Source: Minisyncoccota bacterium
GTDB lineage: Bacteria; Patescibacteriota; Minisyncoccia; Phycocordibacterales; SBAW01
Length of the DNA: 64,000 nucleotides
Direction of reading: 5' to 3'
NCBI GenBank assembly: GCA_035546575.1
Contig: DASZWN010000001.1
Span: 49,082-113,081 of the forward strand
Shown: positions 1-64,000 of the stretch, in pieces
Layout of the letters: every line of letters begins with the position of its first letter
How positions within the stretch are numbered: position 1 is the first letter of the stretch
Notes under the pieces: model-generated
Seen by the model: the letters and a program-made list of their open reading frames with translations, nothing else
What the model was told of the DNA's origin: nothing
The model's database searches: none
Made by a program: the position numbers and the translations under genes

Positions 1-337
1 TGGCAGCCCGTACCTCAGGAGACAAGCGGTCGCGCTGGCCAATAAAACGTACGCGCACTTTCTCTTCTATGAGGCGATGCATTTGTTCTTTTGCGGCTTG
101 GAGTATCAAACCCATGAGATGTGAGACTTCCTCCTGAGAACGGCTCCAGTTTTCTGTTGAAAATGCATACACCACTAGGTGTTGTACGCCAGCCTCTCGC
201 ACCCACCTGACTGTGCGCTCAAGGTTATTAAGCCCCTCGGTATGACCCTGGAGCGCCGGAACATTGTGCGCCGAAGCCCAGCGGCGGTTGCCGTCTAAGA
301 TAATACCGATGCATGTCGGGCTTTTTTGTTCTTGCAT
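1..337 (-). CDS. uppS: Undecaprenyl-diphosphate synthase (isoprenyl transferase), N-terminal part; gene runs off the window start
   Basis: Minus-strand ATG at 337..335. My translation reads MQEQKSPTCIGIILDGNRRWASAHNVPALQGHTEGLNNLERTVRWVREAGVQHLVVYAFSTENWSRSQEEVSHLMGLILQAAKEQM..., with the UppS hallmarks DGNRRWA and YAFSTENW. It is absent from the ORF table because no stop codon falls in the window. Confidence 0.7.
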   Translation of the reverse strand, partial: MQEQKSPTCIGIILDGNRRWASAHNVPALQGHTEGLNNLERTVRWVREAGVQHLVVYAFSTENWSRSQEEVSHLMGLILQAAKEQMHRLIEEKVRVRFIGQRDRLSPEVRAA

Positions 338-348
338 AGTATGTAGAA

Positions 349-1098
349 CTACTTCTCGTGTTTGTTAGTCTCACGCGAGACTGCCGTCCGAGTAAATTGA
401 ATCCTGTGGATAAATTTATGGAGTATTCCGATTGCGGCTCCCGCAGAGAATCCCCATACGAGTTCGGTGAGCGGTATCCCTACGAAACGGGCCCCAAACG
501 GCGTGCCATACAGGAGCCAGATGCTGCGACACCACTCTTCGCTGTTGGCGACTCCATGAACAATAATGAAATAAAAACAAAACATAATGCACGCAGACAG
601 CGCGCCGCTCGCAAGCGCAGGCACGAGCAAGTCGCGCCGGACATATACGATCGTTGCCACCACAGTAAGCGCGCCGAGAGCCGTGGCATAAATAGAGTTA
701 AGACCCGCCGATAGGAGGAGTATGGTAACGGCAATAAAGACGCCTAGTACAATTGCGCGTCGTTGCCACACTCTTTCTATATGTGCAGGTGTAGAGCTCT
801 GTTTTGAGACAACCTGGTATATCACGGCAGCTATGCCTGCAAACGCACCGCCAAAGAGCATCGACTCCGGATATATGGAAAAGACGCCGATGTGAAGAGG
901 CGCAATGCTTTGGGGCCTCCAGTAGTCGTTAAAGTACAAGAAGCTGTCGGCAATAACGCCAACCGCGACAAATATGGCGCTTAGGCGAAGCTGCTCTTTG
1001 CGCGTGTGTGGAGACCAGAGATACAGTGCTGCCCAAAGAAGCGCGAACGGTATCGCAATCGCTATATAGGCAAACCGTGGATCAATGGGGCCTATCAT
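349..1098 (-). CDS. Polytopic integral membrane protein of unknown function
   Basis: 249-aa ORF with at least 6 hydrophobic helices, co-directional with and immediately upstream of uppS. I see no recognisable catalytic motif. Confidence 0.45.
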   Translation of the reverse strand: MIGPIDPRFAYIAIAIPFALLWAALYLWSPHTRKEQLRLSAIFVAVGVIADSFLYFNDYWRPQSIAPLHIGVFSIYPESMLFGGAFAGIAAVIYQVVSKQSSTPAHIERVWQRRAIVLGVFIAVTILLLSAGLNSIYATALGALTVVATIVYVRRDLLVPALASGALSACIMFCFYFIIVHGVANSEEWCRSIWLLYGTPFGARFVGIPLTELVWGFSAGAAIGILHKFIHRIQFTRTAVSRETNKHEK

Positions 1099-1102
1099 TG
1101 TG

Positions 1103-1175
1103 TGGGCGATACAGGACTCGAACCTGTGACCTTCTCTGTGTAAAAGAGTTGCTCTACCAACTGAGCTAATCGCCC
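1103..1175 (-). tRNA. tRNA-Val (anticodon TAC)
   Basis: The reverse complement GGGCGATTAGCTCAGTTGGTAGAGCAACTCTTTTACACAGAGAAGGTCACAGGTTCGAGTCCTGTATCGCCCA folds as a cloverleaf. It has a GTTCGAGTC T-loop, anticodon loop TTTACAC with U33 and A37, and no encoded CCA. Confidence 0.8.
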
Positions 1176-1213
1176 GTGCCTTCTATTTATACGCGTTTTT
1201 ATACAAAAGTCAC

Positions 1214-1288
1214 TGGTGCCCCCGCGAGGAATCGAACCTCGATAGCCGGCTTAGAAGTCCGGAGTTTTATCCATTAAACTACAGGGGC
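1214..1288 (-). tRNA. tRNA-Arg (anticodon TCT)
   Basis: The reverse complement GCCCCTGTAGTTTAATGGATAAAACTCCGGACTTCTAAGCCGGCTATCGAGGTTCGATTCCTCGCGGGGGCACCA has anticodon loop CTTCTAA, identical to the E. coli tRNA-Arg(UCU) loop. The D-loop AATGGATA carries A20 and CCA is encoded. One A31-G39 mismatch sits in the anticodon stem. Confidence 0.75.
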
Positions 1289-1887
1289 AATATACGGAAG
1301 TGCACAATAACATAATACGCTACCCCACACAGCAGCAGCACTGTTGCTACAAGAAAATATCTCTGTATGAGCAGGAGCACATTACCGCCAAAACGTTTTG
1401 TGAGATACCCGATGATCGCAAGACGTATCGCACGTCCGACAAAAAACCCGCCGAGACATGGCAGAAACGGCGCACCGAGGAAGCCGGCTGCAAGTACAAA
1501 TACCTTCTCCGGAATAAGCTGGAACGCAACGAGTATCATCCCAAGAAACACGCCGCCCTGGATAAGGTCCTGCGCCTGCACGAATGCATGTTCCAGATGA
1601 TAGAACTGCAGCAGCGGCATTCCAAACTGATGGAACAAAACGGCCCCAACAGCATAGCCAAGCGCCGCACCCACAACCGAGCACACGATACTAATTGCAA
1701 GATAAGTTTTAAATCGCGCCGGATGCGCCAAGATAAGCGCAGCCAAATACGCCTCGGGCGGGATAGGAAAAAAGATTGGGTCTGTTATAGCACAGACTCC
1801 CAGCCAAAACAGTGCGTGCGGGCCTTGAGCAAGCACGATAAACTTCTGCCACACCTCGTCTTTCCATACATGGAATTTCTCCAGCAT
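1279..1887 (-). CDS. DedA/SNARE-associated family membrane protein
   Basis: 202-aa polytopic ORF with a DPIFFPIPPEA-type motif typical of the DedA/YqaA family. Its 3' end overlaps the tRNA-Arg by about 10 nt. Confidence 0.55.
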   Translation of the reverse strand: MLEKFHVWKDEVWQKFIVLAQGPHALFWLGVCAITDPIFFPIPPEAYLAALILAHPARFKTYLAISIVCSVVGAALGYAVGAVLFHQFGMPLLQFYHLEHAFVQAQDLIQGGVFLGMILVAFQLIPEKVFVLAAGFLGAPFLPCLGGFFVGRAIRLAIIGYLTKRFGGNVLLLIQRYFLVATVLLLCGVAYYVIVHFRILPL

Positions 1888-1892
1888 GAAAG

Positions 1893-2225
1893 TTAGCGCA
1901 CAAGCGCGCCTGGGGCGCCCGCTGTTTCAAACAAAGCAAACGGGGTCTCGCCATCTCCGCCGGTTGCAAGAATCATTGCCTGGCTCTCGAGCCCCATCAT
2001 CATACGGGGTGCCAGGTTAGTCACAAACGGGCACTTCTTCCCCACCAAGTCCTGCGGGTTTGGAAAATACGCCGAGATCCCAGAGAGTACTTGGCGCTCC
2101 TCTATGCCAAAATTTACTTTCAGCTTCAAGAGCTTGTCACTGCCCTCGATCTTTTCAGCGCTTACAATCTCGCCAATGCGGATCTCTACCTTTTTGAAGT
2201 CGTCTATTGCTATAGGTTCAGACAT
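1893..2225 (-). CDS. tRNA-binding domain protein (CsaA/EMAP-like, Trbp111 fold)
   Basis: 110 aa reading ...IDDFKKVEIRIGEIVSAEKIEGSDKLLKLKVNFG...MILATGGDG..., the OB-fold tRNA-binding domain found at MetRS C-termini and in CsaA. Confidence 0.7.
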   Translation of the reverse strand: MSEPIAIDDFKKVEIRIGEIVSAEKIEGSDKLLKLKVNFGIEERQVLSGISAYFPNPQDLVGKKCPFVTNLAPRMMMGLESQAMILATGGDGETPFALFETAGAPGALVR

Positions 2226-2234
2226 AAAAAAATC

Positions 2235-2672
2235 TTAGCTTGTTTTGCGGTTGCGGTCGAGATAGCCCTGCAAAATGAGGGCCGCTGCCGAGGCGTCCAG
2301 CTTTGCCTGCGAGGGGGCCTCTTTGCGCGAGCCCTGCCTACCGGCAGGCAGGCGTCCGGGCGTAAATTGGCGTGCCGCCTGCGTACTGGTCATAAACTCA
2401 CGCTCATATTCAACCGGCAGACCGGTTAATTCCGCAATATCATTTTTAAACTGCTCGATATCTTCCATCACCGGGTTTGGCTCGTTTTGGAAGTTGCGCG
2501 ACTCACCTATCACAATTGTTTCCACATTATTTTCTTTTATAAGCGCAATCGTGGCATCTAATGCTCCCCTGTCGCTGGCGATTGTAGTCAGCGGAAAGGC
2601 GACCGAGCCAGTATCATCCGATACTGCCACTCCGATGCGTTTGGTGCCGTAATCAATACCGAGACATTTCAC
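2235..2672 (-). CDS. ruvX: Holliday-junction resolvase-like RNase YqgF/RuvX
   Basis: The C-terminal 146 aa of the 297-aa table ORF read VKCLGIDYGTKRIGVAVSDDTGSVAFPLTTI...ETIVIGESRNFQNEPNPVMEDIEQFKNDI...LDASAAALILQGYLDR, which is the YqgF fold. The longer ORF would overlap tRNA-Ser on the other strand, so I place the start at a GTG (2672..2670). The gene contains an in-frame copy of the palindromic repeat (LPAGRQG). Confidence 0.7.
   Translation of the reverse strand: MKCLGIDYGTKRIGVAVSDDTGSVAFPLTTIASDRGALDATIALIKENNVETIVIGESRNFQNEPNPVMEDIEQFKNDIAELTGLPVEYEREFMTSTQAARQFTPGRLPAGRQGSRKEAPSQAKLDASAAALILQGYLDRNRKTS
2333..2352. repeat. GC-rich palindromic repeat copy (CCTGCCTACCGGCAGGCAGG) inside ruvX
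   Basis: 20-bp near-perfect palindrome matching the family seen at 5967, 20016, 45131, 45992, 55326 and 60599. It reads in frame as LPAGRQ. Confidence 0.8.
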
Positions 2673-2714
2673 CCTTTGAGCATAACGGATAAACAGTGTA
2701 TTGTCTTCTATATT

Positions 2715-2799
2715 GGAGAGGTGGCAGAGTGGTCTATCGCACCTGTCTTGAAAACAGGAGTACCGCAAGGTACCGTGAGTTCGAATCTCACCCTCTCCG
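2715..2799 (+). tRNA. tRNA-Ser (anticodon TGA)
   Basis: 85-nt class II tRNA GGAGAGGTGGCAGAGTGGTCTATCGCACCTGTCTTGAAAACAGG...GTGAGTTCGAATCTCACCCTCTCCG. It has a long variable arm and anticodon loop CTTGAAA. Confidence 0.85.
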
Positions 2800-2858
2800 C
2801 ATTGATTAATAGCGAATAGTTTGTATAGTATCCTCGCATCTAACACGGAGGTATTTCG

Positions 2859-3167
2859 ATGCGCACAAGTTTGATCGCCCTTTCCTTGCTTGCGGCTAGC
2901 ACCCTTACCGCACACGCCGACGATGGCAAGCTGCTCTGGAAGAGCACTGAGCCGACCGGTTACGTGACCAACGGCGAGCGTTGCTACGCTACCTTGACCA
3001 AGCTCGGGAAGCACACGTTCTACAACCCGATGGACTGCAAGACGCCGCACATTCGCAACTACTTCAGCATGAGCTGGACTGTCGACGAGCCGCCGATCAA
3101 CATGAAGGGCGTTGCTGAGGCTCACCACGTCAAGGTCTTGCCGAACGGCAACATCAGCCTCTACTGA
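2859..3167 (+). CDS. Small secreted cysteine-containing protein, unknown function
   Basis: 102 aa with a signal peptide MRTSLIALSLLAASTLTAHA. A GGAGG ribosome-binding site sits 7 nt upstream. Codon usage is almost exclusively C-ending. Confidence 0.5.
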   Translation: MRTSLIALSLLAASTLTAHADDGKLLWKSTEPTGYVTNGERCYATLTKLGKHTFYNPMDCKTPHIRNYFSMSWTVDEPPINMKGVAEAHHVKVLPNGNISLY

Positions 3168-3234
3168 AGATCAACCGAGCGTCGGGATACTCCCGGCGCT
3201 TCTTTTTTTGTTCAACTTTCTATATGCTGGGCCG

Positions 3235-3894
3235 ATGGCAACGCTACGCAAACAGCCGGATTTTTCCGAATCTTACAAGGCGCTCAGGCGCGACAAAAAG
3301 CTCGCTGCGGTTATGCGTATGCATGGGCCCATGGACCTTACCCGATATCATTCAGACTCTCCCGGGATATTTGCTGCACTCCTGCGATCTGTCGTATCGC
3401 AACAGATCTCCGGAAAAGCTGCGGCCTCGATACTTGCTCGCGTACAGGCTCTCTACCCAAAAAACAAACCGACACCTGAGTTGGTGGCAAAAACACCCGC
3501 ACCAAAACTGCGCAAAGCAGGGCTTTCTGCCGCAAAAGTTTTGTACGTAAAAGATCTCGCCAAAAAATATCTTGACGGCACGATACGCGAAAAGAATTTT
3601 CCGAAAATGAGTTCGCAAGAAATTATCGACCACTTGGTGCAAGTAAAAGGCATCGGCGAGTGGACCGCGCATATGGTACTGATATTTACGCTCTACCGCT
3701 CGGACATTCTGCCCGTTGGCGACCTCGCTATTCGTAAGGGATTTCAGGCGGTGTACGGACTGCGCGAGCTCCCAACCAAAAAACAGATGGAGGTACTTGC
3801 AAAGCCTTGGCGGGCGCATGCCACCGCCGCCTCGTGGTACCTGTGGCGTGTAGCCGACCAGGCAAAACCCCAGCCCCGCAAGAGAAAAGTTTGA
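3235..3894 (+). CDS. DNA-3-methyladenine glycosylase II-like HhH-GPD base-excision repair protein
   Basis: The HhH-GPD motif reads QVKGIGEWTAHMVLIFTLYRSDILPVGDLAIRKG. I take the internal Met (MATLRKQ...) as the likely start, inside the 3112..3894 table ORF. Confidence 0.7.
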   Translation: MATLRKQPDFSESYKALRRDKKLAAVMRMHGPMDLTRYHSDSPGIFAALLRSVVSQQISGKAAASILARVQALYPKNKPTPELVAKTPAPKLRKAGLSAAKVLYVKDLAKKYLDGTIREKNFPKMSSQEIIDHLVQVKGIGEWTAHMVLIFTLYRSDILPVGDLAIRKGFQAVYGLRELPTKKQMEVLAKPWRAHATAASWYLWRVADQAKPQPRKRKV

Positions 3895-3913
3895 TTTTGT
3901 ATACTAGCCATCT

Positions 3914-4597
3914 ATGGCTAGGGATACATTTGCTAAGTGGAATGGCACCGCGGCCTCCGCAATTGCCATACAAAAACAGCTACGCTCAGAAATAAAACTC
4001 ATTCCTCTCACTAAAATACCGAAACTTATCGGGGGCTGCGACGTGAGCATGAACATGTTCGCAAAAGACGGCTTTGCAGGATTTGTCGTACTCTCCTACC
4101 CCGAGCTGCACATGGTTGATCATGCGGTTGTTAAAGACACGATCGGCTTCCCCTATATTCCAGGACTGCTTTCATTCCGCGAAATACCTATGCTTATGAA
4201 AGCGTGGAAGAACCTGAAGCAGAAACCCGATGTAATTGTGGTAGACGGCGTTGGCATCGCGCATCCGCGGCGCATGGGTATCGCGACGCACTTAGGATTA
4301 GCACTCAATGTGCCAACAATCGGCTGCGCCAAGAGCGTGCTCACGGGAGTATATAAGGAACCGGAAAATAAAGTTGGCGCAGTCTCTTATATGTACGACC
4401 GCTACAATAAAACAGAAGTTATCGGCGCCGCACTGCGCACTAAGGTTGGCGTAAAGCCTGTCTATGTTTCTCCAGGTCACTTGATTACACTTCAAGAGTC
4501 GATAGAACTCGTTAAAAATTGCGTTATTGCGCATCGCCTCCCCGAGCCAACGCGCTTCGCACACAATACGGTTAATGAGTATCGGGTATGCGGCTAG
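3914..4597 (+). CDS. nfi: Endonuclease V
   Basis: 227 aa with the Endonuclease V signature GGCDVS...VVDGVGIAHPRRMGIATHLG. Confidence 0.85.
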   Translation: MARDTFAKWNGTAASAIAIQKQLRSEIKLIPLTKIPKLIGGCDVSMNMFAKDGFAGFVVLSYPELHMVDHAVVKDTIGFPYIPGLLSFREIPMLMKAWKNLKQKPDVIVVDGVGIAHPRRMGIATHLGLALNVPTIGCAKSVLTGVYKEPENKVGAVSYMYDRYNKTEVIGAALRTKVGVKPVYVSPGHLITLQESIELVKNCVIAHRLPEPTRFAHNTVNEYRVCG

Positions 4598-5409
4598 TAA
4601 TCGAAGTCGCCGAATGATGGGTTATTAACCCGATTACCTTGCGGCAGCGAATCGATGCGCGCCAAATCTGCCTCCTCGATAGTAAAGCCGAGCGACTCTA
4701 GATTTTCTGTAATGCGTTCTGGCTTAGTGCTCTTGGGGATCGCTATCATGCCGCGCGCAACAATCCAGTTAAGCACCACTTGGGCTGGGGACATGCCGTA
4801 TTTGTTTGCAAGCTCAATAATAAGGGGTAGTTCTGTCTCGCCTCCCTTGAGGCTCGAGTATGCGGTAATCGAAATATTTTTTGAGGCGCAGTAATCGCGA
4901 AGCGCTTTTTGATTGAACGAGGGGCGCACCTCTACCTGATTGTTGGTGATCTCAACCCCCGCTTTGAGTGCATCCTCGAGATGATGCGGCGTAAAGTTGG
5001 AGACGCCGATAGCTTTAATCGTACCTTCGCTCTTGAGTTCGCTCATTGCTTTGAGCGTTTCTGCAAACGGCACTTCCCTATTGGGCCAATGGATAAGGAG
5101 CAGGTCGATGTAGGGAGTGTCGAGCTCTTTCAAAAAGCGCTCTCCGTCGGCACGCACTGCCGCAGCAGTGTAGCCATTCGGATATGCAAGTTTAGTGGTA
5201 ATAAAAAAATTCTCGCGCGATATACCCGAGTCCTTGATGCCTTGCGCCACTTGTCTGTGGTTGCCGTACCCGTCAGCTGTGTCTATGTGGGTATAACCGT
5301 TCTTGAGCGCATACTCCACGCCTCGCACACAGTCATCGCCTGTTAGTTGCCACGTACCGAGCCCAAGCACGGGTATACGCGCCTGCGCGTTTAATGCTAT
5401 TGATTTCAT
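4594..5409 (-). CDS. Aldo/keto reductase family oxidoreductase
   Basis: The AKR N-terminal signature reads IPVLGLGTWQL...GYTHIDTADGYGNH. The start is placed at MKSIALN. Confidence 0.85.
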   Translation of the reverse strand: MKSIALNAQARIPVLGLGTWQLTGDDCVRGVEYALKNGYTHIDTADGYGNHRQVAQGIKDSGISRENFFITTKLAYPNGYTAAAVRADGERFLKELDTPYIDLLLIHWPNREVPFAETLKAMSELKSEGTIKAIGVSNFTPHHLEDALKAGVEITNNQVEVRPSFNQKALRDYCASKNISITAYSSLKGGETELPLIIELANKYGMSPAQVVLNWIVARGMIAIPKSTKPERITENLESLGFTIEEADLARIDSLPQGNRVNNPSFGDFDY

Positions 5410-5453
5410 ATACAAAGAGTATATCAACAGCATGGTGGTATACTGAAATAACT

Positions 5454-5924
5454 ATGCCTGGGGATACGCATGACATGTCCTGGAGCGTTACGACGCACGA
5501 GCATCGCGAACGCTCAACAGATTGGTATTGGACGCTGGGTGTTGTGGCGCTTGCAGGAGTTGGTGCCTCGATATTCTTCGGTAACTTTTTGTTTGCGGTG
5601 ATTATCGCGCTTGGCGCATTCTCAATCGGGTTCTTAGCCGTGCGTGGTCCCCGCGAGCACTTGGTACGGATCGACGACCGCGGCATCTCCATCGACGGCA
5701 CGCGCTACCCTTTTTCTGCAGTGCACTCGTACTGGGTCGAGCATGATGTTGAGGACCCGAGACTCTTTATGACGATGCGTGGCATACTTTCTCCGCACTT
5801 CTCACTGGTGCTTGATAATCAGGCGCAGGGCGACCTTGTACGCGATCATTTAAAGCAGCATGTAAACGAAGAGGAGCAGGGTCCGCACGCAGGCGAACAT
5901 TTGGCGCAGATCTTCGGCCTCTAG
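5454..5924 (+). CDS. Hypothetical membrane protein
   Basis: The ORF has two central hydrophobic helices. The start is uncertain: the table ORF begins at 5394 and overlaps the aldo/keto reductase start on the opposite strand. Confidence 0.35.
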   Translation: MPGDTHDMSWSVTTHEHRERSTDWYWTLGVVALAGVGASIFFGNFLFAVIIALGAFSIGFLAVRGPREHLVRIDDRGISIDGTRYPFSAVHSYWVEHDVEDPRLFMTMRGILSPHFSLVLDNQAQGDLVRDHLKQHVNEEEQGPHAGEHLAQIFGL

Positions 5925-5966
5925 AAAAAAACATCGTTTGGTTGTAAGCTCAAAGGGTTTGAAGCG

Positions 5967-5986
5967 CCTGCCTGTCGGCAGACAGG
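5967..5986. repeat. Palindromic repeat copy (CCTGCCTGTCGGCAGACAGG) abutting the tRNA-Arg 5' end
   Basis: A member of the GC-rich palindrome family. It overlaps the first nucleotide of tRNA-Arg(GCG). Confidence 0.75.
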
Positions 5987-6057
5987 CTCTCGTCGTTCAA
6001 TGGATAGGACGGCAGCTTGCGGAGCTGCTGATGTAGGTTCGATTCCTACCGAGAGCA
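5986..6057 (+). tRNA. tRNA-Arg (anticodon GCG)
   Basis: GCTCTCGTCGTTCAATGGATAGGACGGCAGCTTGCGGAGCTGCTGATGTAGGTTCGATTCCTACCGAGAGCA has a perfect acceptor stem, T-arm and D-arm. The anticodon stem is GCAGC/GCTGC with loop TTGCGGA, giving anticodon GCG and G37. The D-arm is identical to that of tRNA-Arg(CCG), including the Arg identity base A20. Confidence 0.7.
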
Positions 6058-6064
6058 CCCGTTT

Positions 6065-9000
6065 TTATATCTCCTGATAATTCGGTATAAGTTGCACGGT
6101 TATGCTTCTGGTGCTGGGCGGATCCTGGTTATTAGTACACGTCAGCGTGTATTTGGTCGGCTGCGTGATAGGCTGCGTCGTGGCTGTGCCGGTAAATGGA
6201 TTGCTGGAGCCGTTCCATAAGCTTGTAATATCGCCGCCTGCAGTTCCGCTTGCGGGAGTCGGCGAAATACTACAGCTTATGCCGTTTGCCATGCCCGGTA
6301 TGTTCCAAGACAGCGTCGATGAGCCACCCAGGCGCACGCGGGTCGCGGTGAAGGAGTTGGCGCTGAGCGTCGGTACCGATGGAGTTGACGGGACGCATGC
6401 GGAGCCATTGAACGCGTAGCCGCTCGGGACGCTGCAGGTATTGTCCGGATTGCCTGTGCATCCCGAAGGTACCGTGGTCTGAAAGCCTGGAAGATTGGTG
6501 CACATATCCGGAACACATCCGCCGTTGCCATCGGACGCCTGGCCAACTGCACACACCTTCACTTGCACGGTAGCGTAGCCGTTATAGTTGATGTAGTTAA
6601 AAGTTTTTGCCTGTGCGGAAAATACAAACGCCTTTCCCGCGTCTGCTGATGCCGGCGTAAAAGTATACGTTTTTGTCGCATCGGGTTTCTGCCAACAATT
6701 TGGATCAGAAGCCGCTGGCGGATTCGGAGGAGCAACAAGATTACAGTTAACAGTATTACCGTCCTGTGAATCGCATCCCGAGTCGCAATTGATAGCGGTA
6801 GCCTCAAGAGGGTCGCCGGTTGAGGTATATTTGATTACGATAATGCCCTGGGCCCCGACTCCTTCATTGCTCTGGCTGCCTCCGCCGGAGCCGCCACCGC
6901 CGCCATACAAACCACCGTTACCGCCCGGAGCGGCAATCGAGGAACGACACCCGCCGCCTCCGCCGGAGCCGGCCGTCGGCGTCGCGCCCGTGTATGCAGA
7001 ACCGTTCCACACGTTGGTAGCAATCCACTCGGCACCATTACCACCAGCCGCAGGCGGGTTGCCGCAACCGCTGCCCGCGCCGCCAAGCCCCGCATCCCCT
7101 GCGCCGCCGCTGTCTCCCGCTTGACCATTCCCGTTGGGACCTCCTGCGCCGCCGCCGTTGCCGGAATTGTTATTATCGCCGTAAGCGCCGGCGCCGCCCG
7201 CATACTTAACAGTGCCGACGCCGCCGCTGACAGCGCCTCCAGCTCCACCATTGTTGCCATTGCCGCTGTTGCCGCCCTTAGCACATACCGAAACCGTATC
7301 GACGCAGGTATTTGAGGAACCGGCAGTCCTATTAAAGAAAGTGTCGCCGCCCGGACTGGCCGGATTCCCTTGAGCCGCGCCTTGTCCTACCCTGTACGCC
7401 ACGGATGCGCCGTGGGTGAGAGAAACATTAGTCTTTTTTGAATATGCGCCGCCTCCGCCTCCGCCGCCCCGACCTCCTGTAAAAGCCGAGGTGCCGCCGC
7501 CGCCTATAACTTCGATGCTGTTATTGGCGCTGTTCCAATCGCTTGGCACGGTCCATACGCCAGAACCTGCGGCAGTAATAAAGACGGTTTTTTGAGTTTG
7601 ATTGGTACTGCCAGCATATGTGGCGGCTACAGTTACTTGCTGTCCCACCCCAACTGAAACTAATTTTCCGTTCTTGTTGCCGCTGCTGTCTGCCGCTTGA
7701 AAACCGGCGTTATTGGCTTGGATAGTAGCGGTCGGGGGCGGATACAAAACGCAGGTGTTACCCGAACGATAACTACCCGAAGTAACCGTGTTGCAGGGCA
7801 CACAAACCCCGCCCTGTACGATAGCGGTAGGATCCGAGCATGTCTGTACGTCAACTTGTATTTGCGGCTGTCGATAGGAAGGATTCTGCATACCGTATAT
7901 CGTGTAGCTGCCTCCAGTAGGAGCAGTGCCGGAGGATGCAGCTGGCGGAGAACCGCCGTTTGCGGGAATCCCTTCTTGAGGCTGATAGCCGCCGCATTGG
8001 AGCGTAACGCTCTGCGAATTGCTGAACGTCTGCGTAGAACTGTCGATAAGGTTCGCCGTTTCAGTGCCCTTGTACCACGCTCGATCCGCTGTCTGGACAT
8101 TGAGATCGCCATCGGTAACAAGCGTCCAGCTAAGACAGCTAATAATGTAAGCGCCTTGGCATGCGGCGCCAAACCAAACATAATTCTGGTTCGGCAAACA
8201 TTGATAAGAGAACTGGACCGGGGTGTATTTAGGGACCTTAAGCGTGGCGGCGGGCGTATTTTGTGTCGGCGCAGTAGCGTACGCCCAATGCGTTGTTGAA
8301 GTGTTACAAGGATTTGTTTTTTTGACATTCGTGAGATCGAGACCGACATTAACCGGAGCAATGCCTGCAGTCTGCGCTACTGCTTGCAGGACCGCAACAC
8401 GCGTACCCGCAACGGTAGTAGAAAAATTAGGACCCATGCATACGCCCTGCGCCGTGTCGCTCGGGAGCGATATGCCGGCCGTACCGCCATTAGTGCCGCA
8501 TAGTTGGGGCGAAGGGCTATTGGTGATCCAGGCATTAAGAATGCTTGTGGGAGTGGCAAATTGGTTTGTGTAGCCCCATCCGCCATCTTGGTGGTAAATA
8601 TAGCCATTATAGGGCAATGGGTAAGCAGCAAAAGGAGCGATCGCGTAGGGCGAGACTGTCTCAATCGCCGGAGTCCCGTTGTTAATGGTTATTGTGGCGC
8701 TCGCCGGCGTACCGACGGAATAGGCCGAGGATGCGGCTATAGTCGCCTTGAGCGTAGTGCTGCCGCCCGATGTTTTTTGAAGCGCAGTAATAGGAACCAC
8801 TACCGACATAGTGTTCGCCGGAATAGTAACCGTTGCGGGAGCGGCGGAGTAGTCTGTCCCCACCACCGCAGTACTCCCGCTTCCGCCGTATACAAGGTCC
8901 ACCGACACCGCAGGCCAGGTTGCTGGCCCGTTGCGGGTAACAGTAAATGCTCCCGGAGTACCGATGCAGGAATTACCGCTGTTGGTCGGCGCGGTGATGG

Positions 9001-9901
9001 AAACGGTGAGAGGTGCGCTGTAATTAATTACAATAAGCCCGGGAGCGCCGGCTCCTCCGCGGCGGAGGGTGCCGGACGATGGAGCAAAAGCTCCGCCGCC
9101 GCCCGCGCCGTATGTGCCTCCCGCTCCTGCGTCTGCTGCGTATCCAGAACCGCCGCCTCCGCCGCCGGACCCGTACGCGGGTGAGGAAGAAAATTCAGTT
9201 CCTGCGTTTCCTGGGAAGGCGGCCCTGATGCCGCTTGTGATCCCGCCGGTGCCGCCTGCAGTGCCATCCCCTTGCCCGCCATTGGTGCTATTACCTGCCA
9301 CACCGGCGGCGCTTGGGCCGCCGGCACCGCCCCCTCCGCCGCCGGAAATAACCATGCCTGCCCCGCCTGCGCCACCGCTATTTTTTATTGAGCCGGTGCC
9401 TGACGCGACTCCTCCTGTAGCCGATCCTCCTGCTCCCGCGGCGCCCCCCCCGCCGCCTGTACCTGCGCCCCCCGCCCCTCCGCCTTTCGCACAGACGGAG
9501 GCAGCCGCGCAGGCGGCGCCGTTAAACCACGCATCTCCTCCTGCGGTTGCCCCGGAAGTTCCGCCGCCCGTGCCTCCGGCGGGAAGAAAATATGTCGCCG
9601 TCGATCCGCTGAGCGTTATGTTTACCGATTTTGAATATCCACCGCCGCCACCACCACCGCCCCTTCCCGTCGTGTTGCTGGCGACTCCGCCGCCGCCTCC
9701 TCCAGCCGCAATAACCTGCACCGTGTTGCTCGCATTGTTCCAGTCAGAAGGCACGGGCCAGGTTTGGTTTGACGCGCTTGTCGTAGTGAGATAGATCGGC
9801 CCCACTGGAAACGTAGGGGCGGCCATGACAAAGGGTGCGGGGCCTGCAAAAAATACCAAAAGCGCGAAATAGAAAAGAAACTTTTTAACGTAACTGTTCA
9901 T
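6065..9901 (-). CDS. Giant glycine-rich secreted surface protein (1278 aa) with an internal duplication, Calx-beta-like and Cys-rich Ig-like modules
   Basis: There is a signal peptide (MNSYVKKFLFYFALLVFFAGPAPFVMA) followed by two homologous modules. Module 1 begins near aa 48 (WPVPSDWNNASNTVQVIAAGGGGGG...GGGGGGGGYSKSVNITLSGSTATY) and module 2 near aa 760 (WTVPSDWNSANNSIEVIGGGG...GGGGGGGAYSKKTNVSLTHGASVAY). A VVGTDYSAAPATVTIPANTMSVVVPITAL segment is Calx-beta-like. The C-terminal region is Cys-rich. Confidence 0.8.
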   Translation of the reverse strand: MNSYVKKFLFYFALLVFFAGPAPFVMAAPTFPVGPIYLTTTSASNQTWPVPSDWNNASNTVQVIAAGGGGGGVASNTTGRGGGGGGGGYSKSVNITLSGSTATYFLPAGGTGGGTSGATAGGDAWFNGAACAAASVCAKGGGAGGAGTGGGGGAAGAGGSATGGVASGTGSIKNSGGAGGAGMVISGGGGGGAGGPSAAGVAGNSTNGGQGDGTAGGTGGITSGIRAAFPGNAGTEFSSSPAYGSGGGGGGSGYAADAGAGGTYGAGGGGAFAPSSGTLRRGGAGAPGLIVINYSAPLTVSITAPTNSGNSCIGTPGAFTVTRNGPATWPAVSVDLVYGGSGSTAVVGTDYSAAPATVTIPANTMSVVVPITALQKTSGGSTTLKATIAASSAYSVGTPASATITINNGTPAIETVSPYAIAPFAAYPLPYNGYIYHQDGGWGYTNQFATPTSILNAWITNSPSPQLCGTNGGTAGISLPSDTAQGVCMGPNFSTTVAGTRVAVLQAVAQTAGIAPVNVGLDLTNVKKTNPCNTSTTHWAYATAPTQNTPAATLKVPKYTPVQFSYQCLPNQNYVWFGAACQGAYIISCLSWTLVTDGDLNVQTADRAWYKGTETANLIDSSTQTFSNSQSVTLQCGGYQPQEGIPANGGSPPAASSGTAPTGGSYTIYGMQNPSYRQPQIQVDVQTCSDPTAIVQGGVCVPCNTVTSGSYRSGNTCVLYPPPTATIQANNAGFQAADSSGNKNGKLVSVGVGQQVTVAATYAGSTNQTQKTVFITAAGSGVWTVPSDWNSANNSIEVIGGGGTSAFTGGRGGGGGGGAYSKKTNVSLTHGASVAYRVGQGAAQGNPASPGGDTFFNRTAGSSNTCVDTVSVCAKGGNSGNGNNGGAGGAVSGGVGTVKYAGGAGAYGDNNNSGNGGGAGGPNGNGQAGDSGGAGDAGLGGAGSGCGNPPAAGGNGAEWIATNVWNGSAYTGATPTAGSGGGGGCRSSIAAPGGNGGLYGGGGGSGGGSQSNEGVGAQGIIVIKYTSTGDPLEATAINCDSGCDSQDGNTVNCNLVAPPNPPAASDPNCWQKPDATKTYTFTPASADAGKAFVFSAQAKTFNYINYNGYATVQVKVCAVGQASDGNGGCVPDMCTNLPGFQTTVPSGCTGNPDNTCSVPSGYAFNGSACVPSTPSVPTLSANSFTATRVRLGGSSTLSWNIPGMANGISCSISPTPASGTAGGDITSLWNGSSNPFTGTATTQPITQPTKYTLTCTNNQDPPSTRSITVQLIPNYQEI

Positions 9902-9939
9902 GAGAAAATAGCTACTCCCCTATTGTACACTCCTTTTGT

Positions 9940-10500
9940 GTGCCCCCGCCTATTGTTTCCACACGGAGACAGTATACTTGTGCGGTGATCCTTACTCTTG
10001 CAGCACTCTCGGGTTTTCTGCTGATGCTGGCATTGCCGCCTTTTTCCGCTCCCCTTTTCTCCCTTATGGCGTTCGCGCCGATGGTCTTTGTCGCCGCGCG
10101 AAGGGCCCCCATCCCCGCAAAACACCTCTTCGTCGCGGGTTTTATTGCCGGCGCCCTGCCCGGCGGATCGCTCTCGTACTATATGTTAAGCGACTTCCCC
10201 TGGCCGGGGGACGCGCCGCTCGTGCTGGCATTCATCCACTGGAGCCCGGTGCTGTAGACGCTCCTTTTTTGGAGGAGTGGGCGGCACCACGCTCGTTTTG
10301 TACAATAAATTTCGTTTCAATTCTCCGGCCCTGAATGCGGCGCTCTTTGCGGGGATGTACCTGGTGTGCGAGCAGCTCGTACAACTGCTGTCGGGTCACT
10401 ATTGCCGTCGCAAAAGTCTGTCTGGGCACCGCCTCGCGGCCCTGCAAGTGCAGGGCATCGCTCCGGCGTTCGATTCCTGTCGTGCGTCACTCAGGTGACA
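9940..10500 (+). pseudogene. Possible decayed remnant of apolipoprotein N-acyltransferase (lnt-like N-terminus, frameshifted and truncated)
   Basis: ORF 9940..10257 reads AALSGFLLMLALPPFSAPLFSLMAFAPMVFVAARRAPIPAKHLFVAGFIAGAL, which resembles the first Lnt transmembrane segments. Similarity continues in a shifted frame (…ALFAGMYLV…). Only about 190 codon-equivalents remain before tRNA-Arg(CCG). Confidence 0.3.
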
Positions 10501-10530
10501 CACTCCAAGAGACAAAAACTTCGTTTTTTG

Positions 10531-10602
10531 TCCTCTTGGCAGGAATCGAACCTGCATCGCCTCCTTCGGAGGGAGGCATCCTATCCATTGAACGACAAGA
10601 GG
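10531..10602 (-). tRNA. tRNA-Arg (anticodon CCG)
   Basis: The reverse complement is CCTCTTGTCGTTCAATGGATAGGATGCCTCCCTCCGAAGGAGGCGATGCAGGTTCGATTCCTGCCAAGAGGA. The anticodon stem is CCTCC/GGAGG with loop CTCCGAA, and the first acceptor pair is C1-G72. Confidence 0.75.
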
Positions 10603-10615
10603 AGGCTAAGAGAGC

Positions 10616-10858
10616 TTAGGCCTTGAGTGCCCGCGCAACTTTTGCTTTGCGGCGAGCAGCAGTGTTTTTCTTGAGGAGGCCGTTTTTTGCAGCCTTGTCG
10701 ATTGCCTTGTAGGCAGCAGCGAGCGCTTTTGCATCGCCCTTCCCTGCCGAGCGTACAGCCTTAAGCGCGCCGCGGAGTGCGGTGCGTCGCGTGTCGTTGA
10801 ATGCCTTGCGGCGGCGTGACTGGCGGTGCGCCTTTTTTGCCGACTTCGTAATTGCCAT
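10616..10858 (-). CDS. rpsT: 30S ribosomal protein S20
   Basis: MAITKSAKKAHRQSRRRKAFNDTRRTALRGALKAV... is the classic S20 sequence. The start is taken at the internal Met. Confidence 0.85.
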   Translation of the reverse strand: MAITKSAKKAHRQSRRRKAFNDTRRTALRGALKAVRSAGKGDAKALAAAYKAIDKAAKNGLLKKNTAARRKAKVARALKA

Positions 10859-10880
10859 GTGCGAGAGATAATAACCCGTA

Positions 10881-10916
10881 ATTTGCATATATGCAAATCT
10901 GTCTCGGCGCCGAGAC
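10881..10916. promoter_or_regulatory. Two adjacent perfect palindromes in the rpsT/ruvA divergent promoter region (candidate operators)
   Basis: ATTTGCATATATGCAAAT (10881..10898, 18 bp, perfect) and GTCTCGGCGCCGAGAC (10901..10916, 16 bp, perfect) lie 40-75 bp upstream of ruvA. Confidence 0.4.
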
Positions 10917-10955
10917 GGGTGGCGCCTTTTTCGCTACCCATCTATAGTTAGAGTA

Positions 10956-11546
10956 ATGATCGGCAAGCTTAGGGGCACATTCGCAGGCACGACGCACGAT
11001 GGCATGTGCATCATCGAGGTTGGCGGAGTGGGCTACGCGGTGCGGGTGCCCATTGCCTTCCTTGCAAACATGCGTGGGCAGAGTGGCGAGGTTTCTCTAT
11101 ATATACATACTGCCGTCAAAGAAGACGCAATTGACCTGTACGGCTTTTCCGATGGTGATGACCTTATATTCTTTAGACAACTCACCAGCGTCACCGGCAT
11201 TGGCCCTAAATCGGCGCTTAACGTGCTCAACCTTGCAGATGCAAAAACACTGAAGCGCTCTATTGCGAGCGGCGATACCTCCATGCTTACTAAAGTCTTT
11301 GGTATCGGCAAAAAGAGCGCCGAGCGCATCGTGGTTGAGCTGCGCGACAAGCTGCTGGAGGAGAGCACCTCGCGCGGCGAAACGGTTGGCGGTGGAGAGG
11401 ACGGCGAGGTTATCGAGGCGTTGATGGCGCTCGGTTACAGCGCTGGGGAGAGCCGAAAAGCAGTAAAAGAAATTCCTCCAGCCACTAAAAGCCTGCAGGA
11501 GCGGCTATCTGCAGCACTCAAATATTTGGGTTCAAACAACAAATAA
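10956..11546 (+). CDS. ruvA: Holliday junction DNA helicase RuvA
   Basis: 196 aa. It reads MIGKLRGT...GVGYAVRVP..., then the HhH segment LTSVTGIGPKSALNVL, and a C-terminal RuvB-binding domain. Confidence 0.9.
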   Translation: MIGKLRGTFAGTTHDGMCIIEVGGVGYAVRVPIAFLANMRGQSGEVSLYIHTAVKEDAIDLYGFSDGDDLIFFRQLTSVTGIGPKSALNVLNLADAKTLKRSIASGDTSMLTKVFGIGKKSAERIVVELRDKLLEESTSRGETVGGGEDGEVIEALMALGYSAGESRKAVKEIPPATKSLQERLSAALKYLGSNNK

Positions 11547-11551
11547 ACAAG

Positions 11552-12799
11552 ATGAAAAAACTTCTGCGCAAATTACTCCCTGCTCCCCTGCTAGACGCGT
11601 ACCACCATACGTTGGCCGTAGGGGGCAGCCTGGTCTACCGTTTCCCCAGCAAAAAATTATTCGTGATCGCGGTAACCGGTACCAAAGGCAAGTCGAGCAC
11701 GGTTGAGCTTATCCGCAGCATACTTGTGGAGGCCGGGTACAATACTGCAGCTGCAAGCACGATTAGATTTTCAATAGGCAAAGAATCCGAGCCAAACCTG
11801 TTTAAAATGACCATGCCGGGGCGCTTTTTTCTGCAGCATTTTTTGCGCCGCGCCGTCGATGCCGGAGCCTCGCACGCGGTTATCGAGATGACGTCGGAGG
11901 GGGCGCGGCAATTTAGACATAAAGGTATCGAGTTGAACGCGCTCGTGTTTACTAACCTGCAGCCCGAGCACATTGAGAGCCATGGCAGTTTTGAAAAGTA
12001 TGCGGAGGCAAAACTCTCGCTTGCAAAACATCTCGAGGACTCGCCTAAGCGCCCTCGCTACATTGTTGCTAATGCCGACGATGCCTACGGAAAAAAGTTT
12101 CTTGATATCAATGTTGAGGTCAAAAAAACCTTTTCGCTTAAGGACGCCGAGCCCTATAGTGTCGACGATGCATCAGTGCGATTTGTATGGAAGCGCGAGT
12201 TATTAGGAGCTCCGCTGCCCGGTCTCTTTAATCTGCGCAATATCCTGGCGGCAGTAACACTTGCCGATGCGATGGAGGTTCCTATGCCGGTTATAAAGCG
12301 GGCACTTGCACATCATGCTCCTATTTCCGGCCGCGCGGAGCGAGTGGTAGCCGGACAGCCGTATGTAGTAGTAGTTGATTACGCACACACCCCGGACTCC
12401 CTCAAGGCATTGTACGAAACATACAGAGATCGACGCATTATTGCGGTACTCGGCTCAACCGGAGGCGGTAGAGACGCGTGGAAGCGAATCGAGATGGGCC
12501 GTATTGCCGACGAGTATGCGCATGTTGCAATCCTGACCAACGAAGACCCCTACGACGAGGACCCGCAGAACATAGTCGACGAGCTTGCAAAAGGATTCAC
12601 AAAAAAACGCCCCTTTGTTATTCTCGATCGTCGCAAAGCTATTCGTGAGGCGCTTCGCGAGGCCAAACCGACCGATGCGGTGCTTATCACAGGCAAAGGC
12701 ACCGACCCATACATCATGGGCCCACATGGCACTAAAGAGGTGTGGAGCGATAAAAAAGTTGCCGAAGAAGAACTCTCAAAGCTCGGCTACAAGGAGTGA
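11552..12799 (+). CDS. Mur ligase family protein (MurT/MurE-like)
   Basis: 415 aa with a Mur ligase P-loop VIAVTGTKGKSST, a middle domain, and a DYAHTPDS motif. The length fits MurT-like ligases better than MurE. I see no gatD partner nearby. Confidence 0.55.
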   Translation: MKKLLRKLLPAPLLDAYHHTLAVGGSLVYRFPSKKLFVIAVTGTKGKSSTVELIRSILVEAGYNTAAASTIRFSIGKESEPNLFKMTMPGRFFLQHFLRRAVDAGASHAVIEMTSEGARQFRHKGIELNALVFTNLQPEHIESHGSFEKYAEAKLSLAKHLEDSPKRPRYIVANADDAYGKKFLDINVEVKKTFSLKDAEPYSVDDASVRFVWKRELLGAPLPGLFNLRNILAAVTLADAMEVPMPVIKRALAHHAPISGRAERVVAGQPYVVVVDYAHTPDSLKALYETYRDRRIIAVLGSTGGGRDAWKRIEMGRIADEYAHVAILTNEDPYDEDPQNIVDELAKGFTKKRPFVILDRRKAIREALREAKPTDAVLITGKGTDPYIMGPHGTKEVWSDKKVAEEELSKLGYKE

Positions 12800-13037
12800 T
12801 AGAATGGAGATATGGCAGATGACGAATCAAAAGGCAGCCCGACAAAACTCTTATTCGAAATCTTAGGCGTGGTAGGAATTCTTGTCTTTCTTTGGTTTGC
12901 GACCGGCGCATATAAACATGCAGACTTGCGCGGCGTATTCCTTTCACCCCCGGCGCCGCTTGGCCCTGGCGGCTCATATGGGCCACAGGTAGGACAGCCG
13001 AACCCCAATTACACAAACACTAATCAAAACTAATACT

Positions 13038-13436
13038 ATGCTTACCACATTCCCCGCTCTGCTTACCTACAGTTTCTTTGCTCCAACAATCTTGCGCTTT
13101 GCCGCGGCATTAGTGCTCGCTTATTTGGCGTACTACCACTACACACACAAGGAGGCGGTCGCTCGTACGCGCTTCCCTATCATGGGCGAGGGTATGTGGA
13201 TCGCTTGGCTTGCAATACTCGTTGAGGGGATCGTGGCACTGGGATTGTTACTGGGATATCACACGCAGATCAGCGCTATCATCGGCGCACTCATAGCTCT
13301 CAAGATTGCATTCTGGAGTGGCACATATCCAACCTTCTTTGTATTCTCGCGCAGCACTGGTTTTCTCCTTTTGGTTATTTGTCTTTCGCTTCTTATAAGC
13401 GGAGGCGGCGCACTTGCGTTTGATCTACCACTTTAG
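13038..13436 (+). CDS. Small polytopic membrane protein (DoxX-like)
   Basis: 132 aa with 4 predicted transmembrane helices. Confidence 0.4.
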   Translation: MLTTFPALLTYSFFAPTILRFAAALVLAYLAYYHYTHKEAVARTRFPIMGEGMWIAWLAILVEGIVALGLLLGYHTQISAIIGALIALKIAFWSGTYPTFFVFSRSTGFLLLVICLSLLISGGGALAFDLPL

Positions 13437-13448
13437 TAGTACAGGAGT

Positions 13449-13916
13449 ATGAGCGCGCTCATACTCCACAATATTCGGAGTGTTCATAATGTTGGAAGCA
13501 TATTCCGCACCGCAGATGCCGCGGGTGTATCTAAGATTATTCTCTCGGGCTACACACCTACACCGCTGGATCGCTTTAACTTGCCCCGCAAAGACTTTAG
13601 CAAAGTGTCGCTCGGCGCCGAGAAGACTATCCCGTGGTCGCAAACAAAAACACTCGCCGCAGCTATTAAGCAGCTCAAAAAAGAAAATTATTTTATTGCC
13701 GCAGTAGAACAGGCAAAAAACTCCACTCCCCTATTCGATTTCAAAAAGCCAAAAGATAAACCCGTTGCTCTAGTACTAGGCAACGAGGTGCGCGGTATCT
13801 CAAAACAAGGTCTCAACATGTGCGATGCAATCCTAGAAATCCCAATGCACGGCAAAAAAGAATCCCTTAATGTTGCTGTCACTGCCGGGGTAGCGATGTT
13901 TACGCTGCTGCGCTAA
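13449..13916 (+). CDS. SpoU/TrmH-family RNA 2'-O-methyltransferase (TrmL-like)
   Basis: 155 aa with SPOUT motifs: HNVGSIFRTADAAGV and LVLGNEVRGIS...LEIPMHG...SLNVAV. Confidence 0.8.
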   Translation: MSALILHNIRSVHNVGSIFRTADAAGVSKIILSGYTPTPLDRFNLPRKDFSKVSLGAEKTIPWSQTKTLAAAIKQLKKENYFIAAVEQAKNSTPLFDFKKPKDKPVALVLGNEVRGISKQGLNMCDAILEIPMHGKKESLNVAVTAGVAMFTLLR

Positions 13917-14325
13917 GGCGCTTAACTAGATCGGCCACTTTTACTTGTATAACGTCCATTATCTTTTCGTGGAACTCTAGGTCGGTGTCGGCCGCGTCGG
14001 GCACATTCCACACTTCCAACTTCTGGTCAGCTGCTAATAGGTAGTCAGGCAATTCCTCGCGTGTGTGGAGCGCAATTACTTTGTCGGCCCATAGGACCAT
14101 CTCGGGGGTGATCTGGTGCATCTGCTTTTGCGTCATATCAATGCCAACCTCCCCCATCGCGCGCACCACGGTTTTAGTGCGCAAGGTTATAGGCTTGCCC
14201 TCAAACTCGGGCGGCACATGCGTGCCAGCGCCGCGAGTCTCAATTTGTGGAGCGAGTACATTACAAAAAGCCTCGGCCATCTGGCTGCGCCCCACATTCG
14301 CCCGGCAGATAAAAAGCACATTCAT
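13900..14325 (-). CDS. Low-molecular-weight protein-tyrosine phosphatase / ArsC-family
   Basis: The N-terminus reads MNVLFICRANVGRSQMAEA, which is the C(X)5R P-loop of LMW-PTP. Confidence 0.8.
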   Translation of the reverse strand: MNVLFICRANVGRSQMAEAFCNVLAPQIETRGAGTHVPPEFEGKPITLRTKTVVRAMGEVGIDMTQKQMHQITPEMVLWADKVIALHTREELPDYLLAADQKLEVWNVPDAADTDLEFHEKIMDVIQVKVADLVKRLSAAA

Positions 14326-14428
14326 GTGTACTTAGTATTGCAATATTAGGACGGGCTTACAAATAAAAGCTTTAAATAGTAGGACTATTTTGCTATAGTG
14401 CTGTCAAACGCCCCTTGGGGTGTGATAT

Positions 14429-14501
14429 GCGCCCATAGCTCAGTCGGTAGAGCGGCTCCCTTTTAAGGAGAAGGTCGATGGTTCGAATCCATCTGGGCGC
14501 A
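14429..14501 (+). tRNA. tRNA-Lys (anticodon TTT)
   Basis: GCGCCCATAGCTCAGTCGGTAGAGCGGCTCCCTTTTAAGGAGAAGGTCGATGGTTCGAATCCATCTGGGCGCA has anticodon loop CTTTTAA. Confidence 0.85.
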
Positions 14502-15059
14502 CTAGAGTTTTAGCGCAAAACGCTCAAGCAATAATTCAAGGTCTCCGGCTCCGCGGTGGCTGTCGTGATACATAAAGACAATTTGGCGACTGAGGTTAGT
14601 GTCCTTCATCTGTCGCGCCTTCCAAGCGAGGAGTCCTGCAAGCGCCTCCGGCTTTTCACCGGCGCGCAGCGCTTGTGTGAGACCGAGCCACAGCTTTTTT
14701 TTGTCTCGTGCGCCGAGCGCAAAGGTTACACCAAACGGGTCGAACCCCCATTCTTTTTTAGCAGTCTCAACTTTCTCAATCTTGCCGCCGGCTTTTGTAA
14801 CAATCTCTGTCTCGCGTTTGAGCAATTTTTCTTCTTCAAAGACAAACGTATGCTCCGACTCTGCGAGCGTCTCTGCCATATCTAGAAACTCGTCTGCTCT
14901 ATCGCCTGCTAATGCGCCCACAAACACAAACGTGCGCACCCCGCCAAACAGCGCCGGGGTTGAGGCAAGCGTGAGCATCTCCTCGACAGAGATACTCTCC
15001 CAGGCAAGATCCTCCGCACCCTTTTTCTTTTTTGCCTTTCCTACAGTAACAACAAGCAT
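14502..15059 (-). CDS. Hypothetical protein, possibly DNA polymerase III delta-like (HolA C-terminal-like)
   Basis: 185 aa. The weak resemblance is alpha-helical and alanine-rich. Its position beside polA is suggestive. Low confidence. Confidence 0.3.
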   Translation of the reverse strand: MLVVTVGKAKKKKGAEDLAWESISVEEMLTLASTPALFGGVRTFVFVGALAGDRADEFLDMAETLAESEHTFVFEEEKLLKRETEIVTKAGGKIEKVETAKKEWGFDPFGVTFALGARDKKKLWLGLTQALRAGEKPEALAGLLAWKARQMKDTNLSRQIVFMYHDSHRGAGDLELLLERFALKL

Positions 15060-15063
15060 AGGT

Positions 15064-17439
15064 TTATAGTTTTTCCATCTCGCCCCAATTTTTCCCTACT
15101 CGACCTTCTGCCAAAAACGGAATATGGCGGCGCTCCTCGGGCGCGACGATATTTTCCATAATGCCTTTTATTTTTGGAGCGAGTGCAGCCACTCTTCCCT
15201 CCTCTATCTCAAACACCAGCTCGTCGTGTACCTGGAGGAGCAAGTGTGCACCGTCATGCGCCTCTACATCTTTAAAATATTTAGTGATCTCAACCATTGC
15301 GAGTTTTACGATGTCGGCTTGGGTACCTTGCATGGGCGCATTAATGGCCATGCGCTCCGCTGCTGCGCGCACATACGGTATCGGCGACTTAATACCGTCA
15401 AAATATCTCCGGCGGCCAAAGAATGTTGTTACATAGCCCTGTTTTGCAGCAGTGGTTTTTATCTCATCAATATATTGAGCAAGCCGCGGAAACGCCTCAA
15501 AGTATTGGTTGTAGAACTCCTGCGCTTCGCTCCGTGTGGTACCGAGCGCCTGCTGCAAGGCTGTAACACCCATGCCGTAGAGAATTCCGAAGTTGATTAC
15601 CTTAGCGCGGCGGCGCTGTTCGTAGGAGACATCTTCTGCCCGCACATGGAACACGCGCGAGGCAACCTCGGTGTGCACGTCGCGGCCATCGATAAATGTT
15701 TGTGTCAGACCCTCATCTCCCGAGAGCCACGCCGCAATACGCAGTTCAATCTGACTGTAATCAAACGCTACTAACGTATAGCCTGTATCGGCGACAAACG
15801 CTTTGCGGATAGCGCGGCCAAGCTCGGTTTTGATAGGGATATTCTGGAGGCCCGGATTTTTAGTAGCGAGCCTGCCGGTTGCAGCGCCCATCTGGATAAA
15901 GGTGGTGTGTACCCGATCGTGCTCGTCGAGCAATGTCGGCAGGTTGTCGATATAGGTGCCGAGCAGTTTTGAGAGTTCGCGGTGAGCTAAGATATCGACC
16001 ACGATCGGGTGTTGCGCACGCATTTTCTCGAGTTCGCTCTCGCGGGTCGAGCGTGCGCCTGTTGCTGTCTTTTTTTGCTTTTCGGGCTTGAGACCGAGCT
16101 TGTCAAACAGTATTTCGCCCAGCTGTTTTGGCGAGTTGATATTAAACTCGACACCAGCCGCTTTATAAATACGTGTGGCAATTTTATTGAGCTCGGTGTG
16201 GTACTCCTTAGAAAGCTCCCTCAAAAACTTCTTGTCGATCTTTACACCGCGGCGCTCCATCGCGCGCAACACGGGCATCAGCGGCAGCTCTATCGCCTCG
16301 TACACAAAGGTCAGCTCTTTTTCTTTGATCTCTTTAAGGATTGTCTCTTTTGCTTCCTCAAACTTGCGGGCGCGGCCTGCACGATAGATATCCTCGAGCG
16401 TAGGCTCCGCAATATTGGAGTCGAGCACCGAGGTGGCAAGCGCAATCTTATTAAACTCGTCGTCGGGCACCTGCTCGATGTCTTCCATAAACAGCTCGTC
16501 CCCCGGGACAGGTTCGTCTTTGCTGCCACTGCCCGAAAAGAGCTCGCGCACGCGAGGAACCAGCGAGCGGAACTCAAACCGCGCAAGCAGATCGGAAATT
16601 CGCTTTTCGTCGAGACTTTCCCGCCAGGTCTTTTTAGGGAGAGTAAAATCTATGGGTGCCGCGCAATGAATGGTCGCGAGCTCTTTTGAAAACAGCGCGT
16701 CGTCTCTGCCGTTTTGGATCTTCTCGAGCATTGCGCCTTTTATGCCCGCTTCGGTAATTTTCTCTGGATATTTGTCGAGTGTTTTATACATCTGCTCTAC
16801 GGTGCCAAAGGTGCCCACCAGCGTCATCGCAGTCTTCTCCCCCACTCCTTTGATACCTGGAATATTATCGGACGGGTCGCCACGCAAACCCTTGTAGTCT
16901 GGGATCAGTTCTGGCCCAAAACCAAAGCGTTTGCGTACAGCCTCTTCGTCATAGAGCACAACGTCGGTCAAACCTGTGCGCATCGTAAACACCTGTACTT
17001 GTTCTCCGCGCACCAACTGGAGCGTGTCCATATCGCCCGATGCAATAACTATCTCAATATTTTTTTTCTTCTCGAGTTTTTTCGCAATAGTGCCCAAAAT
17101 ATCATCAGCCTCAAACCCCGAGAGCTCGTAGCGCGGGATCGCGAACGCATCGAGCACGTCGCGTGACTGGATAATCTGCGCAACCAGATCGTCGTCTGTC
17201 TTTTGCCTCGTCGCCTTGTACTGGTCGTACGCCAAATGACGATGTGTGGGGTCCGGCAGATCAAACGCCGCGATAATATAGTCCGGCTCAAGGTCGTTGA
17301 CTATCCTCAGCAAGATAGAAATAAGGCCGTAGAGTGCTCCTGTTGGTTCCCCCTTACTCGATGCAAAGTCCGGAATAGCGTGATACGCGCGATGCAAAAT
17401 GGCATGGGTGTCGAGTATCACAACGCGCTTTTTATCCAT
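15064..17439 (-). CDS. polA: DNA polymerase I
   Basis: 791 aa. The 5'-3' exonuclease N-domain reads ILDTHAILHRAYHA...GFEADDILGT. Polymerase motifs follow: motif A DYSQIELR, motif B RRRAKVINFGILYG and motif C LQVHDELVFE. Confidence 0.9.
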   Translation of the reverse strand: MDKKRVVILDTHAILHRAYHAIPDFASSKGEPTGALYGLISILLRIVNDLEPDYIIAAFDLPDPTHRHLAYDQYKATRQKTDDDLVAQIIQSRDVLDAFAIPRYELSGFEADDILGTIAKKLEKKKNIEIVIASGDMDTLQLVRGEQVQVFTMRTGLTDVVLYDEEAVRKRFGFGPELIPDYKGLRGDPSDNIPGIKGVGEKTAMTLVGTFGTVEQMYKTLDKYPEKITEAGIKGAMLEKIQNGRDDALFSKELATIHCAAPIDFTLPKKTWRESLDEKRISDLLARFEFRSLVPRVRELFSGSGSKDEPVPGDELFMEDIEQVPDDEFNKIALATSVLDSNIAEPTLEDIYRAGRARKFEEAKETILKEIKEKELTFVYEAIELPLMPVLRAMERRGVKIDKKFLRELSKEYHTELNKIATRIYKAAGVEFNINSPKQLGEILFDKLGLKPEKQKKTATGARSTRESELEKMRAQHPIVVDILAHRELSKLLGTYIDNLPTLLDEHDRVHTTFIQMGAATGRLATKNPGLQNIPIKTELGRAIRKAFVADTGYTLVAFDYSQIELRIAAWLSGDEGLTQTFIDGRDVHTEVASRVFHVRAEDVSYEQRRRAKVINFGILYGMGVTALQQALGTTRSEAQEFYNQYFEAFPRLAQYIDEIKTTAAKQGYVTTFFGRRRYFDGIKSPIPYVRAAAERMAINAPMQGTQADIVKLAMVEITKYFKDVEAHDGAHLLLQVHDELVFEIEEGRVAALAPKIKGIMENIVAPEERRHIPFLAEGRVGKNWGEMEKL

Positions 17440-17773
17440 GAGTGGATTTTAGCATGCCGGCATTCTTGATTTAGATGTTCTTTTGTGATGATATACCGAT
17501 AGAAACGGATTGGGAGAACCTCATGAACAAAGAAGAGCTGCGCAACGTTGCAAGTGCCACCCTATCGGCGTTGGGCTTTATTGTCGGGTTTACGTGGGGC
17601 AACGCTATAACCCAGCACTGGAGTCTCGACCCGGTACTCGATTTTTTGTACGGACCGCGAGACACCGTGGCGGAGGTATACCAAAAACTCGAGAAGTACA
17701 GCCAGAATCCTTGCGCTCTACAAAGCTGCATCAACACCTCCAATTTTATTTGGCCGTAACCAGCGCCCTCGGG

Positions 17774-18220
17774 TTAATCCCGAGGGTTCTCTATTGTTAC
17801 CCCTCGCTCCCCTTCTCCTGCATTGTCTGAAGAAAAGGTAATGAGCATGTCTGGCTTGGATAGCATACCTCGGACTTTTTCGGGCCATTCGATACACACC
17901 AAAGCCTTTGGGTCATTAAGAAAAGTTTCGGGCTTGAGTGTGGCAAACTCTTTTGGATCATCGAGTCGATATGCGTCTATGTGTACGAGTTTTTCGAAGC
18001 CTTTGTAGATTATTGGGTACGACTTCATAAGTACGTAGGTTGGGCTTTGCACGGTCTCCTCAACACCAATCGCTTTCGCGAGCGCCTGAGTAAATGTGGT
18101 TTTGCCTGCGCCTAGGTCTCCTGAGAGCGCAATAACCACTGCAGCGTCTTGCTTAGGAGATAGGCTGCCAAGTATTTGTTGCGCAAATGCGGGGAGTTCT
18201 GCGAGCGTAATTTTCTGCAT
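17774..18220 (-). CDS. tsaE: tRNA threonylcarbamoyladenosine biosynthesis protein TsaE
   Basis: 148 aa with the P-loop LSGDLGAGKTTFTQALAKA of the YjeE family. Confidence 0.8.
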   Translation of the reverse strand: MQKITLAELPAFAQQILGSLSPKQDAAVVIALSGDLGAGKTTFTQALAKAIGVEETVQSPTYVLMKSYPIIYKGFEKLVHIDAYRLDDPKEFATLKPETFLNDPKALVCIEWPEKVRGMLSKPDMLITFSSDNAGEGERGVTIENPRD

Positions 18221-18228
18221 ACTAGGTA

Positions 18229-19929
18229 GTGTACAATATATGCATCATGGTGGTCTTTAACGATACCGAAAACGATAAGCGCGTAGACTTTTTGCGCCGC
18301 CGCGAGGAAGAGGAGCTCGCACAAATGCTTGCACCTAAATATGGGGTCGACTATGTCGATCTCTCGCTTGTTGCTGTTAACACCGATGCGCTCCGGCTCA
18401 TTACCGAGGACGAGGCGCGCGATGCAGAAGTGGCTGTGTTCGGCCGCGTCGGGAAGCGCGTTTCAGTAGCAGCACGCGCGCCAGAAAACCCGAAGGTAAA
18501 AGCGATTGTGAGTAAGTTGGCTGATACTGGCTATGAGGTTACGCTTTTTATCACTTCACAGGAGAGTCTTAAGCGGGCATTTACACGCTATGCCGACCTC
18601 TCGTACGCGACTGAGACAAAAGCCGGGGTGTTTGAACTCTCAAACCAGGAGCTCGAAGAGCTGCTTTCAAAGGTAAAGAATCTGAGCGACATCAGCGCAC
18701 TCGTTAAAGAGGCTATCGATCTTAAAAAAGCCTATCGCACGACGCGCATCTTGGAGGTTATCTTAGCAGGCGGCCTTTCAACCGGCGCGTCCGACGTGCA
18801 CTTCGAGCCGGAGGAGGCACAAGTGCGTTTGCGCTACCGCCTCGATGGCGTGCTTGTCGATGTCCTCTCTTTCGATCACGAAACATATCGCCAGGTGCTT
18901 TCTCGCCTCAAACTCCTCTCAGGGCTCAAACTCAATATTAACAACGAGGCGCAAGACGGCCGCTTCTCGATAAAAATTAAAGGCGACGAAATAGAGCTGC
19001 GCACCTCGATCCTCCCCGGCAATTATTCAGAGACTTTGGTGCTCCGCATTCTTAACCCAAAGTCGATCGGCGTACCGCTTGAGGAGCTTGGCCTCGAACC
19101 CGAGCTGCGCGCACGGATCGAGAAAGAAATCGAGAAGCCAAATGGCATGATCCTCAATACCGGTCCGACTGGCTCGGGTAAAACAACCACGCTCTATGCC
19201 TTTTTGCGTAAAGTTAACGCTCCCGGCACAAAGATCATCACTATCGAAGACCCGATTGAATATCACCTACCCGGCATCGTCCAAACCCAGGTAGATAAAA
19301 AGAACTATACGTTCGCGAGCGGCCTGCGCTCAACCCTGCGCCAAGACCCCGACATCATCATGATCGGCGAGATCCGCGACGGGGAGGTTGCCGACACCGC
19401 TATCAACGCGGCGCTTACCGGCCACCTCGTGTTCTCGACCCTGCACACCAACAACGCAGCAGGCACGTTCCCCCGCCTGATCGACCTCGGCGTATCGGAA
19501 AAAATATTGTCCTCCGCAGTAAATGTAGCAATGGCACAGCGCCTCTTGCGCAAGCTGTGTACTGCGTGTCGCAAACAGCGGCCCGCAAATGATATCGAGC
19601 AGAAGGTAATCGACCGTATTTTAGGCGATGTCGTCAACCGGGCATTGATTCCGGCTGAAACGCATGTCATGTATACCGCTTCTCCCGAGGGATGCCCCGA
19701 GTGCGGCGGCCGCGGTTACAAAGGCAGAATCGGTATATATGAAGCCATATTTATGGACTCTGCTATTGAGAAAATATTGCGCGAAAGGCCCTCCGAGCGC
19801 GAGATTGCCGCCGCCGCAAAACCGCAAGGCATACCCACCCTGCAGCAGGACGGAATACTCAAAATGTTGCGGGGTATAACTTCGCTTGACGAACTAAGAC
19901 GCGTCGTCGATATCGACCAAGTGAATTGA
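18229..19929 (+). CDS. pilB: Type IV pilus / type II secretion assembly ATPase (PilB/GspE family)
   Basis: There is a GSPII_E N-domain, Walker [15 protein letters not shown], Asp/His boxes, and a tetracysteine motif CTACRK...[17 protein letters not shown]. Confidence 0.85.
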
Positions 19930-19943
19930 ATCTATTTAAATTG

Positions 19944-19963
19944 CAAATCGGCGCGCCGATTTG
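19944..19963 (+). terminator. Hairpin downstream of pilB (CAAATCGGCGCGCCGATTTG)
   Basis: Perfect 20-bp palindrome 15 nt after the pilB stop. The downstream T-run is weak. Confidence 0.45.
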
Positions 19964-20015
19964 TTGCACGCGTCAACATTGTGCGTGGCTTCTTCGGTAG
20001 TACAATTGAGTGAGA

Positions 20016-20035
20016 CCTGCCTATCGGCAGACAGG
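20016..20035. repeat. Palindromic repeat copy (CCTGCCTATCGGCAGACAGG) in the pilB-ruvB intergenic region
   Basis: A member of the GC-rich palindrome family, closest to the copy at 5967. Confidence 0.75.
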
Positions 20036-20270
20036 GTTCGAGGGAGAGTATCTCTAAGCAATAAACAATTCGAGCATGTCGAAAGGCGGACACCGCCTCT
20101 GAGGATAACTTCCGTACGCTGGCCCGGAGGCCTGCAACCAAAGTGTCCTTAAAACGGCTCCAAAAACCGGTGAAGGTTTATATTGCTTAGAGATACACTC
20201 ACCCGAACGTATAAAAAGAAAACTCCCGAGTACGGAAGTTCTATCTAGAGCCTATCATACTATTGTTTAT

Positions 20271-21326
20271 ATGTCAAGCAACCCCACACAACCCGAAAAA
20301 GAGGACGAGGGCTCTGTTGATGTAGCCCCCGGGGGGGCTAAGACAGAAGACTTTCTCGACCAGACGCTCCGGCCGGCTTCTTGGAGCGAGTATATCGGAC
20401 AAGAAGCGGTCAAAAATAACCTTCATATTTTAATTTCTGCCGCAAAAGAGCGCGGCAATCCGCCCGAACATATCCTTTTTTATGGGCCGCCCGGCCTCGG
20501 CAAGACAACCCTCGCACATTTGATAGCGCGAGAGCTCGGAGGCACGTTGCGCTCGACCTCGGGCCCTGCAATCGAGCGCGTCGGTGACCTGGCGTCGCTG
20601 CTCACCAATCTGCAGCCGGGAGATATTTTATTTATCGACGAGATCCACCGCCTCTCGCATGCGATTGAAGAGGTGCTCTACCCCGCGATGGAGTCGGGCA
20701 TGCTCAACATTATTATCGGCAAGGGGCCGAGCGCTCGCACGCTGGAGCTCCCGCTGCCGCCATTTACGCTCGTCGCTGCCACGACGCGCGTCGCAGATCT
20801 CTCGGCGCCACTGCGCTCGCGCTTTAGTGGCGGCGTCTTTCGTCTGGAATTTTATTCCGATGATGACATTGCCAAGATTGTCGAGCGTTCGGCTAAGATA
20901 CTTGGTGTCGATGTGGAGGAGAGCGGCGTTAAGGAAATCGCAAAGCGCTCGCGCGCAACACCGCGCACCGCCAACTACCTGCTCAAGCGCGCACGCGACT
21001 ACGCACAGCTCAAGCGCACCCCACTCTCAAGCAAAGCGGTTTCCGCGGCGCTTGGCATGCTCGAGGTAGATGAGCTCGGCCTCTCTGCACTCGACCGCAA
21101 GTTACTTACCGTGCTTATCGAGCGCTTTAACGGCGGTCCAGCCGGTGTGAATGCACTCGCTGCAGCACTCGCGGAGGAACCAAACACTATTTCAGAAGTG
21201 CACGAGCCGTTTCTCTTGCAGCTGGGCCTTATTGAGCGCACGCAGCGCGGCCGCGTAGCAACAGCCAAAGCCTACGAGCACCTAGGCTTTGATGTGCCTC
21301 TCAATTTGAATCAGAAGCTGTTGTAA
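20271..21326 (+). CDS. ruvB: Holliday junction branch-migration ATPase RuvB
   Basis: The AAA+ Walker A reads LFYGPPGLGKTTLA and Walker B reads ILFIDEIHRL. A RuvB C-terminal winged helix follows. Confidence 0.9.
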   Translation: MSSNPTQPEKEDEGSVDVAPGGAKTEDFLDQTLRPASWSEYIGQEAVKNNLHILISAAKERGNPPEHILFYGPPGLGKTTLAHLIARELGGTLRSTSGPAIERVGDLASLLTNLQPGDILFIDEIHRLSHAIEEVLYPAMESGMLNIIIGKGPSARTLELPLPPFTLVAATTRVADLSAPLRSRFSGGVFRLEFYSDDDIAKIVERSAKILGVDVEESGVKEIAKRSRATPRTANYLLKRARDYAQLKRTPLSSKAVSAALGMLEVDELGLSALDRKLLTVLIERFNGGPAGVNALAAALAEEPNTISEVHEPFLLQLGLIERTQRGRVATAKAYEHLGFDVPLNLNQKLL

Positions 21327-21474
21327 CTATGCGGATAAAAGTATTTTTTGCTTGGTATGATTTTTGGGTCGGGTGGTTCTGGGATCGGAACGAAAAAATC
21401 CTATATATCTGTCCTATCCCAATGTGTGTTATTAAAATCTGGAAGGAGGAGTAATTGTATAGTAAGGTACTGAC

Positions 21475-22002
21475 ATGGCAGGACACTCTAAATGGGCCAA
21501 ATTAAAACACGTTAAGGGTAAGAGCGACGCACAAAAGGCAAAACTTTTCTCTAAACTCGTGCGCTTTATTTCTATCGAGGCAAAAAAGGCTAAGGGCGAC
21601 CGCACTGCGCCCGGCGTGCGCACTGCTATCGAGAAGGCACGCGCCGCCAATATGCCGGCTGACAATATCGAGCGAGCGCTCGAGAAGGCCTCCCAGAGCG
21701 GCGAGCTTGAGCCGGTTGTGTACGAGTCGTACGGCCCGGGAGGCACCGCGCTGATTATCGAGGGCTATACCGACTCCCGCAACCGCACTGCGCAGGAAAT
21801 AAAAAAGATATTGAGCGACCATGGCACCGCGCTCGCCAACCCGGGCGCCGCATCATGGGCATTCGCTAAAAATGCCGAGGGCAAGCTTGAGCCAATTACC
21901 ACAGTAGAAATATCTGAAGAAGACGGTGGCAAGCTTGAGGCGCTTATTGACGCGCTCGAGGATCATGACGACGTTAACGAAGTCTACACAAACGCTGCTT
22001 AG
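21475..22002 (+). CDS. yebC: YebC/PmpR family DNA-binding transcriptional regulator
   Basis: The N-terminus reads MAGHSKWAKLKHVKGKSDAQKAKLFSKL. It has the conserved position upstream of ruvC. Confidence 0.85.
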   Translation: MAGHSKWAKLKHVKGKSDAQKAKLFSKLVRFISIEAKKAKGDRTAPGVRTAIEKARAANMPADNIERALEKASQSGELEPVVYESYGPGGTALIIEGYTDSRNRTAQEIKKILSDHGTALANPGAASWAFAKNAEGKLEPITTVEISEEDGGKLEALIDALEDHDDVNEVYTNAA

Positions 22003-22005
22003 CGT

Positions 22006-22476
22006 ATGCGAGTCTTAGCATTTGACCCTGGCTACGAGCGGCTCGGCGCCGCAGTGCTCCAAAAGCAAAACGGAAAAGAGATACTTTTATATTCCGACTG
22101 CATTCGCACACCGGGCAAACTCCCCTTCCCCGAGCGGCTCAAGCTCCTAGGCGCCGCCGTACAAGTAATGATCGAGGAGTATAAGCCAACCGAGGTGGCA
22201 CTTGAGGAAGTGTATTTCGAAAAAAATGCAAAAACCGCCATGCAGATAGCCGAAGTGCGCGGCATGCTCACCTACATAGCCGCATCGCACGGCCTTGTGG
22301 TACACCAATACACGCCGCTTGAGGTCAAGGTTGCCATTACCGGCTACGGTAAGAGCGACAAGTCGGGGGTTGCCATGATGGTGCCTCGACTGATATCGCT
22401 TCCCCAGAAAAAACGCCTCGACGACGAGCTCGATGCCATCGCCGTAGGGCTCACCTGCCTGGCCTCAGTGCGTTGA
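22006..22476 (+). CDS. ruvC: Crossover junction endodeoxyribonuclease RuvC
   Basis: The N-terminus MRVLAFDPGYERLGAAV carries the RNase H-fold catalytic Asp. The C-terminus reads ...DELDAIAVGLTC. Confidence 0.85.
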   Translation: MRVLAFDPGYERLGAAVLQKQNGKEILLYSDCIRTPGKLPFPERLKLLGAAVQVMIEEYKPTEVALEEVYFEKNAKTAMQIAEVRGMLTYIAASHGLVVHQYTPLEVKVAITGYGKSDKSGVAMMVPRLISLPQKKRLDDELDAIAVGLTCLASVR

Positions 22477-22614
22477 TTGCCTAGGAAGTGCAGCCTTTTC
22501 AGGATATCCACACACTCCCTGGATACAATAGGTTGCAAAGATCTCCGCGGGTTGGTACAAATCTCGTATTGGAGAAATTAACCAATTATTAGCAGATTAG
22601 AGTATATAGAAGCC

Positions 22615-22782
22615 ATGCATACAGAGTTTGCGTACGATGAGCACATGATGGAGGAGGATAAGGAGGACACAGAAATCGGTACATTCCTGGCCGGAGACGA
22701 GGAAGAGACTGACGACCTTGAAGACACAGATGGAGACGAGGAAGAAGAGGAAACTGAGGGAGAAGACGAAGAAGAAATATAA
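22615..22782 (+). CDS. Candidate 55-aa hyper-acidic peptide (MHTEFAYDEHMMEEDKEDTEIGTFLAGDEEETDDLEDTDGDEEEEETEGEDEEEI)
   Basis: The ORF (ATG 22615 to TAA 22780..22782) is below the table's length cutoff. It has about 60% Asp/Glu and is followed immediately by a strong bidirectional terminator. No clear Shine-Dalgarno sequence is present. Confidence 0.3.
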   Translation: MHTEFAYDEHMMEEDKEDTEIGTFLAGDEEETDDLEDTDGDEEEEETEGEDEEEI

Positions 22783-22783
22783 C

Positions 22784-22824
22784 AAAAAACCCGCCCAAGT
22801 TATTTCAACCTGTGCGGGTTTTTT
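22784..22824. terminator. Bidirectional rho-independent terminator between the acidic-peptide ORF and tyrS
   Basis: AAAAAACCCGC-(19 nt)-GCGGGTTTTTT forms a GC stem flanked by A6 on one side and T6 on the other. Confidence 0.65.
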
Positions 22825-22825
22825 G

Positions 22826-24040
22826 TTACCTTACTTTTATAAACCGGTTCTTCCCTATTTTGATCGTCGTATTTTTTACTTCCGTATCGATGCTTGGTAT
22901 CTTTTCGCCACTCTCCACGTACGACACGGCACCAGCATCTACCAAGCGACGCAACTCGCTTGTCGATACGCCCGTAACCACCTCGCGCAATTTTCCCGCA
23001 GGTACGCTTGGCATATCCACCGGAGCCTTCCCTGCAAAGAGCGCTTCGGACGCTTCCTTTGCCTTTTGTGCCTCGGCTACTCCATGTACAAGAGCGGTTA
23101 CTTCAAAGGCGAGCTTTTTTTGCGCCGCACGTGTCGATGGGTTTTGGCGCTGCTCTTCCATTGTTTTTTCTATCTCGGCTTTTGCCACGAGCGTCATCTT
23201 TAAGAGGTACTGCTCTACATCTTCATCATGGGTGTTAATCCAAAACTGATATAGCTGAAATGGCGATGTCTTTTTGGGGTCGAGCCATACTGCGTTGCCT
23301 TCGGACTTACCAAACTTTTTGCCATCACGCGTTGTCAGGAGCGGCCACGAAAGCGCATAGGCTGTATCGCCAGTCTTTTTACGAATAAGCTCTGCGCCAG
23401 AAACAATATTCCCCCACTGGTCGGAGCCGCCCACCTGCAAGTCACATCCGTACTTAGTGTGCAGATACAAGTAGTCGTAAGCCTGCAGCAGCATGTAGGA
23501 AAACTCCGTGTACGAAATGCTCGCGTCGGGAGTCTCGAGGCGCGGGCGTACGGAGTCGCGCTTTATCATTTCGTTGACCGTAAAATGCTTGCCGATGTCG
23601 CGCAAAAACTCCATGTAGTTGAGAGAGCGCAGCCAGTCGGCGTTATTAACCATGGTAAACCTGAGCCCGCCCAGGAGCTGGGTAAACTGCTTTTTGAGCG
23701 CGGCCGCATTGGCATCTACCACACTGTCACTCAACAAGTTCCTCTCCGCAGACTTACCGCCCGGGTCTCCAACCATGCCGGTACCGGCACCAACAATGAT
23801 GATGAGCTTGTGTCCGTCTTCAAGGAAGCGGCGCAGCACTAAGATGCCCTGTAGCTGGCCCACGTGCATCGAGTCGGCTGTCGGGTCGACGCCTAGATAC
23901 AGCGTGCGTTTCTTGCCGTCGGTTATCTCCTCAAGCGGCGCAGAGTGCTGATACACGTAACCACGCTCTCGCAATATCTGCGAAAGTGGCCCAGATGTAT
24001 GCGTGGGTAAAGCCTTAGGCGTACGGGAAAAGAAACCCAT
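22826..24040 (-). CDS. tyrS: Tyrosine--tRNA ligase
   Basis: The start is at the internal Met (MGFFSRTP...) of the table ORF. The HIGH-like motif reads DPTADSMHVGQL, the KMSKS motif reads KFGKS, and a C-terminal S4 domain is present. Confidence 0.85.
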   Translation of the reverse strand: MGFFSRTPKALPTHTSGPLSQILRERGYVYQHSAPLEEITDGKKRTLYLGVDPTADSMHVGQLQGILVLRRFLEDGHKLIIIVGAGTGMVGDPGGKSAERNLLSDSVVDANAAALKKQFTQLLGGLRFTMVNNADWLRSLNYMEFLRDIGKHFTVNEMIKRDSVRPRLETPDASISYTEFSYMLLQAYDYLYLHTKYGCDLQVGGSDQWGNIVSGAELIRKKTGDTAYALSWPLLTTRDGKKFGKSEGNAVWLDPKKTSPFQLYQFWINTHDEDVEQYLLKMTLVAKAEIEKTMEEQRQNPSTRAAQKKLAFEVTALVHGVAEAQKAKEASEALFAGKAPVDMPSVPAGKLREVVTGVSTSELRRLVDAGAVSYVESGEKIPSIDTEVKNTTIKIGKNRFIKVR

Positions 24041-24086
24041 ATATGGAAATACTGTAGCACACGGCGAGGCGTGATAGAATTGCTGA

Positions 24087-26333
24087 ATGCAGGCTATGCT
24101 CCGTTCGTTTGGTCGCTTTACTAAGCGCCATCTCAAGTCCGCACGCCGCCATTGGCGCGCAATTATGGTATGGGGGTTCGGAGGTCTCTTCCTTTTCTCC
24201 GGCCTATTCCTACTGTGGGCTGCAACGCTCCAGATACCCGATCTGCAGTCGCTTGCAAACCGCAAAGTTGAGCAGTCGCTTAAGATGTACGACCGTACCG
24301 GAACTGTCCTTTTGTACGACCTCCACAACAACCAGCAGCGCACCATTGTTCCCGTTGCTGAAATTTCTCCCAATATTAGTCATGCGGTCATTGCAATAGA
24401 AGACCCGGGGTTCTATCAGCATGGTGGTATCGACCCAAAGGCGATTTTGCGCGCAGTTATCTCGCAGCTCACAGGCGGTCTTTTGCTCACGCGCTCGGGA
24501 GGCTCAACCATTACGCAGCAGGTCGTAAAAGGCTCGATACTCACTAACGACCAGACCATTTCTCGCAAATTTAAAGAGTGGATTCTTGCTATCAAGATGG
24601 AGCAAGTATTCTCGAAAGATCAGATACTCGAGCTCTACCTTAACCAGGTTCCCTTTGGTGGCAGCGTTTACGGAGTTGAGGAAGCTTCGCAAACATTTTT
24701 TGGCAAGCATGCGAGCGACCTCACGCTCCCCGAGTCGGCCTATCTTGCTGCGGTACTCCCCGCCCCCACCTATTACTCGCCATTTGGCAACCATAAAGCA
24801 GCGCTTGATGCGCGTAAAAACCTAGTGCTCGAGAAAATGCACGAGCACGGCTACATTACCGAGAGTGAGATGACTGAAGCCGAGAGTGCACAGGTTACGT
24901 TTGTCACGCCGCCAGACTCCTCAATACAAGCGCCGCACTTTGTATTTTACGTACAACAGTACTTGGAAGATAAATATGGTAGCGACGCGCTTGAGTCTGG
25001 TGGTTGGAAGATTACGACTACGCTTGATGCGGACCTCCAGGTAAAAGCCGAGGAGATTGTAAAGCGCAACGCACTGCTTAACACCGACAAATTTAATGCT
25101 TCGAACGCAGCACTTATTGCGCTCGACCCGCAAAACGGCCAGATACTCTCGATGGTAGGCTCGCGCAACTACTTTGATACGCAAATAGACGGCGCATATA
25201 ACGCTGCGGTTACCGCCCCGGGCCGCCAGCCAGGTTCGGCCTTTAAACCGTTTGCGTATGCAGAGGCGTTTGAAAAGGGTTATACGCCGGATACGGTGCT
25301 GTTTGACGTGCGCACACAATTCTCTACCTCATGCGCAGAAAGCGATATGAGCAATGTGTACCCGTGCTACTCGCCGGTTAACTACGACGACGAGTTCCGC
25401 GGGCCTATGACGCTACGCGACGCCCTTGCCCAATCAATCAATGTACCTGCGGTTAAGGTGCTCTATCTTGCCGGACTTAACGACACGCTCGAGCTCGCAA
25501 AATCGATGGGCATTTCTACTCTCACCGACTCAAACCGCTATGGACTCACCCTAGTGCTCGGAGGCGGCGAGGTGACGCTGCTCGACATGTCGAGTGCCTA
25601 CGGCGTTTTTGCCCAGGACGGCGTTAAGTATCAGCCGGTCTCGGTGCTCAAGATTGAGGACGGCCAAGGCAACGTGATAGAAGACAACTCCGAGCCGGCA
25701 GGAACGCAGATCGTACCAAAGCCAGTCGCCGAGGAGATCAATGATATTCTCTCCGACCCGGTTGCGCGTGCGCCGCTTGGCGAGAATAGTCTCGTGAGCT
25801 TCCCTGGCCGCGACGTTGCGGTAAAAACCGGTACTACCAACGACTACAAAGATGCCTGGACGATCGGTTATACACCAAACTTGGTAGTGGGCGTATGGGC
25901 AGGCAACAACGACAATACGTCGATGGTTAAAAAAGTGTCCGGATTTATCGTGGGCCCTATGTGGCATGAGGTCATGCAATACGAACTCGCTCGTATACCA
26001 AACCAATCATTCAGCCGCAGTGACCAGGGAGGCGGCTATCTCAAGCCAGTACTGCGCGGCATATGGCAAGGAGATGTTTCAACTTTCCAAAACGGCATCG
26101 AGTACGTTAACCAGTCGGTCCACGAGATCCTCAACTGGGTAGACAAAGACAACCCAAACGGCCCGATCCCGGCCGATCCTACGCAAGACTCGCAATACAG
26201 CCGCTGGGAGTATCCTGTGCGCATCTGGGCGCAACAAAACGGCTACGTAGACGGCGTACAAGTGCCCGTCGGCAATGCACCGTCTCAAACCCCTCCACAA
26301 ACAACCCCTACTGCTACTACAACAGGGTTCTAA
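24087..26333 (+). CDS. Bifunctional class A penicillin-binding protein (glycosyltransferase + transpeptidase)
   Basis: There is an N-terminal membrane anchor. The GT51 motifs read EDPGFYQHGGID and GGSTITQQ. The transpeptidase motifs are SAFKP, SxN and KTGT. Confidence 0.85.
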   Translation: MQAMLRSFGRFTKRHLKSARRHWRAIMVWGFGGLFLFSGLFLLWAATLQIPDLQSLANRKVEQSLKMYDRTGTVLLYDLHNNQQRTIVPVAEISPNISHAVIAIEDPGFYQHGGIDPKAILRAVISQLTGGLLLTRSGGSTITQQVVKGSILTNDQTISRKFKEWILAIKMEQVFSKDQILELYLNQVPFGGSVYGVEEASQTFFGKHASDLTLPESAYLAAVLPAPTYYSPFGNHKAALDARKNLVLEKMHEHGYITESEMTEAESAQVTFVTPPDSSIQAPHFVFYVQQYLEDKYGSDALESGGWKITTTLDADLQVKAEEIVKRNALLNTDKFNASNAALIALDPQNGQILSMVGSRNYFDTQIDGAYNAAVTAPGRQPGSAFKPFAYAEAFEKGYTPDTVLFDVRTQFSTSCAESDMSNVYPCYSPVNYDDEFRGPMTLRDALAQSINVPAVKVLYLAGLNDTLELAKSMGISTLTDSNRYGLTLVLGGGEVTLLDMSSAYGVFAQDGVKYQPVSVLKIEDGQGNVIEDNSEPAGTQIVPKPVAEEINDILSDPVARAPLGENSLVSFPGRDVAVKTGTTNDYKDAWTIGYTPNLVVGVWAGNNDNTSMVKKVSGFIVGPMWHEVMQYELARIPNQSFSRSDQGGGYLKPVLRGIWQGDVSTFQNGIEYVNQSVHEILNWVDKDNPNGPIPADPTQDSQYSRWEYPVRIWAQQNGYVDGVQVPVGNAPSQTPPQTTPTATTTGF

Positions 26334-26383
26334 CACTTGGCTTCTTGACCGACATTGGTTGAGAATGTATCGTGCTTTAGCTG

Positions 26384-26764
26384 TTGGATAACCCGAAAGC
26401 TCATGTCGTTCTTTATGCTCGATGTGATTGTTCTTCTCAAACTCTGGAGGTCTTTATGGCCCTTCCTGAATTACATATCACCAATGGCCCTGGTCAACGG
26501 GATTTAGAGCTGGCGTTCCTCGGTCGCAACTTGGGCGCGCAGGTTAAGTTCACTATCTTCACTGATGGTCATGGTCCCCTCGTTGTTGCTTTGGGTATCT
26601 ACAACCTTGACTTCACCACCTGTCAGGGTCCGGTCTACAGACTCGGTGGACAATTGTCGATTGGCGCTGAAGAAAAGAAGAAGCTGCCGCCCTTCAATTG
26701 GGTTTTCCTCGACTACAACGCCGAGACAAAGCGGGGACTAATGAGGTTCTCTAACGCAGAGTAA
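26384..26764 (+). CDS. Hypothetical protein with atypical (T-rich third-position) codon usage
   Basis: 126-aa ORF (or 102 aa from MALPELH...). It has no recognisable domain, and its codon usage differs from the neighbouring genes. A textbook terminator follows. Confidence 0.35.
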   Translation: MDNPKAHVVLYARCDCSSQTLEVFMALPELHITNGPGQRDLELAFLGRNLGAQVKFTIFTDGHGPLVVALGIYNLDFTTCQGPVYRLGGQLSIGAEEKKKLPPFNWVFLDYNAETKRGLMRFSNAE

Positions 26765-26778
26765 GCATGCGATGTAAA

Positions 26779-26805
26779 CCGTCCACCGAAAGGTGGGCGG
26801 TTTTT
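26779..26805 (+). terminator. Rho-independent terminator (CCGTCCACC-GAAA-GGTGGGCGG-TTTTT)
   Basis: 9-bp stem (one T·G pair) with a GAAA tetraloop and T5, directly after the ORF at 26384..26764. Confidence 0.75.
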
Positions 26806-26864
26806 GTATATACTTCAAATTCCGAATCTATCTCAAACTGACTAACTTCACTAAAAAAACAATC

Positions 26865-27962
26865 TTATCGGTTCATTGGCATTGCTAGATAGAAGAAGGA
26901 GTCTTCTGCCGCGTCTTTTACCAAAAGAGGTTTGCCAGGGCCATTGGCGCTCATACGAACACTCTCCCCTGTTATCGCCTGGAGGCTGTCGGCCAAATAG
27001 CGGCCGTTAAAGTTCATCGCCGTTTCCTCGCCCGACACAGTCGCTCGCAGGGTTGAGGTTTGCTCGCCCACGTCTGGGTTGCGAGAGGAGAGCGTTACTA
27101 TTTTTTTGGATGGATCTACTGCAACCGACACCTGTGCAAATTTATCGGCGAATATAGAGAGCGACTTAAGCGCCTGGGCCATATCCTCGCGCAAGACCAC
27201 CGCCTCCGTTATAAACGATTTTGGAACGATCTGGCGGTAGTTTGGGAACGCACCATCGATAAGCCGGCTCGTGTAGTAGACCGAGCCTACATGCGTCGAT
27301 AGCTGATGCTCGTTGTAATACACCTCAACGTCTCCTGTTGCGGTTTCAAGAATGCGATTGAGTTCAACCGCATTACGCGCAGGCAAGAGCATTTGCGGCA
27401 CATTCCCCTGCGAGCGTAGCGGTACCGATTTTTCAGCCAAGCGGAACGAGTCGGTTGCGGCTGCTATAAGTTTGCCCGACTCGGCGTAGAGCAGGATGCT
27501 TTGGAGCTCCGGTTTTATTGCCGATGTGGAGGCACAGTACGCAACACTGCGTATGAGGCGGGCCATATCCGCCGACTTAACTGAAAACGAGGTTGATGCG
27601 GAGACTTGCGGCAATATAGGAAAATCTTCGTGCGGCACAGCTTTTATCGATGCCGCAGCGCGCTCGGTCTCGATCTTGAGCACTCCTCCTGCGAGTGTTG
27701 CAGAAACTGACTTACCGCGCGCGTTTCCTAAAAAGCCCGCGAGTACCGAGCCTGGTATAGCAACTATCCCCTCTTGTGATACTTTTGCCGCAACAGAAAT
27801 CTCTACGCCACACTCAAGATTGGTGGCACGCAGTGTAAGGCGGCCGTTTTCTGCCGCAATCAAAATACTCGCGAGTACCGGAAGGTTTGCTCGCTTCTCC
27901 ACAAAACGCACTGCCAGCGTTACTGCAGTGAAAAGTTGTTCTGTTGTGGATTCGAATTTCAT
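26865..27962 (-). CDS. dnaN: DNA polymerase III beta sliding clamp
   Basis: 365 aa. The N-terminus reads MKFESTTEQLFTAVTLAVRFVEKRANLPVLASILI..., a three-domain DnaN. It lies immediately downstream of dnaA. Confidence 0.9.
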   Translation of the reverse strand: MKFESTTEQLFTAVTLAVRFVEKRANLPVLASILIAAENGRLTLRATNLECGVEISVAAKVSQEGIVAIPGSVLAGFLGNARGKSVSATLAGGVLKIETERAAASIKAVPHEDFPILPQVSASTSFSVKSADMARLIRSVAYCASTSAIKPELQSILLYAESGKLIAAATDSFRLAEKSVPLRSQGNVPQMLLPARNAVELNRILETATGDVEVYYNEHQLSTHVGSVYYTSRLIDGAFPNYRQIVPKSFITEAVVLREDMAQALKSLSIFADKFAQVSVAVDPSKKIVTLSSRNPDVGEQTSTLRATVSGEETAMNFNGRYLADSLQAITGESVRMSANGPGKPLLVKDAAEDSFFYLAMPMNR

Positions 27963-28158
27963 ATTCTTTATAAATACTTATTACTATTACTAGTGGTGTG
28001 GATTGCTCGGATAACTCTTTTTTATGTTGTAGGAAAAGGTTGGAATGTTGATTTTAAAAAAGGATAACCTGGTTGCAGTAGTATTCTTGGTGTTCATAGT
28101 ATTTTTGTAGTTCTATTTTGGTTGATTTTCTCCCCAGTGATATCCCAAGTAATCCCCA
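27963..28158. promoter_or_regulatory. Probable oriC DNA-unwinding region (dnaA-dnaN intergenic, AT-rich, with degenerate DnaA boxes)
   Basis: 196 bp that are markedly AT-rich relative to the ~55% GC flanks. Box-like elements are TGTGGATTG, GGATAACTC and GGATAACCT. The layout rpmH/rnpA/yidC/jag diverging from dnaA-dnaN matches the Firmicute oriC layout. Confidence 0.6.
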
Positions 28159-29493
28159 TCATTTCAACATCATACGAATCTGGTGGATCTCTTGGCTCAA
28201 GATACTGTCAGTTAAGATGTCGTTTTTTACTTTGTCACATGAGTGGATCACGGTAGTGTGATCACGGCCGCCAAGCTTTTCTCCAATGGTTGGGAACGAA
28301 ATGTGAAAGTCCTCGCGCAAAAGATACATGATCACTTGTCGAGGGCGCACTACCTCCTTGCGGCGAGTTTTTTCATAAATACTTGCCTCTTCTATGCCGT
28401 AAAAGTTGGCAATCGTTTTGACCACCTCTTGTACCGAAACAGCCTTTTTAGCGCTGCTCCCTGAGCCACGCAACAGCAGTTTTGCATCGGCGAGCGTAAT
28501 CGGCTTACCGCGCATCTCAAACTGGATTAAAAGTGTATTGAGTGCTCCCTCGAGCTCTCGCACGTTACCCTCTACGGTAGAAGCGAGATATTCCATCACA
28601 TCGTCGGCGACGATAAAGTTATGTTGCGCCGCCTTTGCTTGCACTATCGCAAGCCGAGACTCGTGGTCGGGAGTAGTAACCGAGACGATCATGCCTGCGT
28701 TAAGGCGCGACTTGATGCGGTCCTCCAGGTTTTGGATCATGTTGGGGTGCTGGTCGCTCGAAAACACGAGCTGTTTGTTGCTGTCATGCAAAAAGTTAAA
28801 GAGATGAAAGAACTCCTCCTTTGTTTTTTCCATTTTTGCCAAAAACTGGACGTCGTCCATGATCAGTACGTCGTATTGGCGATATTTTTCTTTAAAAAAC
28901 TGCACTTTCCCGGAGCCAAGCGAGGCAACATAATCCATCGCAAATTTTTCCGAGGTCATGTATTGCACTTTACGCTCAGGGGCATTAACGCGGAAATGAT
29001 TCCCTATCGCCTGGATCAAATGTGTTTTACCTAGGCCGGTCGGCCCCCAGACTAGAAGCGGATTATAGGCGATACCCGGCTTGCGGATCACGGCTTGCGC
29101 GGCCGCATGCGCGAGTTCGTTAAATGGCCCAACCACAAGAGAATTTAGGGTAAAACGCGGATTAAGATTGGTCTTTTGATGCACATTCTCAAGCGGAAGC
29201 TCCGTTGGTGCTGCTGCGCGTACCTCCTCTACAGGTTTTTTTGAGCCGCGGGAAATCACGTACTCGACGGTGCGGATATTTTCCGAGAGTCCGCGCAGTG
29301 AATGGAGGATATCCTTGTGGAATTTGGTAGAGAGCCAGTCGCGAGCAAACTGGCTGGGCACTCCTAAGTGCGCCACACCCTCCTCTACGCGTATCAGGTG
29401 TGTATCTTTAAACCACGTGTTGAAATTTGGGCGAGAGATCGCAAGTTCGAGTTCTACAAGAGCGTTTTCCCAAATTTCTTTTGTGGTTGTCAT
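28159..29493 (-). CDS. dnaA: Chromosomal replication initiator DnaA
   Basis: The start is taken at [16 protein letters not shown]. The AAA+ Walker A reads [14 protein letters not shown], and a C-terminal HTH DNA-binding domain is present. Confidence 0.9.
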
Positions 29494-29598
29494 AGTCTGC
29501 ACGGTCACACAACAATACGCTCCGCCCACCCCCGAGTCAAAACAGTACTTTTGTGTACAAAGGTGTGGAGAAACTGGGGATATGCTATAGTCTCCTGT

Positions 29599-29733
29599 AT
29601 GTCACAAACATACCAGCCTAAAAAGCGGAAACGCGCCCGTGCCCACGGCTTTTTAAAGCGCACCAGCACCCCGGGAGGTAAAAAGACGCTTTTGCGCCGA
29701 CGCCGTAAAGGCCGCGCAAAGACGAATGTATAA
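29599..29733 (+). CDS. rpmH: 50S ribosomal protein L34
   Basis: [44 protein letters not shown] is a canonical 44-aa L34. It sits inside the longer table ORF 29368..29733. Confidence 0.9.
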
Positions 29734-29741
29734 TAGGGTTT

Positions 29742-30065
29742 ATGCTGCCTAAGCGCAGGCGCCTTACCAGTGCCGAGGTTAGCGAGGTTATCACTCAGGG
29801 CAAGCCATTGCGGGGTGCTATGCTCTCCATAAAGCATCTCCCCTCTCCCGGTGGCCTTAAAGCAGCTGTGGTAGCACCAAAGTCGCTCGTCCCTAGGGCG
29901 GTAGATCGCAATCGCCTCCGTCGCGCCCTTTATGCGGCACTAAAAACCCTTCCAGGAGAGTCATTTAAGGGCTCAAAAGCAGTGTTTTTTGTCCGCACTA
30001 TCCCTCCAGCGCCCCTTACTTCTGCGTTTCGCGAGGAGCTTACCCTATTAGCAAAAAAGATATAA
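29742..30065 (+). CDS. rnpA: Ribonuclease P protein component
   Basis: 107 aa, basic, with the RNR-like motif RNRLRRAL. It has the canonical position after rpmH. Confidence 0.85.
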   Translation: MLPKRRRLTSAEVSEVITQGKPLRGAMLSIKHLPSPGGLKAAVVAPKSLVPRAVDRNRLRRALYAALKTLPGESFKGSKAVFFVRTIPPAPLTSAFREELTLLAKKI

Positions 30066-30068
30066 CTC

Positions 30069-30806
30069 ATGTTTGAAACACTGCTCGTTAAGCCTCTCTA
30101 CAACGGTTTTATATTTTTGATAGGCGTTATGCCGGGTGGCGACGTGGGGTTTGCCATCATCGTGCTCACGCTTATTATCCGCGTCCTGTTCTACCCCGCC
30201 TTTGCAGCGTCGATCAGGACCCAGATGGGCATGCAAGCAGCGCAGGCCGAATTAGACGAGATCAATAAGAAATACAAGGACGATTCGACCGCCAAGGCGC
30301 AGCATACCCTCGCACTCTATAAAGAGAAGAATATCCGCCCGTTTGCAGGTTTTGTCGCTCTGTTAGTCCAAATCCCGGTATTTCTTGCACTCTACTTCGC
30401 ATTTTTCCGAGAGGGGCTCCCGCATATCGCCGAAAACCTTCTTTATTCGTTCGTCCATGTGCCTGCTATGGTTAATCTCGACTTCCTGGGCTTTGTTAAC
30501 CTACTTGAGGCGCACAACATAGTGCTTGCTGTTATCGTGGCCGGGCTCCAGTACCTGGTCGCCTATTTCTCTATGGCTCGTACTAATACCGCGCTTGCTG
30601 CTATGCCTAAAGAGCGTCAGGCTGCGCAACGTATGCAGCAGCAGATGATGCTCTACTTTCTCCCCGCTATTATGGCTTTTGCCGCCTACAGCCTCCCGGC
30701 TGCGGTAGGCCTTTACTTTGCTGCAGGCAATGTTGTTTCTCTTGCGCAGGAGTGGGTAATCCGCAAACAGCTCGCCAAAAAAGCCAATACAGTAGGCACA
30801 ACATAG
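30069..30806 (+). CDS. yidC: Membrane protein insertase YidC (short monoderm form)
   Basis: 245 aa with 5 transmembrane helices. A conserved region reads GFVALLVQIPVFLALY. It sits after rnpA and before jag. Confidence 0.85.
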   Translation: MFETLLVKPLYNGFIFLIGVMPGGDVGFAIIVLTLIIRVLFYPAFAASIRTQMGMQAAQAELDEINKKYKDDSTAKAQHTLALYKEKNIRPFAGFVALLVQIPVFLALYFAFFREGLPHIAENLLYSFVHVPAMVNLDFLGFVNLLEAHNIVLAVIVAGLQYLVAYFSMARTNTALAAMPKERQAAQRMQQQMMLYFLPAIMAFAAYSLPAAVGLYFAAGNVVSLAQEWVIRKQLAKKANTVGTT

Positions 30807-30849
30807 CAGCTTGTTGCGCGGGGTATCCCCCTTGGGGTATTGTGTCTTT

Positions 30850-31296
30850 ATGGACGCCACTCTCCTCCAAAAATTTGTTCAGACTACGCTTTCTCTATTA
30901 GGCATTGAAGCGGAAAGCGTCTCAGTCTCAACCGGGCATCGCACCGTGGTTGCTATAAAAACCAAAGAGTCAAAAGAGTTGATAGGTCCCGGAGGCGACC
31001 ACTTGCGAGCGCTCAACACCATTGCGCGCCGGCTTATAGAAACAAAATATGGCGAGGACGCCGCAAACTTTTTAATCGACGTAAACGATTTTTATGAGTC
31101 AAAGATGGAAGGCGTGCGTGCGCAGGCAAAAATGCTTGCACAACGCGCACGACTTTTTAAACATGACGTTGAGATGACTCCAATGAGCGCTTACGAGCGC
31201 CTTGTGGTACACGAGCTTTTTTCAGACGATCCGGAAATCAAGACTGAGTCGCAGGGCGAAGGGAAATTCCGCCACATCGTGCTCAAATATAAATAA
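30850..31296 (+). CDS. jag: Jag/KhpB RNA-binding protein (KH + R3H)
   Basis: The R3H motif reads YERLVVHELF. It has the canonical position after yidC. The start is taken at MDATLLQKF. Confidence 0.75.
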   Translation: MDATLLQKFVQTTLSLLGIEAESVSVSTGHRTVVAIKTKESKELIGPGGDHLRALNTIARRLIETKYGEDAANFLIDVNDFYESKMEGVRAQAKMLAQRARLFKHDVEMTPMSAYERLVVHELFSDDPEIKTESQGEGKFRHIVLKYK

Positions 31297-31326
31297 AAGC
31301 TATTGCGTGAGGCGTACCCGTCTCGA

Positions 31327-32577
31327 CTACTGCGTCGAGCCGAGGCGGACTCCCCAGAGCGAATGATCGCCTTTTTTAATAAACAATAAGTAGTGCTCGT
31401 CCGGCGAGACTGCAATCTCGGTAATATCTGACGCAGCTCCCCCGTCCTCGCCACCTGGCAAAGCAATAATATCGCTTTTATTCGCACTCACATTAAACGA
31501 GAATAGTGCGTCCGGCAGTGTTGCAGCACCCTGATGCCACAAATCGAGGTATCCCGGCGGCACATACTGGAGTGGCGCTGCGCAGTACATGGTAGAAGTG
31601 GAAACACTGCTCCACACGCACTTCTCCGGGATCGGGTCAAACGAGAGCCCGGATTCTTTACCTGTTTTGACCTCGTGGACGTACGTTGACGCAGCACCGT
31701 TTACTCCCGATGATGTTTGGTATACCACGCGGCTGAAGCTCTTGTCTGCGGTTGCAGTTACGCCAGACGCAGAGAGCAGTGTGGAAACGGCGCCCGTAGC
31801 TGCCGAGATAGAAAATACCATACCCGGGTACCCTGCGGCGCTTTTTGTTTGTGCAAGAATCGTATTTTGCGCCGGCCACAAGAGTACTATCTGTGAGAGC
31901 GGCAGCGAAAAGAGTTTTTTGCCGTTTGTACCATCCGGTTTGGATATGTATCCGTCGCTGCCCACAGCGGTGGTAAGCAGATATACGATACTTTTACCGT
32001 CCGGAGAGGCTGCAACACTTATCACATTGTCCGGGAGAAATTGCACGCGCACCGGGCGGCTTGCAGCGGAAGTGGTAGTGGCTGCAGGCAGTCCCAGGTA
32101 AACCGTTTTTATCACAGTGGCATCAAGATATTGGAGTACCACCCCTGCACCGCCGTCGGTCCAGACACCCTGAACCGAGCCTGGAATAGTGGTGTTTGAT
32201 ACTGCGCGCGGTACCGCGCCCGCATTGTCGAGTGTCAGGTCAAACACATGGCCGTTTTCTTGGAGTACAAAGCGGGCAATAGTGGTTGTAGGGTGGAATG
32301 TTTGTATAAAGCTGGCGCTTGTTACTGGCGAGTCGGTTATTTTAAAGATTTTTTGTTGCGTTTGTTGAGTCGTGCTCACAATCTGGTTGTCGGTATCCGC
32401 AGAAGACGCACTACCAAGAGGTACGGTAACCGTGCGATTGTCCCCTACTCCAAACTCAGGGCCACCCGCTGAGGGAGTCTGTGTCGAGTCAGATCGGAAA
32501 AAGACAAACCAAGCAGTCCCAAAAAGGAGTACTAGTACTCCCACTCCCGCCGCAATTGGTTTCCAATCAAAGTTCAT
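31327..32577 (-). CDS. Membrane-anchored PD40/TolB-like beta-propeller protein (last gene of the T4SS-like operon)
   Basis: There is an N-terminal transmembrane helix. Repeated SPDG/SPDE blades occur (SPDGKSIVY, SPDEHYLLFIKKGDHSLWGV). It overlaps the upstream gene by 1 nt. Confidence 0.5.
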   Translation of the reverse strand: MNFDWKPIAAGVGVLVLLFGTAWFVFFRSDSTQTPSAGGPEFGVGDNRTVTVPLGSASSADTDNQIVSTTQQTQQKIFKITDSPVTSASFIQTFHPTTTIARFVLQENGHVFDLTLDNAGAVPRAVSNTTIPGSVQGVWTDGGAGVVLQYLDATVIKTVYLGLPAATTTSAASRPVRVQFLPDNVISVAASPDGKSIVYLLTTAVGSDGYISKPDGTNGKKLFSLPLSQIVLLWPAQNTILAQTKSAAGYPGMVFSISAATGAVSTLLSASGVTATADKSFSRVVYQTSSGVNGAASTYVHEVKTGKESGLSFDPIPEKCVWSSVSTSTMYCAAPLQYVPPGYLDLWHQGAATLPDALFSFNVSANKSDIIALPGGEDGGAASDITEIAVSPDEHYLLFIKKGDHSLWGVRLGSTQ

Positions 32578-32578
32578 A

Positions 32579-33532
32579 TTAATTTGATCCTATCCCGCCC
32601 GCCGAAGCTTTTACGCAACTGTACGATCCATCAGGGCCTATCTTATAGTTTCCGTACAGTGCTTCACAACTGTCATGATCCCCTTTGTCGTACGATCCTA
32701 CATTACGCACCGATTGCTGTTGTGCTGCGGGCGTGTTGTTCGAGCCCGGAACAACCAGATTAAATTTTAGAAGATCAGGATTGATGGTGTAGAGAATAAG
32801 CCATGAGCCAGCCAAAAGGAGTAACCCATAGATAGAGGAAGTCATCCATCGCTTAGCGTCTCCCTTTGTTTCCATCACCTCGGAGGTCATGTACATAATG
32901 CCTCCCACAACCAACCTTCCTACAGCGAGCAATGCGCCTACAGAAAGAAAGAGCTTAAACATAAGGTTTAAGTATGCGCCAAAGTCAGAAGCAATATTGG
33001 CAGGAGCATCGGGAAGCAACGGCTCAAGCGGAGTGTAGGAAATATTTCCGTTTGAGTTGCTGGAGCCTCTATTTGTATTTCCAGAACTGCTTTGAGTTGT
33101 TGCAGAGGTCGGAGATACTGATGTAGGCGAAGCGGTTGAAGAGGTAGTAACCGTATAGCCAGAGGGAGCTGCGGTACAGTGCATTCCTCCGCCAGAAGAA
33201 GAGCAGCCGCTCGGGAGCCTTCCAGATACAGGGATCGGGCAGTCGTATCCGCCTGAGGCTGCGGTGCATACGGCTGGTGTAAGATCGCATGTGTGTGCCG
33301 TGCCACTACCGGAACACGTATATCCGTTTGGTTCGCCGCTGCATTTGAGCTGCGTTGCTCCAAACAGGTCGCAATTGCCAGGTTTCTCCATTTCGCCGGT
33401 TATGTCGCAGACATACTGCACTTGTGACCCGGCCTGCTGCTCGCTACAGCTGATATCGGCTCCCTGTACAGATAAAGGAGCTAAAAAGCTAAGAACAAGC
33501 ACTATAGGGAAAAGGAGTCCGATTTTTTTCAT
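32579..33532 (-). CDS. Cys-rich secreted protein with a C-terminal two-helix hydrophobic hairpin (TrbC/VirB2-like pilin candidate)
   Basis: A signal peptide is followed by a domain with 14 Cys, then an S/T-rich linker. Two hydrophobic helices follow (FKLFLSVGALLAVGRLVVGGIMYM and IYGLLLLAGSWLILYTI) separated by a short charged loop, which is the VirB2/TrbC topology. Confidence 0.4.
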   Translation of the reverse strand: MKKIGLLFPIVLVLSFLAPLSVQGADISCSEQQAGSQVQYVCDITGEMEKPGNCDLFGATQLKCSGEPNGYTCSGSGTAHTCDLTPAVCTAASGGYDCPIPVSGRLPSGCSSSGGGMHCTAAPSGYTVTTSSTASPTSVSPTSATTQSSSGNTNRGSSNSNGNISYTPLEPLLPDAPANIASDFGAYLNLMFKLFLSVGALLAVGRLVVGGIMYMTSEVMETKGDAKRWMTSSIYGLLLLAGSWLILYTINPDLLKFNLVVPGSNNTPAAQQQSVRNVGSYDKGDHDSCEALYGNYKIGPDGSYSCVKASAGGIGSN

Positions 33533-34569
33533 AATCCAAATGCTGATAATGCGGTGTCTGTTTGCCCTCCAAACATAATTCTCAAAGCAGCTTGTGCGTC
33601 CTGTACAAACTTTTTAGGGTCGGTATTTTGTACCTCCACACTAACATCTGCTTGTCCGGCCCCGTTCCCTGCCTGCCTTAATGTGAGTATGCCACTGTCT
33701 GAATTCGGGCCAGACGTGCTGTCCCCGTTAAGCGTCCATGCAAAAGATGCGGTGCCGCCTCTAAGGCTCTCATTCGCAAAATAATAGGGCGCAGCCAGAA
33801 GCGTGATCTCTTTCCCGACAAGCGTTATAGTCGATGGAAATGCCTGGTCGTACAGAACGCCTCGCAACGGGTCTTTATTATAAAAAAGCACTCCTGGGTT
33901 AACTGCAGGGATAAATACCGATGCTTGCCCCACGAGCGAGCTCCCAAAGTAGATATCTACATCAACCTGCTCACCGCTGCGCAACTGGCTCCCTTGGAAT
34001 GTAAAGGTATTGTGGCCTTTGCCCGAGGCTACAGTAACCGGGTCGCCATTGAGTTTCCACTGGAACGAGAGGTTGTTTGCGGTGACTGTTCCCCCACTCA
34101 ACACTACCTGCGGGAATGCAACCACTTTTATGCTCGATCCTGCGGTATATAACGCTTTGCCGCGATAGAGTGGCGGCACCGAAGTATCTGCTTCCCAGAA
34201 CAAAGCTGTGCGAGTTGGAGTAAATACAAAATCGTTGGTGATCGTCCCCTGTATGGAGGAATTTATAACTACGTGGACTCGCGTAGTGACTCCGAGGTCG
34301 CCTGTAGTAAACGAGAATGTCTTTTGTCCTACCCCCGACAAAACAGTCTTTCCATTGACTTGCCATGTGATAGTAGCGTCACCCAGAAAAGTCCCCACAC
34401 CTTGTACCTCCATGGTCGTAAGCTGGTTTGGGCCAGGGACGTCGGGGTTAGTGATATAGCGCACAGGGTCCACACCTAGACTTTGTGCACGTACAAAGCT
34501 TCCGGTAAGGAAAATAAGTCCAAGCAGTATGATGATTTTAAAATTATGCCGCATATGCTGTACGTCCAC
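33529..34569 (-). CDS. Secreted protein with three tandem Ig-like repeats
   Basis: It has a signal peptide and three repeats of about 100 aa (ATITWQVNGKTV, NLSFQWKLNGDPV, SFAWTLNGDS). It overlaps both neighbours by 4 and 26 nt. Confidence 0.5.
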   Translation of the reverse strand: MDVQHMRHNFKIIILLGLIFLTGSFVRAQSLGVDPVRYITNPDVPGPNQLTTMEVQGVGTFLGDATITWQVNGKTVLSGVGQKTFSFTTGDLGVTTRVHVVINSSIQGTITNDFVFTPTRTALFWEADTSVPPLYRGKALYTAGSSIKVVAFPQVVLSGGTVTANNLSFQWKLNGDPVTVASGKGHNTFTFQGSQLRSGEQVDVDIYFGSSLVGQASVFIPAVNPGVLFYNKDPLRGVLYDQAFPSTITLVGKEITLLAAPYYFANESLRGGTASFAWTLNGDSTSGPNSDSGILTLRQAGNGAGQADVSVEVQNTDPKKFVQDAQAALRIMFGGQTDTALSAFGL

Positions 34570-35290
34570 GCCCGCCCTCTATATCCTTAAGAGTATCATT
34601 TGCAGCGCGAGGAATCTTGAGATTATCATTTGCAACTGTGGGCTGTTTCGGCGGCTTAATGTCGCTGTCTACTCCCCTTCCAAGCTGCAGGGCCGGCGTT
34701 CTCTCCGGCGTTTCTACACGCACAGGGCCTTCTTGTTCTTGTTGAGATATTTGTTGCGACTGGTCCTGCGAAGGTCCCCTGTTTACTCCCCCCGCAATCG
34801 TAGCGACTGTTGCTCCCGGAGAAGTTGCTGAAGTTGTCAGATTGCCAGCTATTGAGAGAACACCAGTTCCCTCCTCTGCATTCTTTTTTAAGACACAAAG
34901 AATAGTAAGCGTTGTCCAGAAGGGGATTATATTAAGGCCCGGAATGAGCTCCCCGCCTCCCCAGATCAGGTATTTTGGGTACAAGATTCCGTTAAACCCC
35001 ATAAGGGCAATTAAAAAGACCCCGAGCGTGGCACTAATGCAAAAGCCCAATGCTATGCCCATACCCATGCTGATAGGCAGTGTTGCAACCGCAAGTATCC
35101 CATTAACGAAGGGTAACCCTCCGATGGCACCGAGTACTTTGCAGCCAATGTCACCTGCAATTTGAGTTCCCACAAAACAGCCGCCGATAGGACCTGGTAA
35201 AGCCCCCACTGCAAATAATGCAACAGACATAAAAGCCTGAAAGCCGTCTATCAAAAGTCCAAGCAATATAAATAATACCCCTTTACTCAT
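34544..35290 (-). CDS. Gly-rich polytopic membrane protein
   Basis: 248 aa with 4 transmembrane helices and a C-terminal S/T/Q-rich tail. It overlaps VirB4 by 4 nt. Confidence 0.45.
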   Translation of the reverse strand: MSKGVLFILLGLLIDGFQAFMSVALFAVGALPGPIGGCFVGTQIAGDIGCKVLGAIGGLPFVNGILAVATLPISMGMGIALGFCISATLGVFLIALMGFNGILYPKYLIWGGGELIPGLNIIPFWTTLTILCVLKKNAEEGTGVLSIAGNLTTSATSPGATVATIAGGVNRGPSQDQSQQISQQEQEGPVRVETPERTPALQLGRGVDSDIKPPKQPTVANDNLKIPRAANDTLKDIEGGRGRTAYAA

Positions 35291-37125
35291 GATGTAGTTG
35301 GAGCAGAGCTCGACGCAGTGTTGGCAGCATCGGACCGTTGTTTGCGCAGTGCGAGCACCTGACTTGGATCAGAGGTAATGATCTGATCCTCGGTATACGA
35401 AGCAATTATTTTAATAGCAACGTGTTTGAGGCCGGCAAAAAAGATTCCCTCCCCCACATCAGACTCAAGAAGCAGGAACTTTTCCTCATCGGAAAGGTTG
35501 AATGTCTTTTGGAGGTTATCAATCGTAGTCGGCGATTGCTTGAGCAAAAGCTGAATCGACGAGTTAGTGATCATCGGGAGGCCATAAGGCGACTTAAGGA
35601 AGTCGTCCACATCTTGCGTAATAGTCGCGAGCCCCAAATAGTATTTGCGGCCGCGCTTTGCCATACCGTAGAGGAACGAGGCGGTGTCCTCCGACTTCAT
35701 CATCCACCACGCTTCGTCGATCACGAGCAGGCGCTTCTTTAGATTTTTGCGCACCGTGTTCCAGATGTAGTGCGTAATCAGGTACATCGCGACCGGCTTA
35801 AGGTCGTCCTCCATGTCGCGCACCGAAAATACGACGAACTTTTTGTTGATGTCGACGTTTGTTGCCTGGTTGATAAATCCGGCCCAAGTTCCTTTGGTAT
35901 ATTTGGAGAGGCGCTGCACTAATGACTCGCTTCCCTCCATACCTGCAAGCACCAGTTCAAAGTCGCTTAGGAGCGGCGGCTCAATCTGGCTGAAGTCGGA
36001 GTCAACCGTAATGTCTTTAAGCGCATACGTTTCGGTAATAGCGCGGTCCATAATCGCGTCCTCCTCCGGCGTGAGGCCGCCCATCATAAGGCGGAACATG
36101 CCCACAAGGGCTACGATATTGCTGCGCAGCACATCGGCCGGCGACTCGTCCTCGCGTGGAGGGGCCAGATCAAACGGGTTGATGTGGTGCTCGGAGTTGA
36201 GAGAAATATTGAAGTAGCGCCCCCCTACCGCCTGGGAGAGGAACTCGTACTCGCGCTCCGGGTCGATCACGATAACCTCGGTATCAAACATGAGCGTGCG
36301 CAAAATTTCGAGTTTGGTTGCATACGATTTGCCGGAGCCCGATTTTGCGAATATCACCGAGTTGTAGTTCTCCAGAGAAAAGCGGTCAAACAGCACGAGC
36401 GATGCGTTGTGGCGGTTAACGCCATATAAAATCCCTTTGTCGGAGGTGAGATCAAACGAGACGAATGGGAAAATTGATGAAAGCGGCGAGGAATTTAATT
36501 TTGAGTTTACGTTAAGCGCGTCTTCTCCCAGCGGCAGCACCGATTTAAACCCCTGCTCTTGCTGAAAGAGTGCCGGTTTAACGTACACCAGGCGCGACTC
36601 AAGCATCGACTTGATCTCGCTCTCTGCCTTGTCGAGTTCCTCCACTGTTGCGCCGTAGATCGTAATGTATACGCCAACGTCAAAGATGCGCTCCTGTGCC
36701 TGCTGGAGCTGGTCGCGCAGGTCTTCCAGGTCGCGGTACGCGGTGTCGAGTATCGGGTCGCGCACCAGGCCTTTTTGCTCGCGAGTCATAATCTGCGACT
36801 GCACCTCAGCCACCTTTTTTTGGAACTTTTTAAGAATCTCGGCCGAGTCTATCGGGTGGATAAAGATAGACACATCAAGCACTCGGTCTAGGTTGATAAC
36901 CGGGGCAAACCAAGAGTCGGTAAGCGTGCGCGGATATGACATCACAAAGAAAGTACGTGCTATTTTGTCGCCCAAGTTAAGCTCGCGCGGAGTTATCTTA
37001 AGTGCCGAGGGGGCAATAACGTCTTGGAGCTCGAGTATGCCCTGTTTGTAGATCTGTTCAGGCAAAATCGGCGCCATCGGTGCCGGAGCAGACTGCTTTT
37101 GTTTTAGAAAGTCGAGTAAAGCCAT
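35287..37125 (-). CDS. virB4: VirB4/TrbE/CagE-family T4SS ATPase, C-terminal two-thirds
   Basis: It has a CagE_TrbE_VirB region (NLGDKIARTFFVMSYPRTL) and Walker A IFAKSGSGKSYATK. A DEAWWMM motif and the C-terminal ATPase domain follow. The likely ATG at 37125 sits 1 nt after the stop of the upstream N-domain ORF. Confidence 0.8.
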   Translation of the reverse strand: MALLDFLKQKQSAPAPMAPILPEQIYKQGILELQDVIAPSALKITPRELNLGDKIARTFFVMSYPRTLTDSWFAPVINLDRVLDVSIFIHPIDSAEILKKFQKKVAEVQSQIMTREQKGLVRDPILDTAYRDLEDLRDQLQQAQERIFDVGVYITIYGATVEELDKAESEIKSMLESRLVYVKPALFQQEQGFKSVLPLGEDALNVNSKLNSSPLSSIFPFVSFDLTSDKGILYGVNRHNASLVLFDRFSLENYNSVIFAKSGSGKSYATKLEILRTLMFDTEVIVIDPEREYEFLSQAVGGRYFNISLNSEHHINPFDLAPPREDESPADVLRSNIVALVGMFRLMMGGLTPEEDAIMDRAITETYALKDITVDSDFSQIEPPLLSDFELVLAGMEGSESLVQRLSKYTKGTWAGFINQATNVDINKKFVVFSVRDMEDDLKPVAMYLITHYIWNTVRKNLKKRLLVIDEAWWMMKSEDTASFLYGMAKRGRKYYLGLATITQDVDDFLKSPYGLPMITNSSIQLLLKQSPTTIDNLQKTFNLSDEEKFLLLESDVGEGIFFAGLKHVAIKIIASYTEDQIITSDPSQVLALRKQRSDAANTASSSAPTTS

Positions 37126-37126
37126 A

Positions 37127-37795
37127 CTATTTTTGTGCTGCCATATTGGTAACCTGGAGCGGCTTTTCAAGTTCGCCGGGGTTAAACAGCTTGTAGAAGA
37201 GCTCGATCACCTCCTCGGTACCAAGTTTGACCACGCGCACAGAGGTGCGTACCAACCCTTGTTCCACAACCGAGATTCGCTGCTCGAGCTGCGTGCGATA
37301 TTGCTCGAACTGCTCGTCGGTCAAAGAGTTGGATGCATTTTTGCCTGTCGGCAGCAAATTGCCGAGCGCCGAGATGCCTCCGCCCCGAGCAATAAGCGCC
37401 GGGTCGTACGGCACAACGATAAAAAAGTTCTTGGCCATGATATTGGCACGCTCAGTAAAGTCTTTGATAAAAACGATGTACTCCCGGATCTGGATCTTCA
37501 TCAGGTCGTCGAGCTCAAGCGCATAGCGCTCCTCAAGGAGGGCAATATATGGCCGCACATCCAGGTCTCGGCTCTCAATAAAAAACTGCACCGAGAATTC
37601 GAGCGAATTGAGAAAGTTTTGGAACTGCCCGATAATCGCCTGCTGCTCGTCACTGCTCTTGAGTGCCAAGTTAATAGACGAGGCCATCAGGAGCGCGCGC
37701 AGCGAGCCGTCTTTAAGAATAATAACGCCGTCGCGCACCTCTTTAATGGGTACGAATTCCTGTGTTGCTTGAGCTTTTACTTTTTGGTCAGGCAT
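37127..37795 (-). CDS. VirB4-family N-terminal domain encoded as a separate ORF
   Basis: It reads VPIKEVRDGVIILKDGSLRALLMASSINLALKSSDEQQAIIGQFQNFLNSLEFSVQF, which is the typical PrgJ/TcpF/VirB4 N-terminus. An A5 run at the junction means a 1-nt indel would fuse it to the downstream ATPase ORF. Confidence 0.7.
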   Translation of the reverse strand: MPDQKVKAQATQEFVPIKEVRDGVIILKDGSLRALLMASSINLALKSSDEQQAIIGQFQNFLNSLEFSVQFFIESRDLDVRPYIALLEERYALELDDLMKIQIREYIVFIKDFTERANIMAKNFFIVVPYDPALIARGGGISALGNLLPTGKNASNSLTDEQFEQYRTQLEQRISVVEQGLVRTSVRVVKLGTEEVIELFYKLFNPGELEKPLQVTNMAAQK

Positions 37796-37800
37796 AGGAT

Positions 37801-38247
37801 TTAAATCTCAAAGCCGGTACGCGCAGTGGTGTCCGCCACTCCCATCTTAGCCCGATCTTTTATATTGAGTGACCAAGCCAAATCCTTGAGTTTGCTTTCG
37901 GAAAGTTTTGGCACTCCGGATACTGTCGCAACAGCTGTAGGTGCAACAGCTGCCTCGGGAGTTTTTGCCTCGTGTTGTTTCCAGAGATACAGCTTATGAC
38001 CCAGGATATAGCTGAACGCATGTTCGATCACCACAATAAGTGGCCGGCCGTTAACCTGGTAGAACGCAAGACCTGCCGAGAGTGCAATCACCGGTATGGC
38101 TAGAATAACGGTGAGATAAAGAGGCAAGAGCGAAAAGAAGATAAGACACAGCCCTCCCCCGCCCGCCAAGTAGATAAACTGTTTTAAGGTCAGCGGACCA
38201 AAAATCTTGTCTTCTATCTCGATAAACTGAGGAACCTGATAGCGCAT
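37801..38247 (-). CDS. PrgI-family (VirB3-like) small membrane protein
   Basis: It has the PrgI N-terminal signature MRYQVPQFIEIEDKIFGPLTLKQFIYL followed by two transmembrane helices. It lies immediately upstream of VirB4, as in Gram-positive T4SSs. Confidence 0.7.
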   Translation of the reverse strand: MRYQVPQFIEIEDKIFGPLTLKQFIYLAGGGGLCLIFFSLLPLYLTVILAIPVIALSAGLAFYQVNGRPLIVVIEHAFSYILGHKLYLWKQHEAKTPEAAVAPTAVATVSGVPKLSESKLKDLAWSLNIKDRAKMGVADTTARTGFEI

Positions 38248-38271
38248 CGCTATCTAGTATATCGCATTATT

Positions 38272-38895
38272 TCACTCCGGAGGTTCGCGATACGGGTCAG
38301 TTTTATAGGCAGCGGGTTTAGGTGCCTCTGGTTTTGGCGGTTGCACAGGCGGCGGAGCCACTTGTACCGTCTTTTCAGTCAGCATAACCTCGGCCGGGTG
38401 CATCTCCGGCGGTTTGACTGGCATAGTCGGTTTAGGAACAGCAGGTGTTGGAGTACTGGAAGCTGATGCTGCAGGCGTTGAGGATATAGACGGAGGCGAT
38501 ACGGTAGGTTTTGGAGCCGCAGTGGCTGCCGAGGGCATAACAACAGATTTTTCTGGAGTAGATACAGTCGTAGAAGCTGCAGGCCCAGTCTTCATAGACT
38601 CGCGGATAGAGAGAAGTATCTGCGAGTTCACCTCCCCAGCTATCTTGTCGGCCTCCTCTTTTGATATACCAACCTCATTTACAAGGTTAGAGGGAAAATT
38701 ATTCGCGTCAGTAAACCCGAGCATGAGCATGAGCGTCTCGCTGCCCAGCTTTTCTGTCTGGTCAATATGTAGATGGTGGGCTTGAGCAATAGCTGCCACC
38801 TTCTGCTCCCAGTTGTTGGAGAGGATTGCTTCCTGAACATCTTCGGGTAACTCTGCAAGCTTCGCTTCTATTTCTTTGGTAAAATCTTCAGCCAT
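38272..38895 (-). CDS. Pro/Ala/Thr-rich protein of unknown function
   Basis: 207 aa with an alpha-helical N-domain and then a low-complexity P/T/A/S-rich segment (…PKPTVSPPSISSTPAASASSTPTPAVPKPTMPVKPP…). Confidence 0.45.
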   Translation of the reverse strand: MAEDFTKEIEAKLAELPEDVQEAILSNNWEQKVAAIAQAHHLHIDQTEKLGSETLMLMLGFTDANNFPSNLVNEVGISKEEADKIAGEVNSQILLSIRESMKTGPAASTTVSTPEKSVVMPSAATAAPKPTVSPPSISSTPAASASSTPTPAVPKPTMPVKPPEMHPAEVMLTEKTVQVAPPPVQPPKPEAPKPAAYKTDPYREPPE

Positions 38896-38924
38896 AATAT
38901 TTTAGTTAGTATATCATTTGGCAA

Positions 38925-41075
38925 CTAGTGGGCTGGTTTTGAATGTCCAAAAGCATCATGTCCATCTGATTTTTTAGAGTCATCGTTATTTGGAGAATGA
39001 GATTCTTTATCGTGTCCTTCTTCTTTGTCATGATCTTCTTCACCCCCACCCTCTTCTTCGTGATGATCTTTTTCAAATTGTTTTACCGCTTTCAAAAGGT
39101 TATCGTGTGCGCCTCCTCCCTTCGCCATCTTAAGTACTTTTTCTGCACCTAGTGTTTGAGCACGTGAAAGACGACTATTAAGCCGCGCTGCCAACTTCTC
39201 GAGATTCTCCTTCTGTCGTAGAGAAACTCTGCTGCTACCGACTTCAGTCAGAGACTTAATTTCCTTCTCCTTGTCTTCAGCAAGTTTCTTGCTTACTTTC
39301 GCACTTTCTCTATAGCTATCTGCCGTTGCACCAGTTGATTTTGCTGCAAGAGCTGCAAATTTTATAGCATCACGTCGGGCTTCTTTTAATTCGTCTTTCA
39401 GTCCACCAACTTTTTTCTCATATTCGCCTCGGCCATTTTCCTCGTCATACTCTCTTTCAAACCTTCTTTGTTCACGAGCAACATCTACCGCATCGCCTTT
39501 GTAAGCCTCAGCCTGCTTTTGGTAACCCTTAGCAGCCTCATCAATGGCTTTTGCAATACCACCTTTGCCGCCCGCTTTGCCAAATTCTGTTAACCCGACT
39601 TTTCCTAAAGGATTTCGGAGATCGAGACTGCCTTTCCCAATTCTGTTTGTGTAATCAAATATTCTACCGATAGTACGCGGATTAGATGTAGCGACGCCCT
39701 GGAATCTTTCTGAACGGGAAGCTTCATATGCAACTCTGCCAACGGTATTTCTGTAGAATCGTGCCGGAATAGCAAATCCGACTTTGCCCCCTGCCCAGTT
39801 TCCTGCTTGGGCGCCTATAGCACCCATACCATCGGCGGCTTTCATACCCAGGAAGAGCATTACGATAATGAACCCCAATCGTATAGATATATCAGCAATC
39901 AGTGCAGCTATACCAAGTAGACCATTAGTTGCTCCAGCCACTCCTGTTGCAGCTCCTGTGGGCTGTTGTATGTATGTGACAAATGCCTGGCTTATATTAA
40001 GATCGCCAGCGAACTGCACAATAAGCCAGAAAATAAAGAGAAACACAGCGGGATAGAATGCATGGCTAATAAGTGTTTCTTGCCATTGGTCGTAGTATTT
40101 TTCAAAGCGATGCGAAGCCTTGGCTATAAAAGCCAGGGGTGATGCAACGATAATAAGCCACAGCACTGCAATACGCACAATAAATCGTATGCCTACCGAC
40201 ACAAAGGCGGCGGCAAGGATGAAATATATAACGCCCATAAATATGTAAATGATCAGGAGCGTTATGAATTCGGTAACACCATTGGTATTGTCTTGGAACT
40301 TGCCAAACGAATCCGTACCAAGTATTTTCTGCACGCCTACCGCATTCATAATGCTCGCGGTAAGATCTTTGGTGCCATTTACCGTCGCAGGTTGCCCATT
40401 AACAATCACAGTGGGTACGGCATTATAAAACTGTGCCGCAACAATATTGCCGGCATCTATTACGACTCGAGTAAAGAAAAAGCTGAAGTTGATGATAAGC
40501 GCAATAAATATTACGAAAGCGAGCGTCTGCATCGTGTGGCCTGTGTCCGCTGAGAGTATGATTGTGATCGCAATATAGATAAGTATGAGAATGAACCCCA
40601 TATTAGCTATGTCGCGAGCCGTTTCCCACCCATGGGTGACAAACGTTAGGCCATACGCGGTGCTGTTTATCGATAACTGGGTTGCTACGTTAAAAATGTA
40701 AGCTGCAACATATGCTACAAAACTTCCGAACCCAACCGTGAAGGCATATACAGGTAAAAGAAGACAAGAGCTTATCGAGTTACAAAGAGGGGCAGTATTA
40801 GTAGTTACAGAATTTGCAGATAAACCATGGGCTTCAGCTGCTTGTTTTTCACAGGCTGCCTGATTACCTCCATTGTTGACACATGCTTGTGCTTCAGAAT
40901 TTGCTTGATTACGAGCATTGATAGCATCAATTTGTGCCTGGGTTATGACAGATGCTCCTTGGGCTTTTGGTGTTGCTCCAATCGATGAAAACACAAGTAG
41001 CAGCGTCGCAAGGCACAATAAAGCTTTTGCAGTGCTGCTTAGAAATTTATTTTTTATGCTACTGCCCCAGCGCAT
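38925..41075 (-). CDS. VirB6/TrbL-like polytopic membrane protein with charged coiled-coil C-terminal tail
   Basis: 716 aa with a signal or N-terminal transmembrane segment, then at least 7 transmembrane helices. The last ~250 aa are highly charged (KE/KD-rich) and His/Glu-rich. It sits upstream of PrgI and VirB4, matching the Gram-positive T4SS order. Confidence 0.55.
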   Translation of the reverse strand: MRWGSSIKNKFLSSTAKALLCLATLLLVFSSIGATPKAQGASVITQAQIDAINARNQANSEAQACVNNGGNQAACEKQAAEAHGLSANSVTTNTAPLCNSISSCLLLPVYAFTVGFGSFVAYVAAYIFNVATQLSINSTAYGLTFVTHGWETARDIANMGFILILIYIAITIILSADTGHTMQTLAFVIFIALIINFSFFFTRVVIDAGNIVAAQFYNAVPTVIVNGQPATVNGTKDLTASIMNAVGVQKILGTDSFGKFQDNTNGVTEFITLLIIYIFMGVIYFILAAAFVSVGIRFIVRIAVLWLIIVASPLAFIAKASHRFEKYYDQWQETLISHAFYPAVFLFIFWLIVQFAGDLNISQAFVTYIQQPTGAATGVAGATNGLLGIAALIADISIRLGFIIVMLFLGMKAADGMGAIGAQAGNWAGGKVGFAIPARFYRNTVGRVAYEASRSERFQGVATSNPRTIGRIFDYTNRIGKGSLDLRNPLGKVGLTEFGKAGGKGGIAKAIDEAAKGYQKQAEAYKGDAVDVAREQRRFEREYDEENGRGEYEKKVGGLKDELKEARRDAIKFAALAAKSTGATADSYRESAKVSKKLAEDKEKEIKSLTEVGSSRVSLRQKENLEKLAARLNSRLSRAQTLGAEKVLKMAKGGGAHDNLLKAVKQFEKDHHEEEGGGEEDHDKEEGHDKESHSPNNDDSKKSDGHDAFGHSKPAH

Positions 41076-42867
41076 AGCATTGATTGAGTTTGGTACTGGT
41101 GTCGGAGTTGAGCGCGTTCATCTGTGCCTGGAGCGTGGTGCGGTCTTGCTGGGCGGACGTGATATCGGTCGAGTCGTATACACTTCCAGAGTTTTTAAGC
41201 TGAGCATATGAGGCTGCTGCAGCACGGACCTCAAGCAATGTGGTTGCCGAGAGAACTTGCGTCTGGACAGCTTGGATATCAGCAATATCTTGATTAGCTG
41301 CAGTTATTTTGTTGTTGTACAGCGTAACTTGGCCTTCAAGCTCGGCTATTTTGTCGGCAGTACTCTGGGCCAAGTCAGTTTTATTTGCGGCAGTCCAGCA
41401 ATTGCCAAGCGTAGTAAGGTTTGCCTGAGCATTTTGTATGTCGCTAATATCGCCCTGCTCTACTGCGCCGTACTGTTGGGCGTATTGTACCGAGGTCTGC
41501 ATCTCATCAAGCAGGTCATTTGCCTCGCCTTCTGCTTGCAAATCCTCTGTGCTCAATGATGCGCCGTAGCCATTTTGGCCGTTGCCAAGGTTGGAGAGAC
41601 CCTTATTAAACATCTTAGTGATAAGAGCATTAGTTAGTGCTCCGATGATCTCATCGATGCTTTGGGCAAGATTAAGCTCATTAAGTGTCGACTGCACATT
41701 GGCGTTGAATGCGCCTAGTATTGCGCTGCCTGGCGTTACACAGTTTCCGTCTTTATCTTTTGCGCATAGGAATCCTTGCCCATTGTTGAGCTCTTGCGTA
41801 CTTGCCAGTACTGCACTCCCCCGTGCGCCTTCTATAGCTACCTGCCCGTACATATATGCGCCGAAAGGATTGTTCGTTGGCATGGTGGTAAATGATATGA
41901 GCCCCGGCCACCCGCCTTGCGAGAAGTCACCGCCTGCAAACTTTTCTATGTTGCCGACAACGCCCGAGAGCGTACACGATGGGGCGTTATTGCGCCGCGC
42001 ATAACTCTGTGCAATGGCGATGCGAACTTTAAGCTGGAACGGGCTGCAGAGGAACGCCAGGTTGCTGCCCTCGATCACGCTGCCTGCTGCTTGGTCGGCA
42101 ACATCGTTAAAGAATTTATTGTAGTCTTGCACAAAGGCAGGTTTGCCCTCAAATCCCGAGTTGATCCAGTTGACGGTGTCGTTGGTGATTTTATCTATCG
42201 CAATACGAGCAAGTGCCATCGTGACGCACTTCAAAATGCTATCGGTTTGTTGGTTTGCATGGGTCGAGCTGTCGTTTACATTCACTTGTCCAGATAGTGC
42301 ACCAAAAATAGAGCCGAGTGCTGTGCCCGCTAGCTGGCTTGCGGCAAATTTTGCCAAACAGGCGGCTGCAACACCCGCCAAGCCTGCGCCAAAATTATTG
42401 CCACCCCCGCTCGATACGGTTGCAGGGTCTACGCCAATATACGAAGTACCATACACACTCGTGTTAGTAACCTGGTTGATCGGCGTCGGGTTAAAGAGGC
42501 TCCCTGCTCCACGCAGCGTAAGCGACCCTGAGCCGCTGCTTGAAGTGACGCTTGAACCGTCGAGCCATGTAGCCCCGCTCGGGTTTGCAGAACCCAGATC
42601 GACGTATGAGATAGTGCCGTCGGAGTACCCCCCGCCCGAGCCTTGTCCGCTTACTCCGGTACCCGCGTTCGAGCCAACGGGCACTTGCCCGTTTACATCG
42701 GAGCCGATCGTGCCGGTCGAAGTGTTATTGCGGTCGCCGCCCGTGCCGAGCGTGCCGGTGTCAGTTACCTTTGCTCCCCCACCCGAGAATAGCCAGAACC
42801 ATAGCCCAACGATGAGCGCTAAAATAACGAGCGCTCCGATGATTATATAAAGTATCCTTCTGGTCAT
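41059..42867 (-). CDS. Membrane-anchored large extracellular protein (Gly/Ser-rich N-region, helical C-region)
   Basis: 602 aa with an N-terminal transmembrane helix and a G/S/T-rich linker. The C-terminal half is alpha-helical and rich in Q/N/A. It could be a VirB5-like or tip protein, but there is no firm homology. Confidence 0.45.
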   Translation of the reverse strand: MTRRILYIIIGALVILALIVGLWFWLFSGGGAKVTDTGTLGTGGDRNNTSTGTIGSDVNGQVPVGSNAGTGVSGQGSGGGYSDGTISYVDLGSANPSGATWLDGSSVTSSSGSGSLTLRGAGSLFNPTPINQVTNTSVYGTSYIGVDPATVSSGGGNNFGAGLAGVAAACLAKFAASQLAGTALGSIFGALSGQVNVNDSSTHANQQTDSILKCVTMALARIAIDKITNDTVNWINSGFEGKPAFVQDYNKFFNDVADQAAGSVIEGSNLAFLCSPFQLKVRIAIAQSYARRNNAPSCTLSGVVGNIEKFAGGDFSQGGWPGLISFTTMPTNNPFGAYMYGQVAIEGARGSAVLASTQELNNGQGFLCAKDKDGNCVTPGSAILGAFNANVQSTLNELNLAQSIDEIIGALTNALITKMFNKGLSNLGNGQNGYGASLSTEDLQAEGEANDLLDEMQTSVQYAQQYGAVEQGDISDIQNAQANLTTLGNCWTAANKTDLAQSTADKIAELEGQVTLYNNKITAANQDIADIQAVQTQVLSATTLLEVRAAAASYAQLKNSGSVYDSTDITSAQQDRTTLQAQMNALNSDTSTKLNQCYALGQ

Positions 42868-42869
42868 AG

Positions 42870-43763
42870 TTATTGCAAAGAAAGAAGCGTAGCCCAGGCG
42901 CTTCCGGGCTCGTCCTTAGTAAAAAGTATACCGTTTTGTTTAAGTATCTGCGCAATGTTTATAAACACACGCGTCGTCTCGTCTACAAGTGACTGATAGG
43001 TCTGGAGGCCGGCTATGCTGCGCAATGGGTCGCTTACCGCAACCTCCATATCCGAGTATGCTCCCGCGGCGTATGAAAGGTTGTTTAGGATCTGTAGATG
43101 GAGCGGCGCAAGCGTAGGCGGTACGGGCACTTTAGCTAAGTCGCGTACGAGCGCTCGGTACTCTTTTTGTATATTTGCGAGCTTTGCCACTTGCGCTGGG
43201 TCGTTAGAATCGGTTAGATACCCCAACGCAAAAAGCGTGTCGTTGTAATTTGCACCTGGGTGCGCAGCCATCGCAGTCATAACAGCGTTGCCGTATGCCT
43301 TAAGGGCAATAGGCGTCTGGGTTGAGAGGGTTAGGTCGCTTGAAGCGTACGCTGGGGGGTCCTTCTCGCCTTGTATCTGCGCCGTTGCTTGTGCAATAAG
43401 TTGGTTTTGGGTCGGAATATCACTGCCAAGACCCTGTGATTTGGCATCAAATAGGTTGACCAGCAGGCTCTGAGCCACCGTGGTGGTCAAATTAGTACTT
43501 TTTGTGGCGTCTAAGAGTGTGTCTACTGTAGAGCTTGCAACCGCAGCAGTGATAGCGCTCTTGCCTTGTATGGCAAGGAGTGTCTGCTCCCAATTTGGAT
43601 CAACACGTGATAGATCTCTCGGCGCCGTAGTTGCAGTGAGAGTCGAGGGCAAACCTCGCGGTGCTCCCGTTAAATATTGCGCTGCGAGCACAAGTGCGCC
43701 TGACGCGGCAATTGAGCCGACAATAAGCACAAACTGCGCGCTAGGGAGAAAGCGGCTAGGCAT
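42870..43763 (-). CDS. Bitopic membrane protein (first gene of the T4SS-like operon; VirB8-like topology)
   Basis: 297 aa with a single N-terminal transmembrane helix and then a soluble domain. This topology is compatible with VirB8/PrgL-type proteins. Assignment is by topology only. Confidence 0.4.
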   Translation of the reverse strand: MPSRFLPSAQFVLIVGSIAASGALVLAAQYLTGAPRGLPSTLTATTAPRDLSRVDPNWEQTLLAIQGKSAITAAVASSTVDTLLDATKSTNLTTTVAQSLLVNLFDAKSQGLGSDIPTQNQLIAQATAQIQGEKDPPAYASSDLTLSTQTPIALKAYGNAVMTAMAAHPGANYNDTLFALGYLTDSNDPAQVAKLANIQKEYRALVRDLAKVPVPPTLAPLHLQILNNLSYAAGAYSDMEVAVSDPLRSIAGLQTYQSLVDETTRVFINIAQILKQNGILFTKDEPGSAWATLLSLQ

Positions 43764-43805
43764 TGCTACTAGTATAGCAGTACTTTTTACGCGCTATACT
43801 GTATA

Positions 43806-44313
43806 TATGCGCACACTTCTAACATCTGCACTGCTCGCTACACTCCTCCTACCATCTATTGGCTTCGCGCAGTCATCTACAAGCACTGCCACAACTACTT
43901 CGCAATCGAGTAACTCGAGTAGCGGTGCTGGTACTGCCCTGTTGATTGGGGCGGGTGTCACTGCAGGTGTAGTAGCAGCTAAGGCGCTCTCGTCAGGCAT
44001 CTCTGGTCCTCCGGGGATTTCTTTCGGTGGTCGAGTATTGACTGCCCTTCCATGCATTAGTCCGCTTGGACCCTCGCTCGCCATTACTATCAAACCTGCA
44101 GGTGTCTTTCCGATCAATTACATTTGGACTCCAGCAACCCTGACTAAGCCAACGCAGCTTTCTGTGCCTACCCCGGGTGGGCAAGTACTCGGTATTGCCG
44201 ATATCCCCTACGCTTGTTGGAACCCTATTAAAGGCGGCCTCTTCGGACTCTTTACGTTCTTGAGCTACTCGTACGGTCTGCGCATGCAGATTGTCGGTAC
44301 TAGCCCTTATTGA
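43806..44313 (+). CDS. Small secreted S/T-rich protein with a central hydrophobic segment
   Basis: It has a signal peptide MRTLLTSALLATLLLPSIGFA. The mature part has an S/T-rich stretch and then LLIGAGVTAGVVAAKAL. It diverges from the T4SS-like operon. Confidence 0.4.
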
Positions 44314-45086
44314 TGCCGGCTTAGCGCAAGCCAAGTTTCAAGCGGCATATCTTCTGCACGCGCGTTTTCGGTTACTCCAATATTCTGCAGAATACCAGAA
44401 TATTCTTTCCCCAACAGAGGCTCTAAGTTGCGTCCAAGCAATTTGCGTTTGTGGGCAAAGCCAGCATGTACGATTTCAAAAAATCTTTTTTCTTGATTTG
44501 CATTCGCAAAATTCTTGCGTGAGATATTCGTGATACTCAGTATCGCAGAGTCTACTTTGGGCGGCGGAGAAAATGCGCCAGCCGGAACGGTATGCATATA
44601 TATTGGAGTGCCGTACGCTTTAACCGAGAGTGAGAGAATGCTTTCTTTTTTTTCGCGCGCAATACGCTCAGCGACTTCTTTTTGTACCAAAAGTGTCATT
44701 GCACTTGGTTGTACACCTGATGACAAAAATTTTTCCATAATCGCACCCGTGATGTAGTACGGAATATTTGCAACAAGTTTATATGCACGGTCTTTGAGCT
44801 CAAGCGTCTCTGCGCCAACCTCCAATGCGTCACCCTCGATCAGCGAAAGTTTTTTCTCGCGAATATCCTCGGCAAATGTTTTTTGTAGTATCGGAATTAG
44901 CCGCGAATCTTTTTCGATTGCAACAACTTCTGCGCCGCGCGCGATAAGTGCGGCGGTGAGCGCGCCGTCTCCAGGCCCGATTTCGAGTACGCGCTCCCCC
45001 GGCTTAATGTCGGCCGCATCGACGATCATGTTCAGATAATGCGTCGAGTGTAAAAAATGCTGCCCGAGAGATTTTTTCTGAAACAT
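44307..45086 (-). CDS. rsmA: 16S rRNA (adenine1518/1519-N6)-dimethyltransferase
   Basis: It reads MFQKKSLGQHFL..., has SAM motif I VLEIGPGDGALT, and an NIPY motif. Confidence 0.9.
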   Translation of the reverse strand: MFQKKSLGQHFLHSTHYLNMIVDAADIKPGERVLEIGPGDGALTAALIARGAEVVAIEKDSRLIPILQKTFAEDIREKKLSLIEGDALEVGAETLELKDRAYKLVANIPYYITGAIMEKFLSSGVQPSAMTLLVQKEVAERIAREKKESILSLSVKAYGTPIYMHTVPAGAFSPPPKVDSAILSITNISRKNFANANQEKRFFEIVHAGFAHKRKLLGRNLEPLLGKEYSGILQNIGVTENARAEDMPLETWLALSRHQ

Positions 45087-45101
45087 AGCAATCAGTCGTG
45101 T

Positions 45102-47054
45102 TTAGTCTAGATAGATAGTTCGACGTGCGCCCTGCCTGCCGGCAGGCAGGTCCGGCGCCTCATTGGTAATCAGGTCCTCTGGGATGTCAGAGAGAAACTG
45201 CGATGGAATGGTTGCATTTTTGGAGCCAAACACGGTGCGGTAGGCCGCAAAACTCAAGTACAACTTCTCTTTTGCGCGTGTGATAGCAACGTACATTAAG
45301 CGTCGCTCCTCCTCCCTATCAGACTCACTGCCTTCGTCGCGCTCATACGGAAAAAGACCTTCTTCTAAGCCCGTAATAAACACGTGCGGGTACTCAAGCC
45401 CTTTGGCAGCGTGCACGGTCATGAGTCTAACCGAGTTTGCCTCGTCTTTAAGCTCGTCCTGATCAGATGCAAGTGCGGCAGACTCCAAAAACTTCTCGAG
45501 TGCCTCTAAAGGGGTTGCCTCGCTGTTGTCGTAGCGAGCAGCGAGCGTAACTAGCTCGCGCACGTTCTCAAGGCGCTCAGCGCCCTCAAGCTTGTCTGCT
45601 TTGTACATGCGGTCCATGCCGCTCTCTTCCATCACAAACTGCAGCAGCTTTGACGGCTGTAATTCCTGTGCGGTATTTTTTATTTTTTCGAGTAATAGGC
45701 GGAAGAGTTTTACTTTGACACCGACAGCTCCGCCGAGCTCTGCTTCTCCACCCCCGAGCATTTTTAAGAGCGTTACTTTGCCGATGCCGCGCGGCGGCAC
45801 GTTAGCGACGCGCGCAATGTCGGGCGCGGTGCCGTATACTGATGCGCGCACAAACGAGATGACGTCTTTAACCTCCTTGCGCTCGAAAAATTTCGTTCCC
45901 AGCACTTGGTACGGGATATCAGAAGAGAGCAAAGCTTCTTCTATCGCGCGTGACTGAAAATTTGCGCGGTAGAGTACGCAGAAATCGCGCGCCTGCCTGC
46001 CGGCAGGCAGGGCGCTTATCAACTCTTTTATTTTGCGCGCGATAAACATGCCCTCGTCGAGCTCATCAAATGCCTGGTAGAGCGAGAGCATCTCGCCGTC
46101 GGTGTTTTTTGTAAACAGATTCTTTTCTCGGCGGTACACATTTTTAGCAATTACCTCGTTTGCCGCAGCAAGTATATTTTTGGTCGAGCGGTAGTTCTCC
46201 TCAAGTATCACAATTTTGCCTCCAGGAAACTGTTTCTCAAACGACAGTATGTTTGCAATTTGGGCGCCGCGCCAGCCGTAGATTGTCTGGTCGATATCCC
46301 CCACCGCGCAGATATTCTTGGCAGGACCAACAAGAAGCTCCACCATCTCGGCTTGGATCCCGTTGGTGTCCTGATACTCGTCTATATGTATATACGGCCA
46401 TCGAGCCTGATACATCGCACGACGCTCCGGGTTCTCGCGCAAAAATCGCACCGAGCGCAGCAATAGGTCGTCGAAGTCGAGCGCCTGGTCTGCCGCAAGC
46501 GCGTGTTCGTAGGTCATCCAGACCGAGGCGAGCGCCCGCTCGCGCGGATTTTTGGTTGCCTCGATATACTCGCCTGCCGTCCTGCCCTCCCCCTTGTTGC
46601 GGGAGATCATACCGAGCGCCGCACGAGGCTCGATATCCTCAAGCCCAAGCGACTTAAGCGCCTCTTTTACCGCCCGCATCGAGTCGTTGCGGTCGTAGAT
46701 TGCCGGCGTACGCTTATAGCCCATGGATTTTGCGTTCTCCTTGATGATTGTGAGTCCGAGTGAGTGGAAGGTCGAGATAAACGGCGGTCGCAATCGCTCA
46801 GACACTGGTCTATTAATGATTTTATCTTCCAAAAGCAGCTTAATCGTCCGCTCGCGCATCTCGCTTGCCGCCTTATTGGTAAATGTAATGGCAAGAATCT
46901 TCTCGGGAGCGACTCCTTTGTGCACGATCTCGAGTATCCGGTGCGTGATCACGCGAGTTTTGCCGGCTCCGGCACCCGCGAGCACCAAAAGCGGGCCCTC
47001 GGTGCATAACACCGCTTCTTTTTGTGCGTCATTTAACCCTTGTAGATGCTCCAC
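45102..47054 (-). CDS. pcrA: ATP-dependent DNA helicase PcrA/UvrD
   Basis: Walker A reads LAGAGAGKTRVITHRI. Other motifs include TFTNKAA, DEYQDTN and VHAAKGLEYP. Two in-frame palindromic repeat copies are embedded, encoding LPAGRQ at an internal site and at the C-terminus. Confidence 0.9.
   Translation of the reverse strand: MEHLQGLNDAQKEAVLCTEGPLLVLAGAGAGKTRVITHRILEIVHKGVAPEKILAITFTNKAASEMRERTIKLLLEDKIINRPVSERLRPPFISTFHSLGLTIIKENAKSMGYKRTPAIYDRNDSMRAVKEALKSLGLEDIEPRAALGMISRNKGEGRTAGEYIEATKNPRERALASVWMTYEHALAADQALDFDDLLLRSVRFLRENPERRAMYQARWPYIHIDEYQDTNGIQAEMVELLVGPAKNICAVGDIDQTIYGWRGAQIANILSFEKQFPGGKIVILEENYRSTKNILAAANEVIAKNVYRREKNLFTKNTDGEMLSLYQAFDELDEGMFIARKIKELISALPAGRQARDFCVLYRANFQSRAIEEALLSSDIPYQVLGTKFFERKEVKDVISFVRASVYGTAPDIARVANVPPRGIGKVTLLKMLGGGEAELGGAVGVKVKLFRLLLEKIKNTAQELQPSKLLQFVMEESGMDRMYKADKLEGAERLENVRELVTLAARYDNSEATPLEALEKFLESAALASDQDELKDEANSVRLMTVHAAKGLEYPHVFITGLEEGLFPYERDEGSESDREEERRLMYVAITRAKEKLYLSFAAYRTVFGSKNATIPSQFLSDIPEDLITNEAPDLPAGRQGARRTIYLD
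45131..45150. repeat. Perfect 20-bp palindrome CCTGCCTGCCGGCAGGCAGG at the pcrA 3' end, in frame as LPAGRQ
   Basis: The exact palindrome is flanked by GCGCC/GGCGC. It is identical to the copy at 45992..46011. Confidence 0.85.
45992..46011. repeat. Perfect 20-bp palindrome CCTGCCTGCCGGCAGGCAGG internal to pcrA, in frame as LPAGRQ
   Basis: Exact copy, flanked by GCGCG and GCGC. Confidence 0.85.
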
Positions 47055-47196
47055 CCATCATGTATACCACCCGATTTAGTTATCCACAGCCCTTTTGTAG
47101 CTATATTGACCCTCCCCCTCACTCCGGTATAGTGGGTAAGCGCAGGGTGAACGGATGATTAAGTGGCTCAACAGAGCCATTTATTGACGGAGTACG

Positions 47197-48348
47197 GTGA
47201 AATTGCGGTTAAATAGGCTTATAGCTTCTCACAAAACAGTCCCTTCTTCGGTGGTTGAGCCATATTCTGCGAAGAAGGCAAAAAAAGCGTTATTTATCAA
47301 GCTTTCTATAGGTTTGGCTTCCCTCGTAGTACTTATTGTGCCCCTCGCTGCCCAGGCGGGGGTTCTTTCTATCTTCACGCTTCTATTTGAAAAATCGGCG
47401 GCGGTTACGAGCGCGCAGGGTGTTTCGCTCAATTCTCAGACAATCCCCCTTCTCCAGCCAGCTATTAACCTCGACCCGAACCCTGCCAAGGGTGGCGGCG
47501 ACATTACCGTGGTAGACGGCGCAGCCCTTGTTGCGCTCGATGGGCCCTCCGGCACGCCAGCCGACACGAGCGAGAAGCCGCAATCTTCGCAGATTAGCGT
47601 ATACACGGTGCGCTCTGGCGACACGCTCTCGGGTATTGCCGAGATGTTTGATGTTACGGTCAACACGATCATCTGGGCCAACGACATTAAGGGCCGTGTG
47701 ATCCACCCAGGGGACATGCTCATTATTTTGCCGGTTACCGGGTTGCGCCACACCGTAGCTAAAGGCGAGACGCTCGCCTCAATTGCCAAGACCTACAAGG
47801 GCGATGCGGCTGAGATCGCAAGCTACAACGAACTCGCTGGCGATGCTGCGCTTACGGTCGGTAGTGTCGTGATTATCCCGAATGGTGAAGCGGTTGCAGT
47901 TACCGCGTCGGCATCAGCGCCAAGCAAAATCATCGCCTCGATTCCGAAAACAGGCACGACCGCAAAACTCCACGACGCAGGTGGTCCCGACCTCGACTCC
48001 GACTACGTATGGCCGCTTGATGGCGGAGTGATCACGCAAGGTCTCCATGGATACAACGCGGTGGACATTGGCGCACCAAAAGGTACTCCAATATTTGCAG
48101 CGGCAGCCGGCACCGTGATCATCGCAAAAGACAACGGCGCGTGGAACGGCGGCTACGGCAACTACATCGTGATCCAACACAGCAACGGCACGCAGACGCT
48201 CTATGCACACGCAAGCTCAATCTCAGTCTCGCCAGGCGACCAAGTAGCGCAAGGGCAGACCATCGGCCGTGTCGGCCGCACCGGTGAGGCAACGGGCTAC
48301 CACCTCCACTTCGAGGTCCGCGGAGCAAAAAACCCGTTCGGTAAATAA
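47197..48348 (+). CDS. LysM-domain M23 family metallopeptidase
   Basis: There is a signal or transmembrane segment, then two LysM repeats (YTVRSGDTLSGIAEMF and HTVAKGETLASIAKTY). The M23 motifs are HGYNAVDIGA and GYHLHFEVR. Confidence 0.8.
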   Translation: MKLRLNRLIASHKTVPSSVVEPYSAKKAKKALFIKLSIGLASLVVLIVPLAAQAGVLSIFTLLFEKSAAVTSAQGVSLNSQTIPLLQPAINLDPNPAKGGGDITVVDGAALVALDGPSGTPADTSEKPQSSQISVYTVRSGDTLSGIAEMFDVTVNTIIWANDIKGRVIHPGDMLIILPVTGLRHTVAKGETLASIAKTYKGDAAEIASYNELAGDAALTVGSVVIIPNGEAVAVTASASAPSKIIASIPKTGTTAKLHDAGGPDLDSDYVWPLDGGVITQGLHGYNAVDIGAPKGTPIFAAAAGTVIIAKDNGAWNGGYGNYIVIQHSNGTQTLYAHASSISVSPGDQVAQGQTIGRVGRTGEATGYHLHFEVRGAKNPFGK

Positions 48349-48362
48349 AAATATAAATAGAA

Positions 48363-48398
48363 AAAACCGCGGCAACGTATCGCCGCGGTTTTTATTTT
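48363..48398. terminator. Bidirectional rho-independent terminator (AAAAAACCGCGGC-AACGTAT-CGCCGCGGTTTTTATTTT)
   Basis: It lies between the convergent M23 peptidase gene and the membrane-protein gene. It has an 11-bp GC stem with an A-run on one side and a T-run on the other. Confidence 0.75.
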
Positions 48399-48401
48399 AA
48401 T

Positions 48402-48965
48402 TTAAATCTTCCTTCTGGACAGAATGATACTAACTACCACAGCATTCATAACAAGAAGGGCTGCTGGGTAGATATATGTAGCTACGGCAAAGCTCGCAAG
48501 AGCTAATATTGCTAGTCCATGTCGGAAGAGATTTAAAATCCAAGAAATAAGAGTTTCGCTCGAAGGATCTTTAAATGTTTTTCGGATTGTTGGGAAGAAT
48601 GCGCACACATCTACAAAAGTCGCAATTACGACCGAGAGTGTTGGATCGCTCGTAAGAAACCAGGGAATTATTGCAATAAGAGCTGCTACTAAAAATATAA
48701 TATCCAATCTTGTTACGTCATTTGTGCCGTATTTAAAACAGAGAATTAATACAACAATTGTAAGAATGGCCATAACTCCGGTAGTCCAGGCGCCAGGTCC
48801 AGCACCTGCAGCTTGCTGCCCAAAAAATGCTAACGCTGTGACGATTGCCCAAATAAGATAAGTAAAAAGATGTGGTTTAGTTTTTCCTTTTATGGTGTCG
48901 CGGATATATGGGATGAATCCAACAACGCTCAACACTACTGTAATGACGCCCAGGAGTTCTTTCAC
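48402..48965 (-). CDS. Polytopic membrane protein, unknown function
   Basis: 187 aa with 5-6 transmembrane helices. Confidence 0.45.
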   Translation of the reverse strand: MKELLGVITVVLSVVGFIPYIRDTIKGKTKPHLFTYLIWAIVTALAFFGQQAAGAGPGAWTTGVMAILTIVVLILCFKYGTNDVTRLDIIFLVAALIAIIPWFLTSDPTLSVVIATFVDVCAFFPTIRKTFKDPSSETLISWILNLFRHGLAILALASFAVATYIYPAALLVMNAVVVSIILSRRKI

Positions 48966-49029
48966 AAGACAATTATAGCAGGAGTACCTTTCTTGATCGT
49001 GTGAAACAAATTTGTGTATGAAACCCGTT

Positions 49030-50580
49030 TCAGGCTTTCTTTTGGCGGTATTGTAGCGCCTCTAGGATATGACTCTCCTCTACGTGCTCGCTCCCGTCGA
49101 GGTCGGCAATGGTACGCGCAACTTTTATAACGCGATGAAACGCTCTTGGCGAAAGATTTAAGCGCTCGCCCGCTCTCTCGAGCGTGGTACGCACATACGG
49201 TGTGAGCGGCACCAAGTCGTCAAGCTCTCTTGGAGAAAGCTCGCTGTTCGTTTTGCCCTTTTTGCCAAAGCGCCGCTCTTGCGCCGCGCGTGCGCGCAGC
49301 ACCGCTTGGCGCGCTGCCGCTGTCTCAGTCCCCTCTTTGCTTCTCTTGCCCAATTCACCTAGTTCAACCGGACCCATGGTCATCCAGAGGTCGACGCGGT
49401 CTGCAATGGGCCCCGAAATTTTGCGGCGATAGCGCTCCAGGCTGATCGGCGTGCAGGTGCATGCAATCTCCGGGTGGCCATAGTTGCCGCACGGGCATGG
49501 GTTCATGGCGGCAACAAGCGTAAAGCGCGCGGGGAAAAGTGCGGTGCCGCGTGCGCGTGAGATCGAGATCACGCGGTCCTCCATAGGTTGGCGCAGCGCC
49601 TCGATTACGCGCCGCTCAAACTCCGGAAATTCGTCCAAAAATAGTACACCGCGATGAGCAAGCGTCGCTTCGCCGGGGCGCGGGTTAGCGCCGCCGCCCA
49701 CAATCGATACATAGGACGCAGTGTGATGCGGGCTGCGCATCGGCGGCATCGTCATCAGCTTGCCATGGAGCACTCCTGCAACCGAGTGAATGCTGTTGAC
49801 CTCAAGCATTTCGTCAAACGAAAGGGCCGGTAACACCGACGCAAGTGCGCGGGCGAGCATGGTCTTACCGGTCCCTGGCGGGCCAGATAGGCCAAGATTG
49901 TGACCGCCCGCGGCTGCAATAATTGCCGCGCGCTTTGCGCTCTCCTGTCCGCGGATATCCTCGAATGCAAATTTAGATTCGTCGTATTCGGGCTCAAGTT
50001 TTGTTTGCGGAGTCGGCGTAATTTTTGCGGTTGATCGTTTTTTCTTAGAATCTTTTTCTTGTTTGGTGTTTAGGTGCGCGATAACCTCGTCTAAAGTTTT
50101 TGCGCCATATACTTCTATTCCTGGCACAAGCGCGGCCTCCTCCTCGTTTTCTTTTGGTACAAAAATTGCGCGCTTGCCCTGTTTCTTTGCTTCGGCGACA
50201 AGCGGCAAGATACCGCGCACACCGCGCAGCTGTCCGTCGAGTGAAAGCTCGCCGATAAAAAGATATGGCTCGGGGTCAAACCTAATATCGTCGCTCGCGA
50301 GCAAATACGAAAGCGCAATCGGCAGGTCAAACATCGGGCCCTCCTTTTTTAAATCGGCCGGTGCGAGCGAGATGACAATTTTTTGGTTGCGCGATTTTGG
50401 CGACTCAAAACCCGAGTGCTTGATTGCGGCGGCAACGCGATCGCGCGACTCTTCGACCGCCTTGTCAGGAAGCCCGACGACAGTAAACGAATGCAGGCCA
50501 CGCGAGAGGTCGGTCTCAACCGAAACAATATACGGAGAAAGGAGCGAGGTCTGTGCGCCGTATACGCGAGCATATTGCAT
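49030..50580 (-). CDS. comM: Mg-chelatase-like AAA+ ATPase YifB/ComM
   Basis: It has a Lon-like N-domain, Walker A LSGPPGTGKTML and Walker B VLFLDEFPEF. A C-terminal ChlI domain is present. Confidence 0.85.
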   Translation of the reverse strand: MQYARVYGAQTSLLSPYIVSVETDLSRGLHSFTVVGLPDKAVEESRDRVAAAIKHSGFESPKSRNQKIVISLAPADLKKEGPMFDLPIALSYLLASDDIRFDPEPYLFIGELSLDGQLRGVRGILPLVAEAKKQGKRAIFVPKENEEEAALVPGIEVYGAKTLDEVIAHLNTKQEKDSKKKRSTAKITPTPQTKLEPEYDESKFAFEDIRGQESAKRAAIIAAAGGHNLGLSGPPGTGKTMLARALASVLPALSFDEMLEVNSIHSVAGVLHGKLMTMPPMRSPHHTASYVSIVGGGANPRPGEATLAHRGVLFLDEFPEFERRVIEALRQPMEDRVISISRARGTALFPARFTLVAAMNPCPCGNYGHPEIACTCTPISLERYRRKISGPIADRVDLWMTMGPVELGELGKRSKEGTETAAARQAVLRARAAQERRFGKKGKTNSELSPRELDDLVPLTPYVRTTLERAGERLNLSPRAFHRVIKVARTIADLDGSEHVEESHILEALQYRQKKA

Positions 50581-50606
50581 CGCGATATACTACGCGCGCG
50601 AGTGTT

Positions 50607-50984
50607 TTATGCAAGTGTACTTTCTTCTGTCATGTGGTCTTTGCAGGTGCGTGCTGCCGGGTTTGCCTCCAAGCGATCCTCTTCAATAGTCTCCCCTCCT
50701 ATCTCGCATATGCCGTAGGTGCCGTCCGTAATTTTGCCGAGTGCGCGCTTGATGTTGTTGTAGCGGATCTCGAGCGTGTCGTTGATGGCGCGATTTTCGC
50801 CATACTCCTCCATTTTGTCGGCAGCCTCGTTCTCGTCGGCTGGCGAGGGCATGGTGTCCATGTCTACCTCTTTCGCTTCCCAGTCGGCCGGATTATGCGG
50901 GTTTTGTACGCCTACGGTCTTGAGTTCTGCCTCAACGGTCTTCAATTCTGCCTCGAGCATGCCCTTAAAGTGTGCTGTATTCAT
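50607..50984 (-). CDS. DksA/TraR-family C4 zinc-finger protein
   Basis: It has a coiled-coil N-region and a C-terminal CxxC...CxxH-type finger (GICEIGGETIEEDRLEANPAARTCKDH). Confidence 0.65.
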   Translation of the reverse strand: MNTAHFKGMLEAELKTVEAELKTVGVQNPHNPADWEAKEVDMDTMPSPADENEAADKMEEYGENRAINDTLEIRYNNIKRALGKITDGTYGICEIGGETIEEDRLEANPAARTCKDHMTEESTLA

Positions 50985-51025
50985 GGATATATACTAACAA
51001 TTCTTTTAAAGATACAAAATCAGCT

Positions 51026-52276
51026 CTACGGAAGCGGGGTGATAGGCGGATTTTTAAGGCGCGAGATTATCTCGCGCAACGTTACCTCGTTGGTGGTGAT
51101 AACCAGTGTTTTGCGGTCGAGGAACGACCACAAAAGCAAAATATTGCCTGCACTGTCTTGTATCACGCGCGCGTCATGATTTTCGACGATACGGTCAATA
51201 AATGTTGTCGATGCCGTGTAATTTGGAACAGGCGGTGTAGTAGTTGTCGTTGCAGTTGAGGTCGCAGTGCTCTGTGTAGTAGTTGCGTTTGGTTGAGTGG
51301 CCATAATTTGGAGCCGCGGAGTGCGAGCAAACAAGGGTGCCAGATCTTTTTGCATGTATGGCTCCCAATTGAGAATCGCGGCATAGGCTTGTTCGTACGA
51401 GTCGGCCTTAAGGATCAAGAACGGCTGATTTTCTTCGTATACGTGTATGCCAAGCACAAACTCGCTAGGATCAATGGTCCGCGTAAGCGTGTCCGGCACG
51501 TTGGGAGAGAGAAACTGGAGCACTTCTTGAGCGCTAAGCGGGTCGATCGCTTGTTCACCGCTCGCAGTGGTCGAAGAGTAAGCCATGTATAAACGCTCAA
51601 TAAGGCCAAGTGGAAGTTTAACCGCTTTGCGCTCGTCGTTGAGCGCGTTTACCACGTCGGCGTGCGTAAGCTTTTTGTCCGGAGCAATCGTGAGCACCTT
51701 GGTGCCATCGATAGTGATAAACGGCGCCGCTACTGCAGAAGGTACATTCACCGTCTTGGGCGGCTGGAGTACAAAAAGGATAAGACCAATCGCAGCAACA
51801 ACAAGCACTGCGCCGCCTGCCAGCATGCCGGTACGCTTGAGCACCCCTAGCCAATCAAAAGGTGCTGCGGGCGGTGGTTCTTCTCCCAAACTGGTAACTT
51901 CCCGCCGCGCCGCCTCTGCAGCAGCAATAGACACCACCGACATATTTTTGTTCTGGACCAGCTTCTCGATATCGCCCTGATATGTCTCGACCGGTTTTAC
52001 AAAGGCATCTTCTTTTTTTTGCTCTGGCGCAGGCGTTATTGGTGCGGGAGCCGGTTGCTTGGGCAGCGTCGCAGTTTGCTCTTGGGCTACAAGCGCGCCG
52101 GCACTGACGCGCTGTGCACTATCCACCGTTTTTCCGGGCGCGTCTTTTTTTGGTAGAAGTATTTTACTGAGGTCGACGCCGCCAGCTCCTGATTGCGGCA
52201 CGGGCACGGGAGGTGCCGGCGGAGTATTAGAACTCCCTCCTTGGGGGTCTTGGGGAACGATCGGATTGAGATCCAT
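51026..52276 (-). CDS. Membrane-anchored hypothetical protein (Pro-rich N-terminus, one transmembrane helix, extracytoplasmic domain)
   Basis: 416 aa. A central transmembrane helix reads MLAGGAVLVVAAIGLILFVL. A T-rich linker sits near the C-terminus. The annotated start overlaps the pnp 3' end by 50 nt, so a later start is possible. Confidence 0.45.
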   Translation of the reverse strand: MDLNPIVPQDPQGGSSNTPPAPPVPVPQSGAGGVDLSKILLPKKDAPGKTVDSAQRVSAGALVAQEQTATLPKQPAPAPITPAPEQKKEDAFVKPVETYQGDIEKLVQNKNMSVVSIAAAEAARREVTSLGEEPPPAAPFDWLGVLKRTGMLAGGAVLVVAAIGLILFVLQPPKTVNVPSAVAAPFITIDGTKVLTIAPDKKLTHADVVNALNDERKAVKLPLGLIERLYMAYSSTTASGEQAIDPLSAQEVLQFLSPNVPDTLTRTIDPSEFVLGIHVYEENQPFLILKADSYEQAYAAILNWEPYMQKDLAPLFARTPRLQIMATQPNATTTQSTATSTATTTTTPPVPNYTASTTFIDRIVENHDARVIQDSAGNILLLWSFLDRKTLVITTNEVTLREIISRLKNPPITPLP

Positions 52277-54419
52277 TAGGATTGGTTGACGGCACTAAGC
52301 CCTTTCGAGACGCAAAGTCCGGATCAACAGCCTTAATTGAGAGATTGATGCGGCCCTTCTCGTCTATCTCCTTTATCATAACCCGAACTTTGTCCCCTAC
52401 CGCTACCGCACTTGATATTTTGTCGATACGAAACGGCGCAACTTCAGACACATGCACAAGACCCTCGGCGTCTTTGCCTGGGCCGATGCGTACGAATGCA
52501 CCAAAGTCCATGAGGCGTGTAACTTCGCCTTCATAAATCTCTCCGGCTTTATACTCTTTAACAAGCGCTTCGATCATTGCCTTGGCCATCTGGGCTGCGC
52601 CGTTTTTGCCGGTGATAAATACCGAGCCATCGTCTTCTATCGTAATGTCATCCACCTCGGACATATCGCGGATGTTGTTGATAGTCTTGCCGCCGCCGCC
52701 GATTACCAAGCCGATCTGATCAGGCTTGACCTTCATGGTTACAATTTCCGGTGCGCGGGCAGATATGGTTGCGCGAGGTGCGGCGATCTCCTTCTCAATC
52801 GTGTCGAGAATCTGAAGCCGTGCTTTTTTAGCACCGTCGAGCGCCTCGACAAGGATCGGCACCGGAATGCCGTCGAGCTTAATGTCGAGCTGGATTGCAG
52901 TGATGCCCTCGCGGGTGCCAGCCACTTTAAAATCCATGCCGCCAAATTCGTCCTCGGGTCCTTGAATGTCGGTGAGCACGCGGTTCTCTCCGTTGTGCGT
53001 CATGAGACCCATCGCGATGCCGGCAACCGGAGCCTTAATCGGCACGCCGCCGTCCATGAGCGCGAGCGTCGAGGCGCAGACAGAGCCCATCGAGGTCGAT
53101 CCGTTTGATGCAAAACACTCAGAAACGAGGCGGATCGTGTATGGAAAGGTCGCAGCATCTGGTATCACCGCTTCGAGCGCTTTCTCCGCAAGAGCGCCGT
53201 GGCCTATTGCGCGGCGGTTGATGCCGCCCATGCGGCCCGTCTCTCCAGCGGAGAACGGCGGGAAGTTGTAGTGATGCATGAATCGCTTTTTAACATCATG
53301 TTCCTCCATCGTGTCGACAAGCTGGCTGTCGCCGGGGCCGCCGAGCGTGAGCGCGGTGAATACGTGTGTGCCTCCGCGATAAAAGATACCGCTGCCGTGA
53401 AGTATCGGCGAAATGCCGCCGGCTTTAGCAAACAATGGGCGGATCTGGTCGAACGGACGGTTGTCAGGGCGCTTGTTGTCCTCGATAGCGCCGCGATGGA
53501 TCTCCTCGTCAACCTTGTCCTCCATAAACCGCTTTACCAAACCTGACTTAATTTCTTTAAGCGCCTCATCAGCGGCAACTGCATCCATCCACTCATGCTG
53601 TACCTCGTGTATTGCGTCTTTGCCGGCAATACCGCAGAAGACAGCATCGCGGACCTTAGTAGCAAACTGTGCCTCGTAGAGTGCCGTGAGTGCTGCCGGG
53701 ATCTCCGGCTTTGCGGCATCGGTTTTTGCCTTGCCGACCTCGGCAATAATCTTTTTCTGCCAATCTAAAATTTTGTTGTGCTCCTCTACCGAGAGTGCAA
53801 AGCCCGCGGCAACATCCGCCTCGCTTGCCTCCTGCCCTGCGACCTCGATCATGTTAATAGTGCCGTCTTTGCCGCATGCCAAAATGTCGAGTGTCGTTTC
53901 TGCCGCATCGCGCTGCGCGTACGTTGGGTTGACGATAAAGTCTCCGCTCCCCTGCTTGCCGATGCGCACTGCGGCAACAGGCCCGCCCCACGGAATTTGT
54001 GAGGTTGCGAGCGCGAGGCTGGCTGCATTGACTGCAACCACGTCAGGATCCTCCTCGTCGAGCGCGAGCACCGTAATAACTACCTGGATCTCGTTGCGGA
54101 TATGCGATGGGAACAGCGGACGGATCGTGCGGTCTACCACGCGGCCCGAGAGTGTTGCTTGCTCGCTTGGCCTGCCTTCGCGCTTGATAAAGCGGCTGCC
54201 GAGGATTTTGCCTGCTGCGTAAAAGCGTTCCTCATAGTCGACCGTAAGCGGAAAGTAATCGATATCGTCGCGCGTCTTCTGCGACATGACTGCGGTTGCG
54301 AGTACTGCGGTGTTGCCGTAGCGCAAGATAACCGAGCCGCTTGCCTGCTCTGCCAGGTCGGTAAACTCGGCAATCATCTTCTTGCCGCCCACCTCTGTCT
54401 CAAATGTTTTGCTTTGCAT
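52227..54419 (-). CDS. pnp: Polyribonucleotide nucleotidyltransferase (PNPase)
   Basis: 730 aa. It has two RNase PH domains, a KH domain and a C-terminal S1 domain (GEIYEGEVTRLMDFGAFV), plus a basic tail. Confidence 0.9.
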   Translation of the reverse strand: MQSKTFETEVGGKKMIAEFTDLAEQASGSVILRYGNTAVLATAVMSQKTRDDIDYFPLTVDYEERFYAAGKILGSRFIKREGRPSEQATLSGRVVDRTIRPLFPSHIRNEIQVVITVLALDEEDPDVVAVNAASLALATSQIPWGGPVAAVRIGKQGSGDFIVNPTYAQRDAAETTLDILACGKDGTINMIEVAGQEASEADVAAGFALSVEEHNKILDWQKKIIAEVGKAKTDAAKPEIPAALTALYEAQFATKVRDAVFCGIAGKDAIHEVQHEWMDAVAADEALKEIKSGLVKRFMEDKVDEEIHRGAIEDNKRPDNRPFDQIRPLFAKAGGISPILHGSGIFYRGGTHVFTALTLGGPGDSQLVDTMEEHDVKKRFMHHYNFPPFSAGETGRMGGINRRAIGHGALAEKALEAVIPDAATFPYTIRLVSECFASNGSTSMGSVCASTLALMDGGVPIKAPVAGIAMGLMTHNGENRVLTDIQGPEDEFGGMDFKVAGTREGITAIQLDIKLDGIPVPILVEALDGAKKARLQILDTIEKEIAAPRATISARAPEIVTMKVKPDQIGLVIGGGGKTINNIRDMSEVDDITIEDDGSVFITGKNGAAQMAKAMIEALVKEYKAGEIYEGEVTRLMDFGAFVRIGPGKDAEGLVHVSEVAPFRIDKISSAVAVGDKVRVMIKEIDEKGRINLSIKAVDPDFASRKGLVPSTNPNGSQSDRSPRPPRREF

Positions 54420-54516
54420 TCGCTTGGTAAGCGAAGAGGGTGAATTTTAGGTCTCAAGCGGTCTTGAGAATCTACCTATCCACCCGCTTCGCGATTACTT
54501 ATATATAGAGACTGTA
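54420..54516 (-). promoter_or_regulatory. pnp 5' leader with stem-loop (TCTCAAG-CGGT-CTTGAGA)
   Basis: About 100-nt untranslated leader between the upstream terminator and the pnp ATG. It contains a 7-bp hairpin, consistent with an RNase III / PNPase autoregulatory leader. This is inferred by analogy with E. coli pnp. Confidence 0.35.
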
Positions 54517-54551
54517 GCAAAAAAGCTCCGCTGTTTCCAGCGGAGCTTTTT
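54517..54551 (-). terminator. Rho-independent terminator after the NYN-domain gene
   Basis: Minus-strand reading: AAAAAGCTCCGCTG-GAAA-CAGCGGAGC followed by TTTTTTGC. Confidence 0.75.
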
Positions 54552-54558
54552 GATGCTG

Positions 54559-55209
54559 TTATTCCCCAGACATTTTTATTGCCGGATCTTCCCCTTCAAA
54601 GTCATCGGGAGCCTCGGTGTTTTCTGGGCTGGTGTCAGCATTCTGTGCGCGATCGTCGGAACCGGAGGTAAAGCCCGGTATCCACCCGCGGTTACTGCCG
54701 CGGTAGCCTATCAAGTAGTTGCGCGGGTCGTCGCACATGTCGATAAACTCATCCGCCACTTCGCGCAGCTGGCCCGATGACGACTTGCCGAACGCGATGA
54801 CCTCAACCTGGCAGCCGTGCGCATAGCGCAGATACTCTACGAGCGGGACAAAGTCGCCGTCGCCGGTTGCAAGGATGATAGTGTCGAGCTTTTGCGCCAT
54901 CGCAACGATGTCGATAGTCGTGCCCAGGTCCCAGTCGGCCTTTTTAGCGCCGCCTGCAAACACGCGGATGTCTTTGACCTTGGTTTCGATGCCGAGCTTG
55001 TTAAGCGCCTCAAAGAAGCCTTTTTCGTCCTCCGACTCGGTGCGGATAACGTAGGCTACTGCTCTAATGAGCTGGCGCCCGGCAAGCGCTTCTTTAACTA
55101 CATTGCCAAAGTTTACCTTTGCGCGATAGAGATTTTTAGCGGAGTGGTAGAGATTTTGCGTGTCTATAAAAATGCCGACACGCTGGCTTTTATGCTTAAT
55201 GATTGCCAT
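54559..55209 (-). CDS. NYN/LabA-like domain protein (predicted RNase) between rpsO and pnp
   Basis: It reads MAIIKHKSQRVGIFIDTQNLYHSAKNLY...ILATGDGDFVPLVEYL, the NYN (DUF88/LabA) signature with conserved Asp residues. The C-terminal tail is acidic. Confidence 0.75.
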   Translation of the reverse strand: MAIIKHKSQRVGIFIDTQNLYHSAKNLYRAKVNFGNVVKEALAGRQLIRAVAYVIRTESEDEKGFFEALNKLGIETKVKDIRVFAGGAKKADWDLGTTIDIVAMAQKLDTIILATGDGDFVPLVEYLRYAHGCQVEVIAFGKSSSGQLREVADEFIDMCDDPRNYLIGYRGSNRGWIPGFTSGSDDRAQNADTSPENTEAPDDFEGEDPAIKMSGE

Positions 55210-55310
55210 AGAAATATGTAGAACTAACTAACGTAAATAAAGAGTGAACACTTCAGGAACAAAATAGGGAATATAAAAATCGACCTTCCCTACCCATATA
55301 CTACACCCGA

Positions 55311-55347
55311 GCGAGAAAAAAATTTCCTGCCTACCGCAGGCAGGCGC
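55311..55347 (-). terminator. rpsO terminator formed by a palindrome-family copy (CCTGCCTGCGGTAGGCAGG + T7 on the minus strand)
   Basis: Just 3' of the rpsO stop, the minus strand reads CCTGCCT-GCGGT-AGGCAGG then AAATTTTTTT. This is the 19-bp (1-nt shorter) variant of the repeat family. Confidence 0.7.
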
Positions 55348-55353
55348 TACTTC

Positions 55354-55620
55354 TTATTTCTTCAAACCCAATTTCTTAACAAGTGCGTTGTAGCGCTTCT
55401 TGTTTGAGCCTTCGAGATACTTCAAATGTGTGCGGCGGTCTGCAACCATCTGGAGGAGGCCGCGGCGCGAGTGCTTATCTTTATCGTGTTTGCGCAAATG
55501 CGAGGTAAGCTCGTCGATTTTCTTAGACAAAAGGGCTACCTGTACCTCAGGCGAGCCTGTATCGGTGTCATGAATCGCCGCCTCCTTTATTACTTTAGTC
55601 TTTTTCTGCTTGGTGAGCAT
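55354..55620 (-). CDS. rpsO: 30S ribosomal protein S15
   Basis: 88 aa. A conserved region reads ...GSPEVQVALLSKKIDELTSHLRKHDKDKHSRRGLLQMVADRRTHLKYL. Confidence 0.9.
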   Translation of the reverse strand: MLTKQKKTKVIKEAAIHDTDTGSPEVQVALLSKKIDELTSHLRKHDKDKHSRRGLLQMVADRRTHLKYLEGSNKKRYNALVKKLGLKK

Positions 55621-55662
55621 GAAGACATACTATCACAAGGTGTCAATTTACGCAAGCCCCGT

Positions 55663-55706
55663 CTATATATAAAAGAATCCGCCGCCTCTCGAGTGAGAGG
55701 CGGCGG
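55663..55706 (-). terminator. Rho-independent terminator after the SleB-like hydrolase gene
   Basis: Minus-strand reading: CCGCCGCCTCTC-ACTC-GAGAGGCGGCGG followed by ATTCTTTTATATAT. Confidence 0.7.
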
Positions 55707-55714
55707 AGAAGTTA

Positions 55715-56284
55715 CTAACTTGTGAGTTCAGGCGGCTCCACACTGACGAACTTTCCGCACTTGAACCGAGGCGGGACAAGCCACGCCGGATCCTGAGAAT
55801 AGAAATAGTGGTTCCCCACTATCCCCGCTTGCCGGAAGGTCGTTGCCATCCAGCACCGGTTCTCCGGGTCGCTCGTATCCGGGTTCATGTAATACCGGGC
55901 ATTCTTGAGCAACTCGCCAGGAGGTTCAAAGAATCCGAGCGCTACCCACGTAGCAATGGCTTTCGCCTTTTCCCACGCAAGCCCCGACGGAGCCTTTTGT
56001 TTGATCTTGGGGTCGCACGTCCACGAGAACTGGCAACCTTTAAAGACCACACCCTTGATCGTCTTGCCGCCCCATTGCTTGCGGTTGTCTGCCGCTCGCA
56101 TCAAGGTAACGTAGGCGATCATGTATTGGCCCAACTCGGGCTCCCCGCGGCCTTCGTGATACACGTTGAGGGCCATCGGGATAATCTGCGAGCGATAGAA
56201 GGCCTCTTCGCTCGTTTGATCTGATCTCGCCTCCCCTGCCGCACACATCGCAAGCAGAAAGGCAAGTACGCACAGATACCGCAT
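55715..56284 (-). CDS. SleB/CwlJ-family (Hydrolase_2) cell-wall hydrolase
   Basis: It has a signal peptide (MRYLCVLAFLLAMCAAGEA). The family signature reads ALNVYHEGRGEPELGQYMIAYVTLMRA...VVFKGCQFSW. The start is taken at the internal Met. Confidence 0.65.
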   Translation of the reverse strand: MRYLCVLAFLLAMCAAGEARSDQTSEEAFYRSQIIPMALNVYHEGRGEPELGQYMIAYVTLMRAADNRKQWGGKTIKGVVFKGCQFSWTCDPKIKQKAPSGLAWEKAKAIATWVALGFFEPPGELLKNARYYMNPDTSDPENRCWMATTFRQAGIVGNHYFYSQDPAWLVPPRFKCGKFVSVEPPELTS

Positions 56285-56395
56285 TTTCAAGCTCCGTTCG
56301 ATGGTTGTAGCCATCGACCCCCGGAACACTAACCGATATCAAGTATAGCATACTACAACACATTTGTCAAGCATTAGGGAAACCATGATAAAATT

Positions 56396-57316
56396 GTGCG
56401 ACGCATGGCCTCTAGCGATTTAAAAACACTAAAAGTCGAGTTTCTGGAGTACTTAGAGATAGAGAAAGGCCGCTCTATAAAGACGGTCGAGAATTACGAC
56501 CGCTACCTCTCCCGCTATCTCGCGTTTGCTAAAGTCTCCTCCCCTGCCGCCATTACTGAGCGCTCGGTACGCGAGTTCCGCATCCACCTCAACCGCCAGC
56601 AAGGTATATCCGGCACGATGAAGCACAAGACCCAGAACTACTACATGATTTCTCTGCGCGCGTTCCTTAAGTTTTTGCGCAAGCGCGAGATAGAGTCGCT
56701 CAACCCCGAGCGCATCGAGCTAGCCAAGATCGGTGCTCGCGACCTCGACCTAATATCGAGCGAGGAGCTCAACCGGCTTATCAATGGCCCCAAAGGCGAC
56801 TCGCTCACCGCGCTGCGCGACAAAGCTATCATGGAGCTTTTTTTCTCGACCGGTTTGCGCGTATCGGAGCTCACCGGCCTTAATCGCGATCTCGACCTCT
56901 CGCGCGACGAGTTTAGCGTGCGCGGCAAGGGCGAGAAGGTCCGGGTGGTGTTTCTCTCCCCCGCTGCCAAGGCTGCGATAAAAAAATATCTCGACAAGCG
57001 CGGCGACATAGACGACGCGCTCTTTATACAAATGGGCAAAGCATCCAAAACTGCTAAACAATTGCGGCTTACTCCCCGCTCGGTGGAGCGCATGATCAAG
57101 CAGTATGCAACCAAGGCCGGCATCACCCGCAAAGTAACCCCGCATGTGATCCGCCACTCTTTTGCGACCGACCTGCTAGAGAGCGGCGCCGATCTGCGCT
57201 CAGTGCAGGCGCTCTTGGGCCATGCAAACATTGCGACAACCCAGGTCTATACGCACATCACCGACAAACACCTGAGAGAAATCCATAAAAAATTCCACGG
57301 CCAGCGGAGGAAGTAA
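56396..57316 (+). CDS. Tyrosine recombinase, XerC/XerD family
   Basis: 306 aa. It has a core-binding domain and a catalytic domain with R...HxxR...Y (RHSFATDLLESGADLRSVQALLGHANIATTQVYTHI). Confidence 0.85.
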   Translation: MRRMASSDLKTLKVEFLEYLEIEKGRSIKTVENYDRYLSRYLAFAKVSSPAAITERSVREFRIHLNRQQGISGTMKHKTQNYYMISLRAFLKFLRKREIESLNPERIELAKIGARDLDLISSEELNRLINGPKGDSLTALRDKAIMELFFSTGLRVSELTGLNRDLDLSRDEFSVRGKGEKVRVVFLSPAAKAAIKKYLDKRGDIDDALFIQMGKASKTAKQLRLTPRSVERMIKQYATKAGITRKVTPHVIRHSFATDLLESGADLRSVQALLGHANIATTQVYTHITDKHLREIHKKFHGQRRK

Positions 57317-57320
57317 AAAC

Positions 57321-57353
57321 AAAAGCCGCCCCGATCATTGATGTCGGGGCGGG
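57321..57353. terminator. Hairpin terminator between the recombinase and the convergent hypothetical gene (GCCGCCCCGA-tcattgatg-TCGGGGCGG)
   Basis: 9-bp GC stem with an A-run on the plus side and a T-run on the minus side. Confidence 0.6.
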
Positions 57354-57371
57354 TAGAACTATGGGGCGCGT

Positions 57372-57746
57372 CTAGTGCGCGGGGGAAAGATCAAAGAACA
57401 GGTCTGCACCTATTTGGCTATGCCGGACGGCGCGGATAGTGTTCCGTTTTCCGCTCGTAATCTCTTCCCTGAGAAGTAATTCAGCACACTCGCCATTGCT
57501 GAACTCTTGCTCAAGAAGACGGCAGAGATCCTGCTGACCTTCACGGCTCATTGCGCCGATGAAAAGGTGCACGTCCTTCGAAGTGGTGCCAAGCACCCAG
57601 TTGGCACCAAGCCGATCGTTCTTTACGTACGTTCGGTACACTCGCGCTCCTTGGGAGGCAATTCGCGCAAGATCAGTTACGACCTTGTTGAGGTAAACAT
57701 ATTCAGGGTGGTCACCATTGGGCCGTGCCACTTGAACTACACGCAT
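57372..57746 (-). CDS. Hypothetical protein
   Basis: ORF 57372..57812 with the start likely at MRVVQVARPNG. It has no recognisable motif. Confidence 0.3.
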   Translation of the reverse strand: MRVVQVARPNGDHPEYVYLNKVVTDLARIASQGARVYRTYVKNDRLGANWVLGTTSKDVHLFIGAMSREGQQDLCRLLEQEFSNGECAELLLREEITSGKRNTIRAVRHSQIGADLFFDLSPAH

Positions 57747-57873
57747 TGCAGATTCTCCTTTTTCGTAGGATCCGCGGTAGCGTCGAACCCGCATACCTAT
57801 CGAGAGGAACAAACGACGCTACCTACAGATTACCAGTAAAAATCAGATATGTCAATTATGGTATTCTGAGGCC

Positions 57874-58665
57874 ATGAAACTCATCTCCTGGAATGTTAAT
57901 GGGATACGGGCTGTGCATAATAAAGGCTTATTTCTGGCTTTTATTGCCAAATACAAGCCGGATATCCTCTGTTTGCAGGAGACAAAGGCCTTGCCTGGCC
58001 AGGCGGAGATCGACCTGCCCGAGTACGAGGAGTACTGGAATTCGGCCGAGAAAAAGGGCTACAGCGGCACTGCAATTTTTACCAAAATAAAGCCTCTGAG
58101 CATCCGGTTGGGCTTCCCAAGCGAGATAGCCAAGAAATACAAGCTAAAAGACGATTACGGCGACACCGGGACCGAGGGCCGTATCATTGCGGCGGAGTTT
58201 AAAGACTTTTGGGTAGTAACCGTCTACACCCCCAACTCTAAGCCTGATCTCTCGCGGCTCGCTATGCGCCATCAGCACTGGGACCCTGCTTTTTTGGCCT
58301 ATGTAAAGCAGCTCGAGAAGGAGAAACCTGTTATATTCTGCGGCGACCTGAATGCTGCCCATACGGCCGAGGACCTCGCCAACCCCAAGGCCAACGAAGG
58401 CGAGCACGGCTTCACCCCCGAGGAGCGCGAGGGCATAGGGCAGATCATTAAAGCGGGGTTTGTAGACTCCTTCCGGCATTTTACCCCCACTGGCAATGGC
58501 CACTACACCTGGTGGACCCACTGGGCCAACTCTCGGGCGCGCAATGTGGGTTGGCGCATAGACTATTTCTTTGTATCTAAAAAACTGGCCTCAAAGCTCA
58601 AAAAAGCGGAGATTTTGGCCGAGGTTATGGGCTCAGACCACTGCCCTGTTTCCATCGAGTTCTAA
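57874..58665 (+). CDS. xth: Exodeoxyribonuclease III (AP endonuclease)
   Basis: It reads MKLISWNVNGIRA...ILCLQETK...GDLNAAH...SDHCPV, the EEP-family catalytic motifs. Confidence 0.9.
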   Translation: MKLISWNVNGIRAVHNKGLFLAFIAKYKPDILCLQETKALPGQAEIDLPEYEEYWNSAEKKGYSGTAIFTKIKPLSIRLGFPSEIAKKYKLKDDYGDTGTEGRIIAAEFKDFWVVTVYTPNSKPDLSRLAMRHQHWDPAFLAYVKQLEKEKPVIFCGDLNAAHTAEDLANPKANEGEHGFTPEEREGIGQIIKAGFVDSFRHFTPTGNGHYTWWTHWANSRARNVGWRIDYFFVSKKLASKLKKAEILAEVMGSDHCPVSIEF

Positions 58666-59000
58666 TACAAAACTCCGCCCTTGGAGTAGTGGGCGGAGTG
58701 CGGGCAATATCATAAAGTTGGAAGCAAACGAACTTGTGCTTCTATCGATCGTTTGGCGTTAGAAATCCAAATTTTTTAGAACCAAGTTTAGGGGATTCTT
58801 ACGCTATAGCGACCGAACGACAATGACTATGTGATAGTGCCCAATGCGTGTACATCGCATTAGGGACAGAGCAACCTTTTATCTACCCAGGGTTTAAATA
58901 GAAAAAGGAATTTTTTATTTGTATCCGATATTGATAATATGTCCTTTAGAAAAAGTGTAAAGGACATAAAAGACAAATCTGTGGACAACTGCCGAAATCG

Positions 59001-60473
59001 CTAATCTACGAAGTGTTTTTTGCGGATTTCTTGTATATCAGCCTCCTCTGCGGCATCTTTTTTCTCCTTTCCCTCTTCACCAAGTGTTCGAAGTTTTGTA
59101 TCTGAAAGCTTAGCCAGCTCCAGAGTTTTCTTTTCCAGAAACTCTTTTGTGTTTAGGTCCGGGTCATCGAGCACAAGTTCAAGGAGGGCATGGAGTATCC
59201 ACCCAATGCGCGGGCCGGGGCTTTCACGTGTAACATCCATCACCCCTTTGCCATCGATCTTGAGCATGCTGACTGAAATCGGGTCTCGGAGTGCCTGGTC
59301 TATCATGGCTTGATACTTGCGTAGCCGGAATGGCTGCTCCTTGGGCCTCCCTGTCCCTATCCGATCACAGATACGCAATTGGACCAGCTCCTCGATGTTT
59401 TCACGGGAAACATTGGTGATAACCCGGCGTACTGCCGAAAGGGTTACCTTGTCTGGGTCGGAAAAGAACATATGCCACCGTACCAGCTTCTCTGTCTTAT
59501 CAATAGTTTCACGTGAAAAATGGAGATCCTCAAGCGCCTTTTTGGTGATACGGGCCCCTACTACATCGTGGCCATGGAACGTCCAGTCCCCCTTCTCCTC
59601 GGACCATCGTCGGGCCTTTGGCTTCCCCACGTCATGAAACAGCGCTGCTAGGCGTACCTCAAAGCTCCACCCCTTATCGGCGGCATGCTGGAGCGAGCGC
59701 ATATTGTGCTCAAAAACGTCGTACGAGTGGGCCTGGTTCTGCTCTACTCCAATCCCTGCTTCTATGTCAGGTGCTATGTAGCGCAAAACCCCTATGCTGT
59801 GGGCCAAAACAAGTGCTTTCATAGGCTTTGTAGAGTTAAGTATCCGGACAAACTCATCGCGAATGCGCTCTCTGGATATTTTGGCCAACTGAGAGGCATT
59901 TTTAGCCATGGCTGCCCGAGTTTCCTCCTCGATAGTGAAGTTGAGTTCTGCAGATATCCGGATAGCTCGCAGGATGCGCAGGGCGTCCTCCGCAAAGCGC
60001 TCGTTAGGATCTCCTACCGCGCGGATCAGATTGTCCTTTATGTCCTTTATACCCTCGTAAAGGTCAACCAGCTCGTTCTTGCTCGGGCTATAGGCCAACG
60101 CATTGATAGTAAAGTCGCGACGTTTAAGATCGTCCTCGAGCTTTTGGCTAAACTGCACACTGTCGGGTCGACGAGCGTCGCTATACTTACCTTCTAGCCT
60201 ATATGGGGTCGCCTCTATCACTTGTAAGGTCTCATCTGTTGTCTCAGTGACTATGCCTACGGTGCCAAAATCGTTGGTATAGAAAGTATTTTCAAATAAC
60301 CCTTGGATTTGCTCAGGATTGGCGTTTGTAGTGATATCCCAGTCCTTAGGGCGCTTCCCTATCAGTAGGTCGCGTATGCAGCCGCCCACCACCCAAGCCT
60401 CAAAGCCAGCATTTTCAAGCTTTTTTGTTACTTTAAGCACTTCTTCAGGGATTTGGCTTTGCCGCACTTGCAT
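59001..60473 (-). CDS. cca: CCA-adding tRNA nucleotidyltransferase with HD domain
   Basis: The head domain reads AWVVGGCIRDLLIGKRPKDWDITT (GG...D.D) and matches PolyA_pol. A C-terminal HD motif (HD(x)GK) is present. Confidence 0.85.
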   Translation of the reverse strand: MQVRQSQIPEEVLKVTKKLENAGFEAWVVGGCIRDLLIGKRPKDWDITTNANPEQIQGLFENTFYTNDFGTVGIVTETTDETLQVIEATPYRLEGKYSDARRPDSVQFSQKLEDDLKRRDFTINALAYSPSKNELVDLYEGIKDIKDNLIRAVGDPNERFAEDALRILRAIRISAELNFTIEEETRAAMAKNASQLAKISRERIRDEFVRILNSTKPMKALVLAHSIGVLRYIAPDIEAGIGVEQNQAHSYDVFEHNMRSLQHAADKGWSFEVRLAALFHDVGKPKARRWSEEKGDWTFHGHDVVGARITKKALEDLHFSRETIDKTEKLVRWHMFFSDPDKVTLSAVRRVITNVSRENIEELVQLRICDRIGTGRPKEQPFRLRKYQAMIDQALRDPISVSMLKIDGKGVMDVTRESPGPRIGWILHALLELVLDDPDLNTKEFLEKKTLELAKLSDTKLRTLGEEGKEKKDAAEEADIQEIRKKHFVD

Positions 60474-60510
60474 GGCACAATTCTAGCACGCCCACCTTGG
60501 GCCTATCTTT

Positions 60511-60582
60511 GCGTCCGTGGTGAAATGGATATCATCGCTGCCTTCGAAGCAGTTGTTGTGGGTTCGAATCCTGCCGGACGCA
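60511..60582 (+). tRNA. tRNA-Arg (anticodon TCG)
   Basis: GCGTCCGTGGTGAAATGGATATCATCGCTGCCTTCGAAGCAGTTGTTGTGGGTTCGAATCCTGCCGGACGCA has anticodon stem GCTGC/GCAGT with loop CTTCGAA. The D-loop AATGGATA is shared with the other Arg tRNAs. The T-stem has two G·U pairs. Confidence 0.65.
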
Positions 60583-60796
60583 CAAAAGACACAACAAACT
60601 GCCCTGCGGCAGGTTTTGTGCTTTTGGGCGAGACGGAGCGTTGTTTTGCAATGGCAAAACCGCGAGTCGGAGTCGTCGAGCGATTTTGCTGACGAGCAAA
60701 ATCGACATGTGACCACTTGCGTAGGCAGAACCTGTGACCGAATCCCCTGCCGGACGCACATGTTTGTGATATAGTGTTTTCGTAGAATTGAAATAC

Positions 60797-60867
60797 GCGG
60801 ATATTGTTTAATGGTAGGACGCGTCCTTGCCAAGGACGAGGTGGGAGTTCGATTCTCCCTATCCGCA
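60797..60867 (+). tRNA. tRNA-Gly (anticodon GCC)
   Basis: GCGGATATTGTTTAATGGTAGGACGCGTCCTTGCCAAGGACGAGGTGGGAGTTCGATTCTCCCTATCCGCA has anticodon loop TTGCCAA. Confidence 0.85.
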
Positions 60868-60923
60868 CTGGTTTTGTTTGTTCTAGCTCCCTCTTTGCAA
60901 TAGAAAATAAAAGACATCCATTT

Positions 60924-60978
60924 TGTGGATAATCGAAAGACCTAAGAATAAGGGTTTTTTGAGAAAAGCTGTGGATAA
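60924..60978 (+). promoter_or_regulatory. Two perfect consensus DnaA boxes (TGTGGATAA) in direct orientation 37 bp apart, upstream of yraN
   Basis: The boxes are at 60924..60932 and 60970..60978. A third perfect box (TTATCCACA) lies at 47080..47088, upstream of pcrA. Confidence 0.4.
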
Positions 60979-61085
60979 AGGTGGGGAAATGTGCATAAAG
61001 GACGTCTTTAAAGATGGCCTAGAAGGCCTTAATACTGTTTCATATGTAACGTTTCCCGTGAAATTTGCTTAAAATACCCTTATTT

Positions 61086-61478
61086 ATGGCCAAAACTGAA
61101 AAAAGACGGGTCGGAGATGTGGGCGAAGCGATAGTCTGCACCTATTTAGAGGGTAAGGGGTACAAAGTCATCGACCGTAACTACCTTAAGCCGTGGGGAG
61201 AGATAGACATCGTGGCCGAAAAGGGCGATTTGACCATATTTATAGAGGTAAAATCCGTATCGAGGCCTTTAAAAGAGGGGATTTCACGGGAAACGTATCG
61301 TCCAGAGGACAATATGCACCCAGCTAAGATAAAAAGGCTCCATCGGGCTATCCAGACCTACCTTCTTGAAAAGAAAATCCCGGAAAATAGGGAATGGCAG
61401 CTCCATTTGGCGTGTGCCTATTTGGATTTTACTACCCATAAAGCAAGGGTAGAGCTCTTGGAGAATGTGGTGTTGTAA
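61086..61478 (+). CDS. yraN: YraN-family (UPF0102) predicted endonuclease
   Basis: It reads VGDVGEAIVCTYLEGKGYKVIDRNY...GEIDIVAEKGDLTIFIEVKS, a PD-(D/E)xK fold. Confidence 0.75.
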   Translation: MAKTEKRRVGDVGEAIVCTYLEGKGYKVIDRNYLKPWGEIDIVAEKGDLTIFIEVKSVSRPLKEGISRETYRPEDNMHPAKIKRLHRAIQTYLLEKKIPENREWQLHLACAYLDFTTHKARVELLENVVL

Positions 61479-61554
61479 TGCTATTCTCAGTCAGTCACAG
61501 TCTAACCCTGGCGTCTTATACCGATAGTCGCTTGAGTGGGGTCAAACACTGAGT

Positions 61555-61625
61555 CGGGGCGTCGTATATCGGTAGTACGCTTGCTTTGGGAGCAAGATGG
61601 CCCAGTTCGATTCTGGGCGCCCCGA
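61555..61625 (+). tRNA. tRNA-Pro (anticodon TGG), embedded in a 22-bp extended inverted repeat
   Basis: CGGGGCGTCGTATATCGGTAGTACGCTTGCTTTGGGAGCAAGATGGCCCAGTTCGATTCTGGGCGCCCCGA has a C1-G72 first pair (Pro-specific). The anticodon stem is CTTGC/GCAAG with loop TTTGGGA and G37. The flanks GGTCAAACACTGAGT and ACTCAGTGTTTGACC extend the acceptor helix. Confidence 0.7.
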
Positions 61626-61675
61626 CTCAGTGTTTGACCGGATGTGCGGGGCACATCCGTGGCTCCGAAGGAGAA

Positions 61676-61706
61676 GATGGCCCAGTTCGATTCTGGGCGC
61701 CCCGAA
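61676..61706 (+). repeat. 31-bp perfect direct repeat of the tRNA-Pro 3' end (variable loop + T-arm + acceptor 3' strand)
   Basis: AGATGGCCCAGTTCGATTCTGGGCGCCCCGA occurs at 61596..61626 inside the tRNA and again at 61676..61706. This is an att-site-like duplication. Confidence 0.8.
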
Positions 61707-61712
61707 CGTAAC

Positions 61713-62585
61713 ATGGAAAGAGTCACTTTGATCACAAGGCCATCGGTAGGATACGAGCTCCTCGACTCCGGTGGGGAAGAGAAGCTGGAGCGATTTGGAA
61801 ATGTCATACTAAGGCGGCCCGACCCGCAAGCCTTATGGGAAAAGGGTTCAAACCACGAAGTCTGGGGCAAGGCGGAGGGGACATTCGTGAGAGAGGGTGG
61901 GGAAGGGAAGTGGACCCTCAAGAGCAGTGTTCCTAAAGAGTGGTTGATCAAACTAGACGGTTTGTCGTTTTTAATACGCCCGACTTCTTTTAAACATACC
62001 GGCGTATTTCCGGAACAACTTTCTAACTGGGAGTGGACAAAAGAAACAATACACAACGCGGGTAGGGAAGTCTCGGTATTAAATTTGTTTGGTTACACCG
62101 GAGGTGCCACGCTTGCCGCAGCGCAAGCAGGCGCCTCGGTCACGCACGTTGATGCGTCAAAGACAGCGGTGGCATGGGCGCGAGAAAATGCTGCGGCGTC
62201 GGGTCTTGCAGACAAACCCATACGCTGGATCACCGAAGACGTGCTTGTATTTGTAAAACGAGAAATCAAGCGCGGCACCAAGTACGACGCTATCATTATG
62301 GACCCGCCGGCGTTTGGGCATGGCCCGGGAGGCGAGTTGTGGAAGATAGAAGATGATCTACTGCCCTTGATAGAGCTTTGCTCGCACCTACTTTCGGACA
62401 AGCCGTTGTTCATCGTGATGAACGGATATGCGGCAGGGTACTCGCCGCTTGCGTTTGCCTACAATCTTGAACCATTTACCAGAAAGCTCGGTGGAGAGAT
62501 TGAGTACGGCGACCTCATGATACAAGAAGCAAAAGGCGAGCGGAGCTTGCCGTGCGGTATTTTTGCGCGTTGGAGGGCGAGCTAG
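61713..62585 (+). CDS. Class I SAM-dependent rRNA methyltransferase (RlmI/RlmK-like)
   Basis: It has SAM motif I NLFGYTGGATLAAAQAGA and a DAIIMDPPAF motif. The start is at the third Met of the table ORF; earlier in-frame Mets lie inside the tRNA-derived repeat. Confidence 0.75.
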   Translation: MERVTLITRPSVGYELLDSGGEEKLERFGNVILRRPDPQALWEKGSNHEVWGKAEGTFVREGGEGKWTLKSSVPKEWLIKLDGLSFLIRPTSFKHTGVFPEQLSNWEWTKETIHNAGREVSVLNLFGYTGGATLAAAQAGASVTHVDASKTAVAWARENAAASGLADKPIRWITEDVLVFVKREIKRGTKYDAIIMDPPAFGHGPGGELWKIEDDLLPLIELCSHLLSDKPLFIVMNGYAAGYSPLAFAYNLEPFTRKLGGEIEYGDLMIQEAKGERSLPCGIFARWRAS

Positions 62586-63736
62586 CGGTGCTCGATTACT
62601 TTTACTAACGTAGCTTTTTCTGCCGGGGCAACATTTTTTGCAAAGTTAGCGGATGCAGTTGCGGTGTTTTGTAACAAAAGTTCCGCAATGCCGCCTTCGC
62701 CGTTGGCCTTGAGGCTGCGGTTTATGTGAGCGAGTGTGATTGCTCTAAGATCACGTTGTGCGGTGGTGTCGGCTGCAGTGTCAGTCGCAATAATCCCTTC
62801 TAGCTGGCCATCTTTTGTACGTACTACGGCACCACCCGAGGAGCCACCTTGCGAGACGATCGTGCCGCCGATTGAGATCAGGTCGATAGAGCGTGCGGTA
62901 CCAAAAGTAAAAAGTTCTTTTACTGTTGCATATGCGGAAGCGACGTAGAGATTCTTTACAATATTTTGCCCGTCAAGAAAGCCAGCCGGATATGCTGCAA
63001 GAAAGGTGCTGTCACCCAAGTCCGGTTCCGTCGATGTCATCGAGAGTGTGGGGAACGTTGCAGGAAGCGATCCTGAGAGTGCGCTGGTCACCACTAAGAA
63101 TGCATAGTCGTTTTCGCCCGTGCCTTTTGCCTGCTCGGCAATAAGCTGCGATGCGTTGTCATTGATCCACACGGGCGGCAAGTAGAGCAGTGTTGCCCGA
63201 TACATCGCCGTGGCCGGACTTCCGGTGCGCACCAAACAATTAACGCTACCTGTCTCGGGGTAGTCGGCAAGCAAGAAAAATTGCCCCACATGCGCATTGG
63301 TGAGTATCACTCCGCGGCTGTCGATAAATACGCCGCTTGCAGATATAGGGTGCACGAGGTTGGTGTTGGTGGTGCACAAAATATTTACGAGCGCTCCGCG
63401 CGTCTGAGTATTGAGTACATCGGCGGCAATGTCTGGAGTAGCAGGAGTAGTTACAACTGGCCCGGTTGGTTGTGGCAGCGAGACTGCCGGTTTTTTAGGA
63501 GCGGTAGTCTTTGGTGGTGTTGAGGTTGCAAGAGTAGACGTAGCCTGTGTGGTTGTGGCAGCAGGTACACGTGCCGTTGTGGTTGCGTAGTCCTGTAGCG
63601 GGTCGATATGTATTGGTGGAGTAGAGACAACGCTGCCGCCTAGGAGTGAGAATAGGGGAGAGAGTGCCATCAGTACTCCAGTAACAACTGAGGCAACGAT
63701 AGCAGAGAGTGCGTGTACAAGTTCCATAAAGTCCAT
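62582..63736 (-). CDS. Membrane-anchored trypsin-like (S1 family) serine protease
   Basis: It has an N-terminal transmembrane helix. The catalytic region reads GVILTNAHVG...GGSSGGAVV. Confidence 0.7.
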   Translation of the reverse strand: MDFMELVHALSAIVASVVTGVLMALSPLFSLLGGSVVSTPPIHIDPLQDYATTTARVPAATTTQATSTLATSTPPKTTAPKKPAVSLPQPTGPVVTTPATPDIAADVLNTQTRGALVNILCTTNTNLVHPISASGVFIDSRGVILTNAHVGQFFLLADYPETGSVNCLVRTGSPATAMYRATLLYLPPVWINDNASQLIAEQAKGTGENDYAFLVVTSALSGSLPATFPTLSMTSTEPDLGDSTFLAAYPAGFLDGQNIVKNLYVASAYATVKELFTFGTARSIDLISIGGTIVSQGGSSGGAVVRTKDGQLEGIIATDTAADTTAQRDLRAITLAHINRSLKANGEGGIAELLLQNTATASANFAKNVAPAEKATLVKVIEHR

Positions 63737-63773
63737 ATCTGAGATATATATAGTATACGCGCGAGATTGAAAC

Positions 63774-63844
63774 GCGGGATTAGTTTAGTGGTAAAACGAC
63801 AGTTTTCCAAACTGTAGTTGGGAGTCCGATTCTCCCATCCCGCA
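63774..63844 (+). tRNA. tRNA-Gly (anticodon TCC)
   Basis: GCGGGATTAGTTTAGTGGTAAAACGACAGTTTTCCAAACTGTAGTTGGGAGTCCGATTCTCCCATCCCGCA has anticodon loop TTTCCAA. Confidence 0.85.
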
Positions 63845-63875
63845 CCGGATGAATTATTAACCACCTTTTAGAGTC

Positions 63876-64000
63876 ATGAATCGCACATCTATCGTCAGTA
63901 TTGTAGCACTCCTCGTTATTGCGGCTGCATTTGGCGTCTGGGTTTGGTACGCCAAACCTATTGTTAAGGGGCCAGCCTTTCAGCACCCGCTCGCGGGCGA
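63876..64000 (+). CDS. Hypothetical membrane protein, 5' fragment running off the window end
   Basis: ATG at 63876 gives MNRTSIVSIVALLVIAAAFGVWVWYAKPIVKGPAF..., an N-terminal transmembrane helix. Confidence 0.3.
   Translation, partial: MNRTSIVSIVALLVIAAAFGVWVWYAKPIVKGPAFQHPLAG

Follow-up and report, generated by a model that had tools for sequence, protein, structure and literature searches.

A 317-residue secreted protein encoded on the minus strand of the 64-kb window (the whole stretch of DNA that was analysed) belongs to the T4SS_pilin family (PF18895), shares an operon with PrgI/VirB3-, TrsD- and VirB4-like genes, keeps this setting across species and carries diverged extensions at both ends of its hairpin core. 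On balance we read the gene as the window's only VirB2-like pilin of an origin-proximal, chromosomal Paceibacteria-type T4SS, whose product would form a VirB4-driven fiber or conduit coated by an N-terminal head and a C-terminal knob.

Results

The open reading frame was reproduced with the position, strand and length given by the initial annotation (Table 1). Its start codon shares the sequence ATGA with the stop codon of the gene upstream, and the gene downstream begins two bases past the pilin stop codon. NCBI lists a protein of identical sequence under the name "pilin [Candidatus Paceibacterota bacterium]". By hydropathy the N terminus runs from MKK through a hydrophobic stretch to VQG/AD, in keeping with the signal peptide proposed earlier (MKKIGLLFPIVLVLSFLAPLSVQG), which is probably cut after VQG. 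The mature protein is ~293 residues long, with extensions of 141 residues on the N-terminal side (head and linker) and 62 residues on the C-terminal side of the core. The S/T-rich linker described in the initial annotation is present, as are two hydrophobic helices on either side of a charged loop, which hydropathy and a confident AF2 hairpin (helices 184 through 216 and 221 through 250; pLDDT 81-87) both delineate. The 14 cysteines assigned there to the secreted domain were miscounted: the whole protein has 12, of which the head holds 10 and the tail 2. The initial annotation was thus borne out in part and largely right, its errors being the cysteine count and an overlooked tail.

Table 1. 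Position of the pilin gene, its parts and the surrounding cluster in the window
Feature	Positions	Strand	Description
Whole pilin gene	32579..33532	minus	317 aa plus stop codon
Signal peptide	33461..33532	minus	aa 1-24; from hydropathy and translation
Head	33173..33460	minus	aa 25-120; 10 evenly spaced Cys; ~2.5 copies of a ~45-aa four-Cys module
Linker, S/T/N-rich	33038..33172	minus	aa 121-165; 31% Ser, 20% Thr; disordered in AF2 (pLDDT 39-49)
Conserved pilin core	32768..33037	minus	aa 166-255; YTPLEP, helix 1, charged loop, helix 2, TINPxLL
YTPLEP motif	33020..33037	minus	aa 166-171; invariant in the 17 closest relatives
Helix 1	32885..32983	minus	aa 184-216 (AF2); C-terminal end GGIMYM
Helix 2	32783..32872	minus	aa 221-250; starts in the charged loop, ends at invariant I250-N251-P252
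Tail	32582..32767	minus	aa 256-317 (62 aa); variable linker, then helix and β-hairpin knob
Downstream partner gene	31327..32577	minus	416 aa; N-terminal membrane helix; in 64/79 loci
Upstream partner gene	33529..34569	minus	346 aa; secreted, no Cys; translationally coupled to pilin; in 64/79 loci
Gly-rich polytopic membrane protein	34544..35290	minus	248 aa; fast-diverging, 38% identity to closest relative
VirB4-like ATPase, CD1110 family	35287..37170	minus	NF045971, 391 bits (cut-off 325)
TrsD/TraC-like protein	37127..37795	minus	resembles N-terminal part of VirB4
PrgI family protein (VirB3-like)	37801..38247	minus	family match
Polytopic protein	38925..41075	minus	716 aa; 6-7 hydrophobic helices, charged C-terminal tail; no family match
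Two single-helix membrane proteins	41059..43763	minus	602 and 297 aa; open the conserved cluster

The PF18895 model matches the protein at 28.2 bits (gathering score 26.6), with residues 189 through 249 aligned to model positions 10 through 70 of 71, and all 59 relatives compared match it as well; the VirB2-like hairpin of the initial annotation is confirmed at this level. The plan of the T4SS_pilin family, in which a signal peptide precedes a pair of hydrophobic helices connected through a short polar loop, is seen here both by hydropathy and in the AF2 model, and the pilin gene encodes the sole such hairpin in the window. The charged loop separating the helices (about residues 217 through 220) is part of MTSEVMETKGDAKRWM; the basic residues of the loop and the start of helix 2 are K223, K227 and R228. 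The TINP motif occupies residues 249 through 252. Among the relatives, G236, L247, I250, N251 and P252 are invariant, and Y214 of helix 1 is kept in 98%. The family motifs that flank the hairpin, YTPLEP and TINP, do not figure in the initial annotation. We considered YTPLEP, the helix and the basic loop as a sorting signal of the sortase or exosortase type and rejected this, as the element is internal and always followed by the conserved second helix and TINP, with no sortase gene nearby.

The likeness to VirB2/TrbC (PF04956; T-pilin, PDB: 8cue) lies in the signal peptide, the two hydrophobic helices and the short basic loop. The proposed correspondence of the hairpin to the TrbC/VirB2 profile stood for the relatives and not for the protein itself: PF04956 does not match the present protein at E ≤ 1, whereas it touches 32 of 59 relatives at that threshold (best 2.9e-5) and 5 of 125 at E ≤ 0.001. 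Judged by these profile matches, the tie to TrbC/VirB2 is one that holds for the family, not for the present sequence alone. A profile of the family aligns in register with VirB2 of A. tumefaciens (8cue) at E = 0.77, and hhalign comparisons with provisional TraA and VirB2 sequences gave probabilities of 4-7% with the expected segment aligned in register; this weak alignment spans the segment preceding the helices and helix 1. Within it, GGIMYM of the present protein pairs with GAVMYM of F TraA (hhalign probability 6.7%), so that a local GxxMYM pattern ends the first long helix of both. In TraA of pED208, Y37 touches lipid (PMC5018250), and our guess is that Y214 might be the counterpart of this lipid-binding tyrosine. 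The differences are those of size and setting. The mature VirB2/TrbC subunit is small and essentially a hairpin, whereas the present protein, at ~293 residues, is ~3 times larger and belongs to a monoderm organism whose system is of the Gram-positive type (MPF-FATA-like); TraA of pED208 has 64 residues (PMC5018250), and, unlike the present pilin, both it and F TraA lack an ectodomain.

The head is composed of 16% Gly, 12% Ser and 10% Cys, with cysteines at positions 29, 42, 54, 64, 73, 82, 89, 98, 110 and 119. The gaps between them (13, 12, 10, 9, 9, 7, 9, 12 and 9 residues) have a coefficient of variation of 0.18, and an equal regularity arose in 3 of 100,000 shuffles; the repetitive look that the initial annotation had remarked on is therefore real. 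AF2 places five β-hairpins in the head, each framed by two successive cysteines (C29-C42, C54-C64, C73-C82, C89-C98 and C110-C119), albeit with low confidence (pLDDT 44-71). The underlying module of ~45 residues can be written C-x(8-13)-[YW]-x-C-x(5-9)-P-x-G-C-x(6-13)-C-x(2-7)-P-x-G-[YF]; it recurs in five relatives (P0175, where it occurs twice, P0136, P0011, L006 and L012) and in part in two others (P0007 and P0113). When the head was compared with the N-terminal regions of 92 relatives (the family members with an N-terminal region of at least 70 residues, from 273 sequences), it matched that of P0175 at E = 4e-7; the heads of the first 59 relatives gave no match better than E = 0.3. A head-only search of 5.8 billion proteins returned no match, the parent protein of the head being itself missed by this query, and a jackhmmer search in which the S/T linker was included drifted and was discarded. 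The empty search is therefore no proof of an orphan, and, with the match to P0175 and the shared four-cysteine module, the head is seen to consist of a small disulfide module that recurs in relatives rather than being unique.

At the other end of the protein, AF2 models the knob of the tail as a helix and β-hairpin around C289 and C306 (pLDDT 82-85), and in an alignment of 125 relatives the two C-terminal cysteine columns are at least 90% conserved. This 62-residue tail after helix 2 is absent from the initial annotation.

Searches with the family returned 52,935 representatives at E ≤ 0.001 in a library clustered at 50%. The common plan is a signal peptide, an optional insert, x-PLEP (159 of 268 members), the hairpin, [TS]INP (233 of 268), a variable linker and a terminal pair of cysteines (150 of 268). 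The 166 relatives with a single hairpin have a median length of 247 residues; their region ahead of the core, signal peptide counted, reaches at least 100 residues in 37, and the C-terminal extension is at least 40 residues long in 164. The number of cysteines in that extension is even in 157 of the 166, which is consistent with an extracytoplasmic, disulfide-bonded location. The signal peptide of the shortest relatives stops 5-10 residues ahead of YTPLEP (for example ...ASA/ATAGQLSYTPLEP), and the motif therefore marks the usual mature N terminus. Other relatives carry the same hairpin fused to cell-wall hydrolases (VanY, NlpC/P60, SLT_3, SLT and Peptidase_M15_4), and some string 2 to at least 9 hairpins along one polypeptide. 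Ectodomain extensions are the norm in PF18895 pilins and large ones are common, and the head of the present pilin is not unusual among them.

The genes for the pilin, VirB4, TrsD and PrgI are codirectional, their reading frames overlap or abut, and they form one operon. The cluster is flanked by jag, yidC, dnaA and dnaN on one side and by ksgA (so labeled here from its position in the gene order) and a UvrD helicase gene on the other. Orthologs of the downstream partner match Tricorn_N (a β-propeller); the 716-residue polytopic protein is VirB6-like by architecture only, and several cluster proteins have no family match. The rest of the scanned window consists of housekeeping genes. No relaxase and no coupling protein of the VirD4/TcpA type was found among 30 proteins of the 64-kb window searched against Pfam and, for 10 of them, NCBIfam, in agreement with the published description of these systems (PMC12102498). 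Scans of the cluster for promoters and terminators gave results no better than chance.

Three contigs with relatives (L001, L003 and L004) share an 11-gene order beside jag-yidC-dnaA-dnaN, ending in the pilin, a 400-residue partner, jag, yidC, dnaA and dnaN. A wider scan of one genome per GTDB species, with a 17-sequence alignment as the query and flanks of up to 10 kb on each side, gave 79 loci, nearly all labeled Patescibacteria. More than one pilin ORF was present within the fetched region at 3 of the 79. VirB4 lies within the fetched flank at 72 of them, and 3 of the remaining 7 are cut less than 1 kb upstream of the pilin. The initial annotation had let its pilin reading depend on co-occurrence with VirB4 in other genomes; since the two genes lie close together at 72 of 79 loci, as well as in the shared operon here and on the three syntenic contigs, the reading holds on this point. 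A metagenome scan for close relatives yielded one locus only, again of the P0002 type, too little to assemble a population of head alleles.

Divergence across this locus is uneven. Relative to the closest relative (L001), VirB4 is 97% identical, TrsD and DnaA 95%, DnaN 87% and the pilin core 86% (81 of 94 residues). The head is 25.7% identical, compared with 24.2 ± 4.0% for shuffled sequence, and the tail, at 23%, is likewise at the level of shuffled sequence. The same profile is seen in DNA identity, which is 0.6-0.7 in flanking genes and 0.3-0.45 in the head, recovers to 0.67-0.9 in the core and falls once more in the tail. In a three-way alignment, several cysteines and a C-x-x-GGG-x-x-C hairpin still line up. 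For this reason the alignment favors, but cannot prove, very rapid divergence of the head on a cysteine framework rather than its replacement by unrelated DNA. In type IV (T4P) pilins, too, the hydrophobic assembly segment is conserved and the exposed, disulfide-stabilized region evolves fast; this is an analogy only, and their fold, assembly machinery and topology are unrelated to those of the present pilin. Divergence of exposed pilin domains is not mentioned in the three accounts of Patescibacterial systems consulted (PMC12102498, PMC10633639 and PMC12857230).

Discussion

Pilins of this kind have a recent literature. In a survey of 3,035 Patescibacteria genomes by means of PF18895 and PF04956, Quinonero-Coronel et al. 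(2025; PMC12102498) recovered VirB2-like pilins from 1,948 assemblies in which VirB4 is encoded as well; they place the T4SS of Paceibacteria next to dnaA, dnaN, rnpA, ksgA and rpmH, usually without a relaxase. Epibiotic growth of Southlakia requires the T4SS and its PF18895 pilin genes (Wang et al. 2023, PMC10633639; PMC12857230), and the published annotation of these pilins reports PF18895 and PF04956 together. The present pilin belongs to the same Pfam family as the published Patescibacterial pilins and has the same virB4/prgI/trsD setting near dnaA (PMC12102498, PMC10633639), as well as the same lack of a relaxase and coupling protein among the scanned window proteins. The initial annotation had taken a pilin-like anchor with a large head to be no described T4SS component. 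That claim fails, because NCBI names the identical protein a pilin and PF18895 pilins beside virB4 and dnaA are published (PMC12102498, PMC10633639 and PMC12857230), with extensions of this sort being usual in the family. The gene is a further member of a recently described kind in a described context and does not define a new component class.

Less well described so far are the single-copy, ectodomain-bearing architecture of pilins of the Paceibacteria type and the extreme divergence of these ectodomains. Published pilin arrays comprise 2-11 divergent paralogs, as opposed to the one 317-residue gene found here. In the array of Southlakia epibionticum (SEML1_0014-0019), the products of SEML1_0016-0019 have about 126-138 residues with the hairpin at the C-terminal end; compared with arrays of that type, variation here sits in the terminal extensions and not in paralog number. 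The VirB2 paralogs of Bartonella and Anaplasma, for which variation of the exposed surface has been proposed to serve host range or immune evasion (cited in PMC12102498), vary as multiple small paralogs, whereas here a single gene combines a conserved core with termini diverged beyond recognition. Pilins with large extra domains are not mentioned in PMC12102498, PMC10633639 or PMC12857230.

We envisage that Sec export and cleavage of the signal peptide would leave the two-helix hairpin in the membrane, with the head and the knob pointing outward and the short K/R-bearing loop facing the cytoplasm, or the lumen once in a fiber. The outward position of the head is modeled on the geometry of the F pilus, in which the lumen is lined by the loop joining the long helices, with both termini on the outside (Costa et al. 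2016, PMC5018250); the F-type pilus is a five-start helix 87 Å in diameter (PMC5018250). Head and knob are assumed to be disulfide bonded, the predicted pairs being the five consecutive ones of the head and C289-C306, and the head to be kept on the mature pilin. By analogy with F and T pili, the VirB4 machine may then extract the hairpin and polymerize it into a fiber or conduit, on the surface of which the head, on its 45-residue S/T tether, and the tail knob would serve as fast-evolving determinants of host contact. The rise of the pilus is reportedly about 12-13 Å, and with this value, the 87-Å diameter and the five-start symmetry, a rough calculation gives ~700 Å2 of shaft surface per subunit. 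The cross-section of a 96-residue domain is estimated at roughly ~700 Å2, with more room at the larger radius that the tether would reach. Rough as it is, this geometry suggests that a head-coated fiber is sterically possible. Against such a fiber, as against the putative adhesive or host-contact fiber of the initial annotation, no pilus of a Patescibacterial T4SS has been observed, and a 2025 review raises it only as an "intriguing possibility" (PMC12857230). The mature pilin is also several times larger than TraA of pED208 and the small Southlakia pilins, its likeness to PF04956, VirB2 and TraA is weak, and the AF2 model of the head has low confidence.

It is possible, if somewhat unlikely in our judgment, that the hairpin never leaves the membrane and serves as a stationary component or anchor of the T4SS, its ectodomains acting at the cell surface as, for instance, an adhesin, a platform for other domains or a spacer across the wall, with no pilus being formed. 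The MPF-FATA (Gram-positive-type) systems, to which the Patescibacterial T4SS is most closely related, lack a pilus (PMC12102498). The fusions of the hairpin to hydrolases and the chains of 2 to at least 9 hairpins are also easier to fit to an anchor than to a filament subunit, and the core is small next to the ectodomains. Set against this is the core itself, which is far more conserved than a simple anchor needs, being 86% identical where its flanks are random and holding five invariant residues and the near-invariant Y214, together with the family's link to TrbC/VirB2 and the match of the Southlakia pilins to both Pfam models.

It could also be questioned whether the mature protein keeps its head. 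If the head were a pro-region or a co-secreted cargo, a cut near YTPLEP would free a disulfide-rich peptide and leave a pilin of canonical size, made of core and tail. Classical VirB2, TrbC and TraA are processed from long precursors, YTPLEP is kept whatever precedes it, and in short relatives it marks the usual mature N terminus. We nevertheless regard such processing as improbable: no protease gene was recognized in the cluster, the long S/T linker resembles a tether more than a cleavage cassette, and a leader role for the head would be superfluous, since an ordinary signal peptide precedes it. That a chance hydrophobic hairpin arose in an unrelated secreted protein near virB4, as might be argued from fold searches that gave generic helical hairpins only, is refuted by the PF18895 match above the gathering score, the size of the family and its linkage to VirB4.

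Within the preferred reading of a VirB4-driven fiber or conduit, we tentatively suggest that the single pilin of Paceibacteria-type Patescibacteria may be a modular display scaffold, in which the strongly conserved hairpin would build the fiber and the tethered disulfide-rich heads and the knobs would turn it into a "bottle-brush" conjugative-type pilus whose ectodomains, diverging far faster than the remainder of the genome, would set host specificity. If so, the ectodomains of a single pilin would do the job ascribed to arrays of small-pilin paralogs in Saccharibacteria, and the hydrolase-fused relatives would be fibers bearing their own VirB1-like activity.

A large fraction of uncultivated bacteria are Patescibacteria, which live on other cells, and in the one genetically tested species the T4SS and its pilins are essential to this lifestyle. 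The identity of the present gene as a T4SS pilin is already in databases and the literature; the divergence of its ectodomains will be of interest to specialists of such systems. In the large Paceibacteria group the pilin usually bears exposed domains at both ends, as it does here, and these have diverged beyond recognition where VirB4 remains 97% and the hairpin 86% identical. This offers handles on host recognition, indicating which part of the protein to swap, to raise antibodies against or to examine for selection.

Motifs Bracketing the Pilin Hairpin and the Genes That Flank It

The hairpin of the VirB2-like pilin is bracketed, on what is inferred to be its outward side, by two short motifs: YTPLEP precedes helix 1, and TINP follows helix 2, with I250, N251, and P252 invariant across 59 sequences. 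Immediately ahead of YTPLEP, 48 of the 268 family members carry a C-x(3-6)-C loop; the window pilin, unlike these relatives, lacks it. The pilin gene lies between genes for a 346-aa and a 416-aa protein. Among 79 species loci (one genome per GTDB species), each of these two genes occurs together with the pilin gene in 64. Orthologues of the 416-aa protein match the β-propeller domain Tricorn_N. Neither flanking protein has an established function in T4SSs; both are candidates for pilin-specific partners.

Comparison of this genome with three relatives shows that VirB4 (97, 91, and 91% identity) is better conserved than DnaA (95, 81, and 78%). Two membrane proteins encoded in the VirB4 operon diverge fast in the same comparison; identity is 48, 37, and 32% for a 716-aa VirB6-like protein, and a 248-aa protein is 38% identical in one relative, not detected in the second, and 35% identical in the third.

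Features of the window discussed in the text (aa, amino acids)
Feature	Position	Strand	Remark
Gly-rich secreted protein, 1278 aa	6065..9901	-	
T2SSE/PilB-type ATPase	18229..19929	+	Envelope-related
DnaA	28159..29529	-	
Membrane-anchored protein, 416 aa	31327..32577	-	Flanks pilin gene
TINP motif	32777..32788	-	After helix 2
YTPLEP motif	33020..33037	-	Before helix 1
Secreted protein, 346 aa	33529..34569	-	Cys-free; flanks pilin gene
Membrane protein, 248 aa	34544..35290		VirB4 operon
VirB4	35287..37170	-	
VirB6-like membrane protein, 716 aa	38925..41075		VirB4 operon
LysM + M23 peptidase	47197..48348	+	Envelope-related
Hydrolase_2 cell-wall hydrolase	55715..56329	-	Envelope-related
Trypsin-like peptidase, membrane-associated	62582..63736	-	Envelope-related

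A Head Element Possibly Shared with a Gly-Rich Protein

Four further envelope-related genes are encoded in the window, as is a large Gly-rich protein with a weak match to Gly_rich_2 (22.9 bits, below the cut-off of 24.3). This protein contains one copy of the pilin-head element PxGC...C...PxGY (VPSGCTGNPDNTCSVPSGY; residues ∼1140 through 1175) and is the sole nonpilin match to that pattern among ∼7,600 ORF segments from the window and the loci. The element could be a surface module common to this protein and the pilin head, or the match could have arisen by chance.

Tandem Hairpins and Hydrolase Fusions among Relatives

Several relatives (P0061, P0062, P0063 through P0068, P0097, P0112, and an ORF of locus L055) carry tandem PF18895 hairpins, from two to at least nine within a single predicted polypeptide. 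There are three copies in the L055 ORF (461 aa; ∼10765 through 12150 of the locus), six in P0112 (552 aa), and at least nine in P0097 (1775 aa); P0061 combines four hairpins with a C-terminal SLT transglycosylase. Such predicted products may represent either pilin polyproteins or arrays that have become fused.

Cell-wall hydrolase domains are recurrently fused, in several relatives, to the C-terminal, inferred outward-facing end of the hairpin: VanY in P0038 and P0046, NlpC/P60 in P0053, SLT_3 in 2 of the 59 first relatives (including P0054), and SLT in 5 of the 125 further relatives. Such fusions might be a source of cell-wall hydrolase activity.

Follow-up and report, generated by a model that had tools for sequence, protein, structure and literature searches.

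The closest described relatives of the locus analysed here are the chromosomal T4SS of the Patescibacteria. According to a recent study (Quinonero-Coronel et al., Microb Genom 2025, PMC12102498), homologues of TrsD outnumber every other T4SS component in this lineage, and 1,664 of them adjoin virB4 (about 1,660 Patescibacteria genomes). The same paper relates TrsD, a protein of unassigned function, by remote homology to the VirB4 N-terminal portion, reports the dnaA/dnaN context that we also find here for Patescibacteria T4SS clusters and gives the TrsD homologue of Southlakia epibionticum as essential. SEML1_0006-0019 are the essential T4SS genes of this organism (Wang et al., Cell 2023, PMC10633639). 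A statement that TrsD and a short VirB4 are complementary halves of one protein does not occur in the searched text of PMC12102498, nor does that text mention the fused forms of Colwellbacteria described below. TrsD is not mentioned in the main text of Guglielmini 2014, and a full-text literature search for 'split VirB4' found no paper.

In the window (the whole stretch of 64,000 nucleotides that was analysed), a VirB4 is encoded by two consecutive ORFs, called ORF-N (222 aa) and ORF-C (612 aa) for simplicity (Table 1). The minus-strand letters at their junction, gca gca caa aaa TAG t ATG gct tta ctc, confirm that the two ORFs lie in different frames with the TAG-T-ATG arrangement described in an earlier note on this DNA. 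ORF-N ends in ...CAAAAATAG followed by the TAG stop at 37129..37127, an A5 run at 37130..37134 stands directly before this stop, and the spacer to ORF-C is the single T at 37126. Deleting one A in silico gave an uninterrupted ORF of 835 aa reading ...MAAQNSMALLDF..., in agreement with the fusion proposed in the same note. ORF-C runs from the ATG at 37125 (MALLDFLK...) to its stop at 35287. The ORF listing offers a longer alternative beginning with TTG at 37170, but 37125 is the real start because the MALLDF ATG is used in 77 of 77 orthologues of ORF-C.

Table 1. Features of the T4SS locus and its surroundings (positions of the window).
Feature	Position	Strand	Description
TrsD-like protein, 222 aa (ORF-N)	37127..37795	-	First sub-domain (~200 residues) of the VirB4 N-terminal domain, in a gene of its own
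VirB4-type T4SS ATPase, 612 aa (ORF-C)	35287..37125	-	Second half of the N-terminal domain and C-terminal P-loop ATPase domain
Junction AAAAA-TAG-T-ATG	37123..37134	-	Stop of the TrsD-like gene, 1-nt spacer, start of virB4
PrgI-family (VirB3-like) membrane protein	37801..38247	-	Pfam PrgI, 42.4 bits (cut-off 27)
Protein with C-terminal T4SS pilin domain	32579..33532	-	Same operon; Pfam T4SS_pilin, 28.2 bits (cut-off 26.6)
716-aa ORF	38925..41075	-	Same gene string; candidate further T4SS component, ORF only
dnaN and dnaA	26865..29529	-	Pfam DnaA and DNA_pol3_beta domains

The PrgI-family gene lies directly upstream of the TrsD-like gene with a spacer of 5 nt, a position that matches trsC in pSK41 and PrgI in the locus L083. 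The genes dnaN and dnaA place the T4SS cluster beside the chromosomal replication-origin region. Pfam and NCBIfam gave no match for the 716-aa ORF, and Pfam searches at E up to 1 identified no VirB6 or other T4SS family in the neighbouring large ORFs (38925-41075, 41059-42867 and 42870-43763). No relaxase was seen among the cluster ORFs scanned.

ORF-C carries a P-loop ATPase domain of the VirB4/HerA-FtsK lineage. It matched the Pfam families P-loop_TraG (92.6 bits, cut-off 25.8), AAA_10 and DUF87 and the C-terminal domain of VirB4 in PDB 4AG5 (E 9e-42), its translation shows a Walker A (KSGSGKSY) and a Walker B motif (LLVIDEAW), and a PrgI-family gene and a gene with a T4SS_pilin domain are found in its neighbourhood. 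A complete N-terminal domain is absent: the match to NCBIfam NF045971 (CD1110-family VirB4; 391.4 bits, cut-off 325) covers only positions 181-733 of 752, and the alignment with TrwK extends over residues 286-735, only from 286 onward. What is missing corresponds to CD1110 positions 1-180 and roughly to TrwK residues 1-175, and as judged from the sequence these are supplied by the upstream ORF-N.

ORF-N is homologous to the N-terminal portion of VirB4, and both its size and its placement as a stand-alone ORF between the PrgI and VirB4 genes are TrsD-like. It matched NCBIfam NF041427 (TrsD/TraD) with E 1e-8 and is a remote relative rather than a strict member of this family, because the score of 35.2 bits is below the cut-off of 200. 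With hhalign, the N family and TrsD were collinear over 174 columns (E 3.6e-4, probability 37%); BLASTP of ORF-N against pSK41 TrsD gave a non-significant E of 1.9, and phmmer against PDB sequences returned nothing meaningful (top match staphylocoagulase, E 0.6). A precomputed PF26593 (TraC-like) annotation exists for all 120 homologues as well as for the identical protein, P0001; local Pfam scans of ORF-N at E up to 10 matched no family, PF26593 included, and therefore did not reproduce this annotation. The label 'VirB4 N-terminal domain' given to ORF-N in the earlier note is correct in substance, but the existing name is TrsD-like and the split falls inside the N-terminal domain, not at its boundary with the ATPase domain. 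In its pattern of predicted secondary structure, the N part resembles the first C-part sub-domain. An internal duplication, with the N part as a copy of that sub-domain, was considered and found no sequence support (hhalign E 0.33).

We surveyed the GTDB species-representative genomes that carry both the N and the C part (n = 78; mappable start in 77). All 78 species loci have two separate genes: the stop of the N gene falls at an equivalent position, a separate gene of the MALLDFLK type comes next, and a fused N+C gene was found in none of the 78. Each of the 120 best homologues of the N part stands alone as a protein of 199-227 aa. Among its best 150 representatives at 50% identity, lengths range from 121 to 443 aa with the sole exception of the fused P0194 (797 aa), and in the nine longer representatives that were inspected the N domain is extended by a disordered tail. 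The two parts are separate genes in all close and moderately distant relatives examined. In other Patescibacteria lineages the TrsD-like domain carries long, variable, disordered tails rich in Pro, Gln and Thr (proteins of 296-443 aa).

The junctions themselves vary. Across the 77 mappable loci the spacer ranges from 0 to 565 nt, with 1 nt as the commonest arrangement (19/77) and no more than 12 nt in 66; all three frame relations between the N and C genes occur (41/18/18), and in 18 loci both ORFs share one frame with a stop between them. A homopolymer of at least five is present at 10 of the 77 junctions. The nearest relative (L001, 95% identical) is also split, with its two ORFs in the same frame, a stop between them and no A5 run. 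A spurious extra A that broke a single VirB4 gene during sequencing or assembly would explain why removal of one A restores the 835-aa ORF, and fused VirB4 genes are indeed known in Colwellbacteria. However, the split recurs at one place in 78 independent species assemblies with differing junction sequences and frames, the 18 same-frame loci and the nearest relative without an A5 run point the same way, and the fused forms are only 35-44% identical in the N part, so that an error of this kind has next to no probability. Real errors look different, since the sole apparent split in the fused clade (P0289, 600 aa), considered as a recent fission, was ruled out as an artefact, the fused gene being interrupted by a run of N where the scaffold has a gap.

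The variability of the junctions also bears on a role of the A5 run in phase variation or programmed ribosomal frameshifting that would switch from two polypeptides to one fused VirB4 and back. The run stands directly before the stop, and a +1 shift at this place would fuse the frames. Against this, the tract is short, few orthologous junctions share such a homopolymer, the frame relation is not conserved and an SD-like stimulator is not present. The Lys tRNA would moreover re-pair poorly on moving from AAA to AAU, and we regard slippage of either type as highly improbable. The interpretation in the earlier note is thus partly supported: of the three origins it had offered for the split, the genuine two-polypeptide VirB4, possibly made by re-initiation, is upheld by the orthologues, split at the same place with varied spacers and frames, and by the stand-alone homologues of the N part, while the homopolymer error and the phase-variable tract are contradicted by the same comparison.

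Together, the N and C parts are collinear with single-chain VirB4. On the CD1110 VirB4 profile the N part matches positions 2-76 and the C part positions 181-733, and on the VirB4_plasma profile the corresponding ranges are 99-233 and 285-893. Fused homologues of 775-807 aa occur as well and make up almost all of the 120 best matches in Candidatus Colwellbacteria, a distant clade whose proteins have neither the conserved MALLDFLK N-terminus nor the variable linker of the split forms. The model of the Colwellbacteria fused form aligns end to end with TrwK (E 5.6e-28, 812 columns), the structure models being of moderate confidence (pLDDT 66.8 and 72.8). Alternatively, the TrsD-like protein might be an independent accessory or adaptor that shares the fold of the VirB4 N-terminus and acts on its own, for example in regulation or substrate recruitment, instead of forming a structural part of the ATPase. 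The long disordered tails of the 296-443 aa proteins in other lineages suggest an extra role, sequence change is faster in the N part (mean identity 78.8%) than in the C part (88.7%), and according to PMC12102498 the TrsD homologues of Gracilibacteria do not adjoin virB4 and have no function assigned. However, the two ORFs match consecutive, non-overlapping stretches of the full-length profiles, the C part lacks an equivalent of roughly the first 175 TrwK residues, and an entire clade has both parts fused in the expected order in a form that superposes end to end on TrwK. An independent accessory protein is therefore quite unlikely.

We favour, with a probability of about 0.88 for the whole, a two-gene VirB4 of complementary halves that would assemble non-covalently and be translated in a coupled manner. 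Of the VirB4 N-terminal domain, the TrsD-like protein holds the first sub-domain and the 612-aa protein the remainder, to which it adds the ATPase domain; the complementarity of the two polypeptides and the existence of fused homologues suggest that they join non-covalently into a VirB4-like unit. This unit would dock on the PrgI/VirB3-like membrane protein encoded upstream and power the secretion machine. A ribosome terminating at the TAG would probably re-initiate at the ATG one base on, because this genome makes no visible use of Shine-Dalgarno sequences (in the window, just 4 of 51 ORFs have an SD core in front of them vs about 15% expected by chance), and re-initiation would couple synthesis of the ATPase to that of its N-terminal partner. 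Within the same operon, a TAA-t-ATG junction joins two other genes at 32577-32581, and neighbouring genes are connected by TAA-t-ATG junctions or ATGA overlaps. Termination-reinitiation is a plausible route to translation of the ATPase gene; in its tight form it cannot be obligatory, because 11 of 77 species have spacers of more than 12 nt, up to 565 nt.

An unlikely extension is that, beyond a neutral fission, the split frees the first VirB4 sub-domain as an exchangeable adaptor, with fusion and fission representing different modes of regulation or assembly of the T4SS, the machine on which these epibionts depend. Such an adaptor would dock via the MALLDFLK stretch conserved at the N-terminus of the ATPase subunit, the long disordered tails in other lineages would belong to this picture, and Colwellbacteria would stand on the fusion side. 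As a minor variant, rare slippage on the A5 run may give some fused protein in this organism.

The split VirB4 is a native, conserved two-gene arrangement and neither an error, a slippage switch nor a new discovery, because dozens of related Patescibacteria, which are ultra-small bacteria, retain the split and the literature already describes it as a TrsD and VirB4 pair. Genome annotation and scanning should leave the junction as it is and neither mark nor 'repair' it as a frameshift, since a TrsD-like gene followed by a short virB4 is native to the T4SS architecture of Patescibacteria and conserved widely there. The sole genetically tractable member has been shown to need this system for epibiotic growth. 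As our comparison shows, TrsD and the short VirB4 complement each other as halves of a canonical VirB4, and in one lineage they are fused. This complementarity gives a concrete hypothesis for the function of the TrsD family, including TrsD of staphylococcal resistance plasmids.

With prfB, dnaX and homopolymer phase-variable genes the junction shares only a homopolymer by the stop and a downstream ORF in another frame; unlike such genes, it has no conserved slippery site, conserved frame relation or stimulatory element. Single-chain VirB4 proteins (TrwK of R388, PDB 7O41/8RTD; the CD1110 family; Mycoplasma ICE VirB4; the ~790-aa Colwellbacteria form) show the same fold with the segments in the same order, and their full-length profiles and the TrwK structure are covered by the N and C parts, in one polypeptide there and in two here. 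The conjugative Staphylococcus aureus plasmids pSK41/pGO1 (MPF_FATA, pGO1 subclass) share the gene order trsC (small protein)-trsD-trsE (ATPase) and similar sizes (TrsD 227 aa and TrsE 672 aa in pSK41 vs 222 and 612 aa here). The ATPase gene starts at the homologous residue, residue 35 in the window aligning with residue 36 of pSK41 TrsE (E 1e-33), and the match of the N part to the TrsD family HMM is remote, as described above. The plasmids differ in being conjugative and carrying a relaxase, whereas the system in the window is chromosomal and lies beside the origin, and the trsD-trsE spacer is 14 nt in pSK41 vs 1 nt here. The chromosomal T4SS of Patescibacteria belong to the same phylum-level lineage and have, as here, a TrsD-like gene directly upstream of virB4, genes for a PrgI/VirB3-like protein and a VirB2-like pilin nearby, and a cluster placed beside dnaA, dnaN, yidC and ksgA. 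Nothing differs in kind from these systems; the arrangement is ordinary and already known, and the window presents one more instance of it.

Re-reading of the minus strand confirmed the layout described in an earlier note, in which virB4 is carried by two ORFs that meet at a TAG-t-ATG junction with an A5 run (...GCA GCA CAA AAA TAG t ATG GCT TTA CTC...), and removal of one A from this run (37130..37134) in silico indeed produced a single ORF of 835 aa. The upstream and downstream ORFs are called ORF-N and ORF-C here. The ORF listing offers a longer ORF-C with a TTG start at 37170; the orthologues start at the ATG of MALLDF (77/77).

ORF-C is a VirB4-type ATPase. Pfam models P-loop_TraG, AAA_10 and DUF87 matched across residues 251-554, and a weak Pfam match at residues 114-199 covered the final quarter of the model for the TraC N-terminal domain. 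The NCBIfam model of CD1110-family VirB4 scored 391 bits (cut-off 325), covering only profile positions 181-733 of 752. Among solved structures, the C-terminal domain of Thermoanaerobacter VirB4 was matched with an E-value of 9e-42, and the match to TrwK, the single-chain VirB4 of R388, begins only at TrwK residue 286, corresponding to ORF-C residue 111. Since the profile and TrwK matches start late, about 175-180 residues at the start of a canonical VirB4 are missing from ORF-C. This stretch is supplied by ORF-N, whose matches fall on positions 2-76 of the profile for CD1110 VirB4 and 99-233 of that for Mycoplasma ICE VirB4. The TrsD/TraD family model matched ORF-N with an E-value of 1e-8, yet with 35 bits, far under the family cut-off of 200. 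PF26593 (TraC-like) is pre-annotated in the protein database for ORF-N and all its homologues; hmmscan of ORF-N against the local Pfam-A copy gave no match even at E up to 10; the PF26593 model is probably missing from this copy or present in another version. In eight proteins of other lineages (P0159, P0161, P0165, P0166, P0173, P0188, P0216, P0228) the TrsD-like domain continues into a low-complexity Pro/Gln/Thr/Ala-rich tail of 80-230 residues instead of stopping at about 220 aa.

The best 120 matches to ORF-N in a search of 5.8 billion proteins (81-100% identity) were all 199-227 aa long and included an identical protein from a Candidatus Paceibacterota MAG, annotated there as hypothetical and standing alone. 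Next, 80 loci, each from a different GTDB species, were fetched and both parts were mapped. Of these, 78 reach far enough, and in every one the N gene stops at the homologous place, with a separate gene after it that starts with MALLDFLK or a sequence very close to it. A start could be mapped in 77 loci: the downstream gene always begins with ATG, spacer length varies from 0 to 565 nt (most commonly 1 nt, 19 loci) and all three frame relations occur (41/18/18). The spacer is at most 12 nt in 66 of the 77 loci and longer in the other 11; tight coupling, though common, is thus not required. A homopolymer of 5 or more is found at only 10 of 77 junctions. In L001, the closest relative at 95% identity, the junction reads CAG CAC TAA cactat ATG: the two ORFs share a frame, and the A run is missing. 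A homopolymer sequencing error, raised in the earlier note, is thereby rejected, as is its third reading, a slippage-prone tract giving phase variation. A frameshifted pseudogene and a programmed frameshift fare no better: each of these four explanations predicts a pattern other than a conserved split with varied spacers and frames and an unconserved homopolymer. The genuine two-polypeptide VirB4, the remaining reading of that note, is supported by the split kept in 78/78 species. Identity to the window pair is tightly correlated between the N and C parts across 67 species (r = 0.95; means 78.8% and 88.7%), which fits vertical co-inheritance under strong constraint. The 565-nt spacer (L071:1628-2192) belongs to a Candidatus Taylorbacteria genome. 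It holds a small inserted ORF, 83 aa followed by an in-frame TGA and another 36 aa, bordered by inverted repeats of the 'ccaaattccaa' type; by eye, its product looks similar to four-helix-bundle proteins found in rRNA intervening sequences.

An exhaustive search returned 2,271 relatives of ORF-N (50%-identity representatives). Among the best 150, all but one were 121-443 aa long, and the nine longer ones inspected consisted of the N domain and disordered Pro/Gln/Thr-rich tails. The exception, P0194 (797 aa), is ORF-N joined to ORF-C. Its own best 120 matches (59-100% identity) were nearly all fused (775-807 aa), and the named organisms among them were Candidatus Colwellbacteria; PrgI, yidC, rnpA, dnaA and dnaN lie near its gene. 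The AF2 model of P0194 (pLDDT 72.8) aligned end to end with TrwK (8rtd_O; E 5.6e-28, 812 columns, TM 0.52). Because fused homologues exist and this model spans TrwK, the window ORFs are complementary pieces of one VirB4. Split and fused states are each stable, in different lineages; a 600-aa 'N-terminally short' VirB4 (P0289), an apparent split in the fused clade, was traced to a scaffold gap, a run of N inside the gene (L082:1545-1647). In the P0194 model (m7fdcedd3f8a8), residues 14-207 (TrsD-like part) and 239-381 (next sub-domain) show a similar predicted order of three short strands, helix, strand, two long helices, strand, helix and strand. The resemblance could reflect an ancient duplication inside the N-terminal domain of VirB4; comparison of the two profiles found no sequence similarity between the sub-domains (E 0.33).

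At the junction, the last ~8 residues of ORF-N and residues 9-16 of ORF-C are variable, and ORF-C residues 1-8 and from ~17 onward are highly conserved. The split thus sits in a linker, with variable sequence on both sides. The octapeptide MALLDFLK (37102-37125; about 70-90% conserved in 73 species) is absent from the fused Colwellbacteria proteins; it is specific to the split form and may serve in docking or membrane binding. The VirB4 N-terminal domain reportedly docks on VirB3 at the membrane in cryo-EM work on R388. In the window, the two conserved genes, complementary to a single-chain VirB4, follow directly after the VirB3-like PrgI gene in an operon. We propose that the 222-aa protein would join the ATPase subunit non-covalently to complete its N-terminal domain and that the resulting complex would dock on PrgI/VirB3 at the membrane. 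ORF-C would be translated by termination-reinitiation; junctions of the same style occur in the operon as TAA-t-ATG (32577-32581) and ATGA overlaps (35287-35290, 33529-33532). Use of Shine-Dalgarno signals is not evident in the genome: a core precedes only 4 of 51 window ORFs, under the about 15% expected by chance. The -10-like hexamer TA[TCG]A[CAT]T (TATACT-like) is present 9-20 nt ahead of 9 of the 51 starts (1.5% expected), suggesting leaderless or very short-leader mRNAs for first genes. Several mechanical ORFs of the window overlap tRNA genes and are probably not genes.

Features and their coordinates (window coordinates unless a locus is named)
Feature	Coordinates	Strand	Product or remark
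ORF-N	37795..37127	minus	222 aa
ORF-C	ATG 37125 to stop at 35287	minus	612 aa
dnaN	26865-27962
dnaA	28159-29529
yidC	30069-30806
ksgA	44307-45086
Pfam-negative T4SS-string ORFs	38925-43763, 31327-32577, 34544-35290	minus	no Pfam match
Example ORFs, start-signal survey	3914, 17774-18220, 37801-38247, 38272-38895, 42870-43763, 62582-63736
Fused gene region/proteins	L083:544-2937; P0194, P0271-P0389		TrsD-like and ATPase parts as one protein
Ten tRNA genes	1103-1288, 2715-2799, 5986-6057, 10531-10602, 14429-14501, 60511-60867, 61555-61625, 63774-63844
Mechanical ORFs overlapping tRNA genes	2235-3128, 60483-60917, 61502-62056

Immediately next to the string of T4SS genes (about 31327-43763, minus strand) are dnaN, dnaA and yidC at one end, and ksgA together with a UvrD-type helicase at the opposite end. 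Six of its ORFs (716, 602, 297, 416, 248 and 207 aa) had no Pfam match even at E up to 1, and an NCBIfam scan of four of them (716, 602, 248 and 207 aa) gave no match; the six may include the VirB6- and VirB8-like components that would be expected. The Staphylococcus aureus plasmid pSK41 has the gene order trsC (135 aa), trsD (227 aa, annotated as TrsD/TraD family) and trsE (672 aa, VirB4 ATPase). TrsE aligned with ORF-C from residue 35/36 onward (E 1e-33), so the split point is equal in both. ORF-N and pSK41 TrsD were not significantly similar by BLASTP; profile comparison was collinear and weakly significant (E 3.6e-4, probability 37%). The architecture is thus already known, as the TrsD-like protein and VirB4 of Patescibacteria and of pGO1-type T4SS. 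In the searched text of the 2025 survey by Quinonero-Coronel et al. (PMC12102498), 2,272 TrsD homologues are reported, 1,664 of them adjoining virB4, the TrsD homologue of Southlakia epibionticum is essential, and Patescibacteria T4SS clusters are sited beside dnaA, dnaN and ksgA, the origin-proximal setting also seen here (26865-45086). That text makes no mention of the complementarity of the halves or the fused Colwellbacteria state, which are our modest additions. Since both the TrsD-like/virB4 pair and the gene context match, the window is an ordinary instance of the published architecture.

Follow-up and report, generated by a model that had tools for sequence, protein, structure and literature searches.

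In a 64,000-nt stretch of the genome of an uncultivated, ultra-small Minisyncoccota (Patescibacteria) bacterium (the window; contig DASZWN010000001.1 of assembly GCA_035546575.1), rpsO, a gene for a NYN/LabA-type protein and pnp are consecutive on the minus strand, and comparison with related genomes shows that the rpsO–NYN arrangement is ancient and not a local insertion. The reading that we favor, with a probability of about 0.6, is that the NYN protein would be a housekeeping nuclease of the LabA/COG1432 family that is linked to rpsO and cuts RNA for 3′-exonucleases, and that pnp would form a separate unit with an operator-like leader. The first gene, rpsO (55354..55620), encodes ribosomal protein S15 of 88 aa (Pfam PF00312, Ribosomal_S15, E 1e-30; TIGR00952, 109 bits against a 64-bit cut-off). 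The last, pnp (52227..54419), encodes polynucleotide phosphorylase of 730 aa (NF008805, 790 bits against a 471-bit cut-off), with two RNase PH domains, a KH and an S1 domain in Pfam. The span 54420..55353 is the exact interval from the pnp start codon to the rpsO stop codon, and its 934 bp comprise the 651-bp NYN gene (54559..55209) and two spacers. A gene for a conserved 416-aa protein without a Pfam match (51026..52276) overlaps the 3′ end of pnp by 50 nt; in most related loci, this gene is found 3′ of pnp or, where pnp is missing, directly 3′ of the NYN gene. All features described here lie on the minus strand, except where the plus strand is named.

The initial annotation had recognized the interposed gene product, which is 216 aa long, as a NYN/LabA-like predicted ribonuclease with an acidic tail, and this was borne out by Pfam, PDB, AF2 and Foldseek comparisons. 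PF01936 matches with an E-value of 1e-33 and 117.3 bits (gathering score 24.2) over profile positions 1–144 of 145, and it is the sole Pfam family at E ≤ 0.01, with no match to PF05991 (NYN_YacP/Rae1). Homologs carry the source labels “LabA/DUF88” or “NYN domain-containing”. Structure prediction, which had been proposed as a check, returned a confident PIN-like model (pLDDT 88.7, core >90), in which the folded core spans residues 1 to about 170 and is predicted to adopt the three-layer α/β/α fold. The best Foldseek match is 2qip (E 2.5e-16, target-normalized TM 0.91), which is also matched by sequence (E 8e-23) and is the crystal structure of VPA0982 of Vibrio parahaemolyticus, a LabA-like NYN protein (PF01936, COG1432). 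The two share the full-length Pfam match, the fold and the DxxN, DWD and GDGD signatures. In contrast to other LabA-like proteins, the subfamily in the window is locked beside rpsO, is conserved like a ribosomal protein and has lineage-specific, predicted disordered tails with conserved terminal peptides.

Six residues, D16, N19, D94, D109, D117 and D119, are invariant among 74–78 homologs that range from 30 to 89% identity and include 2qip, and in the same set D92, W93, D100, G116 and G118 each reach a conservation of 90% or more. These would supply the conserved acidic, metal-binding residues of the family and, judged from them and from the model, the protein looks like an active nuclease. 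The next Foldseek match, the RNase (NYN) domain of MARF1 (6fdl, 5yaa; target-normalized TM ∼0.74), has D178/N181 as counterparts of D16/N19, D246 of D94 and D272 of D119; its identity to the window protein is just 16–19%. The second aspartate of MARF1, D215 at the end of strand 2, has no obvious counterpart in the window subfamily, and MARF1 needs LOTUS/OST-HTH RNA-binding domains, whereas the window protein has none. MARF1 nevertheless provides the experimental precedent: its NYN domain is a Mg/Mn-dependent nuclease of single-stranded RNA that needs its conserved aspartates, and an Asn after strand 1 is conserved as well (PMC6217404). The window protein is most likely a Mg2+/Mn2+-dependent endoribonuclease acting on single-stranded RNA.

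To our knowledge, no bacterial member of PF01936/COG1432 has a demonstrated nuclease activity or substrate. LabA, the cyanobacterial protein after which the family is named, is known from genetics only, as a circadian regulator. A survey of the PIN superfamily lists the function of COG1432/PF01936 as unknown (PMC5499597), and the candidate described here would give a first functional handle on this very large bacterial family.

The neighbor that the NYN gene keeps is rpsO. It is directly upstream, on the same strand, in 80/80 GTDB-representative loci, and likewise in 23 of the 25 decidable metagenome loci, which were retrieved through the leader RNA motif described below and independently of NYN. 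The order is also found where the NYN homologs are just 41–54% identical to the window protein (loci L086, L088, L090 and the Magasanikbacteria locus L211, which keeps it without pnp), and in L215 and L216, found as relatives of P0198. The spacing between the two genes narrows to 3–40 nt in other lineages and is 3 nt in L216. Five loci with this order are those of distant relatives, and some of these are named as ABY1-class. Thus the position of the NYN gene is conserved in relatives; the initial annotation had made its reading depend on this and on conserved catalytic aspartates, which are invariant.

The link to pnp is looser. Across the 80 loci, pnp lies <500 nt from the NYN gene in 21 and at 0.5–4 kb in 25, and a further 22 have no pnp over at least 4 kb downstream, so that the co-occurrence of the two genes at this locus, another proposed check, holds for 46/80 loci and fails in these 22. 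Wherever pnp is present, in those 46 loci, 23 metagenome loci, L086, L088, L215 and L216, it follows the NYN gene. It does not come immediately after rpsO, as in the classical rpsO–pnp operon, but strand and order are kept. The genes that separate NYN from pnp are unrelated and often on the opposite strand; read from their sequences they are LexA-like, TrmB-like, PIF1-like helicase, TerC-like membrane protein, PRPP synthetase-like and others, a heterogeneity that led us to reject a common function for them. Because the rpsO–NYN pair is unbroken while the NYN–pnp link is looser, the selected pairing appears to be that of S15 with NYN, although the adjacency could reflect expression convenience instead of shared function. 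Median identities to the window proteins in the same 80 genomes are 69% for NYN, 69% for S15 and 60% for PNPase. The NYN identities co-vary with those of S15 and of PNPase (Spearman 0.63 each), which argues for vertical inheritance. Fixation of the gene immediately 3′ of rpsO would date back to an ancestor shared by at least two classes of Patescibacteria, Paceibacteria and ABY1.

The predicted rpsO promoter (55627..55655) consists of the −35 hexamer TTGCGT (55655..55650), a 14-nt spacer and the extended −10 element TGATAGTAT (55635..55627). As this element ends 6 nt 5′ of the ATG, a leaderless rpsO mRNA is predicted. A TGNTANNNT element has its end 6–10 nt before the rpsO ATG in 70/77 related loci and, if leaderless rpsO is as widespread as this predicts, classical feedback by S15 through its own 5′ UTR would be impossible in the group. 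Downstream of rpsO, the terminator scan identified an intrinsic terminator (55316..55344), in which the stem-loop CCTGCCTGCGGTAGGCAGG, with a stem of 8 bp (55344..55326), is followed by AAATTTTTTT. The initial annotation had correctly placed separate terminators after rpsO and after NYN; its description of the former as palindrome-derived carries no special meaning, since the sequence occurs once in the window, and a repeated palindromic element was rejected on the same ground.

Since the 144-nt gap between rpsO and the NYN gene holds this good terminator, co-transcription of the two is not assured. A weak −10 hexamer, TAGTAT (55298..55303), may tentatively be read as a NYN promoter, but neither a properly spaced TG nor a good −35 was found near it. 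The equivalent site in close relatives reads TATACT or TACTAT, and the strict extended −10 pattern is present in just 27/77 rpsO–NYN spacers. Only about half of the related loci show a clear terminator at either site (after rpsO or after NYN), which predicts a variable transcript architecture.

In the favored reading, expression of the NYN gene would be tied to leaderless rpsO, possibly by partial read-through of the rpsO terminator, aided by the weak NYN promoter, and by near-zero spacing in some lineages. Such coupling would tie the level of the NYN protein to ribosome synthesis. As a housekeeping nuclease from the LabA/COG1432 branch of the NYN (PIN-like) group, the protein would probably cut internally in rRNA precursors and/or mRNAs, creating 3′ ends that are then trimmed by 3′-exonucleases such as PNPase. 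Here, pnp would be the remnant of an ancestral rpsO–pnp pair, now a separate unit. Patescibacteria account for a large part of bacterial diversity and their RNA-processing machinery is essentially unstudied; a literature search on the rpsO–NYN–pnp arrangement or on Patescibacteria RNases found nothing relevant. Conserved at the level of S15 and never parted from rpsO, the NYN gene, which can be cloned, encodes a candidate core RNase of these bacteria.

A rival reading, which we consider less likely, is that the protein is an S15-tied nuclease of ribosome biogenesis, for example one that cuts the 16S precursor or the unusual rRNA inserts or spacers of CPR bacteria on the assembling 30S platform, the proximity of pnp being merely inherited. 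There are precedents: in archaea and eukaryotes, small-subunit rRNA is cleaved at its 3′ end by Nob1, a PIN-like protein, and Bacillus subtilis has Rae1/YacP, a protein of the NYN type that acts on the ribosome. The latter is a ribosome-dependent endoribonuclease that shares the NYN superfamily and the ribosome connection with the window protein, but belongs to another Pfam family (PF05991; the window protein matches PF01936 only) and has another gene context. Consistent with such a role are the invariance of rpsO–NYN, its persistence in the 22 loci and in L211 where pnp is gone, its tightening in other lineages, a conservation of the NYN core equal to that of S15, and earlier gene-neighborhood work that tied bacterial NYN genes to those of tRNA and rRNA maturation (PMC5499597). 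However, adjacency alone fits a functional link or shared expression equally well, and S15 in the window is of ordinary length with nothing to suggest a new partner. In addition, a contig labeled Nanoarchaeota carries a close homolog, of 52% identity, that adjoins no ribosomal gene. The Rfam scan, in which only tRNAs reached gathering scores, found no rRNA operon in the window with which a cleavage-site logic could be compared.

Several features point to pnp as its own predicted transcription unit. The NYN gene is followed by a terminator (54515..54551) that, in RNAfold, has a 14-bp stem AAAAAGCTCCGCTG/CAGCGGAGCTTTTT (54551..54520), a GAAA loop and a U run; the consensus terminator scanner missed it because A/U tracts join the stem. 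A comparable hairpin and T-run follow NYN in about half of the related loci. Abutting the U run is an exact match to the extended −10 element TGCTACAGT (54511..54519), which is the predicted pnp promoter. This 9-mer was rejected as an over-represented word (16 matches at one mismatch, with 11.4 expected), and the promoter argument therefore rests on positional enrichment: a TGNTANNNT element is found in the 70 nt before the leader motif in 47/61 instances, against 6.8 expected from shuffles. Further, where pnp and NYN are apart, the promoter-like element and the leader stay beside pnp.

The initial annotation's structured pnp leader is well supported. The NYN–pnp spacer folds at −68.8 kcal/mol (RNAfold; z = −8.6), with 0/200 shuffles as good, and contains a conserved hairpin (54427..54498) that is matched by a covariance model at 54490..54433 with 52.9 bits. 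Its architecture is an outer helix, GGAUAGGUAG, a variable hairpin, CCUAAAAU(C/U) and the outer helix again. In the window the hairpin ends 8 nt 5′ of the pnp AUG, and no Shine–Dalgarno sequence is present; overall, the conserved leader is 58–70 nt long and ends 8–20 nt before an SD-less pnp start codon. There are about 57 instances: one in the window, 30 in related loci and 26 in metagenome loci. Compensatory changes affect 15 of the 19 base pairs and, in controls that used the independent metagenome set, 95.8% of cells are paired as compared to 83% when shuffled and 50% when slid. In the 874 kb searched, each pnp locus with the motif has a single copy of it and no copy lies elsewhere, and pnp lies 10–70 nt downstream in 26/26 decidable metagenome instances. 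As the model gave no match in ABY1-type loci, the motif appears to be restricted to the sampled Paceibacteria-type loci.

No Rfam family matched the leader on its own strand, at gathering scores in the whole window or at E ≤ 10 in 54300–55800, and a plus-strand match to GcvB (25 bits, gathering score 42) was dismissed since it is driven by the terminator. Inspection of the internal loop recognized no known protein-binding motif: a k-turn would need tandem G·A pairs beside a 3-nt bulge, which are lacking; where the S15 site of 16S helix 22 has its G·U/G-C, about half of the sequences have G-C at the corresponding pair, with flanks that differ; and a resemblance to 5S loop E exists on one strand only. 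The leader is thus a new, well-supported candidate cis-regulatory RNA, which could enter RNA family databases. By comparison with Escherichia coli, where RNase III and PNPase mediate autoregulation through the pnp leader, it is most likely a post-transcriptional operator. The two loci share rpsO upstream on one strand, a terminator for rpsO, a promoter for pnp (predicted in the window) and a long leader hairpin just 5′ of the pnp start codon. They differ in the interposed nuclease gene and in the predicted leaderless rpsO of the window, which would leave no room for an S15 operator upstream. The hairpins also differ, as that of the window has a conserved purine-rich internal loop and is unrelated in sequence to that of E. 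coli.

What could connect the NYN protein to PNPase is its tail. This region (about residues 169–216) is acidic as initially described, with 11 acidic and 4 basic residues; it is modeled at low confidence (pLDDT about 60) and predicted to be disordered. In the window it contains the motif WIPGF and the C-terminal peptide EDPAIKMSGE. The tail ends are conserved as DPAI(K/R)MSGE in the window clade and as VVGSDTD in a second clade, each preceded by an aromatic-(I/L)-P-x-F motif, and these terminal peptides are confined to loci that retain pnp. A net-acidic tail of at least 30 aa is present in 25/46 pnp-bearing loci and in 0/22 loci where pnp is absent over at least 4 kb (Fisher p = 5e-6, a value inflated by shared ancestry, since sequence clustering reduces the association to 2–4 independent lineages). 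The terminal peptide is therefore a weak hint of PNPase docking.

From the position of the gene, the initial annotation had proposed a functional RNA-decay module. In its explicit form, NYN and PNPase would be a dedicated mini-degradosome, in which NYN makes the initiating cut and the disordered acidic tail docks PNPase by its short terminal peptide. A model for this exists in E. coli RNase E, which has an unstructured C-terminal scaffold with a PNPase-binding microdomain that recruits PNPase. Like RNase E, the window protein is a candidate endonuclease with a predicted disordered tail and a short conserved end peptide, and it is encoded beside pnp; the catalytic fold, however, is unrelated, and the tail is just ∼45 aa and missing in many relatives. 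The constant NYN-then-pnp order, the restriction of acidic tails to pnp-bearing loci and the resemblance of the terminal peptides and the aromatic-(I/L)-P-x-F motif to docking motifs are consistent with such a module. It is made doubtful by the few lineages behind the tail association, by the 21 of 46 pnp-bearing loci that have no such tail, by the predicted promoter and leader of pnp, and by the fact that NYN–pnp is broken in 25 loci and lost in 22, while rpsO–NYN is never broken. The gene order itself backs an S15- or ribosome-coupled role at least as well as a NYN–PNPase module. Hence, the observation was confirmed and its interpretation is partly supported: we consider the decay module rather unlikely, with a hint in its favor from the tails, and the gene that relatives keep beside NYN is rpsO and not pnp.

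Broader still, and in our estimate improbable, is that the rpsO-linked NYN protein could be the main endoribonuclease initiating decay or processing across much of the CPR, recruiting PNPase via DPAIKMSGE or VVGSDTD where pnp is kept, with the leader as feedback site for the pair or for PNPase alone. If true, this would be a two-protein degradosome with a PIN-like catalytic core, rather than one of RNase E, Y or J.

It is very improbable that the protein is not a housekeeping RNase at all but either a LabA-like regulator that lacks catalysis or a PIN toxin of the selfish or defense type, inserted by chance between rpsO and pnp. In favor of this, LabA itself is known just as a regulator, many PIN-like proteins are toxins, and mobile-looking contexts, beside rep and integrase-type genes, were seen for some homologs of ∼40% identity at loci L082–L085. 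Against it, the full acidic residue set is invariant, no small antitoxin-like gene or flanking repeats adjoin, conservation is at the level of a ribosomal protein, and the gene keeps its place in two classes, its identities tracking those of S15 and PNPase. The toxin version is already contradicted by synteny, and a VapC-type PIN toxin–antitoxin module was rejected because the neighbors are rpsO and pnp and the position is fixed in all 80 relatives.

The NYN gene, coupled to rpsO, encodes a conserved candidate housekeeping nuclease, and pnp is a neighbouring gene under separate control. The noted span, 54420..55353, is the exact interval from the pnp start to the rpsO stop. As the initial annotation proposed, it holds a predicted ribonuclease of the NYN/LabA type, a 216-aa ORF (55209..54559, minus strand) in the ORF list that is matched end to end by Pfam PF01936 (E 1e-33). 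All of the flanking genes are also on the minus strand: rpsO (55620..55354; Pfam Ribosomal_S15, E 1e-30; TIGR00952) and pnp (54419..52227; NF008805, 790 bits) on either side, a gene for a cell-wall hydrolase (56329..55715, from the ORF list and profile searches) beyond rpsO, and a gene for a 416-aa protein without a Pfam match (52276..51026), which shares 50 nt with the 3' end of pnp. The separate terminators described there are real, with an 8-bp GC-rich stem and a U run after rpsO (55344..55326, minus) and a 14-bp stem and a U run after NYN (54551..54520, minus). Calling the first of these "palindrome-derived" adds nothing, as its sequence occurs only once in the window. Judged by the names that its nearest homologs carry, the organism belongs to Patescibacteria, close to Adlerbacteria/Paceibacteria.

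The closest solved structure to NYN by sequence is 2qip, VPA0982 of Vibrio parahaemolyticus (E 8e-23). An AlphaFold model made with 78 homologs has a mean pLDDT of 88.7, with residues 1–170 mostly above 90 and the tail, residues 172–216, near 60. Fold comparison of this model again returns 2qip as the best match (target-normalised TM 0.91), followed by the human and mouse MARF1 NYN domains (TM ~0.74). The MARF1 domain cleaves ssRNA with Mg2+ or Mn2+; conserved aspartates are required for the reaction, and a conserved Asn located just past strand 1 takes part in it (PMC6217404). Here, the candidate catalytic aspartates D16, D94, D109, D117 and D119, together with N19, are invariant across 74–78 homologs (30–89% identity, 2qip included), and in the same set conservation reaches at least 90% at D92, W93, D100, G116 and G118. 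When all representative proteins were scanned, 3,386 clusters were found at E ≤ 0.001 versus only 175 at E ≤ 1e-30, so that the rpsO-linked proteins form a compact subfamily within the large LabA/COG1432 group, whose function is listed as unknown in a survey of the PIN superfamily (PMC5499597).

To place the gene in its relatives, one genome per GTDB species was scanned, giving 573 relatives, and the best 80 of these 573 loci were examined by tblastn with the window's own proteins as queries. The position of NYN is conserved: rpsO lies directly upstream on the same strand in 80/80 of these best loci, with a hit-to-hit gap of 11–804 nt (median 148). The position of pnp varies. It is within 500 nt downstream of NYN in 21 of the 80 loci, 0.5–4 kb downstream in 25 and missing from the 4 kb or more of sequence available downstream in 22, the contig being too short to decide in the other 12. 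The genes separating NYN from pnp are mutually unrelated and often on the opposite strand; their products, assigned by reading the sequences alone, include LexA-like, TrmB-like, PIF1-like helicase, TerC-like and PRPP synthetase-like proteins. Homologs of the 416-aa protein (22–57% identity) follow pnp in most related loci, or follow NYN, usually directly, where pnp is missing. The linkage preserved by selection is thus that of rpsO and NYN. In addition, NYN identity tracks the S15 and PNPase identities (Spearman 0.63 each), and the median identity to the window protein is 69% for both NYN and S15 and a lower 60% for PNPase. This tracking and the S15-level conservation mark the gene as old, vertically inherited and strongly constrained at the locus.

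More distant NYN proteins retain the rpsO–NYN order. The order rpsO–NYN–pnp is found in two loci whose NYN proteins are 41–44% identical to that of the window (L086 and L088), and a third in this identity range, L090, has rpsO–NYN and then a gene cut off by the contig end. A Magasanikbacteria locus (54% identity) keeps rpsO–NYN with no pnp downstream. Relatives of P0198, some named Uhrbacteria by their source, have rpsO–NYN–pnp on contigs of 189 and 768 kb, with an rpsO–NYN spacing of only 3 nt in one locus. Other homologs of ~40% identity are in settings that do not adjoin rpsO. A 413-aa homolog (P0146, 52% identical) adjoins a family-B DNA polymerase gene instead of rpsO on a contig labelled Nanoarchaeota (L213), which could be CPR-DPANN inter-domain transfer or mis-binning. 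Locus L215 carries a second, shorter NYN paralog of 183 aa (2217..2768, minus), which lies upstream of rpsO at a distance of 0.8 kb and is encoded on the other strand. A XerC/XerD-type tyrosine recombinase gene is divergently oriented upstream of rpsO in the distant relatives L090, L215 and L216; the window also has such a gene (56396..57316, plus), separated from rpsO by the cell-wall hydrolase gene (55715..56329).

An extended -10 element, TGNTANNNT, ends 6–10 nt before the rpsO ATG in 70/77 related loci and is accompanied by TTGC(G/A) at -35. In the window, the extended -10 TGATAGTAT (55635..55627, minus; whole promoter 55627..55655, with TTGCGT at -35) ends 6 nt before the ATG. With this spacing rpsO is predicted to be leaderless, leaving no room for a classical S15 operator; on this sequence-based prediction, classical S15 5'-UTR autoregulation would be ruled out in these bacteria. 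The strict TGNTANNNT element is present in the rpsO–NYN spacer of only 27/77 loci, and the window's spacer has only a TAGTAT hexamer in poor surroundings. A hairpin with a T run can be detected after rpsO in roughly half of the loci, and after NYN in a similar share. Read-through from rpsO may therefore account for part of NYN expression, and a weak promoter belonging to NYN itself for the rest.

The pnp gene has its own predicted extended -10, TGCTACAGT (54519..54511, minus), which abuts the NYN terminator. Near-copies at 14391..14399 (plus), 24051..24059 (minus), 29583..29591 (plus) and 63900..63908 (minus), one of them 30 nt upstream of a tRNA gene, are consistent with a general promoter consensus, although the 9-mer shows no statistical enrichment in the window.

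The structured pnp leader of the initial annotation is borne out. The NYN–pnp spacer forms a much more stable fold than its shuffles (z = -8.6) and contains a second long hairpin (54498..54427, minus), whose end lies 8 nt from the pnp ATG. When the 130-nt stretches preceding pnp were folded for the window and 48 related loci (49 sequences), one layout recurred: a variable hairpin flanked by GGAUAGGUAG on its 5' side and CCUAAAAUC on its 3' side, all enclosed by a variable outer helix, with a conserved AGG/AA internal loop. This motif spans 58–70 nt and occurs in about 57 loci (among L002–L079 and L091–L170). Compensatory changes are seen at 15/19 consensus pairs in an alignment of 30 instances, from which a covariance model was built. 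The model matches 30/46 pnp-bearing related loci and the window, with exactly one instance per matched locus, always just upstream of pnp. The 874 kb searched, which include the remainder of the window and every locus lacking pnp, give no further match.

An independent set of 31 instances (at least 30 bits) was obtained by applying the model after an exact-pattern scan of metagenome contigs, in which nothing but the two conserved strands was fixed and the helices were left free. pnp starts 10–70 nt after the motif in 26/26 instances with enough downstream sequence; of the other five, four are at contig ends and one, low in GC and without pnp, is probably spurious. In this set, 95.8% of cells are paired versus 83.4% when shuffled (0/500 shuffles reach the observed value), sliding the partners by one column leaves ~50% paired, and eleven pairs show both-sided changes. 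rpsO–NYN is upstream in 23 instances; in two (L151 and L157) it is clearly lacking within 8 kb. This pnp-restricted occurrence marks the motif as a 5' UTR element specific to pnp, one that moves together with pnp and not with NYN. The TGNTANNNT element precedes it in 47/61 instances versus 6.8 expected, mostly 13–28 nt away, and 8–20 nt separate its end from the pnp AUG, which lacks a Shine-Dalgarno sequence. The motif is read, on the model of the pnp leader in E. coli, as a putative post-transcriptional operator. It has no Rfam counterpart and was not found in ABY1-type loci. A second, different conserved leader type, UUCAAUUUUUGAU-[hairpin]-AUCAAGAAUUGAA followed by CUACGGGGCA, lies ~130 nt upstream of pnp in L032, L056, L061 and L080 and seems to stand in for the main motif in part of the lineages.

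The initial annotation also proposed an RNA-decay module with PNPase. This reading calls for revision: the conserved nuclease candidate is coupled to rpsO and pnp is separately controlled; a NYN–PNPase module is possible, yet has less support than a tie to S15, to ribosome synthesis or to RNA processing in general. The NYN tail bears on this point. The proteins diverge past residue ~168, with tails of 2 to about 250 aa, and a net acidic tail of at least 30 aa is present in 25/46 pnp-bearing loci versus 0/22 pnp-less loci (Fisher p = 5e-6). The tails end in conserved peptides, DPAI(K/R)MSGE in the clade of the window and VVGSDTD in another clade, each preceded by an aromatic-(I/L)-P-x-F motif, which is what a PNPase docking peptide would look like. 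This is treated as a lead only, because the association reduces to 2–4 independent lineages after clustering and many pnp-bearing loci have no such tail.

In the literature searched, no paper was found on the rpsO–NYN–pnp arrangement or the pnp leader motif. The main value of the locus is that it offers two candidates open to testing, one RNase and one regulatory RNA, in a radiation that is still little understood. Elsewhere in the window, ORFs of 716, 602, 297 and 146 aa (38925..43763 and 57372..57812, minus) have no Pfam match. At 59001..60473 (minus) lies a gene of the CCA-adding enzyme/poly(A) polymerase family, whose product has an HD domain, and a second RNA-metabolism gene nearby, at 44307..45086 (minus), encodes a KsgA/RsmA-type 16S rRNA dimethylase.
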